Positions 1 through 59,024 of a stretch of 59,024 nt of DNA are shown here, piece by piece (the first letter of the stretch is position 1; the number at the start of each line of letters is the position of its first letter). The position numbers and the translations under genes were made by a program. Origin of the DNA: an uncultured virus (IMG/VR IMGVR_UViG_3300047357_001465) (Duplodnaviria > Heunggongvirae > Uroviricota > Caudoviricetes); IMG/VR virus record IMGVR_UViG_3300047357_001465. One strand, given 5' to 3'. The notes under the pieces are model-generated. The model made no database searches. It was not told the DNA's origin and was given only the letters and a program-made list of their open reading frames with translations.

Positions 1-121
1 TGAAGATTTCGATCTTCTCTTTGATCTTCTCTTTCACATCGGAGAGAAATGCTTGCCTCTCAAGTTGAGCGATCCTATTTTCAAGAACGGCGATTTTCTG
101 TGATGCTGTTAGTTGTCTCAT
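1..121 (-). CDS. 5' part of a gene running off the window; begins with shared leader MRQLTASQKIAVLENRIAQLERQA
   Basis: Manual translation from ATG at 121 (AAGGG RBS upstream); leader aligns with MRKTARETLQELDLRIASLEKEA of 4382..4636. Confidence 0.7.
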   Translation of the reverse strand, partial: MRQLTASQKIAVLENRIAQLERQAFLSDVKEKIKEKIEIF

Positions 122-172
122 GCTGTTACCCTTTCTTAGGTTCACATGAGAGGGGGGGGTATAAAAGAACGA

Positions 173-715
173 TTACATTTCTTCGATCTCTTGCCTGAAG
201 TCATCAGCCCAGTCTTCAATGTCCTTTCCAAAGGTCTTTAAGAGACGGCGGCCGTCAGGAGATGAAGAGAAGAGTTTCCAGCCCAGATTACTTTTAATGC
301 GACCTGCGTCCAAGTAAGCTTTAAGTTTTTTAACGTCAAGCTTGTCTCCTTGCTTTCGCAGAGAGATCAAGATAACGGGGTTCTTTGGGGTCTCTGGGAT
401 TTTCCTGAAGATTATGGAGAGACAGAATTTATTGTGTCTGAAGTCTACCACATAATCAAAGATCTCTACCCTAGACCCTTTTCTGCGACCTGCGAAGTTA
501 GAGAACACAGAGTAATACTTCATCAAATGGGTAGAAAACGTGTCTCCTACCTGATCTGTAGGGTCATCAAAAGTCTCTTCGAAATCTCTTTCGTAAGGTT
601 CCGCTTGTTCGTCAAGCCAATCTTGGAATCCTTCTTCGATACTTGTTATAAGAGTCTCAGATATGCTGTCCGCAACTCGCTTCGATTTGCCGAACAAGTT
701 TCTTATGTACTTCAT
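173..715 (-). CDS. hypothetical protein (180 aa)
   Basis: ORF with AAAGG upstream; no recognisable domain. Confidence 0.6.
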   Translation of the reverse strand: MKYIRNLFGKSKRVADSISETLITSIEEGFQDWLDEQAEPYERDFEETFDDPTDQVGDTFSTHLMKYYSVFSNFAGRRKGSRVEIFDYVVDFRHNKFCLSIIFRKIPETPKNPVILISLRKQGDKLDVKKLKAYLDAGRIKSNLGWKLFSSSPDGRRLLKTFGKDIEDWADDFRQEIEEM

Positions 716-774
716 AGGTGGTTGCCTTTCATCGTTGGTATGAATTAATATTAACTAACTATAAGGAGTCTAAT

Positions 775-1344
775 GTGAGAGTTGTTGTTGAGGGGTTGAT
801 TGGTGTAGGTAAGTCCACGTTTACAACAGAAGCGAGTAGGATTCTCCAGCTTCAAGCTCAATATGAGTCTGTGGATGATAATCCTTTCTTAAGCAAGTTC
901 TATGAAGACACCCACAGATGGGGCTACACTCTTCAGATGCACTTCTTATATGACAGACTAGATAAGCACATGACTAAGGACATGATATTAGACAGATCTA
1001 TCTGGGGAGATCTCTGTTTCGCCAATATCCTGTTTCAAGATGGAATACTTACCGAAGATGAGCATCAATCCTATATCAAGCATTTTCAGATCGCTCAGGC
1101 GTTTGTGCCTCATGTAGATTATTGCATACATCTTCATATTGAAGTTGAAGAAGCACAAAAAAGAATAGCCAAGAGGGGTCGTGACTTTGAGTCTGGGATC
1201 ACTGCTGACTATTTACATAAGTTACAGGATCAACTCGATCAGTTACCCTCTTGGCTACCCAAGAGTACTCAATATATTAGAGTTGATTGGGAAGATATGA
1301 CTCTCCCTGAGATGAGGAAGAAGATTGAATCAATCCCTATTTGA
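775..1344 (+). CDS. deoxynucleoside kinase (dNK family)
   Basis: VEGLIGVGKST P-loop, ILDRS motif, RIAKRGRDFE lid; GTG at 775 follows AAGGAG (ORF track start 718 is probably too long). Confidence 0.9.
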   Translation: MRVVVEGLIGVGKSTFTTEASRILQLQAQYESVDDNPFLSKFYEDTHRWGYTLQMHFLYDRLDKHMTKDMILDRSIWGDLCFANILFQDGILTEDEHQSYIKHFQIAQAFVPHVDYCIHLHIEVEEAQKRIAKRGRDFESGITADYLHKLQDQLDQLPSWLPKSTQYIRVDWEDMTLPEMRKKIESIPI

Positions 1345-1861
1345 AAGTAAGGATACTTACGCCATCTTCACGATGGGTAGAGGGTCTTGAACTTTCCCAT
1401 AGCTTCGGGTTACGAATGTCCAAGAAAGAAGCTCCGTTTCGAGAAAGTTCCGCTGAAGTGTCAGGCAGAGCATTAAGCCTTTTTTGAAGCTGTGCAGGCT
1501 CGTTAGACCACCCTCCGATTACCTTCAAGGTAACTCCATCACGACTCGGCTTCACAATGGTTTTCACGCTAGATGGGTAGGTGCCTTCTACTAGACTCGC
1601 CACGACAAGGGCAGACCAAAAAGCGTTTGTATTCTTGTCGTTAACGGTGTGTACGAAAGAACTCGATCCGTCATCTTCTTTGATGACGATTAATTTTGAG
1701 GGGTTGACTGTCAACAAGACGTAGTGATCTCCTGCAAAAACAATGTCCTCCTGCCACTCGATCTCGCCGTCCCAACCGTACTTTTCGTGAAGTTGATCTT
1801 CTACCCTTGGGTCTAGTTCCCCATGTTCTGTGTATCTCGTTCTTTTTGCTGTATTTTTCAT
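1337..1861 (-). CDS. hypothetical protein
   Basis: Likely start MKNTAKR at 1861 after AAGGG, just downstream of the upstream gene's stop. Confidence 0.55.
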   Translation of the reverse strand: MKNTAKRTRYTEHGELDPRVEDQLHEKYGWDGEIEWQEDIVFAGDHYVLLTVNPSKLIVIKEDDGSSSFVHTVNDKNTNAFWSALVVASLVEGTYPSSVKTIVKPSRDGVTLKVIGGWSNEPAQLQKRLNALPDTSAELSRNGASFLDIRNPKLWESSRPSTHREDGVSILTFK

Positions 1862-1868
1862 ATTTCCC

Positions 1869-2585
1869 TTAGTTGGGTGCCGACCCGAAGAACAGGTAGC
1901 CTTTGACTTTCCCAACCTTAACTTGATTGCGAACACCTTTTACAGTGTATGTAGGCAACTTCGACGATTCCTGATAAGAGATCGACCCAAATTCTTGTAC
2001 TTTTTTGATATTATACTCTTTCCCTGGCACAGTGTTTCGGCTGTTGGGGTTAGAGAGGTAGACACTGAGAGCCTCCGTCGCTTCCTTCAACGTGGGGTAC
2101 TTTTCGCCGTTAGGGAAAGTGTAGTAAAAAGAACCTTTTGACTTTGTGCGAGTTAGATTCCTCTTACCTGCTTCAGCAGTTTTATTAATCGAGTTAATCT
2201 TGACCTCGACGGTCGTACCTTGCCTCTTTCGCCCGCCCCTCATCTTCGCAAGTATGAGATCTGTGGCTTCGCCTCTATCTCTTGCTTTTACTGTGACTTC
2301 AAACTCCTTTGAAGCCACAACCTTCTCTTCGCCGTAGGCAATTGCCCCTGCGTAATCCCATTTGCCATATTTATACGGCGGTCGGCTCATCGCTTCATTA
2401 GCCATGTTGTGAGCTTGTCTTTGTGTGACGACTTCTTTGGTATGCATTACGAAGCCATCTTTTAGGCCGATGTGACCTCCATAGGGACTATTGCCATAGT
2501 AACTTTTTGCGTCCCTTACTAGCTCCTTGAAGACCACACTCGCGTTTGACCCTCGACCCTCATCTACGAAATCTGTTGATCCCAT
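1869..2585 (-). CDS. hypothetical basic phage protein
   Basis: Start MGSTDF at 2585 after AGGAG; YYGNSPYGGHIG and C-terminal YLFFG motifs. Confidence 0.6.
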   Translation of the reverse strand: MGSTDFVDEGRGSNASVVFKELVRDAKSYYGNSPYGGHIGLKDGFVMHTKEVVTQRQAHNMANEAMSRPPYKYGKWDYAGAIAYGEEKVVASKEFEVTVKARDRGEATDLILAKMRGGRKRQGTTVEVKINSINKTAEAGKRNLTRTKSKGSFYYTFPNGEKYPTLKEATEALSVYLSNPNSRNTVPGKEYNIKKVQEFGSISYQESSKLPTYTVKGVRNQVKVGKVKGYLFFGSAPN

Positions 2586-2652
2586 GTTCTCCTCTTTTCT
2601 GGTATTGATTTTATAGGTATTACCTATTATCAAAAAACTACAAGGGGACGAG

Positions 2653-4254
2653 TTAAATAAGGGAGACTTGACCTTTGAACTTGTTGTTTTCAGAGGCGTA
2701 AATAGCACAGCTCTTAGGGTCTACCTGTTCCCTCAAGTTAGCGGGGGAGGTTCGACCCTTGCGGATTGTAGTTGCTTGTCTTCTTAGTGCCTCTTCTGAC
2801 CTCAGGGGCAAGCTGTCCATTGTATTTGGAGTTGCCCATATAGAGTCCTCTATATCTACGCCTCTCTCCTCAGCTTCAGCTTGTACTTGAAGCGGAGGTC
2901 TGAAGGTCTCTTTGCCTTGCTCTATTAGGCTCTTTTGTCTCTTAAGGTGGGCTTCTAAAGTCACCCCATTTTGCAGGGCTCGCGGAGTTGCCCATATAGA
3001 GTCCCCTATATCGACACCTCTCTCTTCAGCTTCGGCTTGTACTTGAAGAGTAGGTGCAAAGGTCTCCTTGCCCTGCTCTAAGCGACTTCTCATTCTTGAT
3101 ATGTAGTGCCGTAGGTTCTCACCCCTCTGTGAAGCTGGGGGAGTTGACCAATTCTGCCCACAGGTCGGTGAATGCTCTTCTTGCAGTATCTGGGACAACT
3201 CCATTTCCAAGCATTCTGAGCTCGTCCGTTCTATTGTCAAAGGACTCGTACAGCTTGGCTGCACCCATCCTATCGGAAGCCCCATCAACGTCTCTACCCA
3301 TCTCGGATTCAACTTCATTACGGCTGGATGTGAACCCTTCGCTTTTCTTCGAACCGTCTTCGTCAGAGTTATCTCTTTGTGATGTATTTCCTGCGTTGTT
3401 GGAGTTGGCCAATTCTTTTCTTGCATTGTCGCTTGGATCTGCACCCCTAATGTCACCTGTTTGAGTACCCCGTTCTTCCGATAGGCTCTCCCCTCCCCTT
3501 TCCATGTTTCCCCCGCCTTCGTATATACTTCCTCCACCCCTACTTCTGTCGTAGCTGGGCTTCTCCATAGTGACTCTTGGAGGCTCCCATGAGTATTGCT
3601 CTCTTCCTCTTGAGGAGGGGTATACAGAGCCACTTGTGTCTCGGTTTCGTTCAATGAGCTCATTGACCCATTCCAAGCTTTCTCTTTCGGTACCTCTTTT
3701 AATACCAAGTATGAAGACTCGTTTCCTCCTATGTGGAGCACCGACTTCTCTCGCTGAGAATACCCCTGCCGTCGCCTCATAACCCACCCTTTCCAATTCT
3801 CGAAGCACATGGAGCAGAACCGATGCCCCTTTTGGGTCTGACCATCCTTCAGAGCTGAGTTTTGCGGAGAGGATTCCTTCGACATTTTCAAGGAAAACAA
3901 CGGAAGGTTGGCAAACTTTGACTCCTCTGAGGATGTGTGGGAAGAGGTGTCTAGGGTCGGAGTCTGCTTGTCTTCGTCCTGCGGCAGAAAAGGGCTGACA
4001 AGGGAAGCCTCCTGAGATGAGATCCACTCTTCCACGGAAGATTTCCCAATCGAGGGTTTTAAGATTCGTCCATACAGGTGCTGCCTCAATAAGCCCTTTT
4101 TCCATCTTCGAGACCAAGTTGCAGACTGCGAAGGCTTCGATCTCCACAAAAGTGACTGTTCTGATAGATCCGAGAGTTCTTTTGAGTCCAAGATCAATCC
4201 CTCCGTAGCCTGCACAGAGGGAGAGATGTTTAAGTTCTTTGGTATCACCCACAT
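2653..4254 (-). CDS. overlapping-frame partner (beta-like subunit) of the C5 methyltransferase; carries motif IX-like segment and W-x-T/S-P repeats
   Basis: 533-codon ORF overlapping the MTase; KLNPRWVETLMGLPIGW at 3265..3315; five W-x-(T/S)-P units. Confidence 0.65.
   Translation of the reverse strand: MWVIPKNLNISPSVQATEGLILDSKELSDLSEQSLLWRSKPSQSATWSRRWKKGLLRQHLYGRILKPSIGKSSVEEWISSQEASLVSPFLPQDEDKQTPTLDTSSHTSSEESKFANLPLFSLKMSKESSPQNSALKDGQTQKGHRFCSMCFENWKGWVMRRRQGYSQREKSVLHIGGNESSYLVLKEVPKEKAWNGSMSSLNETETQVALYTPPQEEESNTHGSLQESLWRSPATTEVGVEEVYTKAGETWKGEGRAYRKNGVLKQVTLGVQIQATMQEKNWPTPTTQEIHHKEITLTKTVRRKAKGSHPAVMKLNPRWVETLMGLPIGWVQPSCTSPLTIERTSSECLEMELSQILQEEHSPTCGQNWSTPPASQRGENLRHYISRMRSRLEQGKETFAPTLQVQAEAEERGVDIGDSIWATPRALQNGVTLEAHLKRQKSLIEQGKETFRPPLQVQAEAEERGVDIEDSIWATPNTMDSLPLRSEEALRRQATTIRKGRTSPANLREQVDPKSCAIYASENNKFKGQVSLI
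2828..3080. repeat. imperfect direct repeat (~97 bp, period 156 nt) encoding ..LQVQAEAEERGVDIxDSIWATP
   Basis: 2828..2924 vs 2984..3080 visibly near-identical. Confidence 0.85.
3119..4252 (-). CDS. DNA cytosine-5 methyltransferase, catalytic chain
   Basis: Motif I LCAGYGG, IV GGFPCQPFS, VI LENV, VIII HRRKRVF, X LGNGVVP; no motif IX in this frame. Confidence 0.92.
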   Translation of the reverse strand: MGDTKELKHLSLCAGYGGIDLGLKRTLGSIRTVTFVEIEAFAVCNLVSKMEKGLIEAAPVWTNLKTLDWEIFRGRVDLISGGFPCQPFSAAGRRQADSDPRHLFPHILRGVKVCQPSVVFLENVEGILSAKLSSEGWSDPKGASVLLHVLRELERVGYEATAGVFSAREVGAPHRRKRVFILGIKRGTERESLEWVNELIERNRDTSGSVYPSSRGREQYSWEPPRVTMEKPSYDRSRGGGSIYEGGGNMERGGESLSEERGTQTGDIRGADPSDNARKELANSNNAGNTSQRDNSDEDGSKKSEGFTSSRNEVESEMGRDVDGASDRMGAAKLYESFDNRTDELRMLGNGVVPDTARRAFTDLWAELVNSPSFTEG

Positions 4255-4381
4255 TGTTTCTCCAATGGCGATTAGTGTATTTCTTTATACCATCTCAAAA
4301 GAATTCCAACACGACCTCCAACGCCTCGAACCTAGGAGTGGCCTTTTTAATTATTTGGATTAGCTTTTTTTATGTCCCATG

Positions 4382-4636
4382 CTATCTTCCGATTGCTATC
4401 GTGCTGCCGTCCTCATCACGGATGATCCTCGCTCGGACTCTTCTTGTGAGTAGGTCATGCCTGCTGAGTACCATCCCTGTGAGGTCAGCCCCCTTAAGGT
4501 TCGATCCTTTGAGGTCTCTTTCCCCTGCCCTTATCTTCTCCAGAGGAGACTCAAACAGACCAAAGAGAGCTTCCTTCTCAAGGGAAGCTATTCTTAAATC
4601 AAGTTCTTGCAGGGTCTCTCTCGCTGTCTTTCTCAT
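4382..4636 (-). CDS. short, possibly truncated pentapeptide-repeat protein with RIAxLE leader
   Basis: MRKTARETLQELDLRIASLEKEA, then about 4 pentapeptides (DLKGSNLKGADLTG); GAGGAG RBS. Confidence 0.7.
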   Translation of the reverse strand: MRKTARETLQELDLRIASLEKEALFGLFESPLEKIRAGERDLKGSNLKGADLTGMVLSRHDLLTRRVRARIIRDEDGSTIAIGR

Positions 4637-4680
4637 GGTTCTCTCCTCTTAGTAGTAGGGAGAGGGGTTAGATAAATAAA

Positions 4681-5754
4681 CTAACGAGAAAGGAGGTGGG
4701 TGAGGTCGGGTGGGAGACTATTGGCTAGATGGTAGTTTTTGGTTAAGAGGAGCTGCTCTAGGGTCAGATTTCTAGCCCCTTTGAGGTTCGCACCCTCAAG
4801 GTCAGCTCCTGTGAGCTTCGCGTCTCTGAGGTCAGCCTTTGTGAGGTCAGCCCCACGAAGGTCAGCCCGTCTGAGGTATACCCCTCTGAGGTCAGCCCCT
4901 ATGAACTTTGCCTCTCTGAGATCAGCCTCTATGAGGTTAGCACCTTCGAGGTCTGTTCCTTCGAGGTAAGCCCCTGTGAGATCAGCCCCCCTGAGCTTCG
5001 CCTTTATGAGGTCAGCCCGCTGGAGGTTCGCCCTACTGAGGTCAGCTCCCGTGAGGTTCGCACCCTCAAGGTCAGCACCACTGAGGTTAGCACCACTGAG
5101 GTTAGCACCCTCAAGGTCTTTTTCCCCAGATCGGGCTAAAGTCTCCCAGCTTGAAAACATCCTTTTTACACGATCAATGACCCCCGCTTCCCTCTCAAGG
5201 GAAGCGACTCTTAACTCAAGTTCTTGTAGGGTCTCTCTCTGGAGCTGGTTGAGCATCTTAGATGCGTCACTCCCTCTCTTAACAGGATTTTTAGGCTTCC
5301 TCTTTCCTCCGACCCTTTCAACAGAAAGGGTCTTCCCTTTCCAATCATAAGTGATCACTATCTTTCTTTTTCGAGGACCTGGAGACCCGATGATCTCAAT
5401 GTAATCAAAACGCTGAGTAACCATCTTTATATCGAGAGTATTTATTTGAAGTTTTAAGCTACGCAAAGCGTCATCAATACGATCATCTAAATCAGCCCAA
5501 TTCTCGTCTACCTCGCTCCTATCGGCAATGAAGATTGCGATGTCTTCTGTTGTAGCGTGTTGCGGAAGACCAACCTTGCTCGCTCTTTTTACCTCTTTTC
5601 GGGTTCTCTCCTCTACCGTCTCACCCTTGTGGGAGAATTGGTCAGAAATAGACAGAGGTATCCCTCCTGCATTCTTGAGATGAGTTCCTGTCAGATCTGC
5701 ATCTCCAAGTTTCGCACCTTCAAGTGCTCTTTTTACGTCATTTGGATTAGCCAT
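4681..5754 (-). CDS. chimeric pentapeptide-repeat protein
   Basis: A(D/N)LxG repeats in C-terminal half; N-terminus shared with 5805..6542; internal RVASLE leader. Confidence 0.9.
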   Translation of the reverse strand: MANPNDVKRALEGAKLGDADLTGTHLKNAGGIPLSISDQFSHKGETVEERTRKEVKRASKVGLPQHATTEDIAIFIADRSEVDENWADLDDRIDDALRSLKLQINTLDIKMVTQRFDYIEIIGSPGPRKRKIVITYDWKGKTLSVERVGGKRKPKNPVKRGSDASKMLNQLQRETLQELELRVASLEREAGVIDRVKRMFSSWETLARSGEKDLEGANLSGANLSGADLEGANLTGADLSRANLQRADLIKAKLRGADLTGAYLEGTDLEGANLIEADLREAKFIGADLRGVYLRRADLRGADLTKADLRDAKLTGADLEGANLKGARNLTLEQLLLTKNYHLANSLPPDLTHLLSR

Positions 5755-6598
5755 GATTATGCTCCTTGTTACTTGTGTTCACAAAGAGAGGCTCGATAGA
5801 GAAACTATCGGTTGAGATCCTTCTTCAAGGCTTTGATCTCTCTTTGAAGCTCTCTATTCATCCGAGAAGCTACGCGGATCTGAGAAGCTTTGCGACCTCC
5901 CTTTTCCTCTTTCTCTCTGCGGGCTTTTTCTTCGACCGTCTCTCCCTTGTGGGGGAATTTATCAGAGATAGACAGAGGTATGCCTTTCGCATCTGATAGA
6001 CCCGCACCTGATAGATCCGCACCTCTGAGTTTAGCTTTTCTGAGATCCGCCTCAATGAGATCCGCACCTAGGAGCTTCGCACCTCTGAGATCCGCTCTTA
6101 CTAGCTTCGCACCTGTTAGATCCGCACCTGTGAGTTTAGCATCCTTAAGATTCGCATCTGTGAGATTCCCACCGCCAAGTTTCGCACCTGCGAGTTTAGC
6201 ATTCCAGAGATACGCATTTCTGAGATCCGCATTTGTGAGATCCGCACCCTCAAGATTCGCGTCCTCAAGATTCGCACCCTTGAGATCCGCATCTATGAGA
6301 ACCGCTCCTATAAGTTTCGCACCAAAAAGATTCGCTCCTGTTAGATCCGCACCTGAGAGCTTCGCTCCTATAAGTTTCGCACCAAAAAGATTCGCTCCTG
6401 TTAGATCCGCACCTGAGAGCTTCGCACCGTCAAGATCCACACCTTCAAGATTCGCTTCAGTTAGATCCGCATTTCTGAGATCCGCACCTGATAGATTCCT
6501 ATCACCCGCAAGTGCTCTTTTTACGTCATTTTTATTAGCCATAATTATGCTCCTTGTTACTTGTGTTCACAAAGAGAGGCTCGATAGAGAAACTATCG
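5721..6598. repeat. 90-bp direct repeat (5721..5810 and 6509..6598) spanning upstream motif, RBS and first codons of two pentapeptide genes
   Basis: 3 mismatches; 5756..5810 identical to 6544..6598. Confidence 0.95.
5805..6542 (-). CDS. pentapeptide-repeat protein with ASQIRVAS tail
   Basis: Over 30 A(D/K/N)Lxx repeats; GIPLSISDKFPHKGETVEE cap; tail RKASQIRVASRMNRELQREIKALKKDL. Confidence 0.92.
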   Translation of the reverse strand: MANKNDVKRALAGDRNLSGADLRNADLTEANLEGVDLDGAKLSGADLTGANLFGAKLIGAKLSGADLTGANLFGAKLIGAVLIDADLKGANLEDANLEGADLTNADLRNAYLWNAKLAGAKLGGGNLTDANLKDAKLTGADLTGAKLVRADLRGAKLLGADLIEADLRKAKLRGADLSGAGLSDAKGIPLSISDKFPHKGETVEEKARREKEEKGGRKASQIRVASRMNRELQREIKALKKDLNR

Positions 6599-6689
6599 AG
6601 TCAGAGGGGCTTCGCACTCACAAGCTGATGCCGACTTTAAAGTAGTTATAGAAAGGTATATCTGAGAGATAAGTTATCTCAAACGCCCA

Positions 6690-7661
6690 TTATGCCGAGA
6701 TATTTGACCAATCCCATTCGCCAACTAAACCATCAGCCGAATATTGTGTAACCACCGACTCAAAGAAATTAGAGTGGTCATCGCCACTTACGACCCAATC
6801 AAGCCACTTGAGAGGGTTGGTCTTTTGACCAAAGATAGGCTTGAGTCCGAGTTGTAGAAGTCTACGGTCAGCAAGGTAACGAACATAGGTCTTAACCTCA
6901 TGTGAAGTGAGCCCCTCAAGTTGAACGCCTCCGAATATCAAGTCCACCAGAGCATCTTCGAGTTCTACAGCCTTTTCATAGTTGGTGTAGATATAACTCT
7001 TGAGTTTATCTGTCACTACTCGCGGGTGTTCTTTGCAATACTCTTGGAAGAGCTTCGTCATCCCCTCAACGTGGATGCTTTCGTCACGAATCGACCATTC
7101 AACGATCTCGCACATCCCCTTCATCTTCCCAAACCTTTGGAAGTTGAGAAGCATGACAAAAGCAGAGAATAGGCTCATGCCTTCGTTACATACAGATCTC
7201 GCTAGCTCGAATGCGAGATGTGTTGCTTTCCCTAGCCCCTCTGGGGCATTGGTCATAAACTCAATCTTCTCACGCATAGCCTCAAACTCAAGAAAAGCAG
7301 AGTATTCCTTCTCTGCAAGTCCGAGTGTATCATTGAGGAGAGCATATGCTCTCTGGTGTGTTCCTTCACGGTTGGCGAAGGAGAGCAGCATATTGCGGAT
7401 CTCATTGTTTCTGAATGAGCTGATGAAGAGGTCACAATAGTTTCCTCCGACAGCTACGTCAGACTGAGTGAATATACGGAGAATCTGCGTGATGAAGTCT
7501 TTCTCTTCAGCAGTGAGTTTCCCACCCTTCCATTGGTTTACGTCTTCTTGGAGCTTTGCCTCCCAACTCCCCCAATGGATCTTCTCATGTTGTTCTGTTG
7601 TGATCATAGCCCAAGGGTATTTGAAGGGCTTAAATGTAGTGCTGTATTCAGTAAGGCTCAT
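6690..7661 (-). CDS. nrdB: ribonucleotide reductase class I beta subunit
   Basis: FTQSD, EGTHQRAY, EGMSLFSAF, RDESIH di-iron/tyrosyl motifs; NFFE..Y C-terminus. Confidence 0.95.
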   Translation of the reverse strand: MSLTEYSTTFKPFKYPWAMITTEQHEKIHWGSWEAKLQEDVNQWKGGKLTAEEKDFITQILRIFTQSDVAVGGNYCDLFISSFRNNEIRNMLLSFANREGTHQRAYALLNDTLGLAEKEYSAFLEFEAMREKIEFMTNAPEGLGKATHLAFELARSVCNEGMSLFSAFVMLLNFQRFGKMKGMCEIVEWSIRDESIHVEGMTKLFQEYCKEHPRVVTDKLKSYIYTNYEKAVELEDALVDLIFGGVQLEGLTSHEVKTYVRYLADRRLLQLGLKPIFGQKTNPLKWLDWVVSGDDHSNFFESVVTQYSADGLVGEWDWSNISA

Positions 7662-7684
7662 TGTTACCTCTATCTGTTATTGAA

Positions 7685-7800
7685 GTCGCCCCAAACAAAA
7701 ATCGACACCTGCGTTTGATTTCACAGGTGTCGATTTTGAGCGACAGGATATCAAAGCTGTGTCTAGTATACAGCTTTCAATATAAGAACTATCGGGCGAC
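7685..7800 (-). promoter_or_regulatory. structured leader upstream of nrdB with terminator-like hairpin
   Basis: 14-bp perfect IR 7698..7711/7724..7737 followed by U-run on minus strand; second IR 7753..7760/7770..7777. Confidence 0.6.
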
Positions 7801-8456
7801 TAGGGAAGTTTCGGGTTGATCGTTCTAATCAGAGCCTCTAGCTTATCGTCGTTCTTCCAAGCAGAACGTGCTGAGATCTCATTCATGAAACCCGCTTCCA
7901 TGAGTTCGTTTGCATAGACTCGAACTCTCTGAGGAGTAGAGTTCCAGCTCCCTGCACCGCTCACACCTTCTGTATAGTCATAGCTGGGCATGGGTACAGA
8001 AAACTCCCACGGAAGTTCGAACATGTCATCTCCCTTAGGACTCTTCCATCCAATTACAGTCTTCACCTTGCGGTTTGAAGAGAAGGGGAGGATCGGTTCA
8101 TTAGCCAACAACTCATTGCTATACTTGGGCTTGATGCTTGGAGCAGTCGCAATCGTGATGTGAGGATACCGATTCGTCACATACGCGGAGAGCTTTGAAG
8201 GCACGTCAAGCAAGATCGCGAGAGCCTTGTCATCTAACACATAACCCTTGATCTTCAGCTCAATTGAAGACCCAATCAGACCCTCAAGAGGAAGCAAGTT
8301 ATTGGCGACGCTCTTCTTGTAGAATTCAATCGTCATGTGGTGAGCGTGTGTCGTCCAATCGCTTGGGACGGAGATACCTTGTCCTCCGAGCCACATGAGG
8401 AGGGCTTGTGGGTTGAGTACGACTGCTTGAGAGAAAAGTACTTTCGTCTTCTTCAT
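7800..8456 (-). CDS. 2H phosphoesterase family protein
   Basis: Two HxT motifs (HHMTI, PHITI) and downstream KPKYSNELL. Confidence 0.75.
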   Translation of the reverse strand: MKKTKVLFSQAVVLNPQALLMWLGGQGISVPSDWTTHAHHMTIEFYKKSVANNLLPLEGLIGSSIELKIKGYVLDDKALAILLDVPSKLSAYVTNRYPHITIATAPSIKPKYSNELLANEPILPFSSNRKVKTVIGWKSPKGDDMFELPWEFSVPMPSYDYTEGVSGAGSWNSTPQRVRVYANELMEAGFMNEISARSAWKNDDKLEALIRTINPKLP

Positions 8457-8746
8457 AACTTGCTCTTTCTTCTATAATATGACACGTCTAAGACTCGACA
8501 GATCTCCTTGAATAATTCTTCAAGTGACACATCGGCTTCAAAAAATAGGTCTTCCCCATCACCTACAAGGAAAGTGACCTTGTCTCTTCCCTCAACCATC
8601 TCTGCGTAGTAGGTCTTCTTGCAGTTGGCTTTTTTTATCTCGGCAAGAAGCTCGTCAAGAGTCCAATTGTGTTCTTTGCCCACTAAGCGATATGCGGGCA
8701 TACCGTGCTTGCGAGTATCGTAGACTACAATCTTCAATTTGACCAA
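8453..8746 (-). CDS. hypothetical protein
   Basis: Overlaps neighbours in a coupled operon. Confidence 0.6.
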   Translation of the reverse strand: MVKLKIVVYDTRKHGMPAYRLVGKEHNWTLDELLAEIKKANCKKTYYAEMVEGRDKVTFLVGDGEDLFFEADVSLEELFKEICRVLDVSYYRRKSKL

Positions 8747-9441
8747 TCCTCCAAAAGGGAATCGAGGTTTATATCATCGGTGTTAGTTCCGACATCCTCT
8801 AGAGAGATATTCTCAACTTGAACAGGTTGCAGATCCATCTGAGGGAGAGTTTTTGCAGGTGCTTTTGCGGTTGTCTCCAACAAATCCCCTAGAGTATCTT
8901 CGGACTTCTTCCCTGTTGAGTTGTCGAAGTCTGAAGAGATCATCGTCTTCGTACCCCACCTCTGCCCTAAAGCGATCTGTTCCTGACAGAGCTTGAGCTG
9001 ATCTCGAAGCCTGCCTTGCAGGTCTTTGAGGTCTGTTCTCTTGGCTTTGATCACTGTAATGAGATCTTCGAGGTCGTGAGACTTGAGAGTGAGATCGTTA
9101 ATCTTAGACTGAATGTGTACAAGCCGAGTTCCAGCTAGGGCTTCTCGCTCTTTTTGGCTTCGACCCGAGCGGACATGTGGGTCGTGGGCAATCAACTGTG
9201 TCTGCTCGATGTTGTATTCCGTCTGTCTGATCAACAAGCCCCTCTTGATCTTCTGGAGGTTGTGAGACACCTCCATGAATATCCTCTCGGTCTTTGATAG
9301 ATGACCTCGTACTTCGGAAGTCTTCCTGTTGAGTTTTGAAGGGCCGAACTCAATAGGATCGGCATCTAGTTGCAGATCCATACTTGTTAGTTGGCTGTAT
9401 ACTCTGTCGATATACTCTTGGTCAATGCTCATCTTTCTCAC
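8734..9441 (-). CDS. coiled-coil hypothetical protein with acidic tail (possibly recombination-mediator-like)
   Basis: Long heptad helices, acidic C-terminus; function is a guess. Confidence 0.55.
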   Translation of the reverse strand: MRKMSIDQEYIDRVYSQLTSMDLQLDADPIEFGPSKLNRKTSEVRGHLSKTERIFMEVSHNLQKIKRGLLIRQTEYNIEQTQLIAHDPHVRSGRSQKEREALAGTRLVHIQSKINDLTLKSHDLEDLITVIKAKRTDLKDLQGRLRDQLKLCQEQIALGQRWGTKTMISSDFDNSTGKKSEDTLGDLLETTAKAPAKTLPQMDLQPVQVENISLEDVGTNTDDINLDSLLEDWSN

Positions 9442-9742
9442 CTTCCAATAAGATCTTGTAGTTGTTGCTGATCTCTCTCATCTCGTTATTCATCTGATCC
9501 GCCGTGATCAGATGATTCGCAGCGGCTTGTTTGAGTGCGAGCTGGTTTACTTGAAGAGACAATAGGAGAGCCGCAACTCTTGACTCTTCTACGGTTAAAC
9601 CCTCAGAGGGAAGATCCCCGTAAGAGGAAGTCAAGGACATAAAAACATCCCCCTCTCTGGTCTTGATTATTCGCGAACAGGCGATGGAGGACACTTTCTC
9701 TTTACTCTTAATCATCTCTATCTTGCTTTTAAGACTACTCAT
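9422..9742 (-). CDS. hypothetical protein
   Basis: GGGAG RBS, TATAAG upstream. Confidence 0.65.
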   Translation of the reverse strand: MSSLKSKIEMIKSKEKVSSIACSRIIKTREGDVFMSLTSSYGDLPSEGLTVEESRVAALLLSLQVNQLALKQAAANHLITADQMNNEMREISNNYKILLEGEKDEH

Positions 9743-9936
9743 TTTATTCTCCCTATGTGATTTGTTGTCACATCACTTATAGAAAGTGGCGAGAGCCATC
9801 GGCGTTTATTTGTCCGTATTGTTATACTTACCTGAGATGTACTTGTGGTGAGTATACAACACATAGAAACAGATCACGGAGAATGAGAGGGCAGATACTG
9901 AAAAAGCGAGGAGACAGATGTACATTAGAATTATCA

Positions 9937-10341
9937 TTAAGTGAACTTCTTTACTGTCAAGACAGGGTCTATACCATCCACCTTAGTAGCCATTCTGTAG
10001 CGTTCTTTGTAAATCAGCCCCCCAAACTTGTCCTGCTTACTTTTACTCACTATCGTGTAGCTTTCCTCTCCCACATAAACTTTGAGTTGGTCTACAGTTT
10101 TCTTAATGAGTTCTTTATCTTGCTCTAGTTCTTCCTTGATTGGATGATCTATGAGAGCTAAAACTCTGTTATGTAAGGTTCTTGCTTCAACTTCATCGAC
10201 CCTATCAAGTAGAGTGTTCTTGTATTCCGAGACGCCTGATTCTCTAGTCCCCTTGATTATGCCTTTGTAGTTACCAAGAACAAGAGGGTCATACTCCACT
10301 CTACTCAGGAAACTTTCTCTAGGTACTTTTCTTGTAATCAT
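9937..10341 (-). CDS. hypothetical protein
   Basis: 134-aa ORF, weak RBS, adjoins atypical non-coding region. Confidence 0.45.
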   Translation of the reverse strand: MITRKVPRESFLSRVEYDPLVLGNYKGIIKGTRESGVSEYKNTLLDRVDEVEARTLHNRVLALIDHPIKEELEQDKELIKKTVDQLKVYVGEESYTIVSKSKQDKFGGLIYKERYRMATKVDGIDPVLTVKKFT

Positions 10342-10889
10342 AGTTATTAACTTTATTCTTCGAAGTCGTGTTACTTGTAGTGTTGTTATTCCTATAGTTG
10401 TTCTTATAAGTCTTCTTAGTATTAGTAGAAGTGTTCTTGTTAGTATTGTTAGTCTTTTTGTTCTAGATATTACACCTTCCGATACTACGTATCTTAACCT
10501 GTACTATCTATACTAGAGTCTTACATCTCTAGTAACTTATATGAAAGTTAGGTTAGTGCCTGATACATAGCAAGAGAGTTACTAGGGTTAGTTTCCTATC
10601 CTGATCCCAACGGAGTTATGAGACCTAGTCCTCTCCCTGAAGGCATACCCTTTTCCCAGAGGGAAGAGAGGGTATTTATGAGCCTCCTTACGAACGAACA
10701 GTTTTTTTTAGGCTAGGTGCGTACTACGACGTAGCTTATCCCACCTAGTAGGCGTTACCTACCTCCCTGCCCTGTAAGAGGCTGGGGGACTGACTCCCCT
10801 TATACAACAAATCAGAGGCAGAGCAAGAAAAATATTTCAGCTCAGGCGTGTGGGGGAATCTATAAGAGCTGTAGAAAGTGAGGTGAGAT
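10342..10889. other. long non-coding region, T-skewed/AT-rich then multi-hairpin (candidate origin or ncRNA)
   Basis: No ORF of 60 aa or more; IRs 10529..10537/10577..10585, 10645..10651/10669..10675, 10713..10719/10742..10748. Confidence 0.45.
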
Positions 10890-11480
10890 ATGATAATCAT
10901 TCATCATGGGACAGGGGTAGAAAGCGGTTTAGCGGAGGTTCTTGAGGACAAGAACCTCGTAAAGCCCCCTTATGAAAACCTAAAGACAGACAATGTGCGA
11001 GATCTTGTGGATACGTTCTCGAAGATTTGGCCAATTAGTAACCCTGTGCTTGTAGCGGGGCCTCTTGATGAGGCAGACCCTTCAGTGCTGGATATTTTGC
11101 TGAAGAGGATTGAAGAACCCTTACAGGGATCTCCTGAGTTGGTTCTCTGGGCTAGAGACTATGGCACAGTGCCTCATACCATTAGATCTCGATGCGGAGA
11201 GCAGTATCATTATCAGCCTGTAGGTCAGCACACCCTGTATGAGCACGCTGAGAGTATGCTAGAAGCCGTTTTAAGCAATAACCTAGTAGGTATTACAGAT
11301 ATACTGAGAAGTGTCGAGGGGAAGCAATCTCGTGACTTTTTGGATGCGTATGTGGAAGTGGTCTTAGAGAAAGGTGAGCTTCAGGTCTATGAAGCTCGTC
11401 TTAAAAGAGTGCTTCGCAGGAAGCGTGTGAGTCAAGTAGCCCTATATGGTTATTTTTTAGGGGGTGTATCTTGTCCGTAA
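10890..11480 (+). CDS. holB: clamp-loader delta'-like subunit, truncated AAA+
   Basis: DNVRDL, LLKRIEEP, TIRSRC (SRC arginine finger); no Walker A or Zn module. Confidence 0.65.
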   Translation: MIIIHHGTGVESGLAEVLEDKNLVKPPYENLKTDNVRDLVDTFSKIWPISNPVLVAGPLDEADPSVLDILLKRIEEPLQGSPELVLWARDYGTVPHTIRSRCGEQYHYQPVGQHTLYEHAESMLEAVLSNNLVGITDILRSVEGKQSRDFLDAYVEVVLEKGELQVYEARLKRVLRRKRVSQVALYGYFLGGVSCP

Positions 11481-12391
11481 TGGTTTTACATGGGAACAAC
11501 AAAGGTTACTTACAGCTTCGCTCTACAGAGATCCTTCAAGAGTATCGGGCGAATGGTTATGACGTTCGTGAGGTGGACTACAAGAGTAAGAACTCAGTAC
11601 ATGAGGCTTTCAGCTCAAGTATGTTTGAACTCAACCCTGTCTTGGTTTTGATCCACAACCCTACTAAGGTGAAGGGTCTAGCTACGTACTTGAAAGACCC
11701 TAAAGACAGAGAGGTTCTTGTTGTTTACGACAAGAGTTCTTTACCGAAGCTGTTGAAGGGCTTCATGACTCAGACCTTGAATGAGCCGAAGTACGATAAC
11801 GAGAAGAGGGAGTGGTACTCTAATTTCGTGAAGGAGTACGCGAAGAAGAGTGGCAAGACTATTTCTACGGATCTTTGTGTCGCTATTGTCAGCAAGGTCG
11901 GGAGAGATCTGGGTTTACTTAGATATGAGGTATTAAAGTATGTGACTTTAGCTGGGGATGAAGAGGAGATTTCACCGCGTATGGTTGCGGGGGTGTTCTG
12001 TGACCTTCAGGGTCCTGAATCTTCGGACTTGATTGATGCGGTTATAAGACAAGATCGAAAGGGGTTCTTGAAGGTTTGTGGTCGCATAGAAAAAAGCTCT
12101 TCACAAGATCAGACGATGTCTGTATGTAATGGTCTGTTGTTTTATACACTGAAGCAACTCCTCGATGTGTCTGTCCGCCTTGAAGACAAGAAATCTTCGG
12201 AAACTATCTCGGCAGAGCTTGGGAAGAATCCTTGGTTGGTAGAAAATATTTTAAGACCTCAAGCCCTTTCTTTGGGTCTCGGTAAGATTATCCTTTTGAT
12301 AGGAGTTCTATATGAATGTGAAGACTCCGTTCTTAAGGGCTCTCGTAATCCTTGGGTCAAGTTTAAAACGAAGATGGTGAGTGTCTTATAG
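11471..12391 (+). CDS. holA: clamp-loader delta-like subunit
   Basis: IVSKVGRDLGLLRYEVLKY resembles delta 'GxDLxxLxxELxKL'; size and adjacency to delta'-like gene. Confidence 0.6.
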   Translation: MSVMVLHGNNKGYLQLRSTEILQEYRANGYDVREVDYKSKNSVHEAFSSSMFELNPVLVLIHNPTKVKGLATYLKDPKDREVLVVYDKSSLPKLLKGFMTQTLNEPKYDNEKREWYSNFVKEYAKKSGKTISTDLCVAIVSKVGRDLGLLRYEVLKYVTLAGDEEEISPRMVAGVFCDLQGPESSDLIDAVIRQDRKGFLKVCGRIEKSSSQDQTMSVCNGLLFYTLKQLLDVSVRLEDKKSSETISAELGKNPWLVENILRPQALSLGLGKIILLIGVLYECEDSVLKGSRNPWVKFKTKMVSVL

Positions 12392-12412
12392 AGACACCGT
12401 AAGGAAATAAAT

Positions 12413-14137
12413 ATGTACTCTTTTTCTGATCACGCAAAGGCTCTACTTGGGACTTATTACATGAAGGACGAGGACGGCTCCACCGAAGAAGCATTCCACA
12501 GAGCCGCATATGCCTATGCTTCGACACCCGAGCTGGCTCAGAGAATTTACGAGTACGCATGTAAGGGCTGGTTTATGTTCTCAAGCCCCATCCTCTCCAA
12601 CGCGAATGGGAATGGTATGCCCATCTCTTGTTTTCTCACATATGTGGAGGACACAGTCGAAGGACTCATCGAACACACGGAGGAGTTGCGTTGGATGAGC
12701 GTTATGGGTGGCGGTGTCGGTGGTCATTGGGATCACGTTCGATCAGTAAGTAAAAAATCACCTGGCCCAATTCCTTTCTTGAAAACGGTGGACTCTGATA
12801 TGGTAGCTTACAGGCAGGGTCAAACACGCAAAGGATCTTACGCGGCGTATTTGGATGTCTCTCACCCAGATCTCATTGAGTTCCTCAACGTCCGTATGCC
12901 TACAGGGGGTGACCCCGCACGCAAGTGTTTCAACATCAACAACGCGGTGAACTTGACGGACGAGTTCATGACCGCTGTGATGAGTGGTAGTAAATGGGAT
13001 CTGGTTGACCCAGCGGATAAAACTGTCAGGGACACTGTTGACGCAAGAGAGCTTTGGCAGAGAATTCTTGAGGTTCGTTTTCGTACAGGAGAGCCATACC
13101 TTAACTTTATTGATGAGGCAAACAGGCACTTACCTCAGCCTTTAAAGGACAAGGGTCTTAAGATTCACGGGTCTAATCTCTGTAACGAAATCCACCTTCC
13201 CACAGGTGTGGGTCGTTCAGCGGTCTGCTGTCTATCTAGCCTCAATGTTGAGATGTTTGATGAGTGGAAGGACACATCTATCGTTGAGGACTTGATTGAG
13301 TTCCTTGACGACGTACTTCAGTTCTTCATTGAGAACGCACCTGCTCAATTGGGGAAAGCTGTCCGCAGTGCTCAATCTGAGCGTTCACTTGGCTTGGGTA
13401 CGATGGGCTTCCATGCATACCTACAAAAGAAGGGTCTTCCTTTCGAGTCAGTGTTTGCGGTCTCTGCGAACCGAAAGATTTACTCGACGATCAAAGAACG
13501 GGCTGTTGCTTCTTCTAGGAGGCTCGCAGAACTCAAGGGGGAATATCTTGATGGGGTTGGTTCGGGCATGAGGAACAGTCACTTGCTGGCCATCGCCCCG
13601 AATGCGAATTCGGCTATTATACTTGATACAAGTCCTAGCATTGAGCCTTGGAAGTCTAACGCTTTCACCCACCGTACTAGAGCGGGGTCTTTTTTGCAGT
13701 TCAACAAGTATCTTAGAGCGGTGTTAGAGTCTCATCAGGAGAGACTACCTGAAGAAGACAGAGAAGAGTGGATAGACGATCAAGTTCAATCTATCATCTT
13801 AGCTCAGGGCTCAGTTCAACACTTGGATTACCTGACCGTCTCTGAGAGGGACACTTTCAAGACCGCTTTTGAGCTTGATCAGATGTGGGTTGTTGAACAT
13901 GCAGGTGTGCGTCAGGAGTGGATCTGCCAAGGCCAGAGCGTGAACCTCTTCTTCCCTGCGGGTTCAGACAAGAACTATGTTAATGCTGTCCACTTGAGTG
14001 CGTGGAAGAAGCAACTGAAGGGGTTGTATTATCTTCGCACCTCTGCTGGTGTTGTGGCAGACAAGGTGAGCGAGAAGATTGAGCGTAAGGCTTTGAAGGA
14101 CTATGACATAGACGAGTGTATTAGCTGTCAGGGCTGA
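12413..14137 (+). CDS. nrdA: ribonucleotide reductase class I alpha subunit (short, no ATP cone)
   Basis: PISCF, SNLCNEI, CCLSS, IAPNA, GLYY, C-terminal ECISCQG. Confidence 0.96.
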   Translation: MYSFSDHAKALLGTYYMKDEDGSTEEAFHRAAYAYASTPELAQRIYEYACKGWFMFSSPILSNANGNGMPISCFLTYVEDTVEGLIEHTEELRWMSVMGGGVGGHWDHVRSVSKKSPGPIPFLKTVDSDMVAYRQGQTRKGSYAAYLDVSHPDLIEFLNVRMPTGGDPARKCFNINNAVNLTDEFMTAVMSGSKWDLVDPADKTVRDTVDARELWQRILEVRFRTGEPYLNFIDEANRHLPQPLKDKGLKIHGSNLCNEIHLPTGVGRSAVCCLSSLNVEMFDEWKDTSIVEDLIEFLDDVLQFFIENAPAQLGKAVRSAQSERSLGLGTMGFHAYLQKKGLPFESVFAVSANRKIYSTIKERAVASSRRLAELKGEYLDGVGSGMRNSHLLAIAPNANSAIILDTSPSIEPWKSNAFTHRTRAGSFLQFNKYLRAVLESHQERLPEEDREEWIDDQVQSIILAQGSVQHLDYLTVSERDTFKTAFELDQMWVVEHAGVRQEWICQGQSVNLFFPAGSDKNYVNAVHLSAWKKQLKGLYYLRTSAGVVADKVSEKIERKALKDYDIDECISCQG

Positions 14138-14820
14138 CTGTCTAAGAACCTTTGAGCTACTCTTTCGGCGGAGGAGCTTCTATCCCTAAAGAAGTTCTTA
14201 ACTGACCCAAATATTCCTCTTTGGTCTATGATTGCGGCCTTAGCTTCTATGAAGAACTCATTTACCGTCAAGCCTATGTTAGTTGGCCAGCCGTCAATTG
14301 CTGTGATGTAAAGCTTCCTCCTTAAAAAGGGGTCGGTTTTTTTCAGCCTCTTGAGGTCGGTGAGAAGCTGGGTTATTTCATCCTCTTGAGCCTCTTTCGC
14401 AGATCGCACTAACTCTTTAATTTCATTAATGAGTGATTGCAAAGCTTTATTTGAAATCTCTTCCCTTCTCTCAGTTGTCGTGACCATTCCGTCAGGCCAT
14501 TTGAGTGTAGAGTACTTGAAGTAGAAGCCTTTTTTTTCAAGGTAGGGGATGTCTTCTTCTTCTATCTTATAGCCTGACAGGTCGCTGTCGATGAATTTAG
14601 TGTCAGCGGGGAAGGCTTCCCTGCCTGCACTTGTCAGTATGGATTTGTGTACGCTCTTGTGAAAGATGCATCCTTTGAAGACTAGGCTTCTTGGATTTGC
14701 TTTTTGAAGTATTTCTTCAAAGATACCTCTCCGTATTTCAGAGAAGTCGTGTTGGGTGAAAAGCATTTCCCCCGCTTTGAGAGACTTCAAGAGGACTAAA
14801 GATTTTTCTGCCTGTGGCAT
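14128..14820 (-). CDS. hypothetical protein with degenerate pentapeptide-like stretches and C-terminal SAERVAQRF tag
   Basis: AAGGAG RBS; TA-N8-AT motif upstream; FKGCIF, FIDSDLSG, FKYSTL. Confidence 0.65.
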   Translation of the reverse strand: MPQAEKSLVLLKSLKAGEMLFTQHDFSEIRRGIFEEILQKANPRSLVFKGCIFHKSVHKSILTSAGREAFPADTKFIDSDLSGYKIEEEDIPYLEKKGFYFKYSTLKWPDGMVTTTERREEISNKALQSLINEIKELVRSAKEAQEDEITQLLTDLKRLKKTDPFLRRKLYITAIDGWPTNIGLTVNEFFIEAKAAIIDQRGIFGSVKNFFRDRSSSAERVAQRFLDSQP

Positions 14821-14926
14821 GGCTCACTCCTTTTTCTATATCTGATGTATAAAGAAACTAAAACAAGTCGCTTTTCCAATATCTCCCTTATTAATCATAT
14901 AAGTTAACTATAAGGAGATACGAAAT

Positions 14927-15814
14927 ATGAAAGTTACATCAAAAAAATTAGGGAAGACCACCTTCTATGGGCTAGAGACTCAAGGCGGAGCCTTCATGGG
15001 TGTCTATTTCCTCAAGCCTGTTTTCGAGGGGCGGAGTATCATCGCATACCAGCTCATACGGACAAAAAACTCAAGGTTTTCGAAGATTGGCCCTCAGCAT
15101 ACCATTCACTTTTTACTCAAGGGTCGGGTGGATGCCCAACTCTATAGATACAAGAACGTCTCAGCCGCAACAGGGGATGTTCTCGAACCTGCTATGTTCA
15201 ACACCACTTCTTCTGCTAGAAGAAGGATCTACTACCTAGCAGTGCAGTCAATTAAGAGTATCTGTCGTCAGATTGACTTCAGCGGAGATTATGATGTAGA
15301 AGTAGCTAGTACCATGTATGAGTTTAATAGTGTACTAGAGGCGAATAAGAGACTTCGAGAAGGTGATTCAATAGGTGGCTACCTAAGAACCGACCTGAAA
15401 AGAATGGGTCTATCTACACCTCGTCTCTCAGACAGCCCTAACTACCCAAAAGTGGGAGACTTCCTTGTCCCCTATAGTAGATGGAATTTCTCCCACTTCT
15501 TGATGGTGGTAAGTGTAGATGAAGCCTCAGATACCATCAAAGTCCTTCCGACAAAACCAGAGCTTCTAAATCCTGAAGATCGAGATGATTTCTCATGGGA
15601 AGCGGTCTTTAAACCAACCTCTGAAAAGTCCCGTCCTTCGTCACGAGAGATAACTCTTTTCGTCAAAGAGGATGGTGGTGGTCTACGGATAAAGGGTAGT
15701 CTGGGAGACAAATCCCGTTACTTCCAAATGCTAAAAGGTCAGGTTAAGCTTGACGGGCGAGGTAATTACGTCACTCAGATGAAGGGCTACCTAGACGTAT
15801 CTAATGAGTGGTGA
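14927..15814 (+). CDS. hypothetical protein (295 aa)
   Basis: AAGGAG RBS; no domain recognised. Confidence 0.7.
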   Translation: MKVTSKKLGKTTFYGLETQGGAFMGVYFLKPVFEGRSIIAYQLIRTKNSRFSKIGPQHTIHFLLKGRVDAQLYRYKNVSAATGDVLEPAMFNTTSSARRRIYYLAVQSIKSICRQIDFSGDYDVEVASTMYEFNSVLEANKRLREGDSIGGYLRTDLKRMGLSTPRLSDSPNYPKVGDFLVPYSRWNFSHFLMVVSVDEASDTIKVLPTKPELLNPEDRDDFSWEAVFKPTSEKSRPSSREITLFVKEDGGGLRIKGSLGDKSRYFQMLKGQVKLDGRGNYVTQMKGYLDVSNEW

Positions 15815-15816
15815 GG

Positions 15817-17493
15817 TTAGAACCTACCGCCGTCTTCCTTCGGTTTCGAGTACTTCAGGTCGAGGTTTGAGGCAATTTTCTCTAAAACATCTGTGTTCTC
15901 AGCCATAGCTCTACCCGCTTCACCATAGACGCCTCGTAGAACTTCGTTGAATTGAGAATCGTTCAATGTCCACATATCACGCTCCAGCTTCGCTTTTGTA
16001 GTTACGGGGTCAACATTGAGCAGTTCTAGGATCACATCTATATCAAGCGATCCCTTTTGGTAGAGGTTGAAGAGAGCATCGAATGTGTCTTGATTGTCTC
16101 TGAGTCCAAGACGGGTGAAGCTCAGGGTGGGGTGGAGTACGACCTCTTCCCCATCTTCATCTTCCTCAATGAAACCCATACGTCTACACATAGGTTTGAG
16201 GATGTTCTCCTCGACCATCTCTTGGAGAACTTCCCTCATAAGCATATAGCGAGTATTGATGACCTCTAGATTGATTCTATCTCCTGAGTAGCTGGACTCA
16301 CCAGACAAGAGAGACTCAGTTACACCTAACCCTGCATACATCTGTCTGTCGGTCATGTCATATTCACCTGAGAGTTCGAGCAGGCGAGAGTCTGCTCCCA
16401 TCTCTTCCCAACTAACTTGGAAGTTAGCGATGATAGAATAATCGGGGTCTTGGAGTGCAAGATCGACCTGCTCTCTGAGAGCTTCAACGTCATTTGCATC
16501 CATATCCTCTGCATACACAAGGCGGATAGGTGTCATATGCCTAGAGGCAATGGAGGTCTGAGCTTGCCTTAGCTTGTCCCTATAGACAAGAATGCGGAGA
16601 CACCTTTCAAGCATAGAGTGTCCTCTGGGTTCATATTGTGATTTCTTCCTCGCCATGTAGTAGACAAATGAGCCTTCGTCAGGGTCTGTGTTAAGCCTGA
16701 TGTTCCTGCCCTCTCGTATGGCTTCAACCACATCATCGGGCATAGAGTCTACAATCCTTGTAGCGGAGGGGTCTTGTAAGGACGCTCTCTCAACAATGTC
16801 TTTTGTCTTGCTATCTGGGATAAGCTCAATGATCTTCTCACTTGTGAAGGGAAAGCTTTCCATGTGAACTTGCTCTGGAGGTAGGACTCTGATTCCCGTC
16901 CAGCCTTTATAGTTCTTTTTGAGCCAGCGGTACGCCCTTTCATTTGAGTCTGGATATTCTTCCCACTCGATCACCGCCTCACCTGATTCTTTTAGGACGT
17001 TTCGTTCTCGGTGGGTTACTGACTTGGGCATATCTGGGTTGCTGTCCTCACAGAACACGAAGACCTCACCGAGGAGGTTGTATTCGTGCAGTATTTCTAT
17101 GAGCCTATGAAGCAGTCCTGTCCTCCTAGACCACTTTTCACAGAAGCGTAGAGCTTCATTAGCCATGTCTCTATTACGAGATCGGGGCAACCCAAGTCTG
17201 ATCTTAGAGAGAGGCAACTCTGTGTGTAGGTCTACCGCCTGTCCTACAAAAGGGTCGGTTCTGTAGAAGAATCTGAAATAGTTACGCTGCTCATCTTGGG
17301 ATTGGGGTAACTCTAAGAAGTCTGTAGACAGTTCAGGTGAGTAGAAGTTTCCTCCTGAACCCATCATAGAACCAGAGGTGGTCATTGCGACTTTAACCCT
17401 AGACCGCATATCGCTTGGGTCGAGCTTCTTTGTGATCGCTTTAGACCTACTCTTGACTTTCCCTATTTCTGTGCCGAGATCCTCTTCACTCAT
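15817..17493 (-). CDS. phage portal protein
   Basis: FFYRTDPFVGQAVDLHTELPLS, RGHSMLERCLRILVYRDKLRQAQ, LGVTESLLSG patterns typical of large-phage portals; 558 aa. Confidence 0.75.
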   Translation of the reverse strand: MSEEDLGTEIGKVKSRSKAITKKLDPSDMRSRVKVAMTTSGSMMGSGGNFYSPELSTDFLELPQSQDEQRNYFRFFYRTDPFVGQAVDLHTELPLSKIRLGLPRSRNRDMANEALRFCEKWSRRTGLLHRLIEILHEYNLLGEVFVFCEDSNPDMPKSVTHRERNVLKESGEAVIEWEEYPDSNERAYRWLKKNYKGWTGIRVLPPEQVHMESFPFTSEKIIELIPDSKTKDIVERASLQDPSATRIVDSMPDDVVEAIREGRNIRLNTDPDEGSFVYYMARKKSQYEPRGHSMLERCLRILVYRDKLRQAQTSIASRHMTPIRLVYAEDMDANDVEALREQVDLALQDPDYSIIANFQVSWEEMGADSRLLELSGEYDMTDRQMYAGLGVTESLLSGESSYSGDRINLEVINTRYMLMREVLQEMVEENILKPMCRRMGFIEEDEDGEEVVLHPTLSFTRLGLRDNQDTFDALFNLYQKGSLDIDVILELLNVDPVTTKAKLERDMWTLNDSQFNEVLRGVYGEAGRAMAENTDVLEKIASNLDLKYSKPKEDGGRF

Positions 17494-17714
17494 TTCGTAC
17501 TCCTCTTGACGACGGCTTTGGCAACCTTCTTCAGTAAGGCGATGTTCTTCGGGTCGCCGTCAAAGAATAATACCCACGACCCCCCCATATGGGAGAAAAC
17601 TGAGCTGATATGTTCCATCATCTTCCTAGAAGGCTTACTAAGCTTATGGTGTCTCGCTAGGATATAGGAGATGACCCTAAGGTCTGCTCTTTCATTATCT
17701 CTGAAGTGACTCAT
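17490..17714 (-). CDS. small hypothetical protein coupled to portal
   Basis: AAGGAG RBS, ATGA overlap with portal start. Confidence 0.65.
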   Translation of the reverse strand: MSHFRDNERADLRVISYILARHHKLSKPSRKMMEHISSVFSHMGGSWVLFFDGDPKNIALLKKVAKAVVKRSTK

Positions 17715-17751
17715 CTACTTTCTCCTTTTTTGGTGAGGTGCTATAGATAAG

Positions 17752-18015
17752 CTATCGCTTGATATAAACCCCATGCCTGATTTTGCTCAAGATATCAAGC
17801 CTTTTCATCGTCGCAAGCTCCTGCCTAACAGCAGTTTTGAGCTTGACTCTTTCATTTGAGCTTAACTCAATGGAGGTGGTCACTTCCCCCCTTGTTAGTG
17901 AATACTCTTCACCGAGACCATATACGCTTATGACGTGGTTTAGGCAATCTTCTATGGTCGCTTGCTCTTTTAGGAAAGTCAACAAGGCTTCTCTTATAGA
18001 GGGGCGACTAAGCAT
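17752..18015 (-). CDS. small winged-helix-like protein (Mrr N-terminal-like)
   Basis: Start MLSRPSIRE overlaps upstream stop; C-terminal LSKIRHGVY wing pattern. Confidence 0.45.
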   Translation of the reverse strand: MLSRPSIREALLTFLKEQATIEDCLNHVISVYGLGEEYSLTRGEVTTSIELSSNERVKLKTAVRQELATMKRLDILSKIRHGVYIKR

Positions 18016-18544
18016 CGTGTATCCTATTGTATAGTTTGAGCCATTGACTTTCTTTTGAGTCAATGGAAGAAAGCATATTGAAAGCTTCCCATAATCTGAG
18101 AGAATTGTCGAGATCAATGTCTTTGGTCTTGGATCTGAGAAGCCTCTCAGTCCTTGTCGTTATAATGGATAGGCTATCTACAACAGGTTCGTCTTTAAAA
18201 TGGTCTTCACTTGATGCTTTAGAGTAAACCCACACGGGGAGGTCGTACTTTACCTCTAAAGCTTTGCAGGCTTGGCTGAAACGCACTCCTTCAATTTCCA
18301 TGACAGTGGAGATAGCATCTCTTGTTTTACCGCAAGCGAAGCAGTACCATGAGTTTGAATCGGGGTAGGCTCTTGCGGAAGGTGAATTATCTGACCCGTC
18401 GCCGTGCAGGTTACATCTGAATTGTTGTTCTCTCGGAGAGTCTACAACATCGTAGTTGTAGGAGTGTAAAACAGAGAATATAGAGACCTTCTCCTTAATT
18501 CTTTCGGATCTTTTCACTAATGCCTCCTCAGGCGGTTTCCCCAC
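18008..18544 (-). CDS. stand-alone DnaG-type CHC2 zinc-binding domain protein
   Basis: CNLHGD..NSPS..WYCFACG..DAI..EGVRFSQA; no TOPRIM domain. Confidence 0.85.
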   Translation of the reverse strand: MGKPPEEALVKRSERIKEKVSIFSVLHSYNYDVVDSPREQQFRCNLHGDGSDNSPSARAYPDSNSWYCFACGKTRDAISTVMEIEGVRFSQACKALEVKYDLPVWVYSKASSEDHFKDEPVVDSLSIITTRTERLLRSKTKDIDLDNSLRLWEAFNMLSSIDSKESQWLKLYNRIHDA

Positions 18545-18670
18545 ACTATTTCGATGGGGTATAAGGGCTTCTAAGTAGTCGCGTCTTTATTATTGTAATG
18601 TACGATATACATCCTGATATCCCTTTTATACATCTCGCCAGATGAAGCAGTATTATATTAGGAGGCTTTC

Positions 18671-20020
18671 GTGGCTAGTAAAAACGTGCCTGTTGACAAA
18701 AAACTCTGGAGTCAGATTCAATCTCTAGCTAAAGGTGAGAGAAAGTCACCAGTTACCAAAGGTGGAGAGACTGCAAACCCTGTTAATGGGGGTGCGGGCT
18801 TTAAGGTCTTTCCGTCTGCTTACGCTAACGGTTGGGCTCTTGCTCAGTATAAGAGGCTTGGAGGCAAATGGAAGAAAGAGGCGTCTTCCAAAGGCAAGCT
18901 AGTTCTTCTAGGGAGAGACTCGGGAGCTATGGTGTACTCTTTCTACTTCCTCCGTCTCTCACAAGACTACTTCTATCATTACACTTACAAAGATAGAGCT
19001 GAAGAAATCTTAGAAGATGGATACCTTCGACCAAATTTCTATACCGACCAAGCAGGGGCTGTTGGAGTATTTGCAATATCTGGGACATATGGTCAAGAGG
19101 TGACTCGCGTGCAATTGAGCGGGACACGCAAACACCATATGGGCAATATCGTTGCTATTAAATTCAAGACTAGGACTCTCCCTAAGTACGGCTTTGTGGA
19201 AGAAGTAATTTGGGATAAGCCCGTGAAGCTAAGAGACGTAGAAGTTGTGCCTGTTTCAGAGGTGCTACAAGATCTCAAGTCTAATGCGGACATAGGAAGT
19301 CAGTCCAAAGTCTACTACGACCTTAAGAAAGCCATACAGGTGAAGAAAGAAGTGCAAGAAGGTAAGAAAGCTTCTCACGGGAAGCCTCGTAAGTGGGATG
19401 AGAGGCATTGTAAATCTAAGACTTGTGGCGAGATGGGCTTCTCTGAAAAGGCGTCTTGCAAACCCTATAAGGATTGTTATCGGAAAAACGCATCTGGTAT
19501 GATACCCCCACCTCCCCGTACTCGCGATCTCATGTCTCAACTCCCTAAGATTTCCTATCAATATGAAAACAGGTACAATAATAAGGGAATTCAACCCTAC
19601 CTTGACCGCTGTTATTGGATGGTTTTTGACGGCGTATTAACAAGTCGTGGATACCCGAGCCAAGCACCTGAGATCAAGGGTCTGGGCGAGAGTCTAGCCC
19701 CCTTGATCTCATCTTTAAAAGAACACTTCAACCTCTTAAGACCAGAGCAGTTTGCCAAGTTGAATGGAGTTCCTTTTAAATGCGATTACCTAGAAACAGC
19801 ACAAACACCTTCTTATCCCTCTGGGCATACGACCCAAGCGTATTACATAGCTCACAAGTTGTCTGACAGATACCCTCACCTCAAGTCTGAGTTTTTCTCC
19901 GTCGCTAAGATGGTGGCGGAGTCTCGAGTTGATCGGGGGGTTCACTTTTTCTCGGATAACGAGGCGGGGGTTCAGTTAGCTGAGAAGTTACATACCAGAG
20001 ATCAGAAAAGCTTTAACTAG
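18671..20020 (+). CDS. multi-module protein: PSAYANGW module, ART-like module, Cys module, PAP2/haloperoxidase-like phosphatase
   Basis: YHYT..I..GYLRP (ART-like); RP, SYPSGH, SRVDRGVHFFSD (PAP2); GTG after AGGAGG. Confidence 0.75.
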   Translation: MASKNVPVDKKLWSQIQSLAKGERKSPVTKGGETANPVNGGAGFKVFPSAYANGWALAQYKRLGGKWKKEASSKGKLVLLGRDSGAMVYSFYFLRLSQDYFYHYTYKDRAEEILEDGYLRPNFYTDQAGAVGVFAISGTYGQEVTRVQLSGTRKHHMGNIVAIKFKTRTLPKYGFVEEVIWDKPVKLRDVEVVPVSEVLQDLKSNADIGSQSKVYYDLKKAIQVKKEVQEGKKASHGKPRKWDERHCKSKTCGEMGFSEKASCKPYKDCYRKNASGMIPPPPRTRDLMSQLPKISYQYENRYNNKGIQPYLDRCYWMVFDGVLTSRGYPSQAPEIKGLGESLAPLISSLKEHFNLLRPEQFAKLNGVPFKCDYLETAQTPSYPSGHTTQAYYIAHKLSDRYPHLKSEFFSVAKMVAESRVDRGVHFFSDNEAGVQLAEKLHTRDQKSFN

Positions 20021-20071
20021 TTCGCTCCCTTATAGTTTTTTAATGGCTTACTTCAAACATAGGAGGTAGTC

Positions 20072-21994
20072 ATGTCACGAAAAGCTGTTAAAAGAGATGA
20101 CCCCAAGCTCAAAAACACGGGCAAAGGCGGTCTAGATACTTGGTTCTCTGGTCATGGTGGAGGCAAACCCGATGAGAGAGCCACTTGGGGCGATTGGGTG
20201 GCGATCACCCCCGTAAAGCACACCATCGAGAAAGAAGACGGTAAGAAGAAAACTTATGAACCAGGTGACATTGTTGGCCCATGTGGGATATCTAGTGAAC
20301 CAGAGTGGTCATCCCTTACAGGAAAAGGTAAAAAGCCACTCAAGTGTATGCCAAGAGAGAAGGCACATAAAATGCCCAAAAAAGACAGAGCTCAACTCGC
20401 GAAGAACAAGAGGAAGCAGGAGAATAAGAGCAAAGGTAAAAAGCCTGTTAACACTCCTACTTTCTCTGAAGAGGCAAAAGAGATTAAGAAATCCGCGTCG
20501 AGGGTCGCTTCGAGATACTTGAGGTCGGACTTCTATAGACAAGTATCTCCCCCAGACGAGCTTTCAAGCCTATCCCAAGGTACGCCCGCCCATAGAACAG
20601 AGGACTCTAGACCACAAAGTAGTAGTCTCCCTAACGGAGACTTCGCAAGGGATATAGGTAGACCTTCTCCTGACTCTCCTTCTTTGAAGCACAGAGACCT
20701 GCAGGATCAGCCTAAACCATCGAGTGGGCTTGATCTTGGATACGTGCATGATAGCGGGTCTGGCTCTGCGAGAGTAATACCTTATAATTCTGGCTTCTCA
20801 AACAACTCGTCGCCCAACAGAAAAGCTTCTCTTTCTAGGGACATGGAAACCGCGATCTACGAGTCTTTTTTTGGGTGGTATGATATACCTGTAAAAGGCA
20901 AAACGTCCACTAACGGCATGAAGCTGTCTGTATTAGGTAAGACCCTAGAGGATATCTACAAGGCATATGGTCTTGTAGGGGGTTATCTTAAAAAAAATCG
21001 CATTGGTCATAAGGTGGCGACTCGCAGAAGGGTAGAGGAGGCTCGATCTCCGCAAAACCGCAAGATCCTCACCATCTACATACCCGACGGGGAAGAATGG
21101 CGTGGTATTGCAGAAGAGGTATCTCAACTCCTACATAAGGGTCGGTATGTGGGTTGGCAGAATATTCCAACTCCCCCTCTTTACCAACATTATGCCAACG
21201 CTGTATTTTACAGGAATGATAGGGATTCATCAGGTGCGTATATCCCTACCCGCAGATCCGCAGGTTCGCAACCCGCACAAGATTTAGGCGGGGTCAGCAC
21301 TTGGGTGACTAAAAACAGGCAAGACCAAATTAACCGAAACACCGAACCTCTGAAGACAAGACCAGATTACGGTGATGGCTCTCCTGATCGAGCCCGAGTC
21401 TTGCCCCTCCCAGACGGACACCCGAAAGGAAGGGACGAGATACGGCAAGGCCCTGGGGTTATGAACACACCCCCTAGCTCATCGGGTCAAGGTTTGGCAA
21501 ATAGACCTCCCAAGAACCCTAATTCTATCTCTGAGAAGCCTCTCCATCAAAGACCTCGATCTAGTGGCATTCCAGGAGATCAATACGGACACCCTTACAT
21601 AGATCAGTCCGCTTCAACAGGCCTGAGGAGACGTGGTGTTCACATGAAGCAGGTTAAGATGGAAGTGGAAGAGATTTGGGACGTTGACGCTGACGGTAAC
21701 CTTATTAAGGTCGGTCTTAAGTCTGTTCTCCCTCCAAGGGTGAGGCAAAGAGAGCAAAGGGGCGAGGTCAAAAGAAAAACTAAGATAGACCACAAGAGGA
21801 AGACTACTGCCGAGAAAGCTAGGGATTCCCTTAAAGCGAAGAGGCGATACAAAAGAAACCCTAGTAGACACATCCGATATCAAGAAAGACGCAGGAAAAC
21901 ACCTAGTCTTTTTAAACGCATGCCATCAGGGGGAGTGTCTTCTCAAAAACAAGTTCAAGACCGAGACAAAAAAACAAGGGAGAAAAGAAAATGA
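20072..21994 (+). CDS. multi-module basic, low-complexity protein with internal phosphothreonine-lyase/LanKC-N-like module
   Basis: GMKLSV..YL..HKVA..QNRKILTIYIP..VFYR; KKSASRVASRY linker; AGGAGG RBS. Confidence 0.65.
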   Translation: MSRKAVKRDDPKLKNTGKGGLDTWFSGHGGGKPDERATWGDWVAITPVKHTIEKEDGKKKTYEPGDIVGPCGISSEPEWSSLTGKGKKPLKCMPREKAHKMPKKDRAQLAKNKRKQENKSKGKKPVNTPTFSEEAKEIKKSASRVASRYLRSDFYRQVSPPDELSSLSQGTPAHRTEDSRPQSSSLPNGDFARDIGRPSPDSPSLKHRDLQDQPKPSSGLDLGYVHDSGSGSARVIPYNSGFSNNSSPNRKASLSRDMETAIYESFFGWYDIPVKGKTSTNGMKLSVLGKTLEDIYKAYGLVGGYLKKNRIGHKVATRRRVEEARSPQNRKILTIYIPDGEEWRGIAEEVSQLLHKGRYVGWQNIPTPPLYQHYANAVFYRNDRDSSGAYIPTRRSAGSQPAQDLGGVSTWVTKNRQDQINRNTEPLKTRPDYGDGSPDRARVLPLPDGHPKGRDEIRQGPGVMNTPPSSSGQGLANRPPKNPNSISEKPLHQRPRSSGIPGDQYGHPYIDQSASTGLRRRGVHMKQVKMEVEEIWDVDADGNLIKVGLKSVLPPRVRQREQRGEVKRKTKIDHKRKTTAEKARDSLKAKRRYKRNPSRHIRYQERRRKTPSLFKRMPSGGVSSQKQVQDRDKKTREKRK

Positions 21995-22593
21995 ACAACC
22001 TCAAAGTACTGCAGTTACTTTTAGTGGCACTCCGCTCAGCCCATTGGTCGCATTGGACGAGCCATTGGCAAGTTAAGGGTTCTTCTTTTTATGGAGACCA
22101 TGAACTCATGGAGAGGTTATATGCGGGCTTAGTTGATGAAATTGATACCTTAGCAGAGAAGATCGTATCTAACTTTGGCTCAGATTCTGTCAACCCTGTA
22201 GAACAAGCCCAAGCTATGGCTAATGTCATGATGCCTGTTGCAGAAGATAGGTCGAACCAGAGTCCGCTTGAGCGAGCTTTGTTTGTCGAGGACGCCCTCC
22301 AGATCTTCTTCAAAGCAGCTTACAACTACCTGAAGAAGAGCGGTTTTTTAACGCTGGGTATGGATGATTTCATCATGTCAATGGCGAACAACCATGAAAC
22401 CAACCTATACTTGCTCAGGCAAAGACTCAATAAAAACCCTTCAAAGACAGCCTTCAATAAGTACAACCCCACGGAGCTAGTTGGCCAGCTTTTAAAAGTA
22501 TTAAGCAGTCATGGTCTCCATGAGGCATACGAACACATAAAGAGACACAAGGTTCCTCAAGTTGTTGATGACGCTTGGGTTAACCGAGATTAA
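21991..22593 (+). CDS. Dps/ferritin-like protein with C-terminal extension
   Basis: HWQVKGSSFYGDHELMERLY..EIDTLAEK ferroxidase pattern. Confidence 0.85.
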   Translation: MNNLKVLQLLLVALRSAHWSHWTSHWQVKGSSFYGDHELMERLYAGLVDEIDTLAEKIVSNFGSDSVNPVEQAQAMANVMMPVAEDRSNQSPLERALFVEDALQIFFKAAYNYLKKSGFLTLGMDDFIMSMANNHETNLYLLRQRLNKNPSKTAFNKYNPTELVGQLLKVLSSHGLHEAYEHIKRHKVPQVVDDAWVNRD

Positions 22594-22665
22594 AAAACTT
22601 TTCGTGACTGCCCTCTTTTTTGATAATACTTAACATAAGTAATCAATCTAGTTAAAAAAGGCACG

Positions 22666-23196
22666 TTGAAAATGAAAAGAAAAATTGTTGAAGTAAAAGT
22701 TGAATTGGCCAAGTTCATGACTCACTTATTGGCTCCGTTCTACGGCAAGCCTCAGGATGAGGACGGCAACGCCCTGCCAAGCAAGCGAGAGAAGAGCTGG
22801 TCGTTCTCACTGCACAACGCAAAGAACAACACGCATCTCACCTTCACGGCAACTCGAGCAAGGGGCGAGTACGAGAGTGACCCTGTTAAGGTTAGCCTCT
22901 CATGCACCAACTATGATCGTGTGATCGCCACAGTAGGGAAGAACGCCTTCACTCCAGAATTGGCATACACCGACCATGAGAAGTTGGGGCTTGAAACCTT
23001 GAAGTGGGTCGTCGATGCCTCGAACGAGGGTTGGGATTGCCCTGATCACATTCGGGTCATGGCGGAGAGTCGTTGTGCGAGGTGTAGACTCGCACTTACC
23101 AACCCGACATCTGTCGAGTGGTTCTTCGGACCTACTTGCCGAAAGCGTGTAGGTATCGTGGCGACTAACTCAAAGACTGCAAAAGCAAAAAAGTAG
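22666..23196 (+). CDS. Zn-ribbon protein (DUF6011-like)
   Basis: CARCRLALTNPTSVEWFFGPTC. Confidence 0.75.
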   Translation: MKMKRKIVEVKVELAKFMTHLLAPFYGKPQDEDGNALPSKREKSWSFSLHNAKNNTHLTFTATRARGEYESDPVKVSLSCTNYDRVIATVGKNAFTPELAYTDHEKLGLETLKWVVDASNEGWDCPDHIRVMAESRCARCRLALTNPTSVEWFFGPTCRKRVGIVATNSKTAKAKK

Positions 23197-23205
23197 TTCT
23201 GCTTT

Positions 23206-23404
23206 GACCCCTATGGGGTCTTTAGAGGGACTCACCCTCGTCGCATTGTTGCCTTGATCCCTCATCTGGTGAGGTGAGTTCTTTATATGCTCCATAGAAA
23301 TACGGGGCATACCCCAAGATTAATATGGACGTGTACAGGTAGGTCATAATGCACCTCAATCTTCGGAGGCTGAGAGAAGAGGTGCATATACCTGACTTTT
23401 TCTT
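23206..23404 (+). ncRNA. putative structured RNA (four stems, cUUCGg tetraloop)
   Basis: Stems 23206/23220, 23225..36/23273..84, 23286..93/23304..11, 23336..57/23379..94; CTTCGG at 23361..66; trailing U-run. Confidence 0.55.
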
Positions 23405-23456
23405 TAGGGTAAAGAAAAAAAAACCGAGACCCTCAAACTTATTGATAATATAAGTA

Positions 23457-23490
23457 TAGTTAGTTTAGTTTAGTTTAGTTTAGTTTAGTT
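23457..23490 (+). repeat. (TAGTT)6 perfect tandem repeat abutting an RBS
   Basis: 23461..23490 six exact copies plus partial TAGT; followed by AGGAG. Confidence 0.95.
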
Positions 23491-23501
23491 AGGAGCACAG
23501 C

Positions 23502-23582
23502 ATGAGCATCGGAATTCTCAGCCTCGTTTTCTACGCCACCCTTCTCGGGATCGCTCTCGCAGATGCGGATTTATCGGCTTAA
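23502..23582 (+). CDS. 26-aa hydrophobic peptide MSIGILSLVFYATLLGIALADADLSA
   Basis: AGGAG 6 nt before ATG, single TM-like helix, upstream TTGATAATA, downstream terminator. Confidence 0.55.
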   Translation: MSIGILSLVFYATLLGIALADADLSA

Positions 23583-23644
23583 AAAAAATAAAAAAAAAGA
23601 AAAGAAAAGAAAACGAGCAAACTTCCTGTGGGGGGAGTTTTAAG

Positions 23645-23675
23645 AAGACCCAGACTTTATAGTCTGGGTTTTTTT
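23645..23675 (+). terminator. rho-independent terminator (possibly bidirectional, also after terL)
   Basis: ACCCAGACT-TTAT-AGTCTGGGT followed by T-run. Confidence 0.85.
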
Positions 23676-23690
23676 ATGCCTTCTGGCAAG

Positions 23691-25544
23691 TCACTTTCCC
23701 CGATTTATCCTATCTTTGAGGCTGTAGGAAGAAGGCGACCGAGGAGCTACTCTTCTAGGGTCGCTCCCTCCTCTGCCTGAGTATCTGCCCGCTGTGGCAA
23801 AGGTCTTCCCTCCAGCCATCGGGTGGGAGTAGTTTGACCTGCCTTTCGCGAAGTATCGGGTCTTCCCGATACTGTTTGAAGCGAGCCATGTCATTCTGAC
23901 AATCGCATCTGACATATCGTCGTGCTTACCTGCGACCTGAGGAGCTTCTACTGTGATCAGGTGCTTTGAGTGTACTGTCTGTTGCAGTTCTAGCATCTCA
24001 ACAATATAAGGCTCGTTTCCATCTTGGAGGGGGTCTTTTCTGTTATAGAGCCTCAGCTTCTTATCCCACATCATATCTTTGAAGTTCTGGTACATCTGAG
24101 AAGTGATTTGCTTCGTCATGTTAACCGAGGTGAGTTGCTTCAAGCCCCTTTTTTCGAGGGCTTGCTGGAAGGGGATGCCCGCCCATTGGTCAAAGATCCC
24201 TTCAGCGAAGTAGAACTTGTTAGAGAACCCCAGCACCCAATCTGCGACATCATCAAACTCTAGTCTCTCTTTGTCCACATAAAGACCTTCTCCCGCTTTG
24301 ATCATATCGACAAGGTCTAATACGATGCGTCCGTCTTCTTCAATATGTCCAATTGCAATAGCACTGCCGTCACCTACAAGTGCGAGGTCAATACCTACAA
24401 AGTGAGGTCTTCTGGCGGGTGCAGACCTGTTAGCTGAGAGGGAGGGGTCTACACAAGCGAGTAGGTCTTCCTCTTTCTCTATCCAGCCTCTTGTTCTATC
24501 CGTGAACTCGCCTCCGTACTCTGTGAAGAAGACTGCAGGGTTCTTGAGGTAGTGTTTCTCAAACTCTTGAGCTGGTACGGTAGGGTTGACCTCCCATGTA
24601 GGAGCTTGGACAGACAGGATATTATCAGCCGCCTGTCCTCCTCTCATGCCGATTTGGAAGATAGTATAAAACAGACCCTGTCTGCCAAGGGGAGAAGAGA
24701 TAAGTATAACCCTACCCTCAACCTCCCCTATAGGTACAGTTGGATTATCGGGGTCTTTCGCGGAGTAGGCTGATGTTGAAGGTACAACCGCGTTATAGAC
24801 TTCCTCCGCCCCTGATTGTCCCGTTTCGGTAAAGTGGGCTACCTCATCAAGGATGACGCATATGTTACCTGCACCACGAAGACCTTTAGCGACACAGGAT
24901 CTGAAAGTGACCTTCAGTGTGGCTTTAGCTGTAGGGTCTTCTATGTAACGCCCATACTTCTCAACGTCAGCGGGTGTCTGAAACCTAGCATAGCTAAGAG
25001 TGTTATTCGCGGTGTAAGGCCCAAAGAATGCACAATTCCGATAGTGTCCAGACACCTCTTGATAGAGTAGGCCTGCTTGGTCTTTGTCTGTAGCTACAGA
25101 GATTATTTGTATGTTGTTGGATGCTGGCAGGCCGTAGAACTTTTGAGGGTTCTCTTTTTTGATGAGCTTATATGTCTCGTAGGCGGCGATGCACGCGGAT
25201 ATTGTAGTCTTCCCAGACCTCCTGCCTATGGAGAGAACCATCTCTCGCCTCTGCTTGCCTGGTATAACCTCTCCTATGTTGCATCTGCCTTCATCAAAAA
25301 GCTTTTTGAGGTAACTCTTCTCCGTGTGTACTTCTACGTTCTTCCTTGACCAATCAGAGATCTCGAAAGTCTCTGTGTCATCAAGCTCCAGCCCGTAGTG
25401 AGCTTTCAAAATAACTCTCTGCACAGGGAATAGGTTCATTTTTAAGCCCCAAGGAGACTCCACGAACTCTATGATATTAGCATCTTTTTCGGATCTCTTC
25501 CCAGCTTTGGCACTTGCACTGATTGCAACTGAGGAAAGACTCAT
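23691..25544 (-). CDS. terL: terminase large subunit
   Basis: Walker A GRRSGKT, Walker B VILDE, ISSP coupling motif, nuclease GIDLA and HDDMSDA. Confidence 0.92.
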   Translation of the reverse strand: MSLSSVAISASAKAGKRSEKDANIIEFVESPWGLKMNLFPVQRVILKAHYGLELDDTETFEISDWSRKNVEVHTEKSYLKKLFDEGRCNIGEVIPGKQRREMVLSIGRRSGKTTISACIAAYETYKLIKKENPQKFYGLPASNNIQIISVATDKDQAGLLYQEVSGHYRNCAFFGPYTANNTLSYARFQTPADVEKYGRYIEDPTAKATLKVTFRSCVAKGLRGAGNICVILDEVAHFTETGQSGAEEVYNAVVPSTSAYSAKDPDNPTVPIGEVEGRVILISSPLGRQGLFYTIFQIGMRGGQAADNILSVQAPTWEVNPTVPAQEFEKHYLKNPAVFFTEYGGEFTDRTRGWIEKEEDLLACVDPSLSANRSAPARRPHFVGIDLALVGDGSAIAIGHIEEDGRIVLDLVDMIKAGEGLYVDKERLEFDDVADWVLGFSNKFYFAEGIFDQWAGIPFQQALEKRGLKQLTSVNMTKQITSQMYQNFKDMMWDKKLRLYNRKDPLQDGNEPYIVEMLELQQTVHSKHLITVEAPQVAGKHDDMSDAIVRMTWLASNSIGKTRYFAKGRSNYSHPMAGGKTFATAGRYSGRGGSDPRRVAPRSPSSYSLKDRINRGK

Positions 25545-26212
25545 TTCTCCCCCATCGCTTTCTTTGCGTCATTCATCCAATCGGGGTCGTCTACCATATT
25601 CCCGAACACGGCAAAGATGCTCTCCGCCAATTCAGGTCTTACTCCAGCCTCATCGCAAGACTTCCTGAAGGTCTCTGCGATATGCCCAAAGACTTTTTTG
25701 AACGCCTTTGAATCTAAGTCTATGGACTTGGATGACATGATTTCTTTTTTCTTCAGCCAAGTGTCTCCGACAGCCCTTAATGCATTAACTCTTCGCAAAG
25801 AGATCTGGGAAGTCTTCTCGCCTCTCCTTTCCGCCTCTTCTCGCTCGAAAGCCAAAGAAGCGGACTCTTCTGCGAGACCCACAAGAACTTGTGTGAGAAC
25901 GTGTTCAGAGTCGGGGTTTGTTTTAGTCTCACCCAGCACTTTGTCGGACTTTACTTTAGTCTTCTTCCTTTGTTGCAAGCTATTTAGATTAACCGCAGAA
26001 GAAGAGCTAGGCGAAGCTGGGTTTGTTATTGGAGAGGATGTGCTGGGTGATCCTGGTTTGCCGTACATAACATATGGCTCTCCTGTCTTAGGGTTGATCT
26101 GCACGTCATCTTTGTCTACTAGCTCCGAGGGCTTCTTCCATACGAGCTTTCCGTATTCATCTTTTACTTGTACTCTGGTAGCCCCATGAGGGATAGGTAT
26201 TCTAGTAGGCAT
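25541..26212 (-). CDS. putative terminase small subunit
   Basis: Immediately upstream of and coupled to terL; helical C-half; positional inference. Confidence 0.4.
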   Translation of the reverse strand: MPTRIPIPHGATRVQVKDEYGKLVWKKPSELVDKDDVQINPKTGEPYVMYGKPGSPSTSSPITNPASPSSSSAVNLNSLQQRKKTKVKSDKVLGETKTNPDSEHVLTQVLVGLAEESASLAFEREEAERRGEKTSQISLRRVNALRAVGDTWLKKKEIMSSKSIDLDSKAFKKVFGHIAETFRKSCDEAGVRPELAESIFAVFGNMVDDPDWMNDAKKAMGEK

Positions 26213-26229
26213 TTTTCAGCACTCCTTTC

Positions 26230-26889
26230 TCAGGAGATGTCCATAGGGGACATGCCTCCCTTTCTTAAGATATTAACATACGCCCCCTCGTTTACAGGGT
26301 CATATAGTATGTTACCATCAGAGTCCTCTAAGACGAAAGGTGGATCTCCACCTAAGAGGAGGTACGTGTAAGAGTAGACTCTAATGAAGAGGTCGTCAAA
26401 CACCCCTCTGCTGTAGACAAGAACATGATTCAAGTTATTCGGGTCTATCTCAGCTTTCAGGTTGACTTTCATATCATTAAGTATGTTAGCGAGGTCTTCC
26501 GCCACGTCGTTGACATCCCCCGCTCCTTCCCCTTCAGCTTGACCAAAGTAAGATCCTGCTTTGAGTGAACTAAGTCTATCTAAATCTTGAGAGTTTTGAC
26601 CTATAATCTGAATCTCGTCTGATTTGTAGTAAGGGGGGGCGTTACCTAAGTTCGGGTTTCCGAAATCGGTAGACTCCACTTTAATTCTCAACAAGGCTTC
26701 ACGGCTCTTGGTGTTACCTAAGAGAGCATCGCCTGTGTTTGAGCTAATTACTTGAGTCTCAAAAACCTGCCTCAAAGGGACAGGGTTGCCTGACTCTCCT
26801 TTTGAAGGGTCTGAAGACCTAGCATGGTGTGCAACAAGCATCTTGAAAGAGGGGGAAGCCACAACTCGTTTCTGGTAGGAAGAATACAT
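26230..26889 (-). CDS. hypothetical protein (head module)
   Basis: GGAG RBS; within terL operon. Confidence 0.65.
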   Translation of the reverse strand: MYSSYQKRVVASPSFKMLVAHHARSSDPSKGESGNPVPLRQVFETQVISSNTGDALLGNTKSREALLRIKVESTDFGNPNLGNAPPYYKSDEIQIIGQNSQDLDRLSSLKAGSYFGQAEGEGAGDVNDVAEDLANILNDMKVNLKAEIDPNNLNHVLVYSRGVFDDLFIRVYSYTYLLLGGDPPFVLEDSDGNILYDPVNEGAYVNILRKGGMSPMDIS

Positions 26890-26899
26890 CTACAAGCTC

Positions 26900-29200
26900 C
26901 TATAGGTCAAAGCCGCCGAAGAGGATGTTTCCGAGATCCTTATCTTTTGGGGCTTCTACGTTTAGTTGAATATGCTCACTCGAGGAAAGGTTGAATTGGT
27001 TAGGGTCATAAGTGTTACTAAAGAGAGATGCAATTTTCTCACTGTCTGTAGAGTTCGCGATCCTAATCATTTCTTCCTTATAGTCTGCGGGGTTCTCTAC
27101 GACCTCAGACACGGAGGCCACAATCACCTTATTGTATTTCTGGCAAGTTCCCTGAGAGTTGAAGACACAAGAACCACACTTGCTAGTTTTTAACAAGGTA
27201 GGGATCTGGTTTGCTCTGTGTATTAAAGCACCCTTATCGCACCCTTCAGTCCCATTGGACAGGTATGCCTCTGCGTCTACATAGGCGTGTCCTGAGAGAC
27301 CTTCGTGCTCATCTCTTAGGGAGGCGATCTTAGATTGGTACTCATGTACTACGTTCTCGTTGAATCTTGAGGTAAGAAGAATATTTAACTCTTCACCGAC
27401 CGCTCCTTCACTCATTTTTCTCTTTAGCCAAGAAGAGACTTTCTGCTCAGTGGCACTTACAACATTAGATTTTTTATGACCCAGCACATGAGCAGTTTCT
27501 TCTCCCACATACACATTAGACTCGCTTGGTGTCGCCGCGAATTCGAAAGCTTTTCTCACGAAGTCGTTAGGGTCTTCTATAGAGCTTATCTTTTCATATT
27601 GCTCTTTGCCCAATAGTCCCGTCGATAAGAGCTTATCAACTTTTGCATTGGCGGCCTTCCAAGAATTCGCGTTGGCTCTCTTCTCTCTACTAGGGAGAGG
27701 CTCTACTGCTTTGTTTCGAGCCTTAGTCATCCTATGCTCTGTTAGGCTATACTCTTGATAAGACCTCTGCTCTGCAGGTCTGGCTATGACTTCAAGAACA
27801 GAGGCAAGCTTGTCTTCGGGTGTCTTCTTTCCTTGGATAGCTTCCCCTACTTCTTCGTAGGAGATCTCACCCGCCCTTAAGAGTTGAGATATCTTTAACA
27901 TAGCGGATTTCTGACGCTTTGCGTATTCTCGTTCTTCTTTACGGGGTACACTTGCTTCCCTAGAGATCTTCTCTTTCTTCATATTGAAATATGAAGTACT
28001 CTCACCTTGCCCGCTATAATCTGATGCCGCCGACGGTCGGCTTGCCATCCTATACAAAAGGTTTATCTTCTCTGTAGGAGTTCCTTTAGAGTTTAGGGCC
28101 TTTGTTGTCTCGCTCTCGCCGAGAAACCCTTGTGAGACGAGCTGTCCTGCAATCTTCTCAAGTCTCCTTTGAGCGGTCGAAGTTTCTCTGTGTTCCCTTG
28201 AATCAACCTTTTCAACAATAGTAGAGGTTTTCTTCAGGTTACTAGTGCCGTCATGGTTAGGAAACCAAGTCTGTGTAGCAACAGACTCTGGTTGCTTGCT
28301 CATTTGAGAGAAGAGACTCTTGATCTTCTCTTTGTAGCTTGAGCCTGCTTCCTTCTCTATGCCACAAGCTTCAAACTTAGGCTTGAGCAAAGAGTGGGCT
28401 TTCTTCCAAGATATATCTTTAACACTAGCGACAACTTCCATCCCCAAGAACCTGTCAAAAGGAGTTCCTTTGGCGATCAGGTACATGCATGAAGCACACT
28501 TCTTGTTAATTTCCGCATCCCACTTTCCATTGAAGATACCTGGGAAGTGGCTCGCTCTGATGTAGACCTTTCCGTATAGACCTGAATCTTTCGAGAGCCT
28601 CCCCCTTAGCTCCTTGTCCTCTACCGATTTGAGATCTAGGTTGTCAAAAGCGAGCTTCCTGTATGCCTTTTCTTTTTTTTCTCGGTAAGAGTCACCTGGT
28701 AACTTGCTTTGTTCTTTTCGGTATGGGTTTAAATAAGGCTCATTCTTATGGTTGGTGTTAGGGATGATAGTCGTACCATCAGTAGAGGCAGAACCCCATA
28801 GCTCTTGAAGGGCTTTGAGGTTGCTTGCCTCAGGGTCATTGAGGTTTCCCTCTTCCATATTCTTAATAACTTCTTCAAGGGATCTTACACCCTTAAGGTC
28901 GGGCTCGGGTTGTGAAGCAAGCCAAGAGTGATCCACAAGGTTAATGTCTTGACCTGCGTCTCTTGTGAGTTCCGCCATATTCAAGTCGGCTTCGACAGCT
29001 AAGCCATCAGGCATATCAGAGTGTAGATTACCATCAGGAGGGACGATACCTCGAGGTAAACCTGCGATCCCTTTAGCTTCAGGGAGGCGTGCTCCGTCGA
29101 GGACACCATCATTATATTCGGTGTCGAAGTGGAAGCCGTCTAACATGTAGTTAGAACCGTTTGTAAGGGAGAATCCTCCATTGGGTGTCTTGCTACTCAT
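26900..29200 (-). CDS. large putative head-associated protein with internal ~90-aa repeats
   Basis: Three helical repeats (LVSQGFL, LLRAGEI, LLSTGLL); two GxxYxxA/Cys blocks; many (K/R)xA motifs. Confidence 0.65.
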   Translation of the reverse strand: MSSKTPNGGFSLTNGSNYMLDGFHFDTEYNDGVLDGARLPEAKGIAGLPRGIVPPDGNLHSDMPDGLAVEADLNMAELTRDAGQDINLVDHSWLASQPEPDLKGVRSLEEVIKNMEEGNLNDPEASNLKALQELWGSASTDGTTIIPNTNHKNEPYLNPYRKEQSKLPGDSYREKKEKAYRKLAFDNLDLKSVEDKELRGRLSKDSGLYGKVYIRASHFPGIFNGKWDAEINKKCASCMYLIAKGTPFDRFLGMEVVASVKDISWKKAHSLLKPKFEACGIEKEAGSSYKEKIKSLFSQMSKQPESVATQTWFPNHDGTSNLKKTSTIVEKVDSREHRETSTAQRRLEKIAGQLVSQGFLGESETTKALNSKGTPTEKINLLYRMASRPSAASDYSGQGESTSYFNMKKEKISREASVPRKEEREYAKRQKSAMLKISQLLRAGEISYEEVGEAIQGKKTPEDKLASVLEVIARPAEQRSYQEYSLTEHRMTKARNKAVEPLPSREKRANANSWKAANAKVDKLLSTGLLGKEQYEKISSIEDPNDFVRKAFEFAATPSESNVYVGEETAHVLGHKKSNVVSATEQKVSSWLKRKMSEGAVGEELNILLTSRFNENVVHEYQSKIASLRDEHEGLSGHAYVDAEAYLSNGTEGCDKGALIHRANQIPTLLKTSKCGSCVFNSQGTCQKYNKVIVASVSEVVENPADYKEEMIRIANSTDSEKIASLFSNTYDPNQFNLSSSEHIQLNVEAPKDKDLGNILFGGFDL

Positions 29201-29757
29201 TTCTTCTTCCTTTCACTCAAGAAGTCCCTACTAGGGTCTTTTGGAGAGTCATCCTCTTCCTGTTCCTGCAAAGCCCAGCCTTCTGGGTCTCCCTTGATTT
29301 CTTCAATATCTTCCATAACTTGAACTAGTACTTTCTCTTGTTCAAGTTGCCAATGGTCAGCAGTGACTTCATCGTATAGGGTGTCGGACAAGGCAGAAAG
29401 AGCTTCGACAATATTCATGTATTGCCGCCTCATCGCCTTTATCTCCATAATGTAGCCTCTGCCTCCAAGATTTCCGTCTGGGGAGATGTCCCTAGACTTA
29501 ATCTTAGCGAAGGTAGAATACGCACTCATGGCGTGACCTAAAGCGGATAATGTGGCCCTAAGTACTTTAGCTAGGTTCTTATTGCACTTCTTATTGTATT
29601 TGTGCTCTGGGTCCATGAACCGAGAACTAGGGGGGTGTTGCCCCCAAGCCCAAGCATTAGAATCATCTCCGTGATCTTTGATAAAGCGGACTTCGCCCGC
29701 CGTCTTAACTCGTCTTGAATATTTCCGAGCTACGCTTTTTGGGTCTGCCTTACTCAT
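29197..29757 (-). CDS. hypothetical protein (head module)
   Basis: Start MSKADPKSVARKY after GAGG; TA-N8-AT motif upstream. Confidence 0.65.
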   Translation of the reverse strand: MSKADPKSVARKYSRRVKTAGEVRFIKDHGDDSNAWAWGQHPPSSRFMDPEHKYNKKCNKNLAKVLRATLSALGHAMSAYSTFAKIKSRDISPDGNLGGRGYIMEIKAMRRQYMNIVEALSALSDTLYDEVTADHWQLEQEKVLVQVMEDIEEIKGDPEGWALQEQEEDDSPKDPSRDFLSERKKK

Positions 29758-29957
29758 CTGACTACCTCTCAATATCTGTTACTGAGAGAGCAGGCTTATA
29801 AATGAGATATTGAAGATCAGCACCTTATTGATCCTCAAAGAGTGAAACCTGTCTTTCTTTGACTTCTCCAACCTCGCATTCTCGACTCTGATTCCGACGT
29901 AGGATGTTTTGGCAACCAACGGGGGGGTCAAGTATAAACCCGAAGGCACACCTTCAA

Positions 29958-30914
29958 CTATTTTACCTCGGTGTTTACGATGTCATTAAGTCTGGACTTA
30001 AACTCTTCAGTCCAGCTCTTCTCCGCTGGAACATCTTTGGAAGAGGAGATGAAGTACAACTTGCCTACGCTAGGGTTAATTGAAGTGTATCCTCTGCCGT
30101 CTCTTTCATTGAGAAGGAAGTAGAAGTCACCCTGCTTGTTATAGCCTGCGGAGATGACCTCCCCTTCGTAATATATAACGGAGTATTCAGAGAGCTTGCT
30201 ATCCATCAGGTCATTGAAGTTTCCATGTAGAGTTGTCTTCTTCTCCCTACTTTCGAGCATCGTTTGTGTCAAATCTCTACGAGCTTGGGGGGCTGGAGAT
30301 TTACCGCCTCTGTCGTATACAACAGCAAACAGGGGCTTTGTGGCTGTAGATCCTAAGTAAGAATTAATGTTCCTAAATGCACGGTAGAGACCCACTTTGT
30401 CATGTGGTGCGAGGCTTTTCTCCCTCATCTGCTCAAGAACCTTCTCTTGCTTCTCAAGGTTGCCAGATTTCTCTGCGGCCTCGAGTTTATTTTGCAACCC
30501 TCTGATCCTTACAGGCAAGACTGCCTTGAATTTGAATTTATTACCAGGCTTACCCGTCCTCAGGTCAATCGGTGCGACTTCAATCGTGCAATCTTCTCTT
30601 AGGTCTCTAGGTCTGGTGATATCGAGGATCACGCAGTACATGGGTTTTTCAGGCGTGTGCGTAAGTAAGCCACAGTTTTTAATATTCTGCGGGTGCGTGC
30701 ATTTCTTCCCCTCGACCTTGACTACTTCTCCTACTTCGAGTGCTCCTTTCCTTTGGGTCTTTATAGATCCCTTTGGGTTAATGAAGACTCCTTGGGAAGA
30801 AAGATACGACTTTACCTCAGACTCGGTCATGCCTGTCGGGTTTGATAGCTTACCCCACGCCGCGAATGCTGCAGGGTCATTTGTGAGTGCGTTTGCACCT
30901 GATTCTTTTTTCAT
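29958..30914 (-). CDS. hypothetical protein (318 aa)
   Basis: AAGGAG RBS; TA-N8-AT motif upstream. Confidence 0.7.
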   Translation of the reverse strand: MKKESGANALTNDPAAFAAWGKLSNPTGMTESEVKSYLSSQGVFINPKGSIKTQRKGALEVGEVVKVEGKKCTHPQNIKNCGLLTHTPEKPMYCVILDITRPRDLREDCTIEVAPIDLRTGKPGNKFKFKAVLPVRIRGLQNKLEAAEKSGNLEKQEKVLEQMREKSLAPHDKVGLYRAFRNINSYLGSTATKPLFAVVYDRGGKSPAPQARRDLTQTMLESREKKTTLHGNFNDLMDSKLSEYSVIYYEGEVISAGYNKQGDFYFLLNERDGRGYTSINPSVGKLYFISSSKDVPAEKSWTEEFKSRLNDIVNTEVK

Positions 30915-31056
30915 GATTCATTCTCCTTTGGTCACCATTCTGTTGAGTATAGATATATTATAAAAATACCTGATTGGGGCGAACAATAATATGTGTTAGA
31001 TGAGCTCCGCTTATATGGAGGAGATAGGTTGCTCTAAATTCTGTTAGGAGACTCAA

Positions 31057-32346
31057 ATGCAGAAAGCCGTGATCCTCGACACAAGTGTTCTTATCCACGA
31101 CCCTCAATCAATCAGATCTTATGCCGAAGACGTAAAGGTGCTGATACCGATTTTTGTGGTTATGGAGCTGGACATACTGAAAGATACAAGCCGAAGAGAG
31201 AAAGCTCATGTTGGTGCTCTCGCTCGAAAGGCATCTTCAATCATTCTTACTATGATAAAGGAGGGAACACTCGAGGTCGTCTCTCATGAGGAAGAGATCA
31301 ACATCAAGTCTCTAGATCGAGCTTCTCAGATTCGATATGTAGACTTGCTCATCTTGCAAACCTCTATCTTCTTTAGTAAGAAGTACGACCTAAAGCTAGT
31401 GTCTAAGGATGTTAACTTGAGGATCATTGCTGAGTCTTACGGAATACTCTCAGAAGACTTTACCTCCGATTCTTCGACTTCAAACATCTACGACAGTCTT
31501 GGACTCAAAGAGTTTGTTCCAGATCATGTGTTGACCTCTTCTCTGGTGAAGTCTTATTGGGAGGGTGCAGTACGTATTCCTTTTGACCTTGACTTCAAGG
31601 CCTTCCAAAACGAATACTTCTGGTTCTTAGACAATAGGCAGAAGACGCATCTCTTCCAATTTAGAGACGACACTCTTTTCCCGATACACAAATCAGAACA
31701 CCGCGTGAAGCCACGGAATCTAGAGCAACGTGCGGCTCTCGATCTTTTGATGGACTCAGAGGTAGAGTTGGTCGCCCTTCTAGGTAAAGCAGGTACGGGG
31801 AAAACATATCTCGCCCTCGCATCTGCCTTAGAGCAGACTGCTCGGTATCACCGAATATTGCTCTCTAAGCCTGTCGTCGATGTTGGTAAAGGCATAGGCT
31901 TCCTTCCAGGTTCTATGTCAGAGAAGATGGAGCCTTGGATGCAGAGCTTCTTTGATAACCTCGACCAGATTAACCCTATGTGGGACACCTCACCATTGGG
32001 GCTGGAGGCAGGCTCGAAGGAGACCTTCTTAGAAAAAAACCAAATTGAGATACAACCGATACACTCCATAAGGGGTCGTTCTCTCAAGCAGGCTTATATG
32101 ATCATAGATGAAGCTCAGAATCTCACTAAGCATGAGATCAAGTCTATAATCACCAGAGCGGCAGAAGGCACAAAGGTTGTTCTTCTTGGAGACCCTTATC
32201 AGGTTGACCACCCTTACTTGGACACAAACTCTAACGGCCTTGTCTATGTCATTGAAAAAATGAGAGGTCAGTCGATCTTTGGCTGTGTGAGTCTTCATAA
32301 GTCAGAAAGGTCAACCCTCTCCGATATTGCCGCTGATCTTTTGTAA
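31057..32346 (+). CDS. phoH: PIN-PhoH family ATPase
   Basis: N-terminal PIN (ILDTSVL, ELD, SKDVNLR); GKAGTGKT, IRGRS, IIDEAQN, LGDPYQVD. Confidence 0.92.
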   Translation: MQKAVILDTSVLIHDPQSIRSYAEDVKVLIPIFVVMELDILKDTSRREKAHVGALARKASSIILTMIKEGTLEVVSHEEEINIKSLDRASQIRYVDLLILQTSIFFSKKYDLKLVSKDVNLRIIAESYGILSEDFTSDSSTSNIYDSLGLKEFVPDHVLTSSLVKSYWEGAVRIPFDLDFKAFQNEYFWFLDNRQKTHLFQFRDDTLFPIHKSEHRVKPRNLEQRAALDLLMDSEVELVALLGKAGTGKTYLALASALEQTARYHRILLSKPVVDVGKGIGFLPGSMSEKMEPWMQSFFDNLDQINPMWDTSPLGLEAGSKETFLEKNQIEIQPIHSIRGRSLKQAYMIIDEAQNLTKHEIKSIITRAAEGTKVVLLGDPYQVDHPYLDTNSNGLVYVIEKMRGQSIFGCVSLHKSERSTLSDIAADLL

Positions 32347-32383
32347 TTTATCTATAATACTCTGGTTGAAAAAGGAGTATTAG

Positions 32384-32944
32384 ATGTTAAGTATGATCGA
32401 ACGAATTGTGTTGAATAGGTTTCTTAATAAAAAGAAATACAATCAGAGGTCTGTGTACGGTTTCTTGTGTAGGAAGATCTTTCTCGCTTCTCATAAAATT
32501 GTGTCGAAGAAAGAGGTTGAGGTTCTAGGTTCGTCTTTGTCTTCATATAGAGAAGGTGTGCCACAATACAACACCCCTATTAAGGTAATATCGGGGTTCG
32601 AGTCCATTGTTAAAATTACAATAGACCCAAAAGACCTTTTTAACGTACCTTGGCTATCCAAGGAACTCAAGATCTTAGCGGTAGCTCTTACGAAGTCGGG
32701 TAAGAAGTATCTCAAGTCCTTGCCCGTGGAAGTAACTGCAGAACTTCTCGGCTTTGAGGAACACGAGGACATTCGCGTGCCACTAGGTTACGTAGTGGAT
32801 GAGGTTTTTGACGACGAAACAAGGTACGGGTTTGGGGTAACCTCCATCGGGAAGACCCCTTCGGGGAAATTGGAATTTACCCTCAAGATGAATGTGGTGA
32901 CTTACCCTTCTCTAAGAAGTGAGAGTCTTTACCCTGACTTCTGA
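32384..32944 (+). CDS. hypothetical protein
   Basis: AAGGAG RBS; TA-N8-AT motif upstream; N-terminal IERIVLNRF. Confidence 0.65.
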   Translation: MLSMIERIVLNRFLNKKKYNQRSVYGFLCRKIFLASHKIVSKKEVEVLGSSLSSYREGVPQYNTPIKVISGFESIVKITIDPKDLFNVPWLSKELKILAVALTKSGKKYLKSLPVEVTAELLGFEEHEDIRVPLGYVVDEVFDDETRYGFGVTSIGKTPSGKLEFTLKMNVVTYPSLRSESLYPDF

Positions 32945-33128
32945 ATTGAATCGCGAGGGTTTCTCCTTCCATGTGGACATCAAAAGTCCCTTCATGCAGG
33001 AATAGCTCCTTGCCTCCTATCTTAACCGATACCTTGTTAAAACCTTTTGCTTCAATGGGGTCTACGCCTATGAGTATGACAGGCAGAGTCTTCTCCTCAT
33101 AGCTTGAGTGGATTCCCTTTGTCATCAA
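32883..33128 (-). CDS. possible small hypothetical protein
   Basis: Fills gap but overlaps both neighbours; start uncertain. Confidence 0.3.
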   Translation of the reverse strand: MMTKGIHSSYEEKTLPVILIGVDPIEAKGFNKVSVKIGGKELFLHEGTFDVHMEGETLAIQFRSQGKDSHFLEKGKSPHSS

Positions 33129-33600
33129 AGAGCCTTTCTACTTCATAAGAACCGTCTTCTCCCATTTTAACAGTCCAGAGGTCTTCTGAGGACTTGTGTA
33201 TGAGGGCAGGTTGTTCAGAGGCAAAGCACATAAGAGAAGGCCCGCTTAAAACTATAAAGTGTTCATCGAGGTTAGCTACTTTCATGCTAGCGACTTTGAG
33301 GAAGTCAGAGGGTATCCTGTCAATCTTGTTGCGGTTATCGAATCGGACAAAGATTTCACCCTCTAAGCTCGTTATCTCCCCGTCGGGGGTGTCTACTGCG
33401 ACAACGGTACCCTTTGTGCCTGACGAGGGTAATTGGCTTGGTAGTATAATGCCGTTGTTTGTGTGGGCTACCACCCTAGTACCTTGTTCAAAGGAGGGCG
33501 TTGCTGTCCGTCTCTTTCTGTCCGTCAGGTCAGAGATGGTGGTCGAGAGTATAGAATCCAGACCTGAAGTCTTCGATGGGTTCGCAAATGAAATGTTCAT
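33097..33600 (-). CDS. hypothetical protein, SH3-like beta segment
   Basis: Start MNISF after AAGGAG; GTRVV..GTVV..FVRFD. Confidence 0.65.
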   Translation of the reverse strand: MNISFANPSKTSGLDSILSTTISDLTDRKRRTATPSFEQGTRVVAHTNNGIILPSQLPSSGTKGTVVAVDTPDGEITSLEGEIFVRFDNRNKIDRIPSDFLKVASMKVANLDEHFIVLSGPSLMCFASEQPALIHKSSEDLWTVKMGEDGSYEVERLFDDKGNPLKL

Positions 33601-33641
33601 AACTTTTCTCCTTTTCTTACTCCCTATTAATAAAGGGAATA

Positions 33642-33914
33642 TTAACCAACGAAGCACAATAGGTAGTTCACACATAGAAACTGAGATCCTTTTGCGTCTA
33701 AGGGTCTATTGTCCTTGCTAATCTGTATTTCTGATCTCATATGACAATCAGTGTCGAAGAAAATCGTGCTTCCTTCTTTTTCCTCGCACATACCCCTGAC
33801 AAACCACAGGTAGTGCTTCATCTTGAGTTCTAATATCTTGTCTGTTACTTCTCCAAAGTCTGTTGACAGGTACTCTTCTATCTGCCCTTTACTTTTGAAC
33901 ACTATCCTATACAC
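33642..33914 (-). CDS. hypothetical protein
   Basis: AAGGAGG RBS before GTG. Confidence 0.55.
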   Translation of the reverse strand: MYRIVFKSKGQIEEYLSTDFGEVTDKILELKMKHYLWFVRGMCEEKEGSTIFFDTDCHMRSEIQISKDNRPLDAKGSQFLCVNYLLCFVG

Positions 33915-33989
33915 ACTTCCTCCTTTTTTTCTGTTTGGGTGCGTGTGGTTTCTTATAAGAGGGTAGAATGTCTATGATAGGAGAGTAAC

Positions 33990-34922
33990 ATGAAAAGATT
34001 ATATTGGTCACATATTAGTATGGTGAGGAAATGCCCTCTAAGATATCTTTGGTACAAAGGTCACCCCGACCACGATCTTGGTGCGGGCTTCGGTAAGCCC
34101 AAGCCTTTGGCTTTTGAGGAGAGACCTAGTGAGCATTTTAAGCTCATGGGGTCGGTCTTATCAAAGGTGGTGGAGGTTATGTATAATGATCGACTCTTAG
34201 AGAACCCAAAAGATTGCTTGTCAAAACTTACAGAGATTGCTCAAGGGGAATTTGAAGAGCTGGAGCAGACTCATCACATCATGTGGACGTATCTCACAAG
34301 GGAAGAAGCCATGAAGGTTTGTCTCGACGGCGTTCGGAACTTCTTAGAGATTGTCAAAGACCACAAGATGATCTCTAAGACCTATGCTCAGTCTGAGCTA
34401 AGTATGACACCCCAGATCAATAAAAGCCTGAAAGTATGCGGTATCGCAGACCTTGTATACCGAGACTTAGACGGGAAACTTTGGATACTTGATGGTAAGA
34501 ACGCCTCTACACCTATGAAGTATGAAGATGAAGACCAATTGAAATGGTACGCTCTCTGTTTCAGGCTTGAGTATGGTGTTTTGCCTGATAAGCTGGGGTT
34601 CTTCTACTTTAGATATCCGAAGTCGAACCCTCCAAAGAAGAACCCAAGCCCTAGTTCTGAGTGGACAGGGCTGGTTGAAGTTTCTTTAACTGAGGATGAC
34701 ATCAGGAGACTAGGTAACGAAGCAATCGAAACTCACAGGCTCATTGAGCGGGGAGTTTTCGAGGCAAACCCTGTACCCAAAAACTGCTCTTTCTGTGACT
34801 TTGAGAATATCTGTGAAGCGAGGCAGGAGCAAAAGAAACTTAACGCAGCTAAACGTAAGCCAAAAGAGCCGAAAGAATATGAGAATTACAAGGTGCTTAC
34901 ATTAGGGAGTATGAAGCTATGA
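33990..34922 (+). CDS. PD-(D/E)XK nuclease (RecB/AddB/Cas4-like, Cys cluster)
   Basis: N-terminal CP, GIADL..ILDGK, QLKWY, C-terminal CSFCDFENIC. Confidence 0.85.
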   Translation: MKRLYWSHISMVRKCPLRYLWYKGHPDHDLGAGFGKPKPLAFEERPSEHFKLMGSVLSKVVEVMYNDRLLENPKDCLSKLTEIAQGEFEELEQTHHIMWTYLTREEAMKVCLDGVRNFLEIVKDHKMISKTYAQSELSMTPQINKSLKVCGIADLVYRDLDGKLWILDGKNASTPMKYEDEDQLKWYALCFRLEYGVLPDKLGFFYFRYPKSNPPKKNPSPSSEWTGLVEVSLTEDDIRRLGNEAIETHRLIERGVFEANPVPKNCSFCDFENICEARQEQKKLNAAKRKPKEPKEYENYKVLTLGSMKL

Positions 34923-35179
34923 ATACAGAGGCGATATTACACAAAAAGCAAGATCTTCTATCTCGTAGAGAAAGACTGCTTGGTAAACTAGAGGCGGCTA
35001 GAGAGAATCTTTCCAAGATAGATGAGAGGTTGAGGGAGAAGGGTATAGATCCAGAATCCCTTGAAGACGAAATCAATCGGCTTCGATCAGAAAACGAAGC
35101 CCAAAAAGCCAAACTGACTCAGGCACTAGAGCTTGCAGAATCGGTTATTGAAAAAATAGAAAGTAGAGTAAGAGGATGA
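34919..35179 (+). CDS. small coiled-coil protein
   Basis: Heptad-rich 86 aa, coupled to both neighbours. Confidence 0.7.
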   Translation: MNTEAILHKKQDLLSRRERLLGKLEAARENLSKIDERLREKGIDPESLEDEINRLRSENEAQKAKLTQALELAESVIEKIESRVRG

Positions 35180-36381
35180 AAATATCTATATCCACCCAAG
35201 ACCTAAAGTCCGCAGTCACGTTAGCTTCTAACACACTAGGCGTGGCTTCTGATATCACTAGCCACTTCGTATTTGTGAAGGATGGGAATGGGGCTAGCGT
35301 AATGTCTTGCTCTCTCCCTCGAACCTTCTCTAAAGTTCCTTTGTTAGGTGCTCAGGTAACAGGGGAGGGTTCTTTCACCGTTGAAGGTAAGAGACTAATC
35401 CAAATGTTGGGTGCTGTAACAGGAGTGGTCAACATTGAAATGGGTGACGATAAGAATGTGAAGTTCACTCTCCCTAATGGACAGCTTGCGTTGACGAGCC
35501 TAGACCCTGACTCATTTCCTTCATGGTTGTCCCGTGTAGATACGGCTTCTCAAATGAAGGATACGAAGGTCTCCGCTTCAATCTTGTTCGACACATTCAA
35601 CTCTTTGAAGAGTTATGTCTCTACAGAAGAGAGCAGGTCTGAGTTGGCTCAGTTGTATGTTGACTCAGGTAAAGCTTATGCTTGCGATGGCTTTGGGATG
35701 TCTGTCGCTCGATCTGAGAGCCTTGACGACCTGTCTTTGAAGATCCACACTAAGGATATTTCACCACTCTTAAAGTTCCTCAAGAGTAAGGAATCGGATC
35801 AAGTAGAGATCCTCAAGGGGGATCAATCTTCTTTCTTTAAGGCAGAGGACGGAAGTCTCTTTGGCTTGATGGATATCCCTTCCAATTATCCTAAAACAAT
35901 CCTCAGCTACGCGGAAGCCTTCGATTGGGTGCCTCAGAGAGTATGGGGTGTCAAGAAGGGGAGTTTGAACACCGCGATCAAGTTCTTGAGAGCAGGTGCG
36001 GATAAGGATGATCTGAAGGTTAGCCTTACTGATGAGGGGGATATGCTTCCCTTAAAGCTCTCAATGCGACCTAGCAACGGAAGAGGCGAGCTGAGCTACA
36101 GCTTGAGTCCCGCTTCTCTCGAAAACCCAGACCAAGCAATAGAGCTCTTCACATCACCTGATGAGAAGATGTTTGTTGAGAGGTCTCGTAAAGGAGAGAC
36201 GGAGGAGTCTTTTGACTCATTCTCTTTCAACTACCAATATATGACCCGTGCGATAGAGTCTATGTCTTCTGACAACATCTTCATCGGGTGTAACCGAGAG
36301 AACAACAAGGGCTATATGATCTTTAAGGTTCTTCAAGACTCTGGTGTAGAAACCGTAAGTGTCGTAGGTTGGATGGTCTAG
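35176..36381 (+). CDS. dnaN: DNA polymerase III beta-like sliding clamp
   Basis: MKISIS..L, GEGSFTV, LDPDSFP, ACDGF, FNYQYM patterns; about 400 aa. Confidence 0.7.
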   Translation: MKISISTQDLKSAVTLASNTLGVASDITSHFVFVKDGNGASVMSCSLPRTFSKVPLLGAQVTGEGSFTVEGKRLIQMLGAVTGVVNIEMGDDKNVKFTLPNGQLALTSLDPDSFPSWLSRVDTASQMKDTKVSASILFDTFNSLKSYVSTEESRSELAQLYVDSGKAYACDGFGMSVARSESLDDLSLKIHTKDISPLLKFLKSKESDQVEILKGDQSSFFKAEDGSLFGLMDIPSNYPKTILSYAEAFDWVPQRVWGVKKGSLNTAIKFLRAGADKDDLKVSLTDEGDMLPLKLSMRPSNGRGELSYSLSPASLENPDQAIELFTSPDEKMFVERSRKGETEESFDSFSFNYQYMTRAIESMSSDNIFIGCNRENNKGYMIFKVLQDSGVETVSVVGWMV

Positions 36382-36996
36382 ATGGACATCCGATCCCGAC
36401 TCTCTTACCTAGAGGTGTTACACAAGAGCTCAGTCTCACGGGTGCGTTCTTTAGAGACGGAGGTCGGACTTCTTGAAGTTTCTCTTGATCTCGCTAATGA
36501 GGCGAACCTCATCCTTGACCGTCTTGCAGAAGACGAGGTTACTCAAGGTGTCTCAGCCTATGTGTGCCTCTTAGAGGAGGGGTTGAAGGCAATCTTCCCT
36601 GAGCAAGAGGTAGGTTTGCACGCAGAGGTCTTGAAGCTCAGAGGTAAGGTGTCTGTAAGACTCAAAACCAGCTTTAAAGGCGAGGATGGTATAGAAGTGG
36701 TGGGTGAGGGTCTGGATTCCTTTGGCGGTGCTGTGGCGACAATCCAGAGCCTTCTCTTGAGGGTGTCTCTGGTCTTGAAGAGAAACCTCAGACCGCTCTT
36801 GGTACTTGATGAGACTTTCCCTTCAGTAGATGTCGGTCGGTCTGAGATCTTAGTTGGATTTCTAAAGGTTCTTTGCCAGAGACTCAATATGGACATTCTC
36901 TGTATTAGTCACGATTCTACGATTGCAGATGGTGCTGACATAGGTTACAAAGTCACTGCTTCTAAGACAGGGGCGAAGATTAAGAGAATCACATGA
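36382..36996 (+). CDS. C-terminal half of an SbcC/Rad50/gp46-like ABC ATPase
   Basis: SFGGA signature-like, LVLDETF Walker B/D-loop, ISH H-loop; no Walker A. Confidence 0.75.
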   Translation: MDIRSRLSYLEVLHKSSVSRVRSLETEVGLLEVSLDLANEANLILDRLAEDEVTQGVSAYVCLLEEGLKAIFPEQEVGLHAEVLKLRGKVSVRLKTSFKGEDGIEVVGEGLDSFGGAVATIQSLLLRVSLVLKRNLRPLLVLDETFPSVDVGRSEILVGFLKVLCQRLNMDILCISHDSTIADGADIGYKVTASKTGAKIKRIT

Positions 36997-37400
36997 AGAC
37001 CGCAGGTAAGATTAAGCATAAGCTCCGACAAGTTCGCCATAGGCTATTGCAGAAAGCGATACGGACGGGCTTGAGTAAGAAGCCTTGCAACTGTGACCAC
37101 GCGGGTCTAGTTAGAGGGAACTCATCCGAGCCTTTGTTTCATGTGTGCCTCCTTGACTCTGACAAGCCGAGGGAGTGGGAAGGTACGATATGTGATCCTT
37201 CCGTCCCTAACACTTGTCCTTTTTTCAAAACCTTTAGAGAGAAAGATCGGATTATAGAAGAGTTCAATCGCGACTTCGATGCTTTGCTTTCTCAAAAAGA
37301 TATTGGCTCCATAGCCTCTCAGTATCCAGATGTGGCGGCTCTTCTTTGGGTTCTCGCAGGGGAAGAAGATGATAGAAATACTGAAACTGAAGAAAAGTAA
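36993..37400 (+). CDS. Cys-containing hypothetical protein
   Basis: Coupled ORF; PCNC..C..C..CP. Confidence 0.65.
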   Translation: MKTAGKIKHKLRQVRHRLLQKAIRTGLSKKPCNCDHAGLVRGNSSEPLFHVCLLDSDKPREWEGTICDPSVPNTCPFFKTFREKDRIIEEFNRDFDALLSQKDIGSIASQYPDVAALLWVLAGEEDDRNTETEEK

Positions 37401-37797
37401 GACACCACTTGTGTTAGAAGTTGATGTCCCGCCTCTTTGTAGGCCACTTCTGGTAGGCAACCCCTCTAAGGATTCAGTCCTTAGGTGGGTTGAAGCTCCT
37501 TCCAAGAGAGACACCGTTTTAACTTGGGGTCAAGAGTGTCCTGTAGAAGAAACGGTAGCTCGGATGGTCACTATGGTCATAGAGAGAGGTGCTAAAGAAG
37601 GTTGGGGCATAGAACAACCCTCTTTAGCTTCTGCCGTAGAAAGACTTCGCTCTCTTGGGATAACAGAAGTGGAGTCTAAGGAGGGTCTTGTATACCCTAA
37701 AGACCCTTCTTTCTTAGGCTCTGTGATCGTCATAGGCGACCGCTCGTTTCCTGTTCTCCACAATGTGAGAAGAGGATTTTGCGTAGTTAGGTCTTAA
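37369..37797 (+). CDS. hypothetical protein
   Basis: Likely start MIEILK at 37369. Confidence 0.55.
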   Translation: MIEILKLKKSKTPLVLEVDVPPLCRPLLVGNPSKDSVLRWVEAPSKRDTVLTWGQECPVEETVARMVTMVIERGAKEGWGIEQPSLASAVERLRSLGITEVESKEGLVYPKDPSFLGSVIVIGDRSFPVLHNVRRGFCVVRS

Positions 37798-38723
37798 GAG
37801 TTACCGAGCTCTTTCTCGATAGCCGCCTTAACGCCCTTAGTCTCAACACTGATGATAGACTCTAGTACATCAGGCTGGTCGCCGTACATATCAATAGCGA
37901 TCTTTGCCCTCTTAGACCAATGCTTTGAGGTGTCCCACTCGATTCCATTTGGAAGCATCTTGATCTTAGAGTTGTCTTTGCCTACAGGTACGGCACCCTG
38001 TGTAGGGTTTACCTCTCCTTCGATAGCTTGAAGGATCTGTGCATTCTCTAAGGCCTGTTCGTCGATTTCCGAATCTTTTTCGGGAGCTGGGGGAGGGGCA
38101 TCCTCTAGCGAGATATCATCTTCGATGTCAACACTTGCAGTTTTGACATGGGTGACGTGTGCTTCAAGGTTCTCTAACTTCGAGATTTCGGCACTCGCTT
38201 GAGACCCATCAGAGATCACAGTTTTCTGCCTAGAAGAAGTGCTTAACTTGATAGTTGAGAGGGACTCTGCCTCTTGCATCTCAGAGATGCCGTCATTCAT
38301 AGACCCTGCAACTTCTGCACCTGACTTGTTGTCTACTTTGGCGACAGTGATGATGTCTTCGTCTTGATTTTCAATGACGACAGGGAACTTAGACCCCTTC
38401 TTTTTCTCAGGTTCTTTGAGCCTTGTGACGGGACGCTCCTCGTCATAGACATTCTCGACAGCCATTTTCTTCGTTTTAATCTCAGGCTTCGGGGGTTCAG
38501 GCTCAGGCTCTGTGTTTTCTGAAACAATTGAGAGCCAACCACGCTTTACTCCAGCTTTCAGCTCGGGCATTTCAGTCACCTGCCCGCCGAACTTGAGTGA
38601 GAAACCATCGTATTCTACGACATCGCCTTCGTAGATATTCCTCTCAAGCCTGCCCAAGTGGATAACCGAGTTCGCTCTCAGCTTAACAAAAGTGCCTCTT
38701 TTAAAAATGGTATGAGAACTCAT
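37794..38723 (-). CDS. acidic hypothetical protein
   Basis: AAGGAG RBS; folded ends with acidic/Pro linker. Confidence 0.7.
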   Translation of the reverse strand: MSSHTIFKRGTFVKLRANSVIHLGRLERNIYEGDVVEYDGFSLKFGGQVTEMPELKAGVKRGWLSIVSENTEPEPEPPKPEIKTKKMAVENVYDEERPVTRLKEPEKKKGSKFPVVIENQDEDIITVAKVDNKSGAEVAGSMNDGISEMQEAESLSTIKLSTSSRQKTVISDGSQASAEISKLENLEAHVTHVKTASVDIEDDISLEDAPPPAPEKDSEIDEQALENAQILQAIEGEVNPTQGAVPVGKDNSKIKMLPNGIEWDTSKHWSKRAKIAIDMYGDQPDVLESIISVETKGVKAAIEKELGNS

Positions 38724-38725
38724 GA

Positions 38726-38786
38726 GTATTCTCCTTTATGTTGGTTTTAAGTTCTCCTTATTTATACCAACATAAAGGCGAGATAC
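38726..38786 (-). promoter_or_regulatory. RBS-sequestering hairpin enclosing TATAAATA
   Basis: 13-bp perfect IR 38733..38745/38766..38778 covering the SD of 37794..38723. Confidence 0.65.
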
Positions 38787-38797
38787 CATAGTTTTTC

Positions 38798-41700
38798 TTA
38801 AGCACCTACAGTGACGCTAGAGATAAGAGACCAATTCGTCCCATTGTAGATGAAAGTAGCTGATGAGTAATCGTTGCTGAGAGTAATATTGCTACCTGTC
38901 GCGAGAGCGAGGCCGTCCGCAGTGCCTGAAGTTCCATCGTCACTTAATATAAGGTTACCTCCACCACTCTTTTGGATCACCAAGATCGACCCTGTCTCTC
39001 CGCCTGTGATCGTTGAGATGGTATTGTTCGCACCGTCAGGGGTGACCTTATGGTACGACTTCGTGACAGCAAAAGTAATGTCTCCGTTACCAAGAGATAT
39101 TGTCGAGGTATCTAGGACAGCTTGCCCGCCTACAGCCAAATCACTTGAAGTGATCACTCTTTGACCTGCATTAATTGTAAGGGCAGTGGATGCCGAGTTA
39201 CTGCTCGACCCAGACCCGCTCGGAGATGCTGTCTTAAATACAATTGACCCGCCGTCAGCAGAACCCGTACTCAAGCCTCCTGATAAGGTAAGATCTGCAC
39301 CTGTAAGATCCGCCCCTGATGCTTTACCGCCTCTTACCATAGAGGTGTCAATAGGAGCCAGCTCAGAATCTGTTACGGTAATGTTCAGGTCTGTACCTAG
39401 AGAGAGATCTGTACTGATACCGTGAAATACTTTGTAGACTCCATCTTTTGCGTCTGCATCGGTTTCTTCTGGTTGGTAGATCATGCCTGCATATCGAGCG
39501 GCGGCGAGATTATTGCCGTATTTGGAGTACCAACCGAGATCTCTTGTGGCAGAGTCGTTATTTTGACCCAAGTAGATCATGCGGTCAGCTAGTTTGACTG
39601 CCGCACCTGTACCACTGAAGTTACCTGTAACGGTAACATTGCCTGAGATAAGAACACCTTGTGCCGATGAACCTATGAGGGTCGGGTTGTCTTCGATAGC
39701 TATTGTAACTGCACCGTCGGTGTTTGTAACGCCAATCTCATTAGCCGTTCCAAGAATGGAGAGTGCGTTATTTGTCTTCTGGTCAAAGCTGTATGTAGAT
39801 CCCCCTCCCGAGTCTGTAGTTAACGTGTAGAGCACGTCTTCTTCAGTAAGCAGAATCTCAGCGTTGCCGTCTCCCCTATCCGCTTTCCAAGTGTCTGCAG
39901 TCTCATCATAGTGCAATGTCGCATCTGTCGAAGAACCTCTGTTTACAGTGATACCTACGTTTTGTGAAGGAGCTACACCCCCTGCTAGATCACTATTTAA
40001 TGTGATTGTACTTAAGCCATCACTTGTGACATTTACGGAAGTTAATGTCGCCACGCCTGCGGTCAGCGTGCCTGTGGTCGTAAGGTTCTCATTGTCAAAG
40101 CTGATGGTGCCAGAAGCAGAGGTGATCAGCCCACTTGAAATGGAAATCGCACCGCCTGCGTCAGAGTCAGCAATGAGAGTATTTGCCACTTGGACATTAC
40201 CCGCGTTGTTGAACTGCCAAACATTCTCGGACTCATCCCAGAAGAAAACAGCGTCCGTGCCAGCCGAAGGTCTTGATACGGTGATCCCGAAGTCATGTGC
40301 GTCGAGTTCCGCTGTGTCATCCGAGTTGAATGTGATCGCACCCAAGCTAGGGGTGTCAATCTGGATAGCACCTGACGAAGTCTTTACATTACCAGAAGCA
40401 GTGACCGTAGATTCTGTGCTTACCTCACCTGATGTGGCAACGGTGAAGTTAGGGTCTGTTGTGATCGTTCCGCCGACTGTGACCTGAGTCTCAGAGTGGA
40501 GCTTGCCTCCCTTTACGACAAAAGACCCTTCTGAGTCATCCCAATCAAACTGCACGTTTGCTGTCGTATCGTTCACTTTGAAGATAGATACGTCGGCATC
40601 CGCACTGTCTGAGTTCAAGAGGATTGCAACACTATTGGTGGGAGACGCTTTAATATTTAAAGTGTCATCGAGTGTACTTTGACCCGTGACCGTGAGAGTT
40701 GTTCCCACGCTTAGGTCTGAACTCGTCGCGGTACTCTGATTGAGCGTCAAAGACTCGGCGGTAGTGTTTACAGTAACGTAAGCCTCCCCCGCATCACCTT
40801 GCTTAATAACGAAAGCATCGGTGTCATTGTCAGCGAGTTCAACCACAATTCCATCGCCGTCGTTGTCCGACAGCGTATTGATCGCTAAGCCTGTCAAGGT
40901 CGTTACACCTGTGACATTAAGAGTAGAAGCGAGACTCAAGGCACCTGCCGTTGTTAAAGTCGCGGTTGTAGTTCCCGCTGAAGTTGTATCGCCTACGGTT
41001 AAGGCGTTTGCTCCTGCTTTGCCTTGAAGGTGGAGGCCAGAAACAGAGTTAATGTTAAACTCGTCATTGTCCTCATCCCATTCAATCAAGGCATTAGTCT
41101 CAGTGCCTCTTTCAACTGTTATCAGCTTAGCGTCGCTCTCTTCGCCATTTCCTGTAAGGTCTGAGTTGAAGACGATACCGTTAGTGTTCGACTCTACGTT
41201 CACCTCCCCCTGTAGGGTAGTTAGACCACTAAAGGCAGTAGGTTGAGCTAAAGTGATTAGTTCAGATCCCTCGGTGGTGTTGAAGGTCATGTATGAGTCC
41301 GCGTCACCTCCAGCACCGAGATCTTTAATTTCAAGAGCGTTGGCGATGTTGTTCACCAAGTTGATCTTAAAGCTCCCCGTCCCTGTAGAACTTGCTCTCA
41401 AGTCATCGGTTTTAAATTGACCCGTTACGGTGGTGATGCTGTTCGTAGTGTCTACGTTTACAACGTCAGTGCCGTTTGCTTTCTCTACTACTAGGGCGGC
41501 GGTGTTATCTGCTTTTACGTTGACTGTATTAAGTATCGAAGTGACACCTGTATTACTTACGCTAAAGACATCAGCACCAACATTGATTCCTGCATCGGGT
41601 TCGAACACCGCTGTTGTAACAGTGACCTTTGGTGTGGTGGTGTCAATGTTAAAGATCTCACCGTTTGCATCTGTCTCCACCTTCAAAGCATTGGCGGAGG

Positions 41701-44700
41701 TCTTGGTTACGAGAACTTCACCTGTTGTTGAAAGGTTATAATTCGCCCCGTCAACAGTGAATCCGTTAGTGTCAATGGCGATACCACCATTTGCGTTCAC
41801 TACCCCCGCTGAAGTCACGGCATTGGTTGTCGTCAACGTACCTATCTTCAACGCACCCCAAGTAGTTGGTTCAGTGAAGTCCGTCGCGGTACTTGCCGTT
41901 TGAGTGAGACCCATCTTAAAGATAGAGTCGTCTTCATCGAAGAAGAACACCGCATCGTCTTCATCGCTCCCCCTCTCCATGAAGATACCGATGTCTCTGG
42001 TGTTATTAGCCCCAGATCCCGCTCCTTTGTTAAGACGGATCATTGAATCCACTACTTCAAGATCCGTCGAGTTCACTGTGGTGAGAGTTCCGTTCACCGT
42101 GAGGTTGGTGCAAGTTACAGAACCTGTTGTAGTGAGATTCTCATTTGCGAAGTCAATCGTACCTGTAGCAGAAGTGACCTCGCCGTTATTAAAGGTGAAA
42201 TCTGCGATCTGAGTTCCTTCTGCGGTAGCCGTGATCGTAGAGGTGACAGCTAGAGTCCCCCCTACAGAGGTATTCCCACTCGCAGAGGCGACACTGAAGT
42301 TCCCATTAACGTCGAAGTTGCCTACGGAGTGTAGGGCGTTCGAGACTGACCACTCATCCTCAGACTCATCCCATTGGATGTAGGAGTTGGTTGCCGTGCC
42401 TCTCTCCACTTCAATCTTAGCGTCTCTCTCAGTTCCGACTGCGGTAGCATCTGAGTTGAGAAGTACTAAAGCAGATTGATTGTTCGCATCTCCTGCGAGG
42501 TCAGAGGACAAGATGGAAAGTACCCCATTTAGAGAAGTCGCCCCCGAAACATCAAAAGATCCCGACACTGTCGTTGCACCCGTAACATCAAGAGGTCGGT
42601 TTACTTCAACGAGGTCATTCGTACCATCCACAAAAAGAGCTTCTGAAGAGAGAGGTGTCTCAACTCTAAAGTCTGTGGCATTTCCGTTTTCGTTGACCAC
42701 GATGTTCCCACCGTTTAGCCCGATAGCCCCGCTGGTGAAGTTCGCAGTCCCTGCAAAAATCACATCTCTACTGAACGTGATCAGCTCTAAGCCGTCTGTT
42801 GTGTCTACCTTGATATAACTGTTTAGACCTTCTTTAACTTCAAAAGATCCCGCAACATTATCATCCATCGAAACAACAATGGTAGAGCTGTCAGAAGAGA
42901 TCGTATCAAGGGAGATATCACCCACATTAGTGATATCTCCCTCCGCGACGCTGAGAGAAGCAACGGTAACAGAACCTGTTGTAGTGAGATTCTCATTTGC
43001 GAAGTCAATCGTACCTGTAGCAGAAGTAACCTCGCCGTTATTAAAGGTGAAATCTGCGATCTGAGTTCCCTCTGCGGTAGCCGTGATCGTAGAGGTGACA
43101 GTGAGTGTGCCTCCGATCTGAGTATTACCTGACGTGTCCGCTACAGAGAAGTTATCAGCAGTGATTCCCCCATTCGCGGTAAGAAGACCATCGACCGTCA
43201 CGGCATCCTCTGCTTGAAGAGTTCCGCTGATGGTTGTATTACCTGACGTATCCGCTACAGTGAAATTATCGGCAGAGATCCCCCCGCTCGCAGTAAGAAG
43301 ACCGTCAACAGTAAGAGTGCCTCCGACCTGAGTATTACCTGACGTATCCGCTACAGAGAAGTTATCAGCAGTGATCCCTGCGTTTGCAGTAAGAAGGCCA
43401 TCGACCGTCACAGTCGCTGAAGCATTGACCGCATCTGAGAAGGTAGTCTCCTTACCGAATGTGATCAGCTCTGAACCGTCTGTTGTGTCTGCCTTGATAT
43501 AACTGTTTAGACCTTCTTTAACTTCAAAAGATCCCGCAACATTGTCATCCATCGAAACAACAATGGTAGAGCTGTCAGAAGAGATCGTGTCGAGAGAGAT
43601 GTCACCTACATTAGTGATATTCCCGTCAGAGACGTTGAGAGAAGCAACGGTAACAGAACCTGTAGTAGTGAGACTTTCATTGCTGAAGTCAATCGTACCT
43701 GTTGCAGAAGTGATCTCGCCGTTATTAAAGGTGAAATCTGCAATCCGAGATCCCTCTGCGGTAGCCGTGACTGTAGAGGTGACAGTAAGAGTGCCTCCGA
43801 TTTGGGTATTACCCGTAGCATCCGCTACAGAGAAGTTATCAGCAGTGATCCCTGCATTCGCGGTAAGAAGGCCGTCTACGGTCAGGGCGGAGTCGTAAGA
43901 TACGTCACCCGTAAAGGTAGCTGTGTCAAAGGCCACCTCCTTACCGAATGTGATCAGCTCTGAACCGTCTGTCGTATCTACCTTGATATAACTGTTTAGA
44001 CCTTCTTTAACTTCAAAAGATCCCGCAACATTGTCATCCATCGAAACAACAACAGTAGAGCTGTCAGAAGAGATCGTATCAAGGGAGATGTCACCTACAT
44101 TAGTGATATTCCCGTCAGAGACGTTGAGTGAGGTCAGAGTCCCAGCTCCCCCAGACAGGGTTCCTATTGTGGTGAGGTTCTCATTACTGAAGTCAATCGT
44201 ACCTGTAGCAGAAGTGACCTCGCCGTTATTAAAGGTGAAATCTGCGATCTGAGTTCCTTCTGCGGTAGCTGTGATCGCACCTACGACAGTAGTCGCACCA
44301 GATGCCGCCGTGATCGTAAAGTTTCCGTTGACATCGAAGTCCCCCGTTACGTTCATGGTGCCAGAAGTGCTCACATTGCCTGATGTGTCTGCTACGGTGA
44401 ACACCCCGCCATCGGCGGTGATCCCACCATTTGCGGTAAGGAGACCAGATAGTGTTGCCGTATTGATCGAGGCATTACCTGTAGAGGTAACATCTGTGGA
44501 GCTCAAGTTTCCTGTTGTAGAAACATTCTCATTACCAAAGTCAATGCCCGCTCCATTTGTGGATGCCTCTATGGTAGTACCCGAGAAAGTAATACCTGCG
44601 AGCCTATGTCCGTCACTGTCGGAGGTGACTACACCCGCATTACTGACACTGAAGTTTGAAGCCCCGTCAACAGCACCTTGGGTGATTGCCCCAACTACGT

Positions 44701-46384
44701 TTATGCCCTCTGACACTGAGAAGTAAGTAGAGCTTTCATCCCAAGATAGGGTTGCGTAGGAGACGCCTCTATCTACTCTCAGGAGAGTCTCGTCTTGTGC
44801 GTCTGCTTCATCGTGCCTGAAGGTAATTCCGTTCGTGGAGCTATCCGAAATGTAGAGGTTTCGGGTAACAACAAGGTCTTGACCTACAGTGAAGTCTGTA
44901 GAAGCACTAGCATTATTAGAGAGAGCCCAAGTGCTAGTGCCATTGTCCCATTGGATTGTGGCATAAGAGGGTGCGTTACTGAGAGCAACTGCAATAGATG
45001 CGTTTGCTGGGGTGTTATCCGTGGTGGCATCAGAGTTCAATATAATCTGATGAGTCGCTCCCTTCTCGACAGAGAGGGTTGAGTTGGAGCTTACGGTAGC
45101 TCCACTCGTTAACGTAACCTCGCCACCGACAGTCAACGTCCCTGTGGTAGAGAGGTTATTGTCGTTAAAAGAGAGGTCATTGTTAGCGTTTGTTGTCTGG
45201 ATTTGACCATCCGTGAGCTCTATGTCTCCTACTGTTGAAGCAGAGGCTAAAGTAGAGATCCCTGTAACATCTAGCGTCCCTGCAATTGAGGTGTCACCTG
45301 TTGTGTCGGCGACGGTGAACTTATTAGTGTCTACTGCAAGGCCCGCGTTCGCGTTAAGTAAGCTTGAGAATGTGGCGATACCTGTGACTGCCAAAGTTGT
45401 GGCCACCTGAACCGTACCTGTAGTCTCTAAACTTTTTAGTTTGAGGTCAGAGTAATCGGTAGGGTTGAAATTTGTATCTCCGCCCGTGGCTCCGTTGGGA
45501 GCTTGTGCGAGTTTAAAAACCTGATCGGTGTTGTCGAAGATAAATAGTTGATCTCCTTCAGCACCAGGGTTGGTGATAAATAGGCCAATGTCGTTTGCTA
45601 CGTCCCCATTGTTGAGGATCATAACGGGGTCTTGGACAGTAACTTGATCTGTATTGACAGTAGTTGTAGTTCCGTTAACTGTCAGGTTGCCTGTCACAGT
45701 AAGATCGTTGCTTACCGTGAGGTCGTTTGAAACCGTCACGTCATTCGGGAGTCCGATAGTTACAATCGAACCGTTGGCATTATCCCCGTCAGCGGTTACG
45801 GCAACTGTAGTCTCAGAGTTTGTTGCGGTGAAAGTGAGGGTCTGTCCGAGAGGCAGATTATCGGTGTTAGCTCCATCTGAGATTGTGATCGTAGAGTTAG
45901 CTAACTTCGAGTTGGTTACTTGACCGTCTTCTATGTTTGGGGTCTGGATTGCATCTGTGGTGAGGGAAGCGACACCTGTTGCAGAGATTGTCAGGTCTCC
46001 AGAGATAGCTACGTTCTCCCACCTTGAATCATTGTCGTTATCGTAGATAAGGACATGGGCTTCCCCAACACCTGCAATATTTACATCTGTGAGGTCTCCA
46101 ACTTGGATGCCACCACCTGAGTCAACATACGCCTTAGTCGCTACGTCTTGTGCATTCGTAGGGTCTGCCACATCTACGATCTTTTGACCATTGAAATCAA
46201 CATCGGCAGAAGGGGCTATGTTAGAGAGAGTAGGAAGGGCTGTCTCAGTCCCTCCTGCGGTAGCCCCGTCGTGAACCCGAATTGTGTTCTTCGTGGTGTC
46301 TACGGTGATCTCACCGACAGCACCTGTGAAAGCATTATTCTCAGCAGTTGTTCCCCTGCGTAATTGTACTCTGCGGACTGACAT
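38798..46384 (-). CDS. very long tail fibre/adhesin-like protein (2528 aa) with Mtd-N-like head
   Basis: VQLRRGTTAENNAFTGAVGEITVDT..HDG; PTNAQDVATKAYVD; G/T/D-rich beta repeats (GNLTVNGTTTTVN). Confidence 0.8.
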   Translation of the reverse strand: MSVRRVQLRRGTTAENNAFTGAVGEITVDTTKNTIRVHDGATAGGTETALPTLSNIAPSADVDFNGQKIVDVADPTNAQDVATKAYVDSGGGIQVGDLTDVNIAGVGEAHVLIYDNDNDSRWENVAISGDLTISATGVASLTTDAIQTPNIEDGQVTNSKLANSTITISDGANTDNLPLGQTLTFTATNSETTVAVTADGDNANGSIVTIGLPNDVTVSNDLTVSNDLTVTGNLTVNGTTTTVNTDQVTVQDPVMILNNGDVANDIGLFITNPGAEGDQLFIFDNTDQVFKLAQAPNGATGGDTNFNPTDYSDLKLKSLETTGTVQVATTLAVTGIATFSSLLNANAGLAVDTNKFTVADTTGDTSIAGTLDVTGISTLASASTVGDIELTDGQIQTTNANNDLSFNDNNLSTTGTLTVGGEVTLTSGATVSSNSTLSVEKGATHQIILNSDATTDNTPANASIAVALSNAPSYATIQWDNGTSTWALSNNASASTDFTVGQDLVVTRNLYISDSSTNGITFRHDEADAQDETLLRVDRGVSYATLSWDESSTYFSVSEGINVVGAITQGAVDGASNFSVSNAGVVTSDSDGHRLAGITFSGTTIEASTNGAGIDFGNENVSTTGNLSSTDVTSTGNASINTATLSGLLTANGGITADGGVFTVADTSGNVSTSGTMNVTGDFDVNGNFTITAASGATTVVGAITATAEGTQIADFTFNNGEVTSATGTIDFSNENLTTIGTLSGGAGTLTSLNVSDGNITNVGDISLDTISSDSSTVVVSMDDNVAGSFEVKEGLNSYIKVDTTDGSELITFGKEVAFDTATFTGDVSYDSALTVDGLLTANAGITADNFSVADATGNTQIGGTLTVTSTVTATAEGSRIADFTFNNGEITSATGTIDFSNESLTTTGSVTVASLNVSDGNITNVGDISLDTISSDSSTIVVSMDDNVAGSFEVKEGLNSYIKADTTDGSELITFGKETTFSDAVNASATVTVDGLLTANAGITADNFSVADTSGNTQVGGTLTVDGLLTASGGISADNFTVADTSGNTTISGTLQAEDAVTVDGLLTANGGITADNFSVADTSGNTQIGGTLTVTSTITATAEGTQIADFTFNNGEVTSATGTIDFANENLTTTGSVTVASLSVAEGDITNVGDISLDTISSDSSTIVVSMDDNVAGSFEVKEGLNSYIKVDTTDGLELITFSRDVIFAGTANFTSGAIGLNGGNIVVNENGNATDFRVETPLSSEALFVDGTNDLVEVNRPLDVTGATTVSGSFDVSGATSLNGVLSILSSDLAGDANNQSALVLLNSDATAVGTERDAKIEVERGTATNSYIQWDESEDEWSVSNALHSVGNFDVNGNFSVASASGNTSVGGTLAVTSTITATAEGTQIADFTFNNGEVTSATGTIDFANENLTTTGSVTCTNLTVNGTLTTVNSTDLEVVDSMIRLNKGAGSGANNTRDIGIFMERGSDEDDAVFFFDEDDSIFKMGLTQTASTATDFTEPTTWGALKIGTLTTTNAVTSAGVVNANGGIAIDTNGFTVDGANYNLSTTGEVLVTKTSANALKVETDANGEIFNIDTTTPKVTVTTAVFEPDAGINVGADVFSVSNTGVTSILNTVNVKADNTAALVVEKANGTDVVNVDTTNSITTVTGQFKTDDLRASSTGTGSFKINLVNNIANALEIKDLGAGGDADSYMTFNTTEGSELITLAQPTAFSGLTTLQGEVNVESNTNGIVFNSDLTGNGEESDAKLITVERGTETNALIEWDEDNDEFNINSVSGLHLQGKAGANALTVGDTTSAGTTTATLTTAGALSLASTLNVTGVTTLTGLAINTLSDNDGDGIVVELADNDTDAFVIKQGDAGEAYVTVNTTAESLTLNQSTATSSDLSVGTTLTVTGQSTLDDTLNIKASPTNSVAILLNSDSADADVSIFKVNDTTANVQFDWDDSEGSFVVKGGKLHSETQVTVGGTITTDPNFTVATSGEVSTESTVTASGNVKTSSGAIQIDTPSLGAITFNSDDTAELDAHDFGITVSRPSAGTDAVFFWDESENVWQFNNAGNVQVANTLIADSDAGGAISISSGLITSASGTISFDNENLTTTGTLTAGVATLTSVNVTSDGLSTITLNSDLAGGVAPSQNVGITVNRGSSTDATLHYDETADTWKADRGDGNAEILLTEEDVLYTLTTDSGGGSTYSFDQKTNNALSILGTANEIGVTNTDGAVTIAIEDNPTLIGSSAQGVLISGNVTVTGNFSGTGAAVKLADRMIYLGQNNDSATRDLGWYSKYGNNLAAARYAGMIYQPEETDADAKDGVYKVFHGISTDLSLGTDLNITVTDSELAPIDTSMVRGGKASGADLTGADLTLSGGLSTGSADGGSIVFKTASPSGSGSSSNSASTALTINAGQRVITSSDLAVGGQAVLDTSTISLGNGDITFAVTKSYHKVTPDGANNTISTITGGETGSILVIQKSGGGNLILSDDGTSGTADGLALATGSNITLSNDYSSATFIYNGTNWSLISSVTVGA

Positions 46385-46434
46385 GGAATTTACTCCTTCT
46401 GATATTTTTGTAGTCGATATATATACAAGAGTTA

Positions 46435-49400
46435 TTAAGAGACTAAAACTCCATGATCCACTTCTGCATATATAACAGGGTCATTGAACCCAGCCCCATT
46501 CCAATCGGTGCTGAAATCTGTGTTCTGCACAAAGGCGTCGCCCACTGAACCATAGTCAACGGTCTCGATTACCTGACCTAGGACAATCAAGTCCGCGACC
46601 GCATTAACATTACTTTGGGTAGGGGAACTCAATAGAATAAGCTCATTCGGGCTAGTTCCTACATTATATTCCGTCGATGTCCCAAGAACCGTTGGGACAT
46701 ACTTGTTCAGCCCATTATCTGTTGTGTACCTTAGAACCTGCTTGTTCGTGTCCGCTTGAGAGTTGATGTCAATCAAGTTCGAGGTGTTGATCCCAATCTC
46801 AAGATCTATCTGATTGTTCACGTCATCGTGTGTGAAAGAGATGCCTTGATCTTCAACAAAAGCGTGTGTGCCAGCTTCAAGAGCCGACCCGACAGCGTCT
46901 CTTGCTGATTCAGCAAGGATTGTAGAGACAAACTCACCCGCGTTGGCGTTCCAAACTAAAACTTCGTCGCCTACAAAGTCTCCCGTAGTGACATTGACAT
47001 CTGAGAGGGTGTTGACCGACCCTAGAGATGTGAGGTTAGAACCATCTAACGCACCGAGCTTGCCTTGAACGTCTGTGAGAATTGCCTTGCCTGCATCTGC
47101 ACCGCCTCCGTTTACGGTGGTGTCCGCGAGCGACGCATCTTTCAGACCTAATGTCGCTCTCTGGTCGGCTACCGTAGCATCATCAAGTAGGTCGAGACCC
47201 ACAGAGGTGACTGTGTACGAGTCAATAGAGCCTTGAGCATCGGTATATATGATCTTGTCTGCCCCAAGAGGCTCTAATGCAGATATGTCGTCTAACAGAC
47301 CACTCTGAGCTTGTATGTCCGTCCCGATCTCAAGGTCTAAAGAGGCTCTTACTTGAGCTGGGGTCTCTGCTACAAAGTTACCCCCATCACCTACAATGAA
47401 GTTTCCGTCTGCAACCGCAAGACCAGAAATGTCTTGAAGGTTCGAGCTGAGGGCTAAATCCACTCTACTGTTGGCGTCATCATAGGATGCGGTTAGACCC
47501 GTAGAGTGGTTAGCGTGGTCGAACATCGACCCCGTGATGTCTTGAGCATCCTCTGTGGTATCCGTTAGGTCAGATAATGTTAAAGATCTGATCCAAGATG
47601 CAGTTACAATTTCATTTCCATTTGCCGCAGCAGCGGGTGCCGTTATAGAACCTGAACCTGTTACTGTAAGATTCCCGCTTATTGAGGTGTTCCCAGAAGC
47701 ACCTGCAACTGTGAATAGGTTGTTTCCGACAGTGAGATCGCCTATAGTGGAAATGTTCTCAGCTCCGAAGCTAACTCCATTACCCCCAGAGGTGATAGAA
47801 GTCCCACTCAGGACAAGGTTTCCAAGTGTAGCTCCCGCTGAAGACTCGATCTCTTTACCAAAGACAACCTTCTCTGAGCCGTCTGTAGTAACAAATGTGA
47901 GGTAGTCGTTGCCAGCTTCCGTAAAGATGAGAGCTTCTGCTTGGTTGTCTGTGAGTGAGATCTCCGTCACAGACAGAGTCCCATTAATGGTGAGGTTTCC
48001 ACCTTGCAGAAGAAGAATGTTGCCTCCATCGGACAAGTCCGCAGTAGAGATCACTCTATTCTCGAAGTTAGCTCCATCGTGGACAATGAAGTGCTTGTTT
48101 GCAGACCCCGCAACAGTTACGTCGGAGAGGTCGTTTAAGCCTGAATTAGAGGCTAAGAAGTCTCCCGTGTCATTAGAGACAGCAGTTCCAAATCCAAGAG
48201 TTGCTCTAGCATTAGCTTGATCTATACCCAGAGAGGTTCTAGCTTGAGCGGGTGTCTCTGACACAAATCCGTTTCCGTCACCTACAATGAAGTTCCCCTC
48301 TGTATTGGCGAGTTCGGCAATATCTTGCAGATTATCGGACAGCGTGAGATCAACTCTGTTGTCGGCATCATCATAGGACGCGGTTAGGCCCGTAGAGTGG
48401 TTAGCGTGGTCGAACATCGCACCTGCGATGTCTTGAGCATCCTCTGTGGTATCCGTTAGGTCAGATAATGTTAAAGATCTGATCCAAGATGCAGTTACAA
48501 TTTCATTTCCATTTGCAGCGGCAGCGGGTGCCGTTATAGAACCCGTACCTGTTACAACTAGGTCACCTCCCACAGTGACACCTAATGTTGAAGAGATATC
48601 ACCCTCAACATTTAGGTCACCTGTCTGAACAGGGGCTTTGCTGAGTCCTGCAACAGAGGAGAAGTCAGTGGATGTGCCGTCCACAGCCCCGCTATGTGTC
48701 GCAAATACGAACGCATCTTCTCCCTCATCCCAGAGAACTACAGCATCATCTAGGTCGCCCCTGTTTAGGAAGAGGCCGATGTCGAGGGTGTTATTGTTTC
48801 CTCCGATGCCATTATTAAGCTCGATGACTCGGTCTTTAACAGAGAGGTTGTCCGTATCTATTGTGGTTAGCGTACCTGTAACCGTAAGATCAACGCAGGT
48901 GACAGATCCTGTAGTGGTTATGTTCTCAGCTCCGAAGCTAACTCCATTACCTCCAGAGGAGATGCTAGTCCCACTCAGGACAAGGTTTCCAAGTGTAGCT
49001 CCCGCTGAAGACTCGATCTCTTTACCAAAGACAACCTTCTCACCTGCATCTGTAGTAACAAATGTGAGGTAGTCGTTGCCAGCTTCCGTAAAGACAAGAG
49101 CTTCTGCTTGATTATCTGTAAGTGAGATCTCCGTCACAGACAACGAGCCGTTGAGGGTGAGGTCACCGCCATTTAGGAGAGGGATCTCACTGCCGTCTAA
49201 AAGATCAGCGGTAGAGATCAATCTATTCTCGAAGTTAGCCCCATCGTGGACAATGAAGTGTTTATTTGCAGGTACGGCTATTGAAATATCACTCAGGTCA
49301 TCTAAGCCTGAATTAGAGGATAGGAAGTCTCCCGTGTCATTAGTAACAGCAGTCCCAAAGCCAAGAGTTGCTCTCGCATTAGCTTGATCTATACCCAGAG

Positions 49401-52400
49401 AGGTTCTAGCTTGTGTCGAGGTCTTGAGTACAATGTCGTTCCCGTCACCCGCGAGGAAGTTGTCGGCAGTAGGTGCGGCAATCGCGGAGATCTCGGTTAG
49501 TCTGTCATTTACAGGCTGAAAGTTCCCTCCTACATTGATGAACTGTATTTCATTCTGTACGAACGCCGTAGTAGCTATTTGGGTACTGTCATCACCCTGT
49601 ACTGCTGTAGGTGATTCGGGTGTACCTGTTAGGGTAGGGCTGTTTACTCTAGCAATAGTGGCATCTACCGAGAAGTCTATCTTGTCATTAACATCGTCGT
49701 AAGTCACAGTGATATCTGTTTGAGTACCGCTGTTGATCAAGCTACCTACGGCATCTTGAGACTCTTCAATAATAGTGTTGTCTCCTACTGTCAACGCCCC
49801 TTGTGCATTGAAGATTAAGACCTTACCTTGTGCCTTGTTTGTAGTGTCAACGTCAGACAGATCGTTGATAGAAGACGATGTCTTTATCAGGCTCGTTCCG
49901 TCAGATAACTGATTTGAAGAGAGTTGAATATTCTCAAAGAGACTGTTCCCCGTGTAGACCAAAACTTGGTTTACCAAAGGAGTTCCTGCTTGAGGGTCAT
50001 TAGTTATCGTGACATCATTCAGGTCATCTAAACCTGAATTAGAGGCTAGGAAGTCTCCCGTGTCATTAGAGACAGCAGTTCCAAATCCAAGAGTTGCTCT
50101 AGCATTGACTTGATCTATACCCAGAGAGGTTCTAGCTTGTGTGGGAGTCTTAAGAACGAGATCTGCCCCGTCACCCGCGAGGAAGTTGTCGGCAGTAGGC
50201 TGTGCGATAGCGGAGATCTCGGTTAGTCTGTCATTCTGTTCCTGTACGTCAACCCCAACCTCAAGATTCAGGTGGGCGTGAGGGTCGTTCGATGCGATTA
50301 AGTCTCTACCTTCCTGTGTGACAGCAGAGACTGCAAATGTATTATTGCCTGTTGTGTATAGTATGTTTCCAGCTACAGGGTTAAGGCTTGCGATAGAGAC
50401 TAAAGAGTCCTGTAAAGTGGCGGTGACTTGCCCGTCATTTACTCCACCATCATCTGTATAGGCGAAGGTAATGCCTGTAGAGTGGTTAGCGAGGGTAAAC
50501 TGAGCCCCTACGATGTCTTGAACCGCCTCCGTAGTGTTAGCGAGATCAGATAGCTCAAGTCCTCTTACCCAAGCCGCAGTGACAATGTGGTTATCTGCAA
50601 CAGCTTGTGCGGGAGCGAGGATTGTACCTGTACTGTTTACCGTAAGAGATCCTGTAGTAGAGATATTACCTTGTGAATCAAGGTCGCCCACTCTCAAGTC
50701 TGCGTCTGCGATACCAGCCACTGCATCGAAGTCAATGGTGTTGATATCGACTGCACCTGAGTGTGTAGCCAGCCTAAAGATGTCAAGACCCTCATCCCAT
50801 AGGAAAACTGCGTCATCGAGATTGCCTCGGGTCAGCAGGAGTCCTAAGTCATTTGCGTTATTTCCTACAAACCCGTTATTGAGTTCGATGATACTATTCG
50901 CGACAGCGAGATTGTTTTGGTTATTGATGTTCTGAACGCCGTTTACGGTAAGGTTCTGAACCGTGATGTCACCACCTGTTGTCAGATCTGTGTTTCCAAG
51001 ATCAATCGTACCTGTGGAATCTTCAATAGATCCCGACCCGATAGTCATCGTGCCGTCAATGACGGTTGTTTTTAACAACCTGATTTCTTCGCTGTTGTCT
51101 GTCGTGTCGATTTCGACATAAGACACATTGTTTGTAGACTCTTCGATCTTCAGGGCGATACCTTGATTGTCTGCGACATTCAAGCTGATTTGGTTGCCTC
51201 CAGAGGTGATTGAGTCTACTTCTATATCTGCCACGTTGGTGATGTTTTGATTGTTTGCAGATAGTCCTGAAGAGAGGGTTGTTGCTCCTGTAACAGTCAA
51301 TTCTCCCGCTACTGAGGTGTTACCTGAAGCACCTGCGACTGCAAAGAGGTTATTTCCTACCGTGAGATTACCTGTTGTGGTCAACGCCTCCGTTCCAAAA
51401 TCAACCCCTCCATTGTTTGAGGTAGTGATCGAATTGTCTTCGAGGAGTAGGTTTCCAATTGAAGAACCTGAGATACCTTCAAAGGTCTTCCCAAACACTA
51501 CCTTCTCATCGCCGTCTGTAGTAACAAACGTCAAGTATTGATTTCCTCCCTCAGATATAGATAGAGCGGAAGCCAAGTTGTCCGACATCAAGAGAGAGGC
51601 TGTGGCAAGAGAGGTAAGTGTAGTGACACCTGCGTCAAGCGTGCCTGTGGTGGATATGTTCACCGCATTAAAGGAGATATTGCCTCCTGCACTATTGACT
51701 GTCGCATCATTGCCGTTTGGGGTGATTGAAAGAGAATTTGCTCCCGTATTCGGATTGACGACATTAAGACCGCCTTCCATAGAAGAGAGTCCGTCTACAG
51801 AGAGTGATCCAGAGATCTCCGTGTTGCCTGTAAGACCTTCTACTAGGAAAAGGTTATTCACGTTAATCCCGCCGTTCGGCTTGAACGTGTTCGCGAGAAT
51901 AAGCTCGTCGCTACCGTCTAACAAGGGGACTTTCGACCCATTAGAGAGGTCGGCAGTAGAGATGGTTCTGTTAGAGAAGTCACCCTGTGCGTCGCTAACT
52001 AGCATCTGAATCGGAGCCACCCCAGCGATGCTGACATCAGCCAGATCCTCTAGCCCAGACCCTGAAGCTAGGAAGTCTGCTACTTCACTCGTAGAGGCAC
52101 TTCCAAGACCTAATGCATCTCTGGCGTTCTGGTTCGCGAGGACGACGAAGTTGTTACCGTCTCCTACAATAAAGTTTCCGTTGGCTCTGTTGAGCTGGGA
52201 GAGATCTTGGAGACTGCTTGCTAAGGAGGCGTCTACCCTGTTGTTGATGTCGTCATAGGTGAACGTGATACCCGTAGAGTGGTTCACATGATTAAACATT
52301 ACACCTGCGATGTCTTGAACGTCCTCAGTGGTGTCCGTTAGATCAGATAATGTTAAAGATCTGATCCAAGATGCAGTTACAATTTCATTTCCGTTTGCAG

Positions 52401-54345
52401 CGGCAGCAGGAGCCGTAATTGTACCCGTGCCTGTTACAACTAGGTTAGATTGTAACTCCGCCTCTACGCCTACAACAATTCTCTCCCCCGCGTCTGTAGT
52501 TACGAACGTGAGGTAGTTATTACCTCCTTCAGAGATAACAAGAGCCTCGGCTTGATTGTCCGTGAGGGTGATCTCTCCTACAGACAGGCTTCCATTGAGA
52601 GTAAGGTTTCCACCCTGTAAGAGGGGGACGCTAGCTCCATCTGCAAGATCGGTGGTCGCTAGAGTCCTGTTCTCGAAGTTAACTCCGTCGTGGATAATGA
52701 CATGCTTATTTACAGGAGCTACCACCGCCACATCATTCAGGTCATCTAAACCTGACCCTGAAGCTAGGAAGTCTCCTGTATCATTAGTAACCGCAGTTCC
52801 AAATCCAAGAGTTGCTCTAGCGTTGGCGGGGTCAATTTCTAGAGAGAGCCTTGCCTCAACGGGAGTCTTAAGAACGAGATCTGCTCCGTCTCCTGCAAGG
52901 AAGTGGTCTGCAGTAGGCTGTGCGATATCGGAGATCTCGGTTAGTCGGTCATTCTGCTCCTGTACATCAATCCCAACCTCAAGATCAAGAGCCACTCTAG
53001 CTTGAGCTGGGGTCTTGAGTACGATGTTATTGCCGTCGCTGATGAGGATGTTGTTAAGAGCCTGCCCTGCATTGGCGATGTCTTGTAAGCTTTGATCGAG
53101 AGATCCTCTAATTTCAGAGCTTGCATCATCATAGGTAAAGCTCATACCTGTGGAGTGGTTCAGGTGAGTGAACTGACCTCCAACAAGGTCTTCAACCTCT
53201 TCTTGCGTAAATCCTGTGTTTGGGGGGTTGACCTGCTCGAGAACTCCTCCTACAACCTGAAGGATCTTTCCGTTAACTAAGTTTCCGACTAAGCTAACAT
53301 CGTTAAGGTCGCCTATAGAGGAGTTAGCTGTTAGGAGGTCTGCACCGTCTTGGAGGTCTGCGGAGGACAAAGCCCTGTTTGTAAAGTTAGCTCCATCATA
53401 GACCAACACTTGATTTAGAACGGGGTTTGCCACAGTTACGTCGTCTAAGTCATTAGCGGAACTCACGGAACTCACTAGACCAGGTGAGAATGACCCGTTA
53501 TTGTAGACGATAGTATCACCATTCTGAATCCCTTGTGTGTCCACATCAGAGAGGGTGTTTATACTAGGTAGTGCGGTTAGGTTAGCTCCGTCTAGTGCAG
53601 GTAAGGTACTTTGTTCCGCGAACTCAAGAACCTCGCCTACATTAGTGCCTGTGTCCTTAGTGGAGGCAGTGCCGAAAGCTGGTGTGTCTGAAAGGTCGTT
53701 GTAAGACAAGACTTGGTTTACAAAGGCTACTCCATTATATCGGAGTATATGTCCGTCTACGGCACCTGCTATTAGGACATCACTGAGGCCACTAATAGAG
53801 AGGTGATCTATCGTGACGACGCCTGATATTTGAGAGTTTGCGTCGTCATATGTCCAAGTGACACCTCCGCCATCTTGGAACATACCTCCTACAAAATCTT
53901 CAATATCTTCTTGAGTGAAGCCTCCCCCACCATTAGCGGGGTCTACTTGGGTAAATACTCCACCTACAACTTGGAGTATTTTCCCGTTTACTATACCGTC
54001 TCCAAGATCTACGTCTTGGAGGTCTCCGATAGAAGAGAGGGTGTCTACGATGCCGAGATTTGTTCTAGCATTCGCTTGAGAGGCAACGCCGAGATCGGCA
54101 ATCTCTGAGAGGAGGTTATCTACAACAAGGAAGTTCTGAGGATTACTGCCGTTGAGGGTCTCTATTTCAATGATTGCGTCTTGTATTGCCGCGTGTACTT
54201 CTGCGGGGTAATCGTTAGTCCAGACAACGCCGTTTCTTCGTATATTACCGACTGAAGTAAACCCGTTCTCGTCCGAGGTTACGGTGAAGGTGTATATGCC
54301 GAAAGAGGTGGCTACTTCATAGTTCTTACTGATCACGTCTGCCAT
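46435..54345 (-). CDS. very long tail fibre-like protein (2636 aa)
   Basis: LxDLxDV, ARATLG, EDxQDIxG repeats; SPTLTGTP..TQIATTAFV fibre motif. Confidence 0.8.
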   Translation of the reverse strand: MADVISKNYEVATSFGIYTFTVTSDENGFTSVGNIRRNGVVWTNDYPAEVHAAIQDAIIEIETLNGSNPQNFLVVDNLLSEIADLGVASQANARTNLGIVDTLSSIGDLQDVDLGDGIVNGKILQVVGGVFTQVDPANGGGGFTQEDIEDFVGGMFQDGGGVTWTYDDANSQISGVVTIDHLSISGLSDVLIAGAVDGHILRYNGVAFVNQVLSYNDLSDTPAFGTASTKDTGTNVGEVLEFAEQSTLPALDGANLTALPSINTLSDVDTQGIQNGDTIVYNNGSFSPGLVSSVSSANDLDDVTVANPVLNQVLVYDGANFTNRALSSADLQDGADLLTANSSIGDLNDVSLVGNLVNGKILQVVGGVLEQVNPPNTGFTQEEVEDLVGGQFTHLNHSTGMSFTYDDASSEIRGSLDQSLQDIANAGQALNNILISDGNNIVLKTPAQARVALDLEVGIDVQEQNDRLTEISDIAQPTADHFLAGDGADLVLKTPVEARLSLEIDPANARATLGFGTAVTNDTGDFLASGSGLDDLNDVAVVAPVNKHVIIHDGVNFENRTLATTDLADGASVPLLQGGNLTLNGSLSVGEITLTDNQAEALVISEGGNNYLTFVTTDAGERIVVGVEAELQSNLVVTGTGTITAPAAAANGNEIVTASWIRSLTLSDLTDTTEDVQDIAGVMFNHVNHSTGITFTYDDINNRVDASLASSLQDLSQLNRANGNFIVGDGNNFVVLANQNARDALGLGSASTSEVADFLASGSGLEDLADVSIAGVAPIQMLVSDAQGDFSNRTISTADLSNGSKVPLLDGSDELILANTFKPNGGINVNNLFLVEGLTGNTEISGSLSVDGLSSMEGGLNVVNPNTGANSLSITPNGNDATVNSAGGNISFNAVNISTTGTLDAGVTTLTSLATASLLMSDNLASALSISEGGNQYLTFVTTDGDEKVVFGKTFEGISGSSIGNLLLEDNSITTSNNGGVDFGTEALTTTGNLTVGNNLFAVAGASGNTSVAGELTVTGATTLSSGLSANNQNITNVADIEVDSITSGGNQISLNVADNQGIALKIEESTNNVSYVEIDTTDNSEEIRLLKTTVIDGTMTIGSGSIEDSTGTIDLGNTDLTTGGDITVQNLTVNGVQNINNQNNLAVANSIIELNNGFVGNNANDLGLLLTRGNLDDAVFLWDEGLDIFRLATHSGAVDINTIDFDAVAGIADADLRVGDLDSQGNISTTGSLTVNSTGTILAPAQAVADNHIVTAAWVRGLELSDLANTTEAVQDIVGAQFTLANHSTGITFAYTDDGGVNDGQVTATLQDSLVSIASLNPVAGNILYTTGNNTFAVSAVTQEGRDLIASNDPHAHLNLEVGVDVQEQNDRLTEISAIAQPTADNFLAGDGADLVLKTPTQARTSLGIDQVNARATLGFGTAVSNDTGDFLASNSGLDDLNDVTITNDPQAGTPLVNQVLVYTGNSLFENIQLSSNQLSDGTSLIKTSSSINDLSDVDTTNKAQGKVLIFNAQGALTVGDNTIIEESQDAVGSLINSGTQTDITVTYDDVNDKIDFSVDATIARVNSPTLTGTPESPTAVQGDDSTQIATTAFVQNEIQFINVGGNFQPVNDRLTEISAIAAPTADNFLAGDGNDIVLKTSTQARTSLGIDQANARATLGFGTAVTNDTGDFLSSNSGLDDLSDISIAVPANKHFIVHDGANFENRLISTADLLDGSEIPLLNGGDLTLNGSLSVTEISLTDNQAEALVFTEAGNDYLTFVTTDAGEKVVFGKEIESSAGATLGNLVLSGTSISSGGNGVSFGAENITTTGSVTCVDLTVTGTLTTIDTDNLSVKDRVIELNNGIGGNNNTLDIGLFLNRGDLDDAVVLWDEGEDAFVFATHSGAVDGTSTDFSSVAGLSKAPVQTGDLNVEGDISSTLGVTVGGDLVVTGTGSITAPAAAANGNEIVTASWIRSLTLSDLTDTTEDAQDIAGAMFDHANHSTGLTASYDDADNRVDLTLSDNLQDIAELANTEGNFIVGDGNGFVSETPAQARTSLGIDQANARATLGFGTAVSNDTGDFLASNSGLNDLSDVTVAGSANKHFIVHDGANFENRVISTADLSDGGNILLLQGGNLTINGTLSVTEISLTDNQAEALIFTEAGNDYLTFVTTDGSEKVVFGKEIESSAGATLGNLVLSGTSITSGGNGVSFGAENISTIGDLTVGNNLFTVAGASGNTSISGNLTVTGSGSITAPAAAANGNEIVTASWIRSLTLSDLTDTTEDAQDITGSMFDHANHSTGLTASYDDANSRVDLALSSNLQDISGLAVADGNFIVGDGGNFVAETPAQVRASLDLEIGTDIQAQSGLLDDISALEPLGADKIIYTDAQGSIDSYTVTSVGLDLLDDATVADQRATLGLKDASLADTTVNGGGADAGKAILTDVQGKLGALDGSNLTSLGSVNTLSDVNVTTGDFVGDEVLVWNANAGEFVSTILAESARDAVGSALEAGTHAFVEDQGISFTHDDVNNQIDLEIGINTSNLIDINSQADTNKQVLRYTTDNGLNKYVPTVLGTSTEYNVGTSPNELILLSSPTQSNVNAVADLIVLGQVIETVDYGSVGDAFVQNTDFSTDWNGAGFNDPVIYAEVDHGVLVS

Positions 54346-54469
54346 CGTACTTCCCTTTAATCTAGTTTCTTAGATAACTGAATCAATAAATAGTTTATTG
54401 AGAGAAACCAAGATCTTCGTTGACTCCTTTTGTTTTAGACTCTTTATACTCGGGTTGAGAGGTTTTTAA

Positions 54470-55435
54470 ATGAAGGAGGGTAAGAGTATGAGAGATCTTT
54501 TTTTGAGTAAGGTACAGGATAAGGGGGGGTTCGTTTGTCATCATGCACATTTTGACAAGGCGTACCTCATCTCTCCCGAAACGCTTGAAAAGTCACAGAG
54601 TAGTCTTCGGGAGAAATGGGATCTGTATCGGGAGCTTAAAGAGGGTTACACACATTCTGACTTATATAGCAGAATGTGTCGTGGTGTAGAGGCTATGGTG
54701 TCTCAAGGTGTCACTAAATGCAGAACCTTTATTGATGCTGATGGTATTGTGGGAACTGCCCCTATGGAGGTTGCCTTAGAGGTCAAGAATCACTATAGAG
54801 CAAAAGGCTTCGACCTCCAACTAGCGGTTCAGCCACTTGAAGGCGTTCTGGAGGCTGAACCTCGCCGTGCATTCGTAGAAGCCTGTGAAATGGCAGATGT
54901 TGTGGGCGGTCTTCCCGATAGAGACAGAGATCCTGAGGCACATATGGATTTCATATTCTCTTTGGCAAAGAGGCTAGGGAAGCCTGTTGATGTTCATGTG
55001 GGACAGAACAACATCCCCTCTGAAAGAGAATCGCATATGGTTGTAAATAAAGTCATACGGCACGGGCTAGAGGGTCAGGTGAACCTAGTTCACGCAATTT
55101 CCTTAGCTTGCCAAGACACGTATCGCAGGTCTTCGACTATCAGGAAGATTAAAGACACAAACACAGGGGTGATAGTCTGCCCCTCAGCCGCGATCAGTAT
55201 GAAGCAAAAGACACACATATACGCCCCGATACACAACTCTATAGCTCCTGTGAGGGAACTCGTAGATGCAGGGGTCGATGTGATGCTTGGGGTGGATAAT
55301 ATCCATGACCTCTTCATGCCCCTTGTTGACGGGGATCTGTGGTTTGAATGCCGCCTTATGATGGAAGCGATTAGGTGTTATGATCTCGACCTTGTCGCAA
55401 AGATAGCTTCTAATACTAAAGGCTTTCAGGTATGA
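54470..55435 (+). CDS. amidohydrolase, cytosine-deaminase (CodA)-like
   Basis: HAHFDKA, GVTKCRTFID, VGGLP, DVHVGQ, VHAIS, LGVDNI; start may be 54488. Confidence 0.85.
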   Translation: MKEGKSMRDLFLSKVQDKGGFVCHHAHFDKAYLISPETLEKSQSSLREKWDLYRELKEGYTHSDLYSRMCRGVEAMVSQGVTKCRTFIDADGIVGTAPMEVALEVKNHYRAKGFDLQLAVQPLEGVLEAEPRRAFVEACEMADVVGGLPDRDRDPEAHMDFIFSLAKRLGKPVDVHVGQNNIPSERESHMVVNKVIRHGLEGQVNLVHAISLACQDTYRRSSTIRKIKDTNTGVIVCPSAAISMKQKTHIYAPIHNSIAPVRELVDAGVDVMLGVDNIHDLFMPLVDGDLWFECRLMMEAIRCYDLDLVAKIASNTKGFQV

Positions 55436-55747
55436 CCAGAAACAGATATCTCTTCTAGGTCAAAGTAGCCAACAAAAAATAGCTTAGCCCGCCTAGACTT
55501 TTTGTTCACATTCCGTATTGTGTCATCTGCTCCGCTGTGGTATCAACGGTATGAGGCTCATGGCTTCATTCAAGAAGTAACACATGAAAGATTAAACCTT
55601 CTCCTTCGATAGCTTGGAGGAAGGTTACTTAGCCATTATAGAAGCATCCGAGAGTTACGGGAGGCTTCAAGAGGCAATATTGACAAGGTTTTTTGATCGA
55701 ATTTTATGCCTGTCCTAAGAGATAGGTCATTTAGGGGGTTTTGAGAG

Positions 55748-56956
55748 ATGCATAATGTTAAATCTGTAATTGGAGGTCAGTGGGGTGATGAGGGGAAAGG
55801 AAAGGTTGTGGACTTTCTCTCCTCAGACGCCGATTACTGTATTCGTTTTCAGGGAGGATCTAATGCGAGTCATACCATTATCTATGAGGGAGAGACTTTC
55901 AAACTTCGCCTCTTACCGTCTGGTGTTCTCCAAGGAGCTGAAGTTATACTCGGAGCGGGTATGGCCATTAACTTAGATGTCCTCTTTTCTGAGATGAGGG
56001 ACGTTGAAGAGAGGCTGAGCATTTCCCTAGAGGGGTCTCTTCACATAGACAGCAGAGCTCACCTTGTTCTCCCTACTCACATCTACTACGATGTTCAAAG
56101 AGAAGAGGCTTCAGGCAACCGTATCGGGACTACTCGAAATGGAATTGGGCTTTGCTACGAAGATAAGGCTCGCAGGGTGGGTATTCGTGCAGGCGATCTT
56201 CTTGATTCTAAAGAATTGCCTCACCGTGTAGATGTTTTCTTGAGGGCTTACGGAGAGAACACATCATATCAAGAGACGAAGCTTCTAGACATCCTCGAAG
56301 AGTGGTCGGAGCAGTGGAGGGGGTATATTAGGACAGACATGACTTCTTTTCTTCATGGTATCTTTCATGAAGGGAAGAATGTGGTCATTGAGGGGGCTCA
56401 GGGAACTCTCCTTGATGTCACACATGGGACATATCCTTATGTCACCTCTTCCCACACTATCGCCCCTAGTATCGGTGCGAGTCTGGGCTGTGCTCTACCT
56501 CGAGATACAGATACTATCGGAGTGTTCAAGGCGTATTGCACTCGAGTAGGTGAAGGCGATTTCATATCTGAGGACTTAGACGAAGACGGGGAGAGACTTC
56601 AAGCGATAGGCAAGGAGGTTGGTGTTGTCACCGCTCGTAAACGTAGGTGTGGGTGGTTGAACCTTGACGACCTCATTTATGCTCACCAGCTCAACGGCTT
56701 CACGCAGATTGCTTTAACCAAAGTCGATGTCTTGGATGGCTTTGAGAAGGTGAAGGTGTGGTATCAAGACCAGATGCACCTGCTTGAGGGCTGGGGAGGT
56801 TCAGCCTCGGCGAAGTCTTGGGAGGAACTGCCTGAGAATCTTCAGTGGTTCATCTCTTTCATAGAAGATAACTCAGGAGTTCCTGTAACTATGGTCTCTA
56901 ACGGAGCAGGTAGGGAGAATACCTTGTTGCACCCAGACTTTATAGACCCTTTTTGA
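55748..56956 (+). CDS. purA: adenylosuccinate synthetase (PurA-type)
   Basis: GQWGDEGKGK, QGGSNASHT, IGTT, EGAQG, YPYVTSS, TRVGEG, RKRRCGW, TKVDVL. Confidence 0.93.
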   Translation: MHNVKSVIGGQWGDEGKGKVVDFLSSDADYCIRFQGGSNASHTIIYEGETFKLRLLPSGVLQGAEVILGAGMAINLDVLFSEMRDVEERLSISLEGSLHIDSRAHLVLPTHIYYDVQREEASGNRIGTTRNGIGLCYEDKARRVGIRAGDLLDSKELPHRVDVFLRAYGENTSYQETKLLDILEEWSEQWRGYIRTDMTSFLHGIFHEGKNVVIEGAQGTLLDVTHGTYPYVTSSHTIAPSIGASLGCALPRDTDTIGVFKAYCTRVGEGDFISEDLDEDGERLQAIGKEVGVVTARKRRCGWLNLDDLIYAHQLNGFTQIALTKVDVLDGFEKVKVWYQDQMHLLEGWGGSASAKSWEELPENLQWFISFIEDNSGVPVTMVSNGAGRENTLLHPDFIDPF

Positions 56957-57416
56957 GATCAGAGATCTCAGATTTAATGTCGTCCAGCATCCTTGAAGCA
57001 ACACGGATCTGGTCGGCTCTCTTTCGGTTCTTCCAGACCCTCTCATAGACGGTCTTTAGCTTTTTCCCGAAAGAGTATTTCCTCTCCACCTTGTTCATCA
57101 TGTCATCTATGATCTTAGAGTAGTATTTGGCTTTCGGGTCTCTTCTAAGATCTACGAGTTTTCCTGCTAACTCCTCAAGGCCTTCATCCGTCTGCTTAAA
57201 CTTTCTACTCTTTAGGGTATCTGCCACATCATTCAGGGTTGCTAACACCTTAGTATAGGTCTCTACCTCCTTTCTGTTTTTCTTCAGAAAGGATTTTGCT
57301 TCTTGTTGTTCAGGGTGGTTTCTATCTCTAGCGTAAGATTGGATGGTAAGCAGGGAAACTTCTCTGCCGTTGAGCTTGAACTTTTTACCTGTATAAGCCG
57401 CTTCGAGGTGCCTCAT
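56940..57416 (-). CDS. helical hypothetical protein with the shared QIRVAS tail
   Basis: C-terminus KRADQIRVASRMLDDIKSEISDLKKGL; no pentapeptides. Confidence 0.7.
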   Translation of the reverse strand: MRHLEAAYTGKKFKLNGREVSLLTIQSYARDRNHPEQQEAKSFLKKNRKEVETYTKVLATLNDVADTLKSRKFKQTDEGLEELAGKLVDLRRDPKAKYYSKIIDDMMNKVERKYSFGKKLKTVYERVWKNRKRADQIRVASRMLDDIKSEISDLKKGL

Positions 57417-57549
57417 TTATCTTCTCTACCTTCTATCCTTCTTTGTATAACCTCTACCGTATATAAAAGAAATATCAATTGAGGAGCGTGGCGACCTTAA
57501 GGACACCCTTCAGGACATACTTGGAGGCGTCAGATCAACCTGTACTTAT

Positions 57550-57641
57550 ATCGGAGCACAGGAGCTGAGAGAGTTAAGCAAATGCACGACTTTTATCCGT
57601 GTCTCTCAGCAGTACAACCCCGTATATGAGTCTAAGACTAT
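57550..57641. repeat. 92-bp hairpin-forming direct repeat, copy 1
   Basis: Identical to 58887..58978; stem GCTGAGAGA/TCTCTCAGC. Confidence 0.95.
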
Positions 57642-58741
57642 AGTTCCCTCTTGAGATCAGAGATCTCTTTGTTGAGCTGGTTAAGCATTTGCGATGCTGT
57701 TCTGATTTGCGAAGCCCTGCGTCCTCTTCTGAAGAGTTTCTTAAGGAATCTCATTCCTTTGCCTACGACAGAGTACTTCTCCTCGATCTCTTCTTGTAGG
57801 TCTTCTAGGTCTCTCTTGTATTCTTTAACATACTCAGGTTGAGCTTGCAGAGATCCGACTGCTGGGGCGAGATCTTCCAACTCCTTGTCAGACTTAGCTT
57901 TGGATATGTAGAATTTGAGGTCTTTGATTGCCTTGAGTCTCGCCTCCTCAAGAAGGGGGAAGAAATAGTCAATTTCCCCTTCGTTTTTATCGGCTCTTGC
58001 CCAAGGCAGGTGGCGTGTCCGCACTCTCATGATGTCATCTATTACTTCCTCGATGCTCTCAAGATCCGAAGCTCTAAGAATCTCTCCCTTTAATCTCTTC
58101 AGTTCTTTGCGAAGTTCTGGTGAATCTCTGCGAAGTTTCTCTTCTACCGTCTCTCCTTGGTGACTGAATTCGTCGGAGATTGTTAGAGGTATGCCTCTAA
58201 CATCCTCGAGGTTAGCGTTGAAGATCCAAATGTCTGTGAGATCAGCACCTCTGAGATCAGCTCCTTCGAGATTCGCATCCGTGAACCTCGCATTTGTGAG
58301 ATCTGCACCTCTGAGATCCGCACCTCTGAGATCCGCACCCTTGAACTTCGTACCCTTGAGCCACGAATCCATAAATTTTGCTCCTCTCGCTCTTGCGTAC
58401 TTAAGCTCCGCCTCGTCGAGATTCAGACCTGACAGATCAGCTCCTTTAAGATTCGCATAGCTGAGTTGAGCACCTTCAATCTTTGCACCCTTGAACTTCG
58501 CACCTTCAAGCTTCGCATCCATGAGATCCGCTTTTCTGAGATCCGCATCTCTGAGATCCGCATCTCTGAGATCAGCATATGCGAGGTCTACATCTCTGAG
58601 GTCTGCATCTCTGAGATCAGCACCTGACATGAACTTCATTCTGAAATATGCTTCTCTGAGATCCGCTTTTCTGAGATCCGCATCAGTGAGATCCTTGATT
58701 TCAATAGTGAGTGCTCTTTGTAAGTCTTTTGGATCAGCCAT
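57638..58741 (-). CDS. pentapeptide-repeat protein with helical insert and ASQIRTAS tail
   Basis: ADLRD repeats; [19 protein letters not shown] cap; tail [27 protein letters not shown]. Confidence 0.92.
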
Positions 58742-58886
58742 GATTATAGCTCCTTATGTTTGTGTCTTGGTTCTGTATATTGATGTTATAGAAAACCTAT
58801 GAGAAAAGGCTAAAAGACTGTGCATGACATCATCCTATCTCCTCCCTTCAGTAACCTCAAACTCCTAAGCCTCTACCCAAACACAA

Positions 58887-58978
58887 ATCGGAGCACAGGA
58901 GCTGAGAGAGTTAAGCAAATGCACGACTTTTATCCGTGTCTCTCAGCAGTACAACCCCGTATATGAGTCTAAGACTAT
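58887..58978. repeat. 92-bp hairpin-forming direct repeat, copy 2
   Basis: Identical to 57550..57641. Confidence 0.95.
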
Positions 58979-59024
58979 CTAGCGTCTGTCTAGTAGCCTT
59001 TGTTTAGCAATTTCCTTAGCATAG
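58979..59024 (-). CDS. probable 3' end of a gene entering from outside the window
   Basis: Open frame ..YAKEIAKQRLLDRR* ending right at repeat copy 2; frame uncertain. Confidence 0.35.
   Translation of the reverse strand, partial: YAKEIAKQRLLDRR

Follow-up and report, generated by a model that had tools for sequence, protein, structure and literature searches.

The window, by which we mean the whole 59,024-nucleotide stretch of an uncultured virus of the Caudoviricetes (IMG/VR IMGVR_UViG_3300047357_001465), carries two long overlapping reading frames on its minus strand. Frame A (3119..4252) is a 377-amino-acid ORF that opens with GTG and is proposed to encode an alpha chain, and frame B (2653..4254) is a 533-amino-acid ORF that opens with ATG and is proposed to encode a beta chain. 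Frame B is +1 relative to frame A, starts 2 nt ahead of it and ends 466 nt beyond its stop. Since frame B runs from 4254 to 2653 and so spans frame A, the entire 1134 nt of frame A are open in frame B too. This confirms the two ORFs, the roughly 1.1 kb of doubly open DNA and the greater length of the partner chain (533 versus 377 amino acids in the methyltransferase chain) that were reported in the first-pass annotation.

Direct reading of the minus strand around the start gives ...ccattGGAGaaacaATGTGGgtg, exactly the GGAG-AAACA-ATGTG arrangement noticed earlier. The Shine-Dalgarno-like GGAG (4260..4263, minus strand) is located 5 nt upstream of the frame-B ATG and 7 nt upstream of the frame-A GTG, and the spacer AAACA (4255-4259) separates it from the ATG. 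In the ATGTG double start (4250..4254), the ATG of frame B (4254-4252) overlaps the GTG of frame A (4252-4250). A promoter and terminator scan of positions 2400-4500 gave counts no higher than in shuffles.

An assembly error as the source of the double frame was rejected. The stretch is covered by contigs of four other seawater runs with zero insertions or deletions, and the arrangement is conserved in dozens of independent loci. None of the runs containing the stretch is recorded as RNA.

Distribution of methyltransferase features between the frames

Frame A matches the PF00145 profile with an E value of 1e-36 and 127.5 bits (cut-off 22) over residues 8-361, and by this profile is classed as a putative C5 DNA methyltransferase. 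The alignment covers profile positions 2-319 of 324 in one stretch, and TIGR00675 is matched with 101.8 bits (cut-off 100.65). Residues invariant among 102 frame-A relatives include G15, Y16, G18, P84, C85, Q86, E122, N123 and V124, as well as G349, N350, G351, V352 and P354 of motif X. They fall in what we take to be the AdoMet loop (motif I), P-C-Q (motif IV), E-N-V (motif VI) and G-N-x-V-x-P (motif X) of C5 methyltransferases. Motif IV (GGFPCQPFS, 3986..4012, minus strand) carries the putative catalytic Cys85, and its residues G81-S89 are invariant in sets of 16 and 102 aligned relatives. The motif VIII region (PHRRKRVFILG, 3704..3736) is followed by the block YPSSRGREQYSWEPPRVT (residues 211-228, 3569..3622), in which P212, R215, G216, Q219, E223, P224 and R226 are conserved in at least 90% of the 102 relatives. 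Mismatches in this block number 5, 10 and 21 at frame-A codon positions 1, 2 and 3 (five pairs), indicating selection in frame A.

Beyond the block, frame-A residues 229-318 (3299..3568, minus strand) are hypervariable and of low complexity, lack conservation and cannot be aligned among relatives. The AlphaFold model of frame A is confident for residues 1-230 and 341-377 and falls below a pLDDT of 50 (31-48) for residues 251-340. A Foldseek search with this model matched M.HaeIII, M.HhaI and DNMT1 over about 180-210 columns. Judged by its substitution pattern and by the model, the middle of frame A is an apparently unconstrained and disordered linker, and it lies opposite the recognition-type region of frame B. 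Motif X (RMLGNGVVP, residues 346-354, 3191..3217) is again conserved. Hence the earlier assignment of motifs I, IV, VI, VIII and X, and not IX, to the catalytic frame holds; the linker is unconserved, the motif IX-like sequence is found in frame B, and frame A, unlike an enzyme of the single-chain type, combines its catalytic motifs with neither motif IX nor a folded recognition domain.

In frame B, the recognition-type region (residues 229-313, 3316..3570, minus strand) contains W-x-T/S-P modules (LWRSPATTE..., NWPTPTTQE...), and residues 241-280 are modelled with pLDDT values of 81-96. It is followed by the motif IX-like KLNPRWVETLMGLPIGW (residues 314-330, 3265..3315), identified as a putative motif IX solely from pattern and conservation. 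Its residues L315-E321, L323-G325, G329 and W330 show no variation among 114 frame-B relatives, and its substitutions follow the phase of frame B (see below), which bears out the previous sighting of a motif IX-like sequence in the other frame. The view of frame B as the carrier of motif IX stands for that motif and is incomplete, since the recognition region as a whole is there too.

Upstream of this region, frame-B residues 151-171 (NWKGWVMRRRQGYSQREKSVL, 3742..3804, minus strand) are predicted to form a helix (pLDDT 83-90) that overprints frame A just before motif VIII. The codon of an invariant frame-A Leu here has G as its last letter in 49 of 55 sequences, which yields Trp in frame B; the same choice is made in 21 of 24 sequences of the diverged set (p about 0.001). 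This Trp of the helix thus appears to be kept by choice among synonymous sites.

Past the frame-A stop, the C-terminal extension of frame B (2653..3118, minus strand) bears more W-A-T-P modules and helices predicted with pLDDT values of 83-94. A tandem repeat with a period of 156 nt and 2.1 copies (2828..3150) corresponds to two 52-amino-acid units of the extension. A strain variant from run X12 differs at 22 sites in the extension, of which 15 fall on third codon positions of frame B and 17 leave the frame-B residue unchanged, a pattern by which the extension appears to be coding and under selection past the stop of alpha.

Searches with frame B alone identified little. Pfam returned no methyltransferase family, nor did PF00145 match frame B of four relatives (L012, L053, L072 and L084); nothing in NCBIfam was matched, and the frame-B profile found nothing among the sequences of solved structures at E values up to 1. 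The full beta model alone folds poorly (mean pLDDT 58.5). A VIA fold search with it against 48,161 solved chains gave a best Z of 3.4 and no usable match, a result that is uninformative on the fold of beta because the model is mostly of low confidence.

Openness and selected frame among relatives

Over 378 codons, frame A has no stops in its +1 frame. For comparison, an uncurated list of the window's 44 longest ORFs, which contains frame B itself, shows 3.3-12.3 such stops per 100 codons (median 5.95). Codon permutation of frame A produced a fully open +1 frame in 0 of 2000 cases, synonymous resampling with the codon usage of the window in 0 of 2000, and resampling with the gene's own codon usage in 2 of about 2000 (fraction 0.001). 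Chance openness of frame B was rejected on the basis of these shuffles and of its recurrence in related loci. Indeed, the double frame is present in most related loci, the +1 frame being open in relatives from 70% to about 27% identity, and stops that break the second frame were not encountered in close homologs.

Among 49 non-redundant loci, openness reaches far outside the parts that are under selection. Between motifs IV and VIII, frame B has 1 stop where 60 are expected and is open in 48 of the 49. Frame A is without stops throughout the variable region in 43 loci, and all of its 67 stops there (320 expected on resampling synonymous in B) occur in the remaining six.

The frame under selection in each region was read from mismatch rates by codon position in 16 independent pairs of relatives, where frame-A positions 1, 2 and 3 correspond to frame-B positions 3, 1 and 2. 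In motifs I-VIII, the rates at frame-A positions 1, 2 and 3 are.166,.093 and.287, a pattern dominated by frame-A selection. In the variable region they become.304,.197 and.176, and in motif IX.288,.077 and.056, both indicating frame-B selection. From motif IX to motif X, frame-A selection is regained (.157,.080 and.365). The changes are sharp, the first occurring 0-30 nt past motif VIII and the second about 60 nt past the start of motif IX. This switch of substitution phase from A to B and back to A implies that frame B is the one in which motif IX and the part for target recognition are read.

Constraint on the first part of frame B is less uniform. A deeper test located frame-B constraint chiefly from about residue 150 on, and the first 150 residues of beta may largely be carried along as a passenger. 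In 13 diverged members of the clade, 11 of 110 testable frame-A codons choose synonymous sites that keep the frame-B residue (0.55 expected), an effect possibly overstated because the sequences were treated as independent. The residues kept in this way include Trp at frame-A codons 1, 36 and 76.

A correction to the first-pass annotation is that the design is no oddity of a single gene and belongs to a very large family, as the frame-B profile matched 27,924 cluster representatives among 1.84 billion. A database search with frame B found 574 relatives, and 118 of the best 120 have no Pfam family. Cultured phages of Paenibacillus, Lacticaseibacillus, Bordetella and Acinetobacter carry relatives, as do genome and MAG contigs whose labels name many bacterial phyla. 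A literature search, which had most subscription journals and REBASE outside its reach, returned no description of a family-wide design.

Several variants of the layout were observed. In L005 and L006, the frame-A-selected block comes after the frame-B modules, whereas in the window it comes before them. In L012, L053 and L072, frame A closes beyond motif VIII, and frame B holds motif X as well as motif IX. Likewise, PHROG 1008 is one profile that joins a frame-B-like part with motif X. In L093, the recognition region, motif IX and motif X have the frame number of A, yet they lie behind stops and a (GA)n tract. In L040, L046 and L047, motif X is on a separate frame-A ORF after a break in the variable region, so that a contiguous alpha is not universal. 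When single-frame relatives with the frame-B recognition region were sought among the best 120 of the 574 matches, only P0186 was found to have PF00145. It was rejected as an ordinary single-frame enzyme because it turns from frame-A-like to frame-B-like just past motif IV.

Possible expression as two assembling chains

The anatomy of the locus, its conservation, the frame selected in each region and the openness beyond the selected parts, together with recurrence of ATGTG and the complex prediction described below, support the two-chain, two-frame reading modelled on M.EcoHK31I that had been put forward earlier. We assign a probability of about two in three to this reading, in which one DNA cytosine-5 methyltransferase is formed by two polypeptides that are translated from the same DNA in two frames and assemble. 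Alpha, from GTG 4252, would provide the large AdoMet-binding and catalytic domain with motifs I-VIII, then the conserved block, about 90 residues of disordered linker and finally motif X. Beta, most likely started at ATG 4254 behind the GGAG common to alpha, would overprint the catalytic domain with its N-terminal part and then supply the W-x-T-P recognition region and motif IX, the presumed counterpart of the small domain in single-chain enzymes, before extending, with additional modules, 466 nt beyond the point where alpha stops. Packing of motif IX in beta on motifs VIII and X and the conserved block in alpha would then restore the usual two-domain enzyme. Under this reading we infer that both frames are translated, that alpha and beta bind each other and that both are required for activity; the enzyme would presumably serve a marine phage as an orphan anti-restriction methylase.

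A complex of alpha (377 amino acids) with beta residues 215-345 was predicted with an ipSAE of 0.89 in each of three runs, while the best of three controls gave 0.00. This passes the mark used, at or above which lie 116 of 157 solved complexes and 2 of 215 mismatched pairs. The runs share at least 67% of contacts, and partner pLDDT is at least 61. The closest predicted contacts of beta motif IX are frame-A residues 344-355, 224-227 and 172, and the predicted interface takes in frame-A residues 207-230, which span YPSSRGREQYSWEPPRVT, and beta residues 229-235 and 269-277. However, the pass may reflect likeness to single-chain C5 methyltransferases, whose structures have already been solved.

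Where beta starts is less certain. ATGTG is found at the equivalent place, 74-84 codons upstream of motif IV, in 34 of 44 relatives, the 44 being the loci whose first frame-B ATG falls within that distance. In six more of the 44, a frame-A ATG is located 5 nt after or 4 nt before the frame-B start, and only 24 of the 44 show a Shine-Dalgarno-like 4-mer at a distance of 4-14 nt ahead of the frame-B ATG. In most of the best 150 database matches, the alignment with the frame-B profile starts at residue 1 of the protein and at position 1-2 of the profile. The recurrence of ATGTG is in keeping with the earlier proposal that both chains start there from one Shine-Dalgarno sequence, and for the shared initiation itself we go no further than inference.

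An unlikely variant, although the best placed of the alternatives, also has two chains and starts beta chiefly at an internal frame-B Met (for example M124, M149, M159 or M198) rather than at ATG 4254, so that the upstream open frame would be merely tolerated or would serve minor isoforms. The concentration of frame-B constraint after about residue 150 agrees with internal starts, as do the more distant relatives L054-L084, where frame B has early stops and its first ATG is only 3-49 codons upstream of motif IV. Moreover, the annotated start of gp55 in a Paenibacillus phage is 67 codons into gp54, and published sections on M.EcoHK31I describe a beta that initiates at internal Met codons and whose first 42 residues are dispensable (PMC2836561). 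In contrast, frame B is open from ATGTG in every member of the window's own clade, ATGTG recurs at the frequency given above, and the excess of codons that keep the frame-B residue, possibly overstated as noted above, includes the Trp at frame-A codons 1, 36 and 76.

Less probable still is a single polypeptide made by two programmed frameshifts, a +1 shift after motif VIII and the block and a -1 shift after motif IX, which would restore the order of motifs I-VIII, recognition domain, IX and X. The order of selected frames is exactly A, B, A, as such shifts demand, and the breaks in the variable region of L040, L046 and L047 make it impossible for motifs I-VIII and X to be on one unshifted chain. 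However, a single frameshifted chain requires the extra openness of neither frame, so the near absence of stops in the unused parts (1 versus 60 expected in one frame, and none in 43 loci in the other) counts against frameshifting. An X_XXY_YYZ heptamer occurs after motif IX in only 3 of the 49 loci, and past motif VIII most loci lack a frame-A stop and any other evident signal for a +1 shift. Thus, neither a conserved slippery site nor decay of the unused parts, by which programmed frameshifting would be recognized, was found, and the combination of openness far outside the selected parts with the lack of such a site favours two polypeptides. The order of segments in L005 and L006, with an A-selected block behind a frame-B module, would take four shifts, and frame-B selection persists 466 nt beyond the stop of alpha.

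That frame A is the whole enzyme and frame B an untranslated shadow, open through codon usage or descent, is highly improbable: although gene callers and most annotations call only frame A a methyltransferase and PF00145 is nearly complete on it as a single stretch, shuffles reject openness by chance, the middle of frame A has the frame-B phase pattern, cannot be aligned and is predicted to be disordered, the motif IX-like residues are invariant in frame B, and 17 of 22 strain differences past the stop of A are synonymous in B.

Within the two-chain reading, a more far-reaching proposal is that the full 1.1 kb is true dual coding, with beta residues ~1-215 doing work, ATGTG setting the chain ratio and modules shuffling freely. 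We hold this tentatively and on balance doubt it. The proposal draws on several Trp residues kept by synonymous-site choice and on the confident helix at residues 151-171. If it is correct, ATGTG would fix the ratio of the chains from one ribosome-binding site, and the recognition domain, lying opposite a junk frame, would be free to gain, lose or shuffle W-x-T-P modules, even past motif IX. Phages could then rapidly change or multiply their methylation specificity, and tens of thousands of “hypothetical proteins” would be hidden specificity subunits of phage methyltransferases.

Relation to known methyltransferases

M.EcoHK31I and M.AquI are presented as exceptions among C5 methyltransferases in portions of the literature (PMC2836561, PMC3404938), and our findings suggest that a two-frame design is the rule in a very large, mostly phage-borne family. 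Of the two frames, annotation pipelines call one and label the other “hypothetical” or omit it, so that the proposed specificity-determining subunit is overlooked. As a consequence, an annotated gene that is expressed alone may be active only because the insert encodes beta too, and predictions of target sites based on frame A would make use of a junk linker. Among conserved same-strand overlaps of phage genes in which a role can be given to each frame, this is one of the longest, and it could serve as a clean natural model of the way a single sequence accommodates two proteins.

The design could be examined in the cultured Paenibacillus larvae phages (Fernvirus; L084, Tadhana NC_048691), whose nested gp54 and gp55 are both annotated as DNA methyltransferase. 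As in the window, a +1 ORF with W-x-T-P modules and LNPDWVECLMGFPIGW lies inside a C5 methyltransferase gene, here of 357 amino acids. Unlike in the window, there is neither a shared start nor a C-terminal extension; the nested ORF starts 67 codons in and stops 164 nt ahead of the gene's stop. In other records of this phage group frame A alone is annotated, and a comparison of Paenibacillus larvae phages, in the portion available, lists two methyltransferases and is silent on nesting (PMC6070908).

The single-chain enzymes M.HhaI and M.HaeIII share with the window the fold of frame A and the order of motifs along the DNA. Their small domain is on that same chain, whereas frame A has a disordered, unconstrained linker in its place. 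The multispecific methyltransferases of Bacillus phages (SPR and phi3T type) are single chains with tandem recognition modules in the variable region. The W-x-T-P modules recall these, although those of the window are in the proposed second chain.

The two ORFs of M.AquI overlap as well, and there the overlap is a short junction, whereas in the window it is the whole alpha gene. Descriptions of M.AquI place motifs I-VIII on alpha and IX-X on beta, with the split in the variable region between VIII and IX (PMC3404938). Such a layout is found in relatives L012, L053 and L072 and not in the window, where motif X returns to frame A and alpha, unlike that of M.AquI, therefore wraps around beta in gene order.

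The closest likeness is to M.EcoHK31I, with which parts of the literature group M.EaeI as a heterodimeric C5 methyltransferase. According to published sections, functional M.EcoHK31I consists of two chains, and the alpha gene encodes beta in a different frame (PMC2836561); alpha carries motifs I-VIII and X, motif IX is on the second polypeptide and both chains are needed (PMC2836561, PMC3404938). In the window, alpha likewise has I-VIII and X and lacks IX, and the chain with motif IX (frame-B residues 314-330) is in another frame of the alpha gene, a likeness of layout to the published descriptions rather than of aligned sequences. However, the beta of M.EcoHK31I is short and wholly within alpha, whereas frame B reaches past both ends of alpha, and the recognition domain of M.EcoHK31I is assigned to alpha, whereas the selected recognition region of the window is in frame B. 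The locus therefore has an EcoHK31I-like design that is new in three respects: beta carries the recognition domain, the starts of both frames share one ATGTG, and beta overhangs alpha by 466 nt.

Two overlapping frames and their relatives

On the minus strand, the methyltransferase locus reads GGAG (4263-4260), an AAACA spacer and ATGTG, whose ATG (4254) begins a 533-aa ORF ending at 2653 (frame B) and whose GTG (4252) begins a 377-aa ORF ending at 3119 (frame A), exactly as the first-pass annotation had read them. Frame B is the +1 frame relative to frame A. In profile searches, residues 8-361 of frame A match PF00145 (E = 1e-36) and frame B matches no methyltransferase family, while sequence matches to solved structures stay within frame A's N-terminal half, at residues 8-188 or 77-188. 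The motif IX-like KLNPRWVETLMGLPIGW, which had been placed in the other frame ahead of motif X, indeed occupies frame-B residues 314-330 (3315-3265); motif X (RMLGNGVVP) is at frame-A residues 346-354.

The 378 codons of frame A contain no stop in the +1 frame and 26 in the +2 frame, and the +1 frames of the 44 longest ORFs of the window, an uncurated list that takes in frame B itself, carry 3.3-12.3 stops per 100 codons (median 5.95). A fully open +1 frame arose in none of 2000 codon permutations of frame A, in a proportion of 0.001 when synonymous codons were redrawn from the usage of the gene itself, and in 0 of 2000 when they were drawn from that of the window. Contigs from four other seawater metagenome runs span the stretch without an inserted or deleted letter.

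Relatives of frame A are abundant: of 8000 candidates scored, 5665 qualify at an E value of 0.001 or less. Alignments of 16 and of 102 sequences reveal well-conserved motifs I-VIII and a second conserved part at the C terminus (...GRDxDGxSDRLDYAxL...DNRTDELRLLGNGVVP), separated by an unalignable stretch of low complexity. One relative, P0005, carries the C-terminal part (EPKVGRNANGASGRLDYEKLYESGDSRTDELRLLGNGVVP...) twice. The same ORF pair occurs in a related locus of 70% protein identity (L002; ATG 2990, 512 aa; GTG 2992, 406 aa). Motifs IV and X share one frame in 72 of 86 sequences, a set made up of the window and 85 loci and containing some duplicates; 68 of these 72 have at most one stop in the +1 frame from motif IV to motif X, and 61 have a +1-frame motif IX pattern (LNPxFVExLMGxP-like) 21-83 codons before motif X. 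An open +1 frame with this pattern persists down to ~27% identity with frame A of the window, so the double ORF, whose conservation the first-pass annotation had proposed to check, is retained in distant homologs.

Frame-B products are also deposited as database genes (574 matches). No Pfam family is assigned to 118 of the 120 listed, and the source-given name among the matches listed, where any exists, is "hypothetical protein". In a set of 1.84 billion, a profile built from 114 frame-B products retrieves 27,924 cluster representatives with an E value of at most 0.001, of which 12,867 also stay within 1e-10.

Selection along the two frames

For 16 pairs of relatives with DNA identities of 74-93%, every sequence being used once, mismatches were sorted by frame-A codon position, where A1, A2 and A3 correspond to B3, B1 and B2. 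The rates at A1/A2/A3 are.166/.093/.287 in motifs I-VIII (ordinary coding in A),.304/.197/.176 in the variable region (coding in B),.288/.077/.056 at motif IX (strongly coding in B) and.157/.080/.365 between motifs IX and X (coding in A). At a resolution of 30-nt bins, the selected frame changes from A to B 0-30 nt past motif VIII, and back to A ~60 nt past the start of motif IX. Because motif IX DNA is selected in B, the string E-P-x-V-G-R-x-x-x-G, conserved in frame A close to where many annotated phage methylases end, is the shadow of frame-B motif IX, that is, the same DNA read in the other frame. Within the B-selected stretch, the block YPSSRGREQYSWEPPRVT (frame-A residues 211-228) forms an island selected in frame A, with 5/10/21 mismatches at A1/A2/A3 in five pairs and seven residues retained in at least 90% of 102 relatives.

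Of 79 non-duplicate loci, 44 have their first frame-B ATG at a distance of 74-84 codons ahead of motif IV. ATGTG stands at the frame-B start in 34 of the 44, a frame-A ATG lies 5 nt after or 4 nt before that start in six, and an SD-like 4-mer precedes it by 4-14 nt in 24. Frame B opens just 10-56 codons before motif IV in distant relatives, including Paenibacillus phages in which the annotated gp55 starts at codon 67 within gp54.

We also asked whether synonymous codon choice in frame A preserves particular frame-B residues, treating sequences as independent, which may overstate the effect. In a set of 24 sequences sharing no more than 65% identity, significance was reached by 3 of 63 testable codons (0.32 expected), the strongest preserved residue being a Trp opposite the invariant frame-A Leu153 (21 of 24 sequences). 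Among 13 divergent sequences from the clade of the window, it was reached by 11 of 110 codons (0.55 expected), including those for Trp opposite Val1, Val36 and Val76. At the sequence level there is evidence that the frame-B product, the proposed beta chain, is constrained from about residue 150 onwards, and a hint that it is constrained before this point too.

Frame B continues 466 nt past the stop of frame A, the proposed alpha chain. A 156-nt tandem repeat (2828-3150; 2.1 copies, 74% matches) spans that stop and doubles a 52-aa beta unit (EQGKETFxPxLQVQAEAEERGVDIxDSIWATP...), and the extension holds more W-A-T-P modules, like those ahead of motif IX in other loci. The extension is coding, to judge from a strain variant in sequencing run X12, since most of its differences there are at frame-B third positions (15 of 22) or synonymous in B (17). 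In one frame-B-type protein (P0207), two W-x-T-P modules are separated by an insert bearing HNH and NUMOD-type domains (PF07463, PF13392), which resembles a homing endonuclease lodged in the recognition region.

One chain or two

The A-B-A order of selection agrees with a single chain that follows it through frame shifts, and is equally compatible with two chains. We conclude from comparison of the loci that the gene probably specifies two polypeptides, alpha, which takes in all of frame A and includes a junk linker, and beta, which is read from frame B, because both frames are kept open, breakage is bimodal, and block order and the scarcity of slippery sites speak against a single chain. In the variable region, where frame A is not the selected frame, 43 of 49 non-redundant loci nonetheless have it open throughout; the 67 stops seen there all fall in six loci, and 320 would be expected. 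Between motifs IV and VIII of the 49 loci, frame B has a single stop where 60 are expected. Broken frames A carry 2-19 stops and are confined to loci of another layout. Motif X is shifted into frame B in L012, L053 and L072. The A-selected block lies ahead of the frame-B modules in the window and behind one module in L005 and L006, so a single chain would need four shifts in the latter, and just 3 of 49 loci have a -1 slippery heptamer after motif IX.

In the viral contigs L040, L046, L047 and L048, stops interrupt frame A in the variable region and a separate frame-A ORF, beginning near M-A-D-T (its first Met), the -1 shadow of frame-B W-P-T-P, carries motif X; these may represent a three-piece form of the enzyme. 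A database protein, P0186, opens as frame A through motif IV and goes on as frame-B-like sequence, reflecting either a real +1 change or a contig error. In L093, a Lentisphaeraceae MAG contig, both frames end before a (GA)n tract (2178-2215, read ERERERERE) exactly at the junction, and the recognition region and motifs IX and X lie beyond it in A's frame number. One extra GA unit would join frame B to these elements, and the tract could indicate phase variation or a repeat-length error.

Modeled alone, alpha folds confidently at residues 1-230 and 341-377, with pLDDT below 50 at 251-340, and matches the fold of M.HaeIII, M.HhaI and DNMT1 across ~180-210 columns. Beta alone has a mean pLDDT of 58.5, with confident segments at 151-171 (a helix), 241-280, 381-393 and 431-470. 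Prediction of the two chains together, another check suggested at first pass, gave an ipSAE of 0.89 in three runs for alpha with beta residues 215-345, compared to 0.00 for the best of three controls; the mark applied is one that 116 of 157 solved complexes attain, as do 2 of 215 mismatched pairs. Contact agreement between runs is at least 67% and partner pLDDT at least 61. Beta motif IX (316-326) is predicted to pack against alpha motifs X (344-355), VIII (172-176) and I (16-21) and the block (224-227). Because single-chain enzymes of this fold have already been solved, the pass may reflect likeness to them rather than pairing of alpha and beta.

Phage context and known split methyltransferases

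The window is from a marine phage, and its genes include those for a terminase, a portal protein, the two ribonucleotide reductase subunits, PhoH and a thymidylate-kinase-like enzyme. A 402-aa ORF (55748-56956, plus strand) matches phrog_1211, "2-aminooxy adenylosuccinate synthetase" (PurZ-like; E = 6e-86), and by this match the phage may swap adenine for 2-aminoadenine (Z genome) besides having a C5-methyltransferase. Three minus-strand proteins (4681-5754, 5805-6542 and 57638-58741), the first two just upstream of the methyltransferase, consist largely of pentapeptide-type repeats (ADLxGANLxG...) and hit one common group of unknown-function PHROGs, phrog_7713 and phrog_923 among them. Two adjacent giant ORFs (38798-46384 and 46435-54345, minus strand) encode 2528 and 2636 aa, with a tail protein family match confined to the first 79 residues of the first. 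Because no restriction enzyme gene was recognised adjacent to it, the methyltransferase is most likely an orphan, self-protecting methylase.

PHROG 1008, "DNA methyltransferase", is hit by frame B as well as by frame A at its motif X end, and records of Paenibacillus phages carry annotated nested pairs; a comparative paper on these phages lists two methyltransferases. The literature searched yielded no description of a family-wide two-frame design. The gene is a variant of a kind known but supposedly rare, and represents a very large unrecognised family.

As outlined in two articles (PMC2836561, PMC3404938), the alpha chain of M.EcoHK31I carries motifs I-VIII together with motif X and, by ascription, the recognition domain, and its beta chain carries motif IX in another frame within the alpha gene, while M.AquI is split into I-VIII and IX-X. 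The layout of M.AquI is found in some relatives of the window. The first-pass proposal of an M.EcoHK31I-like enzyme gains support from frame-B selection at motif IX and from the openness of both frames. Compared by these descriptions, the window and M.EcoHK31I share the principle of a motif IX chain in the other frame. In the window, however, the recognition region would reside in beta, the two chains would share a start, and beta runs beyond alpha.
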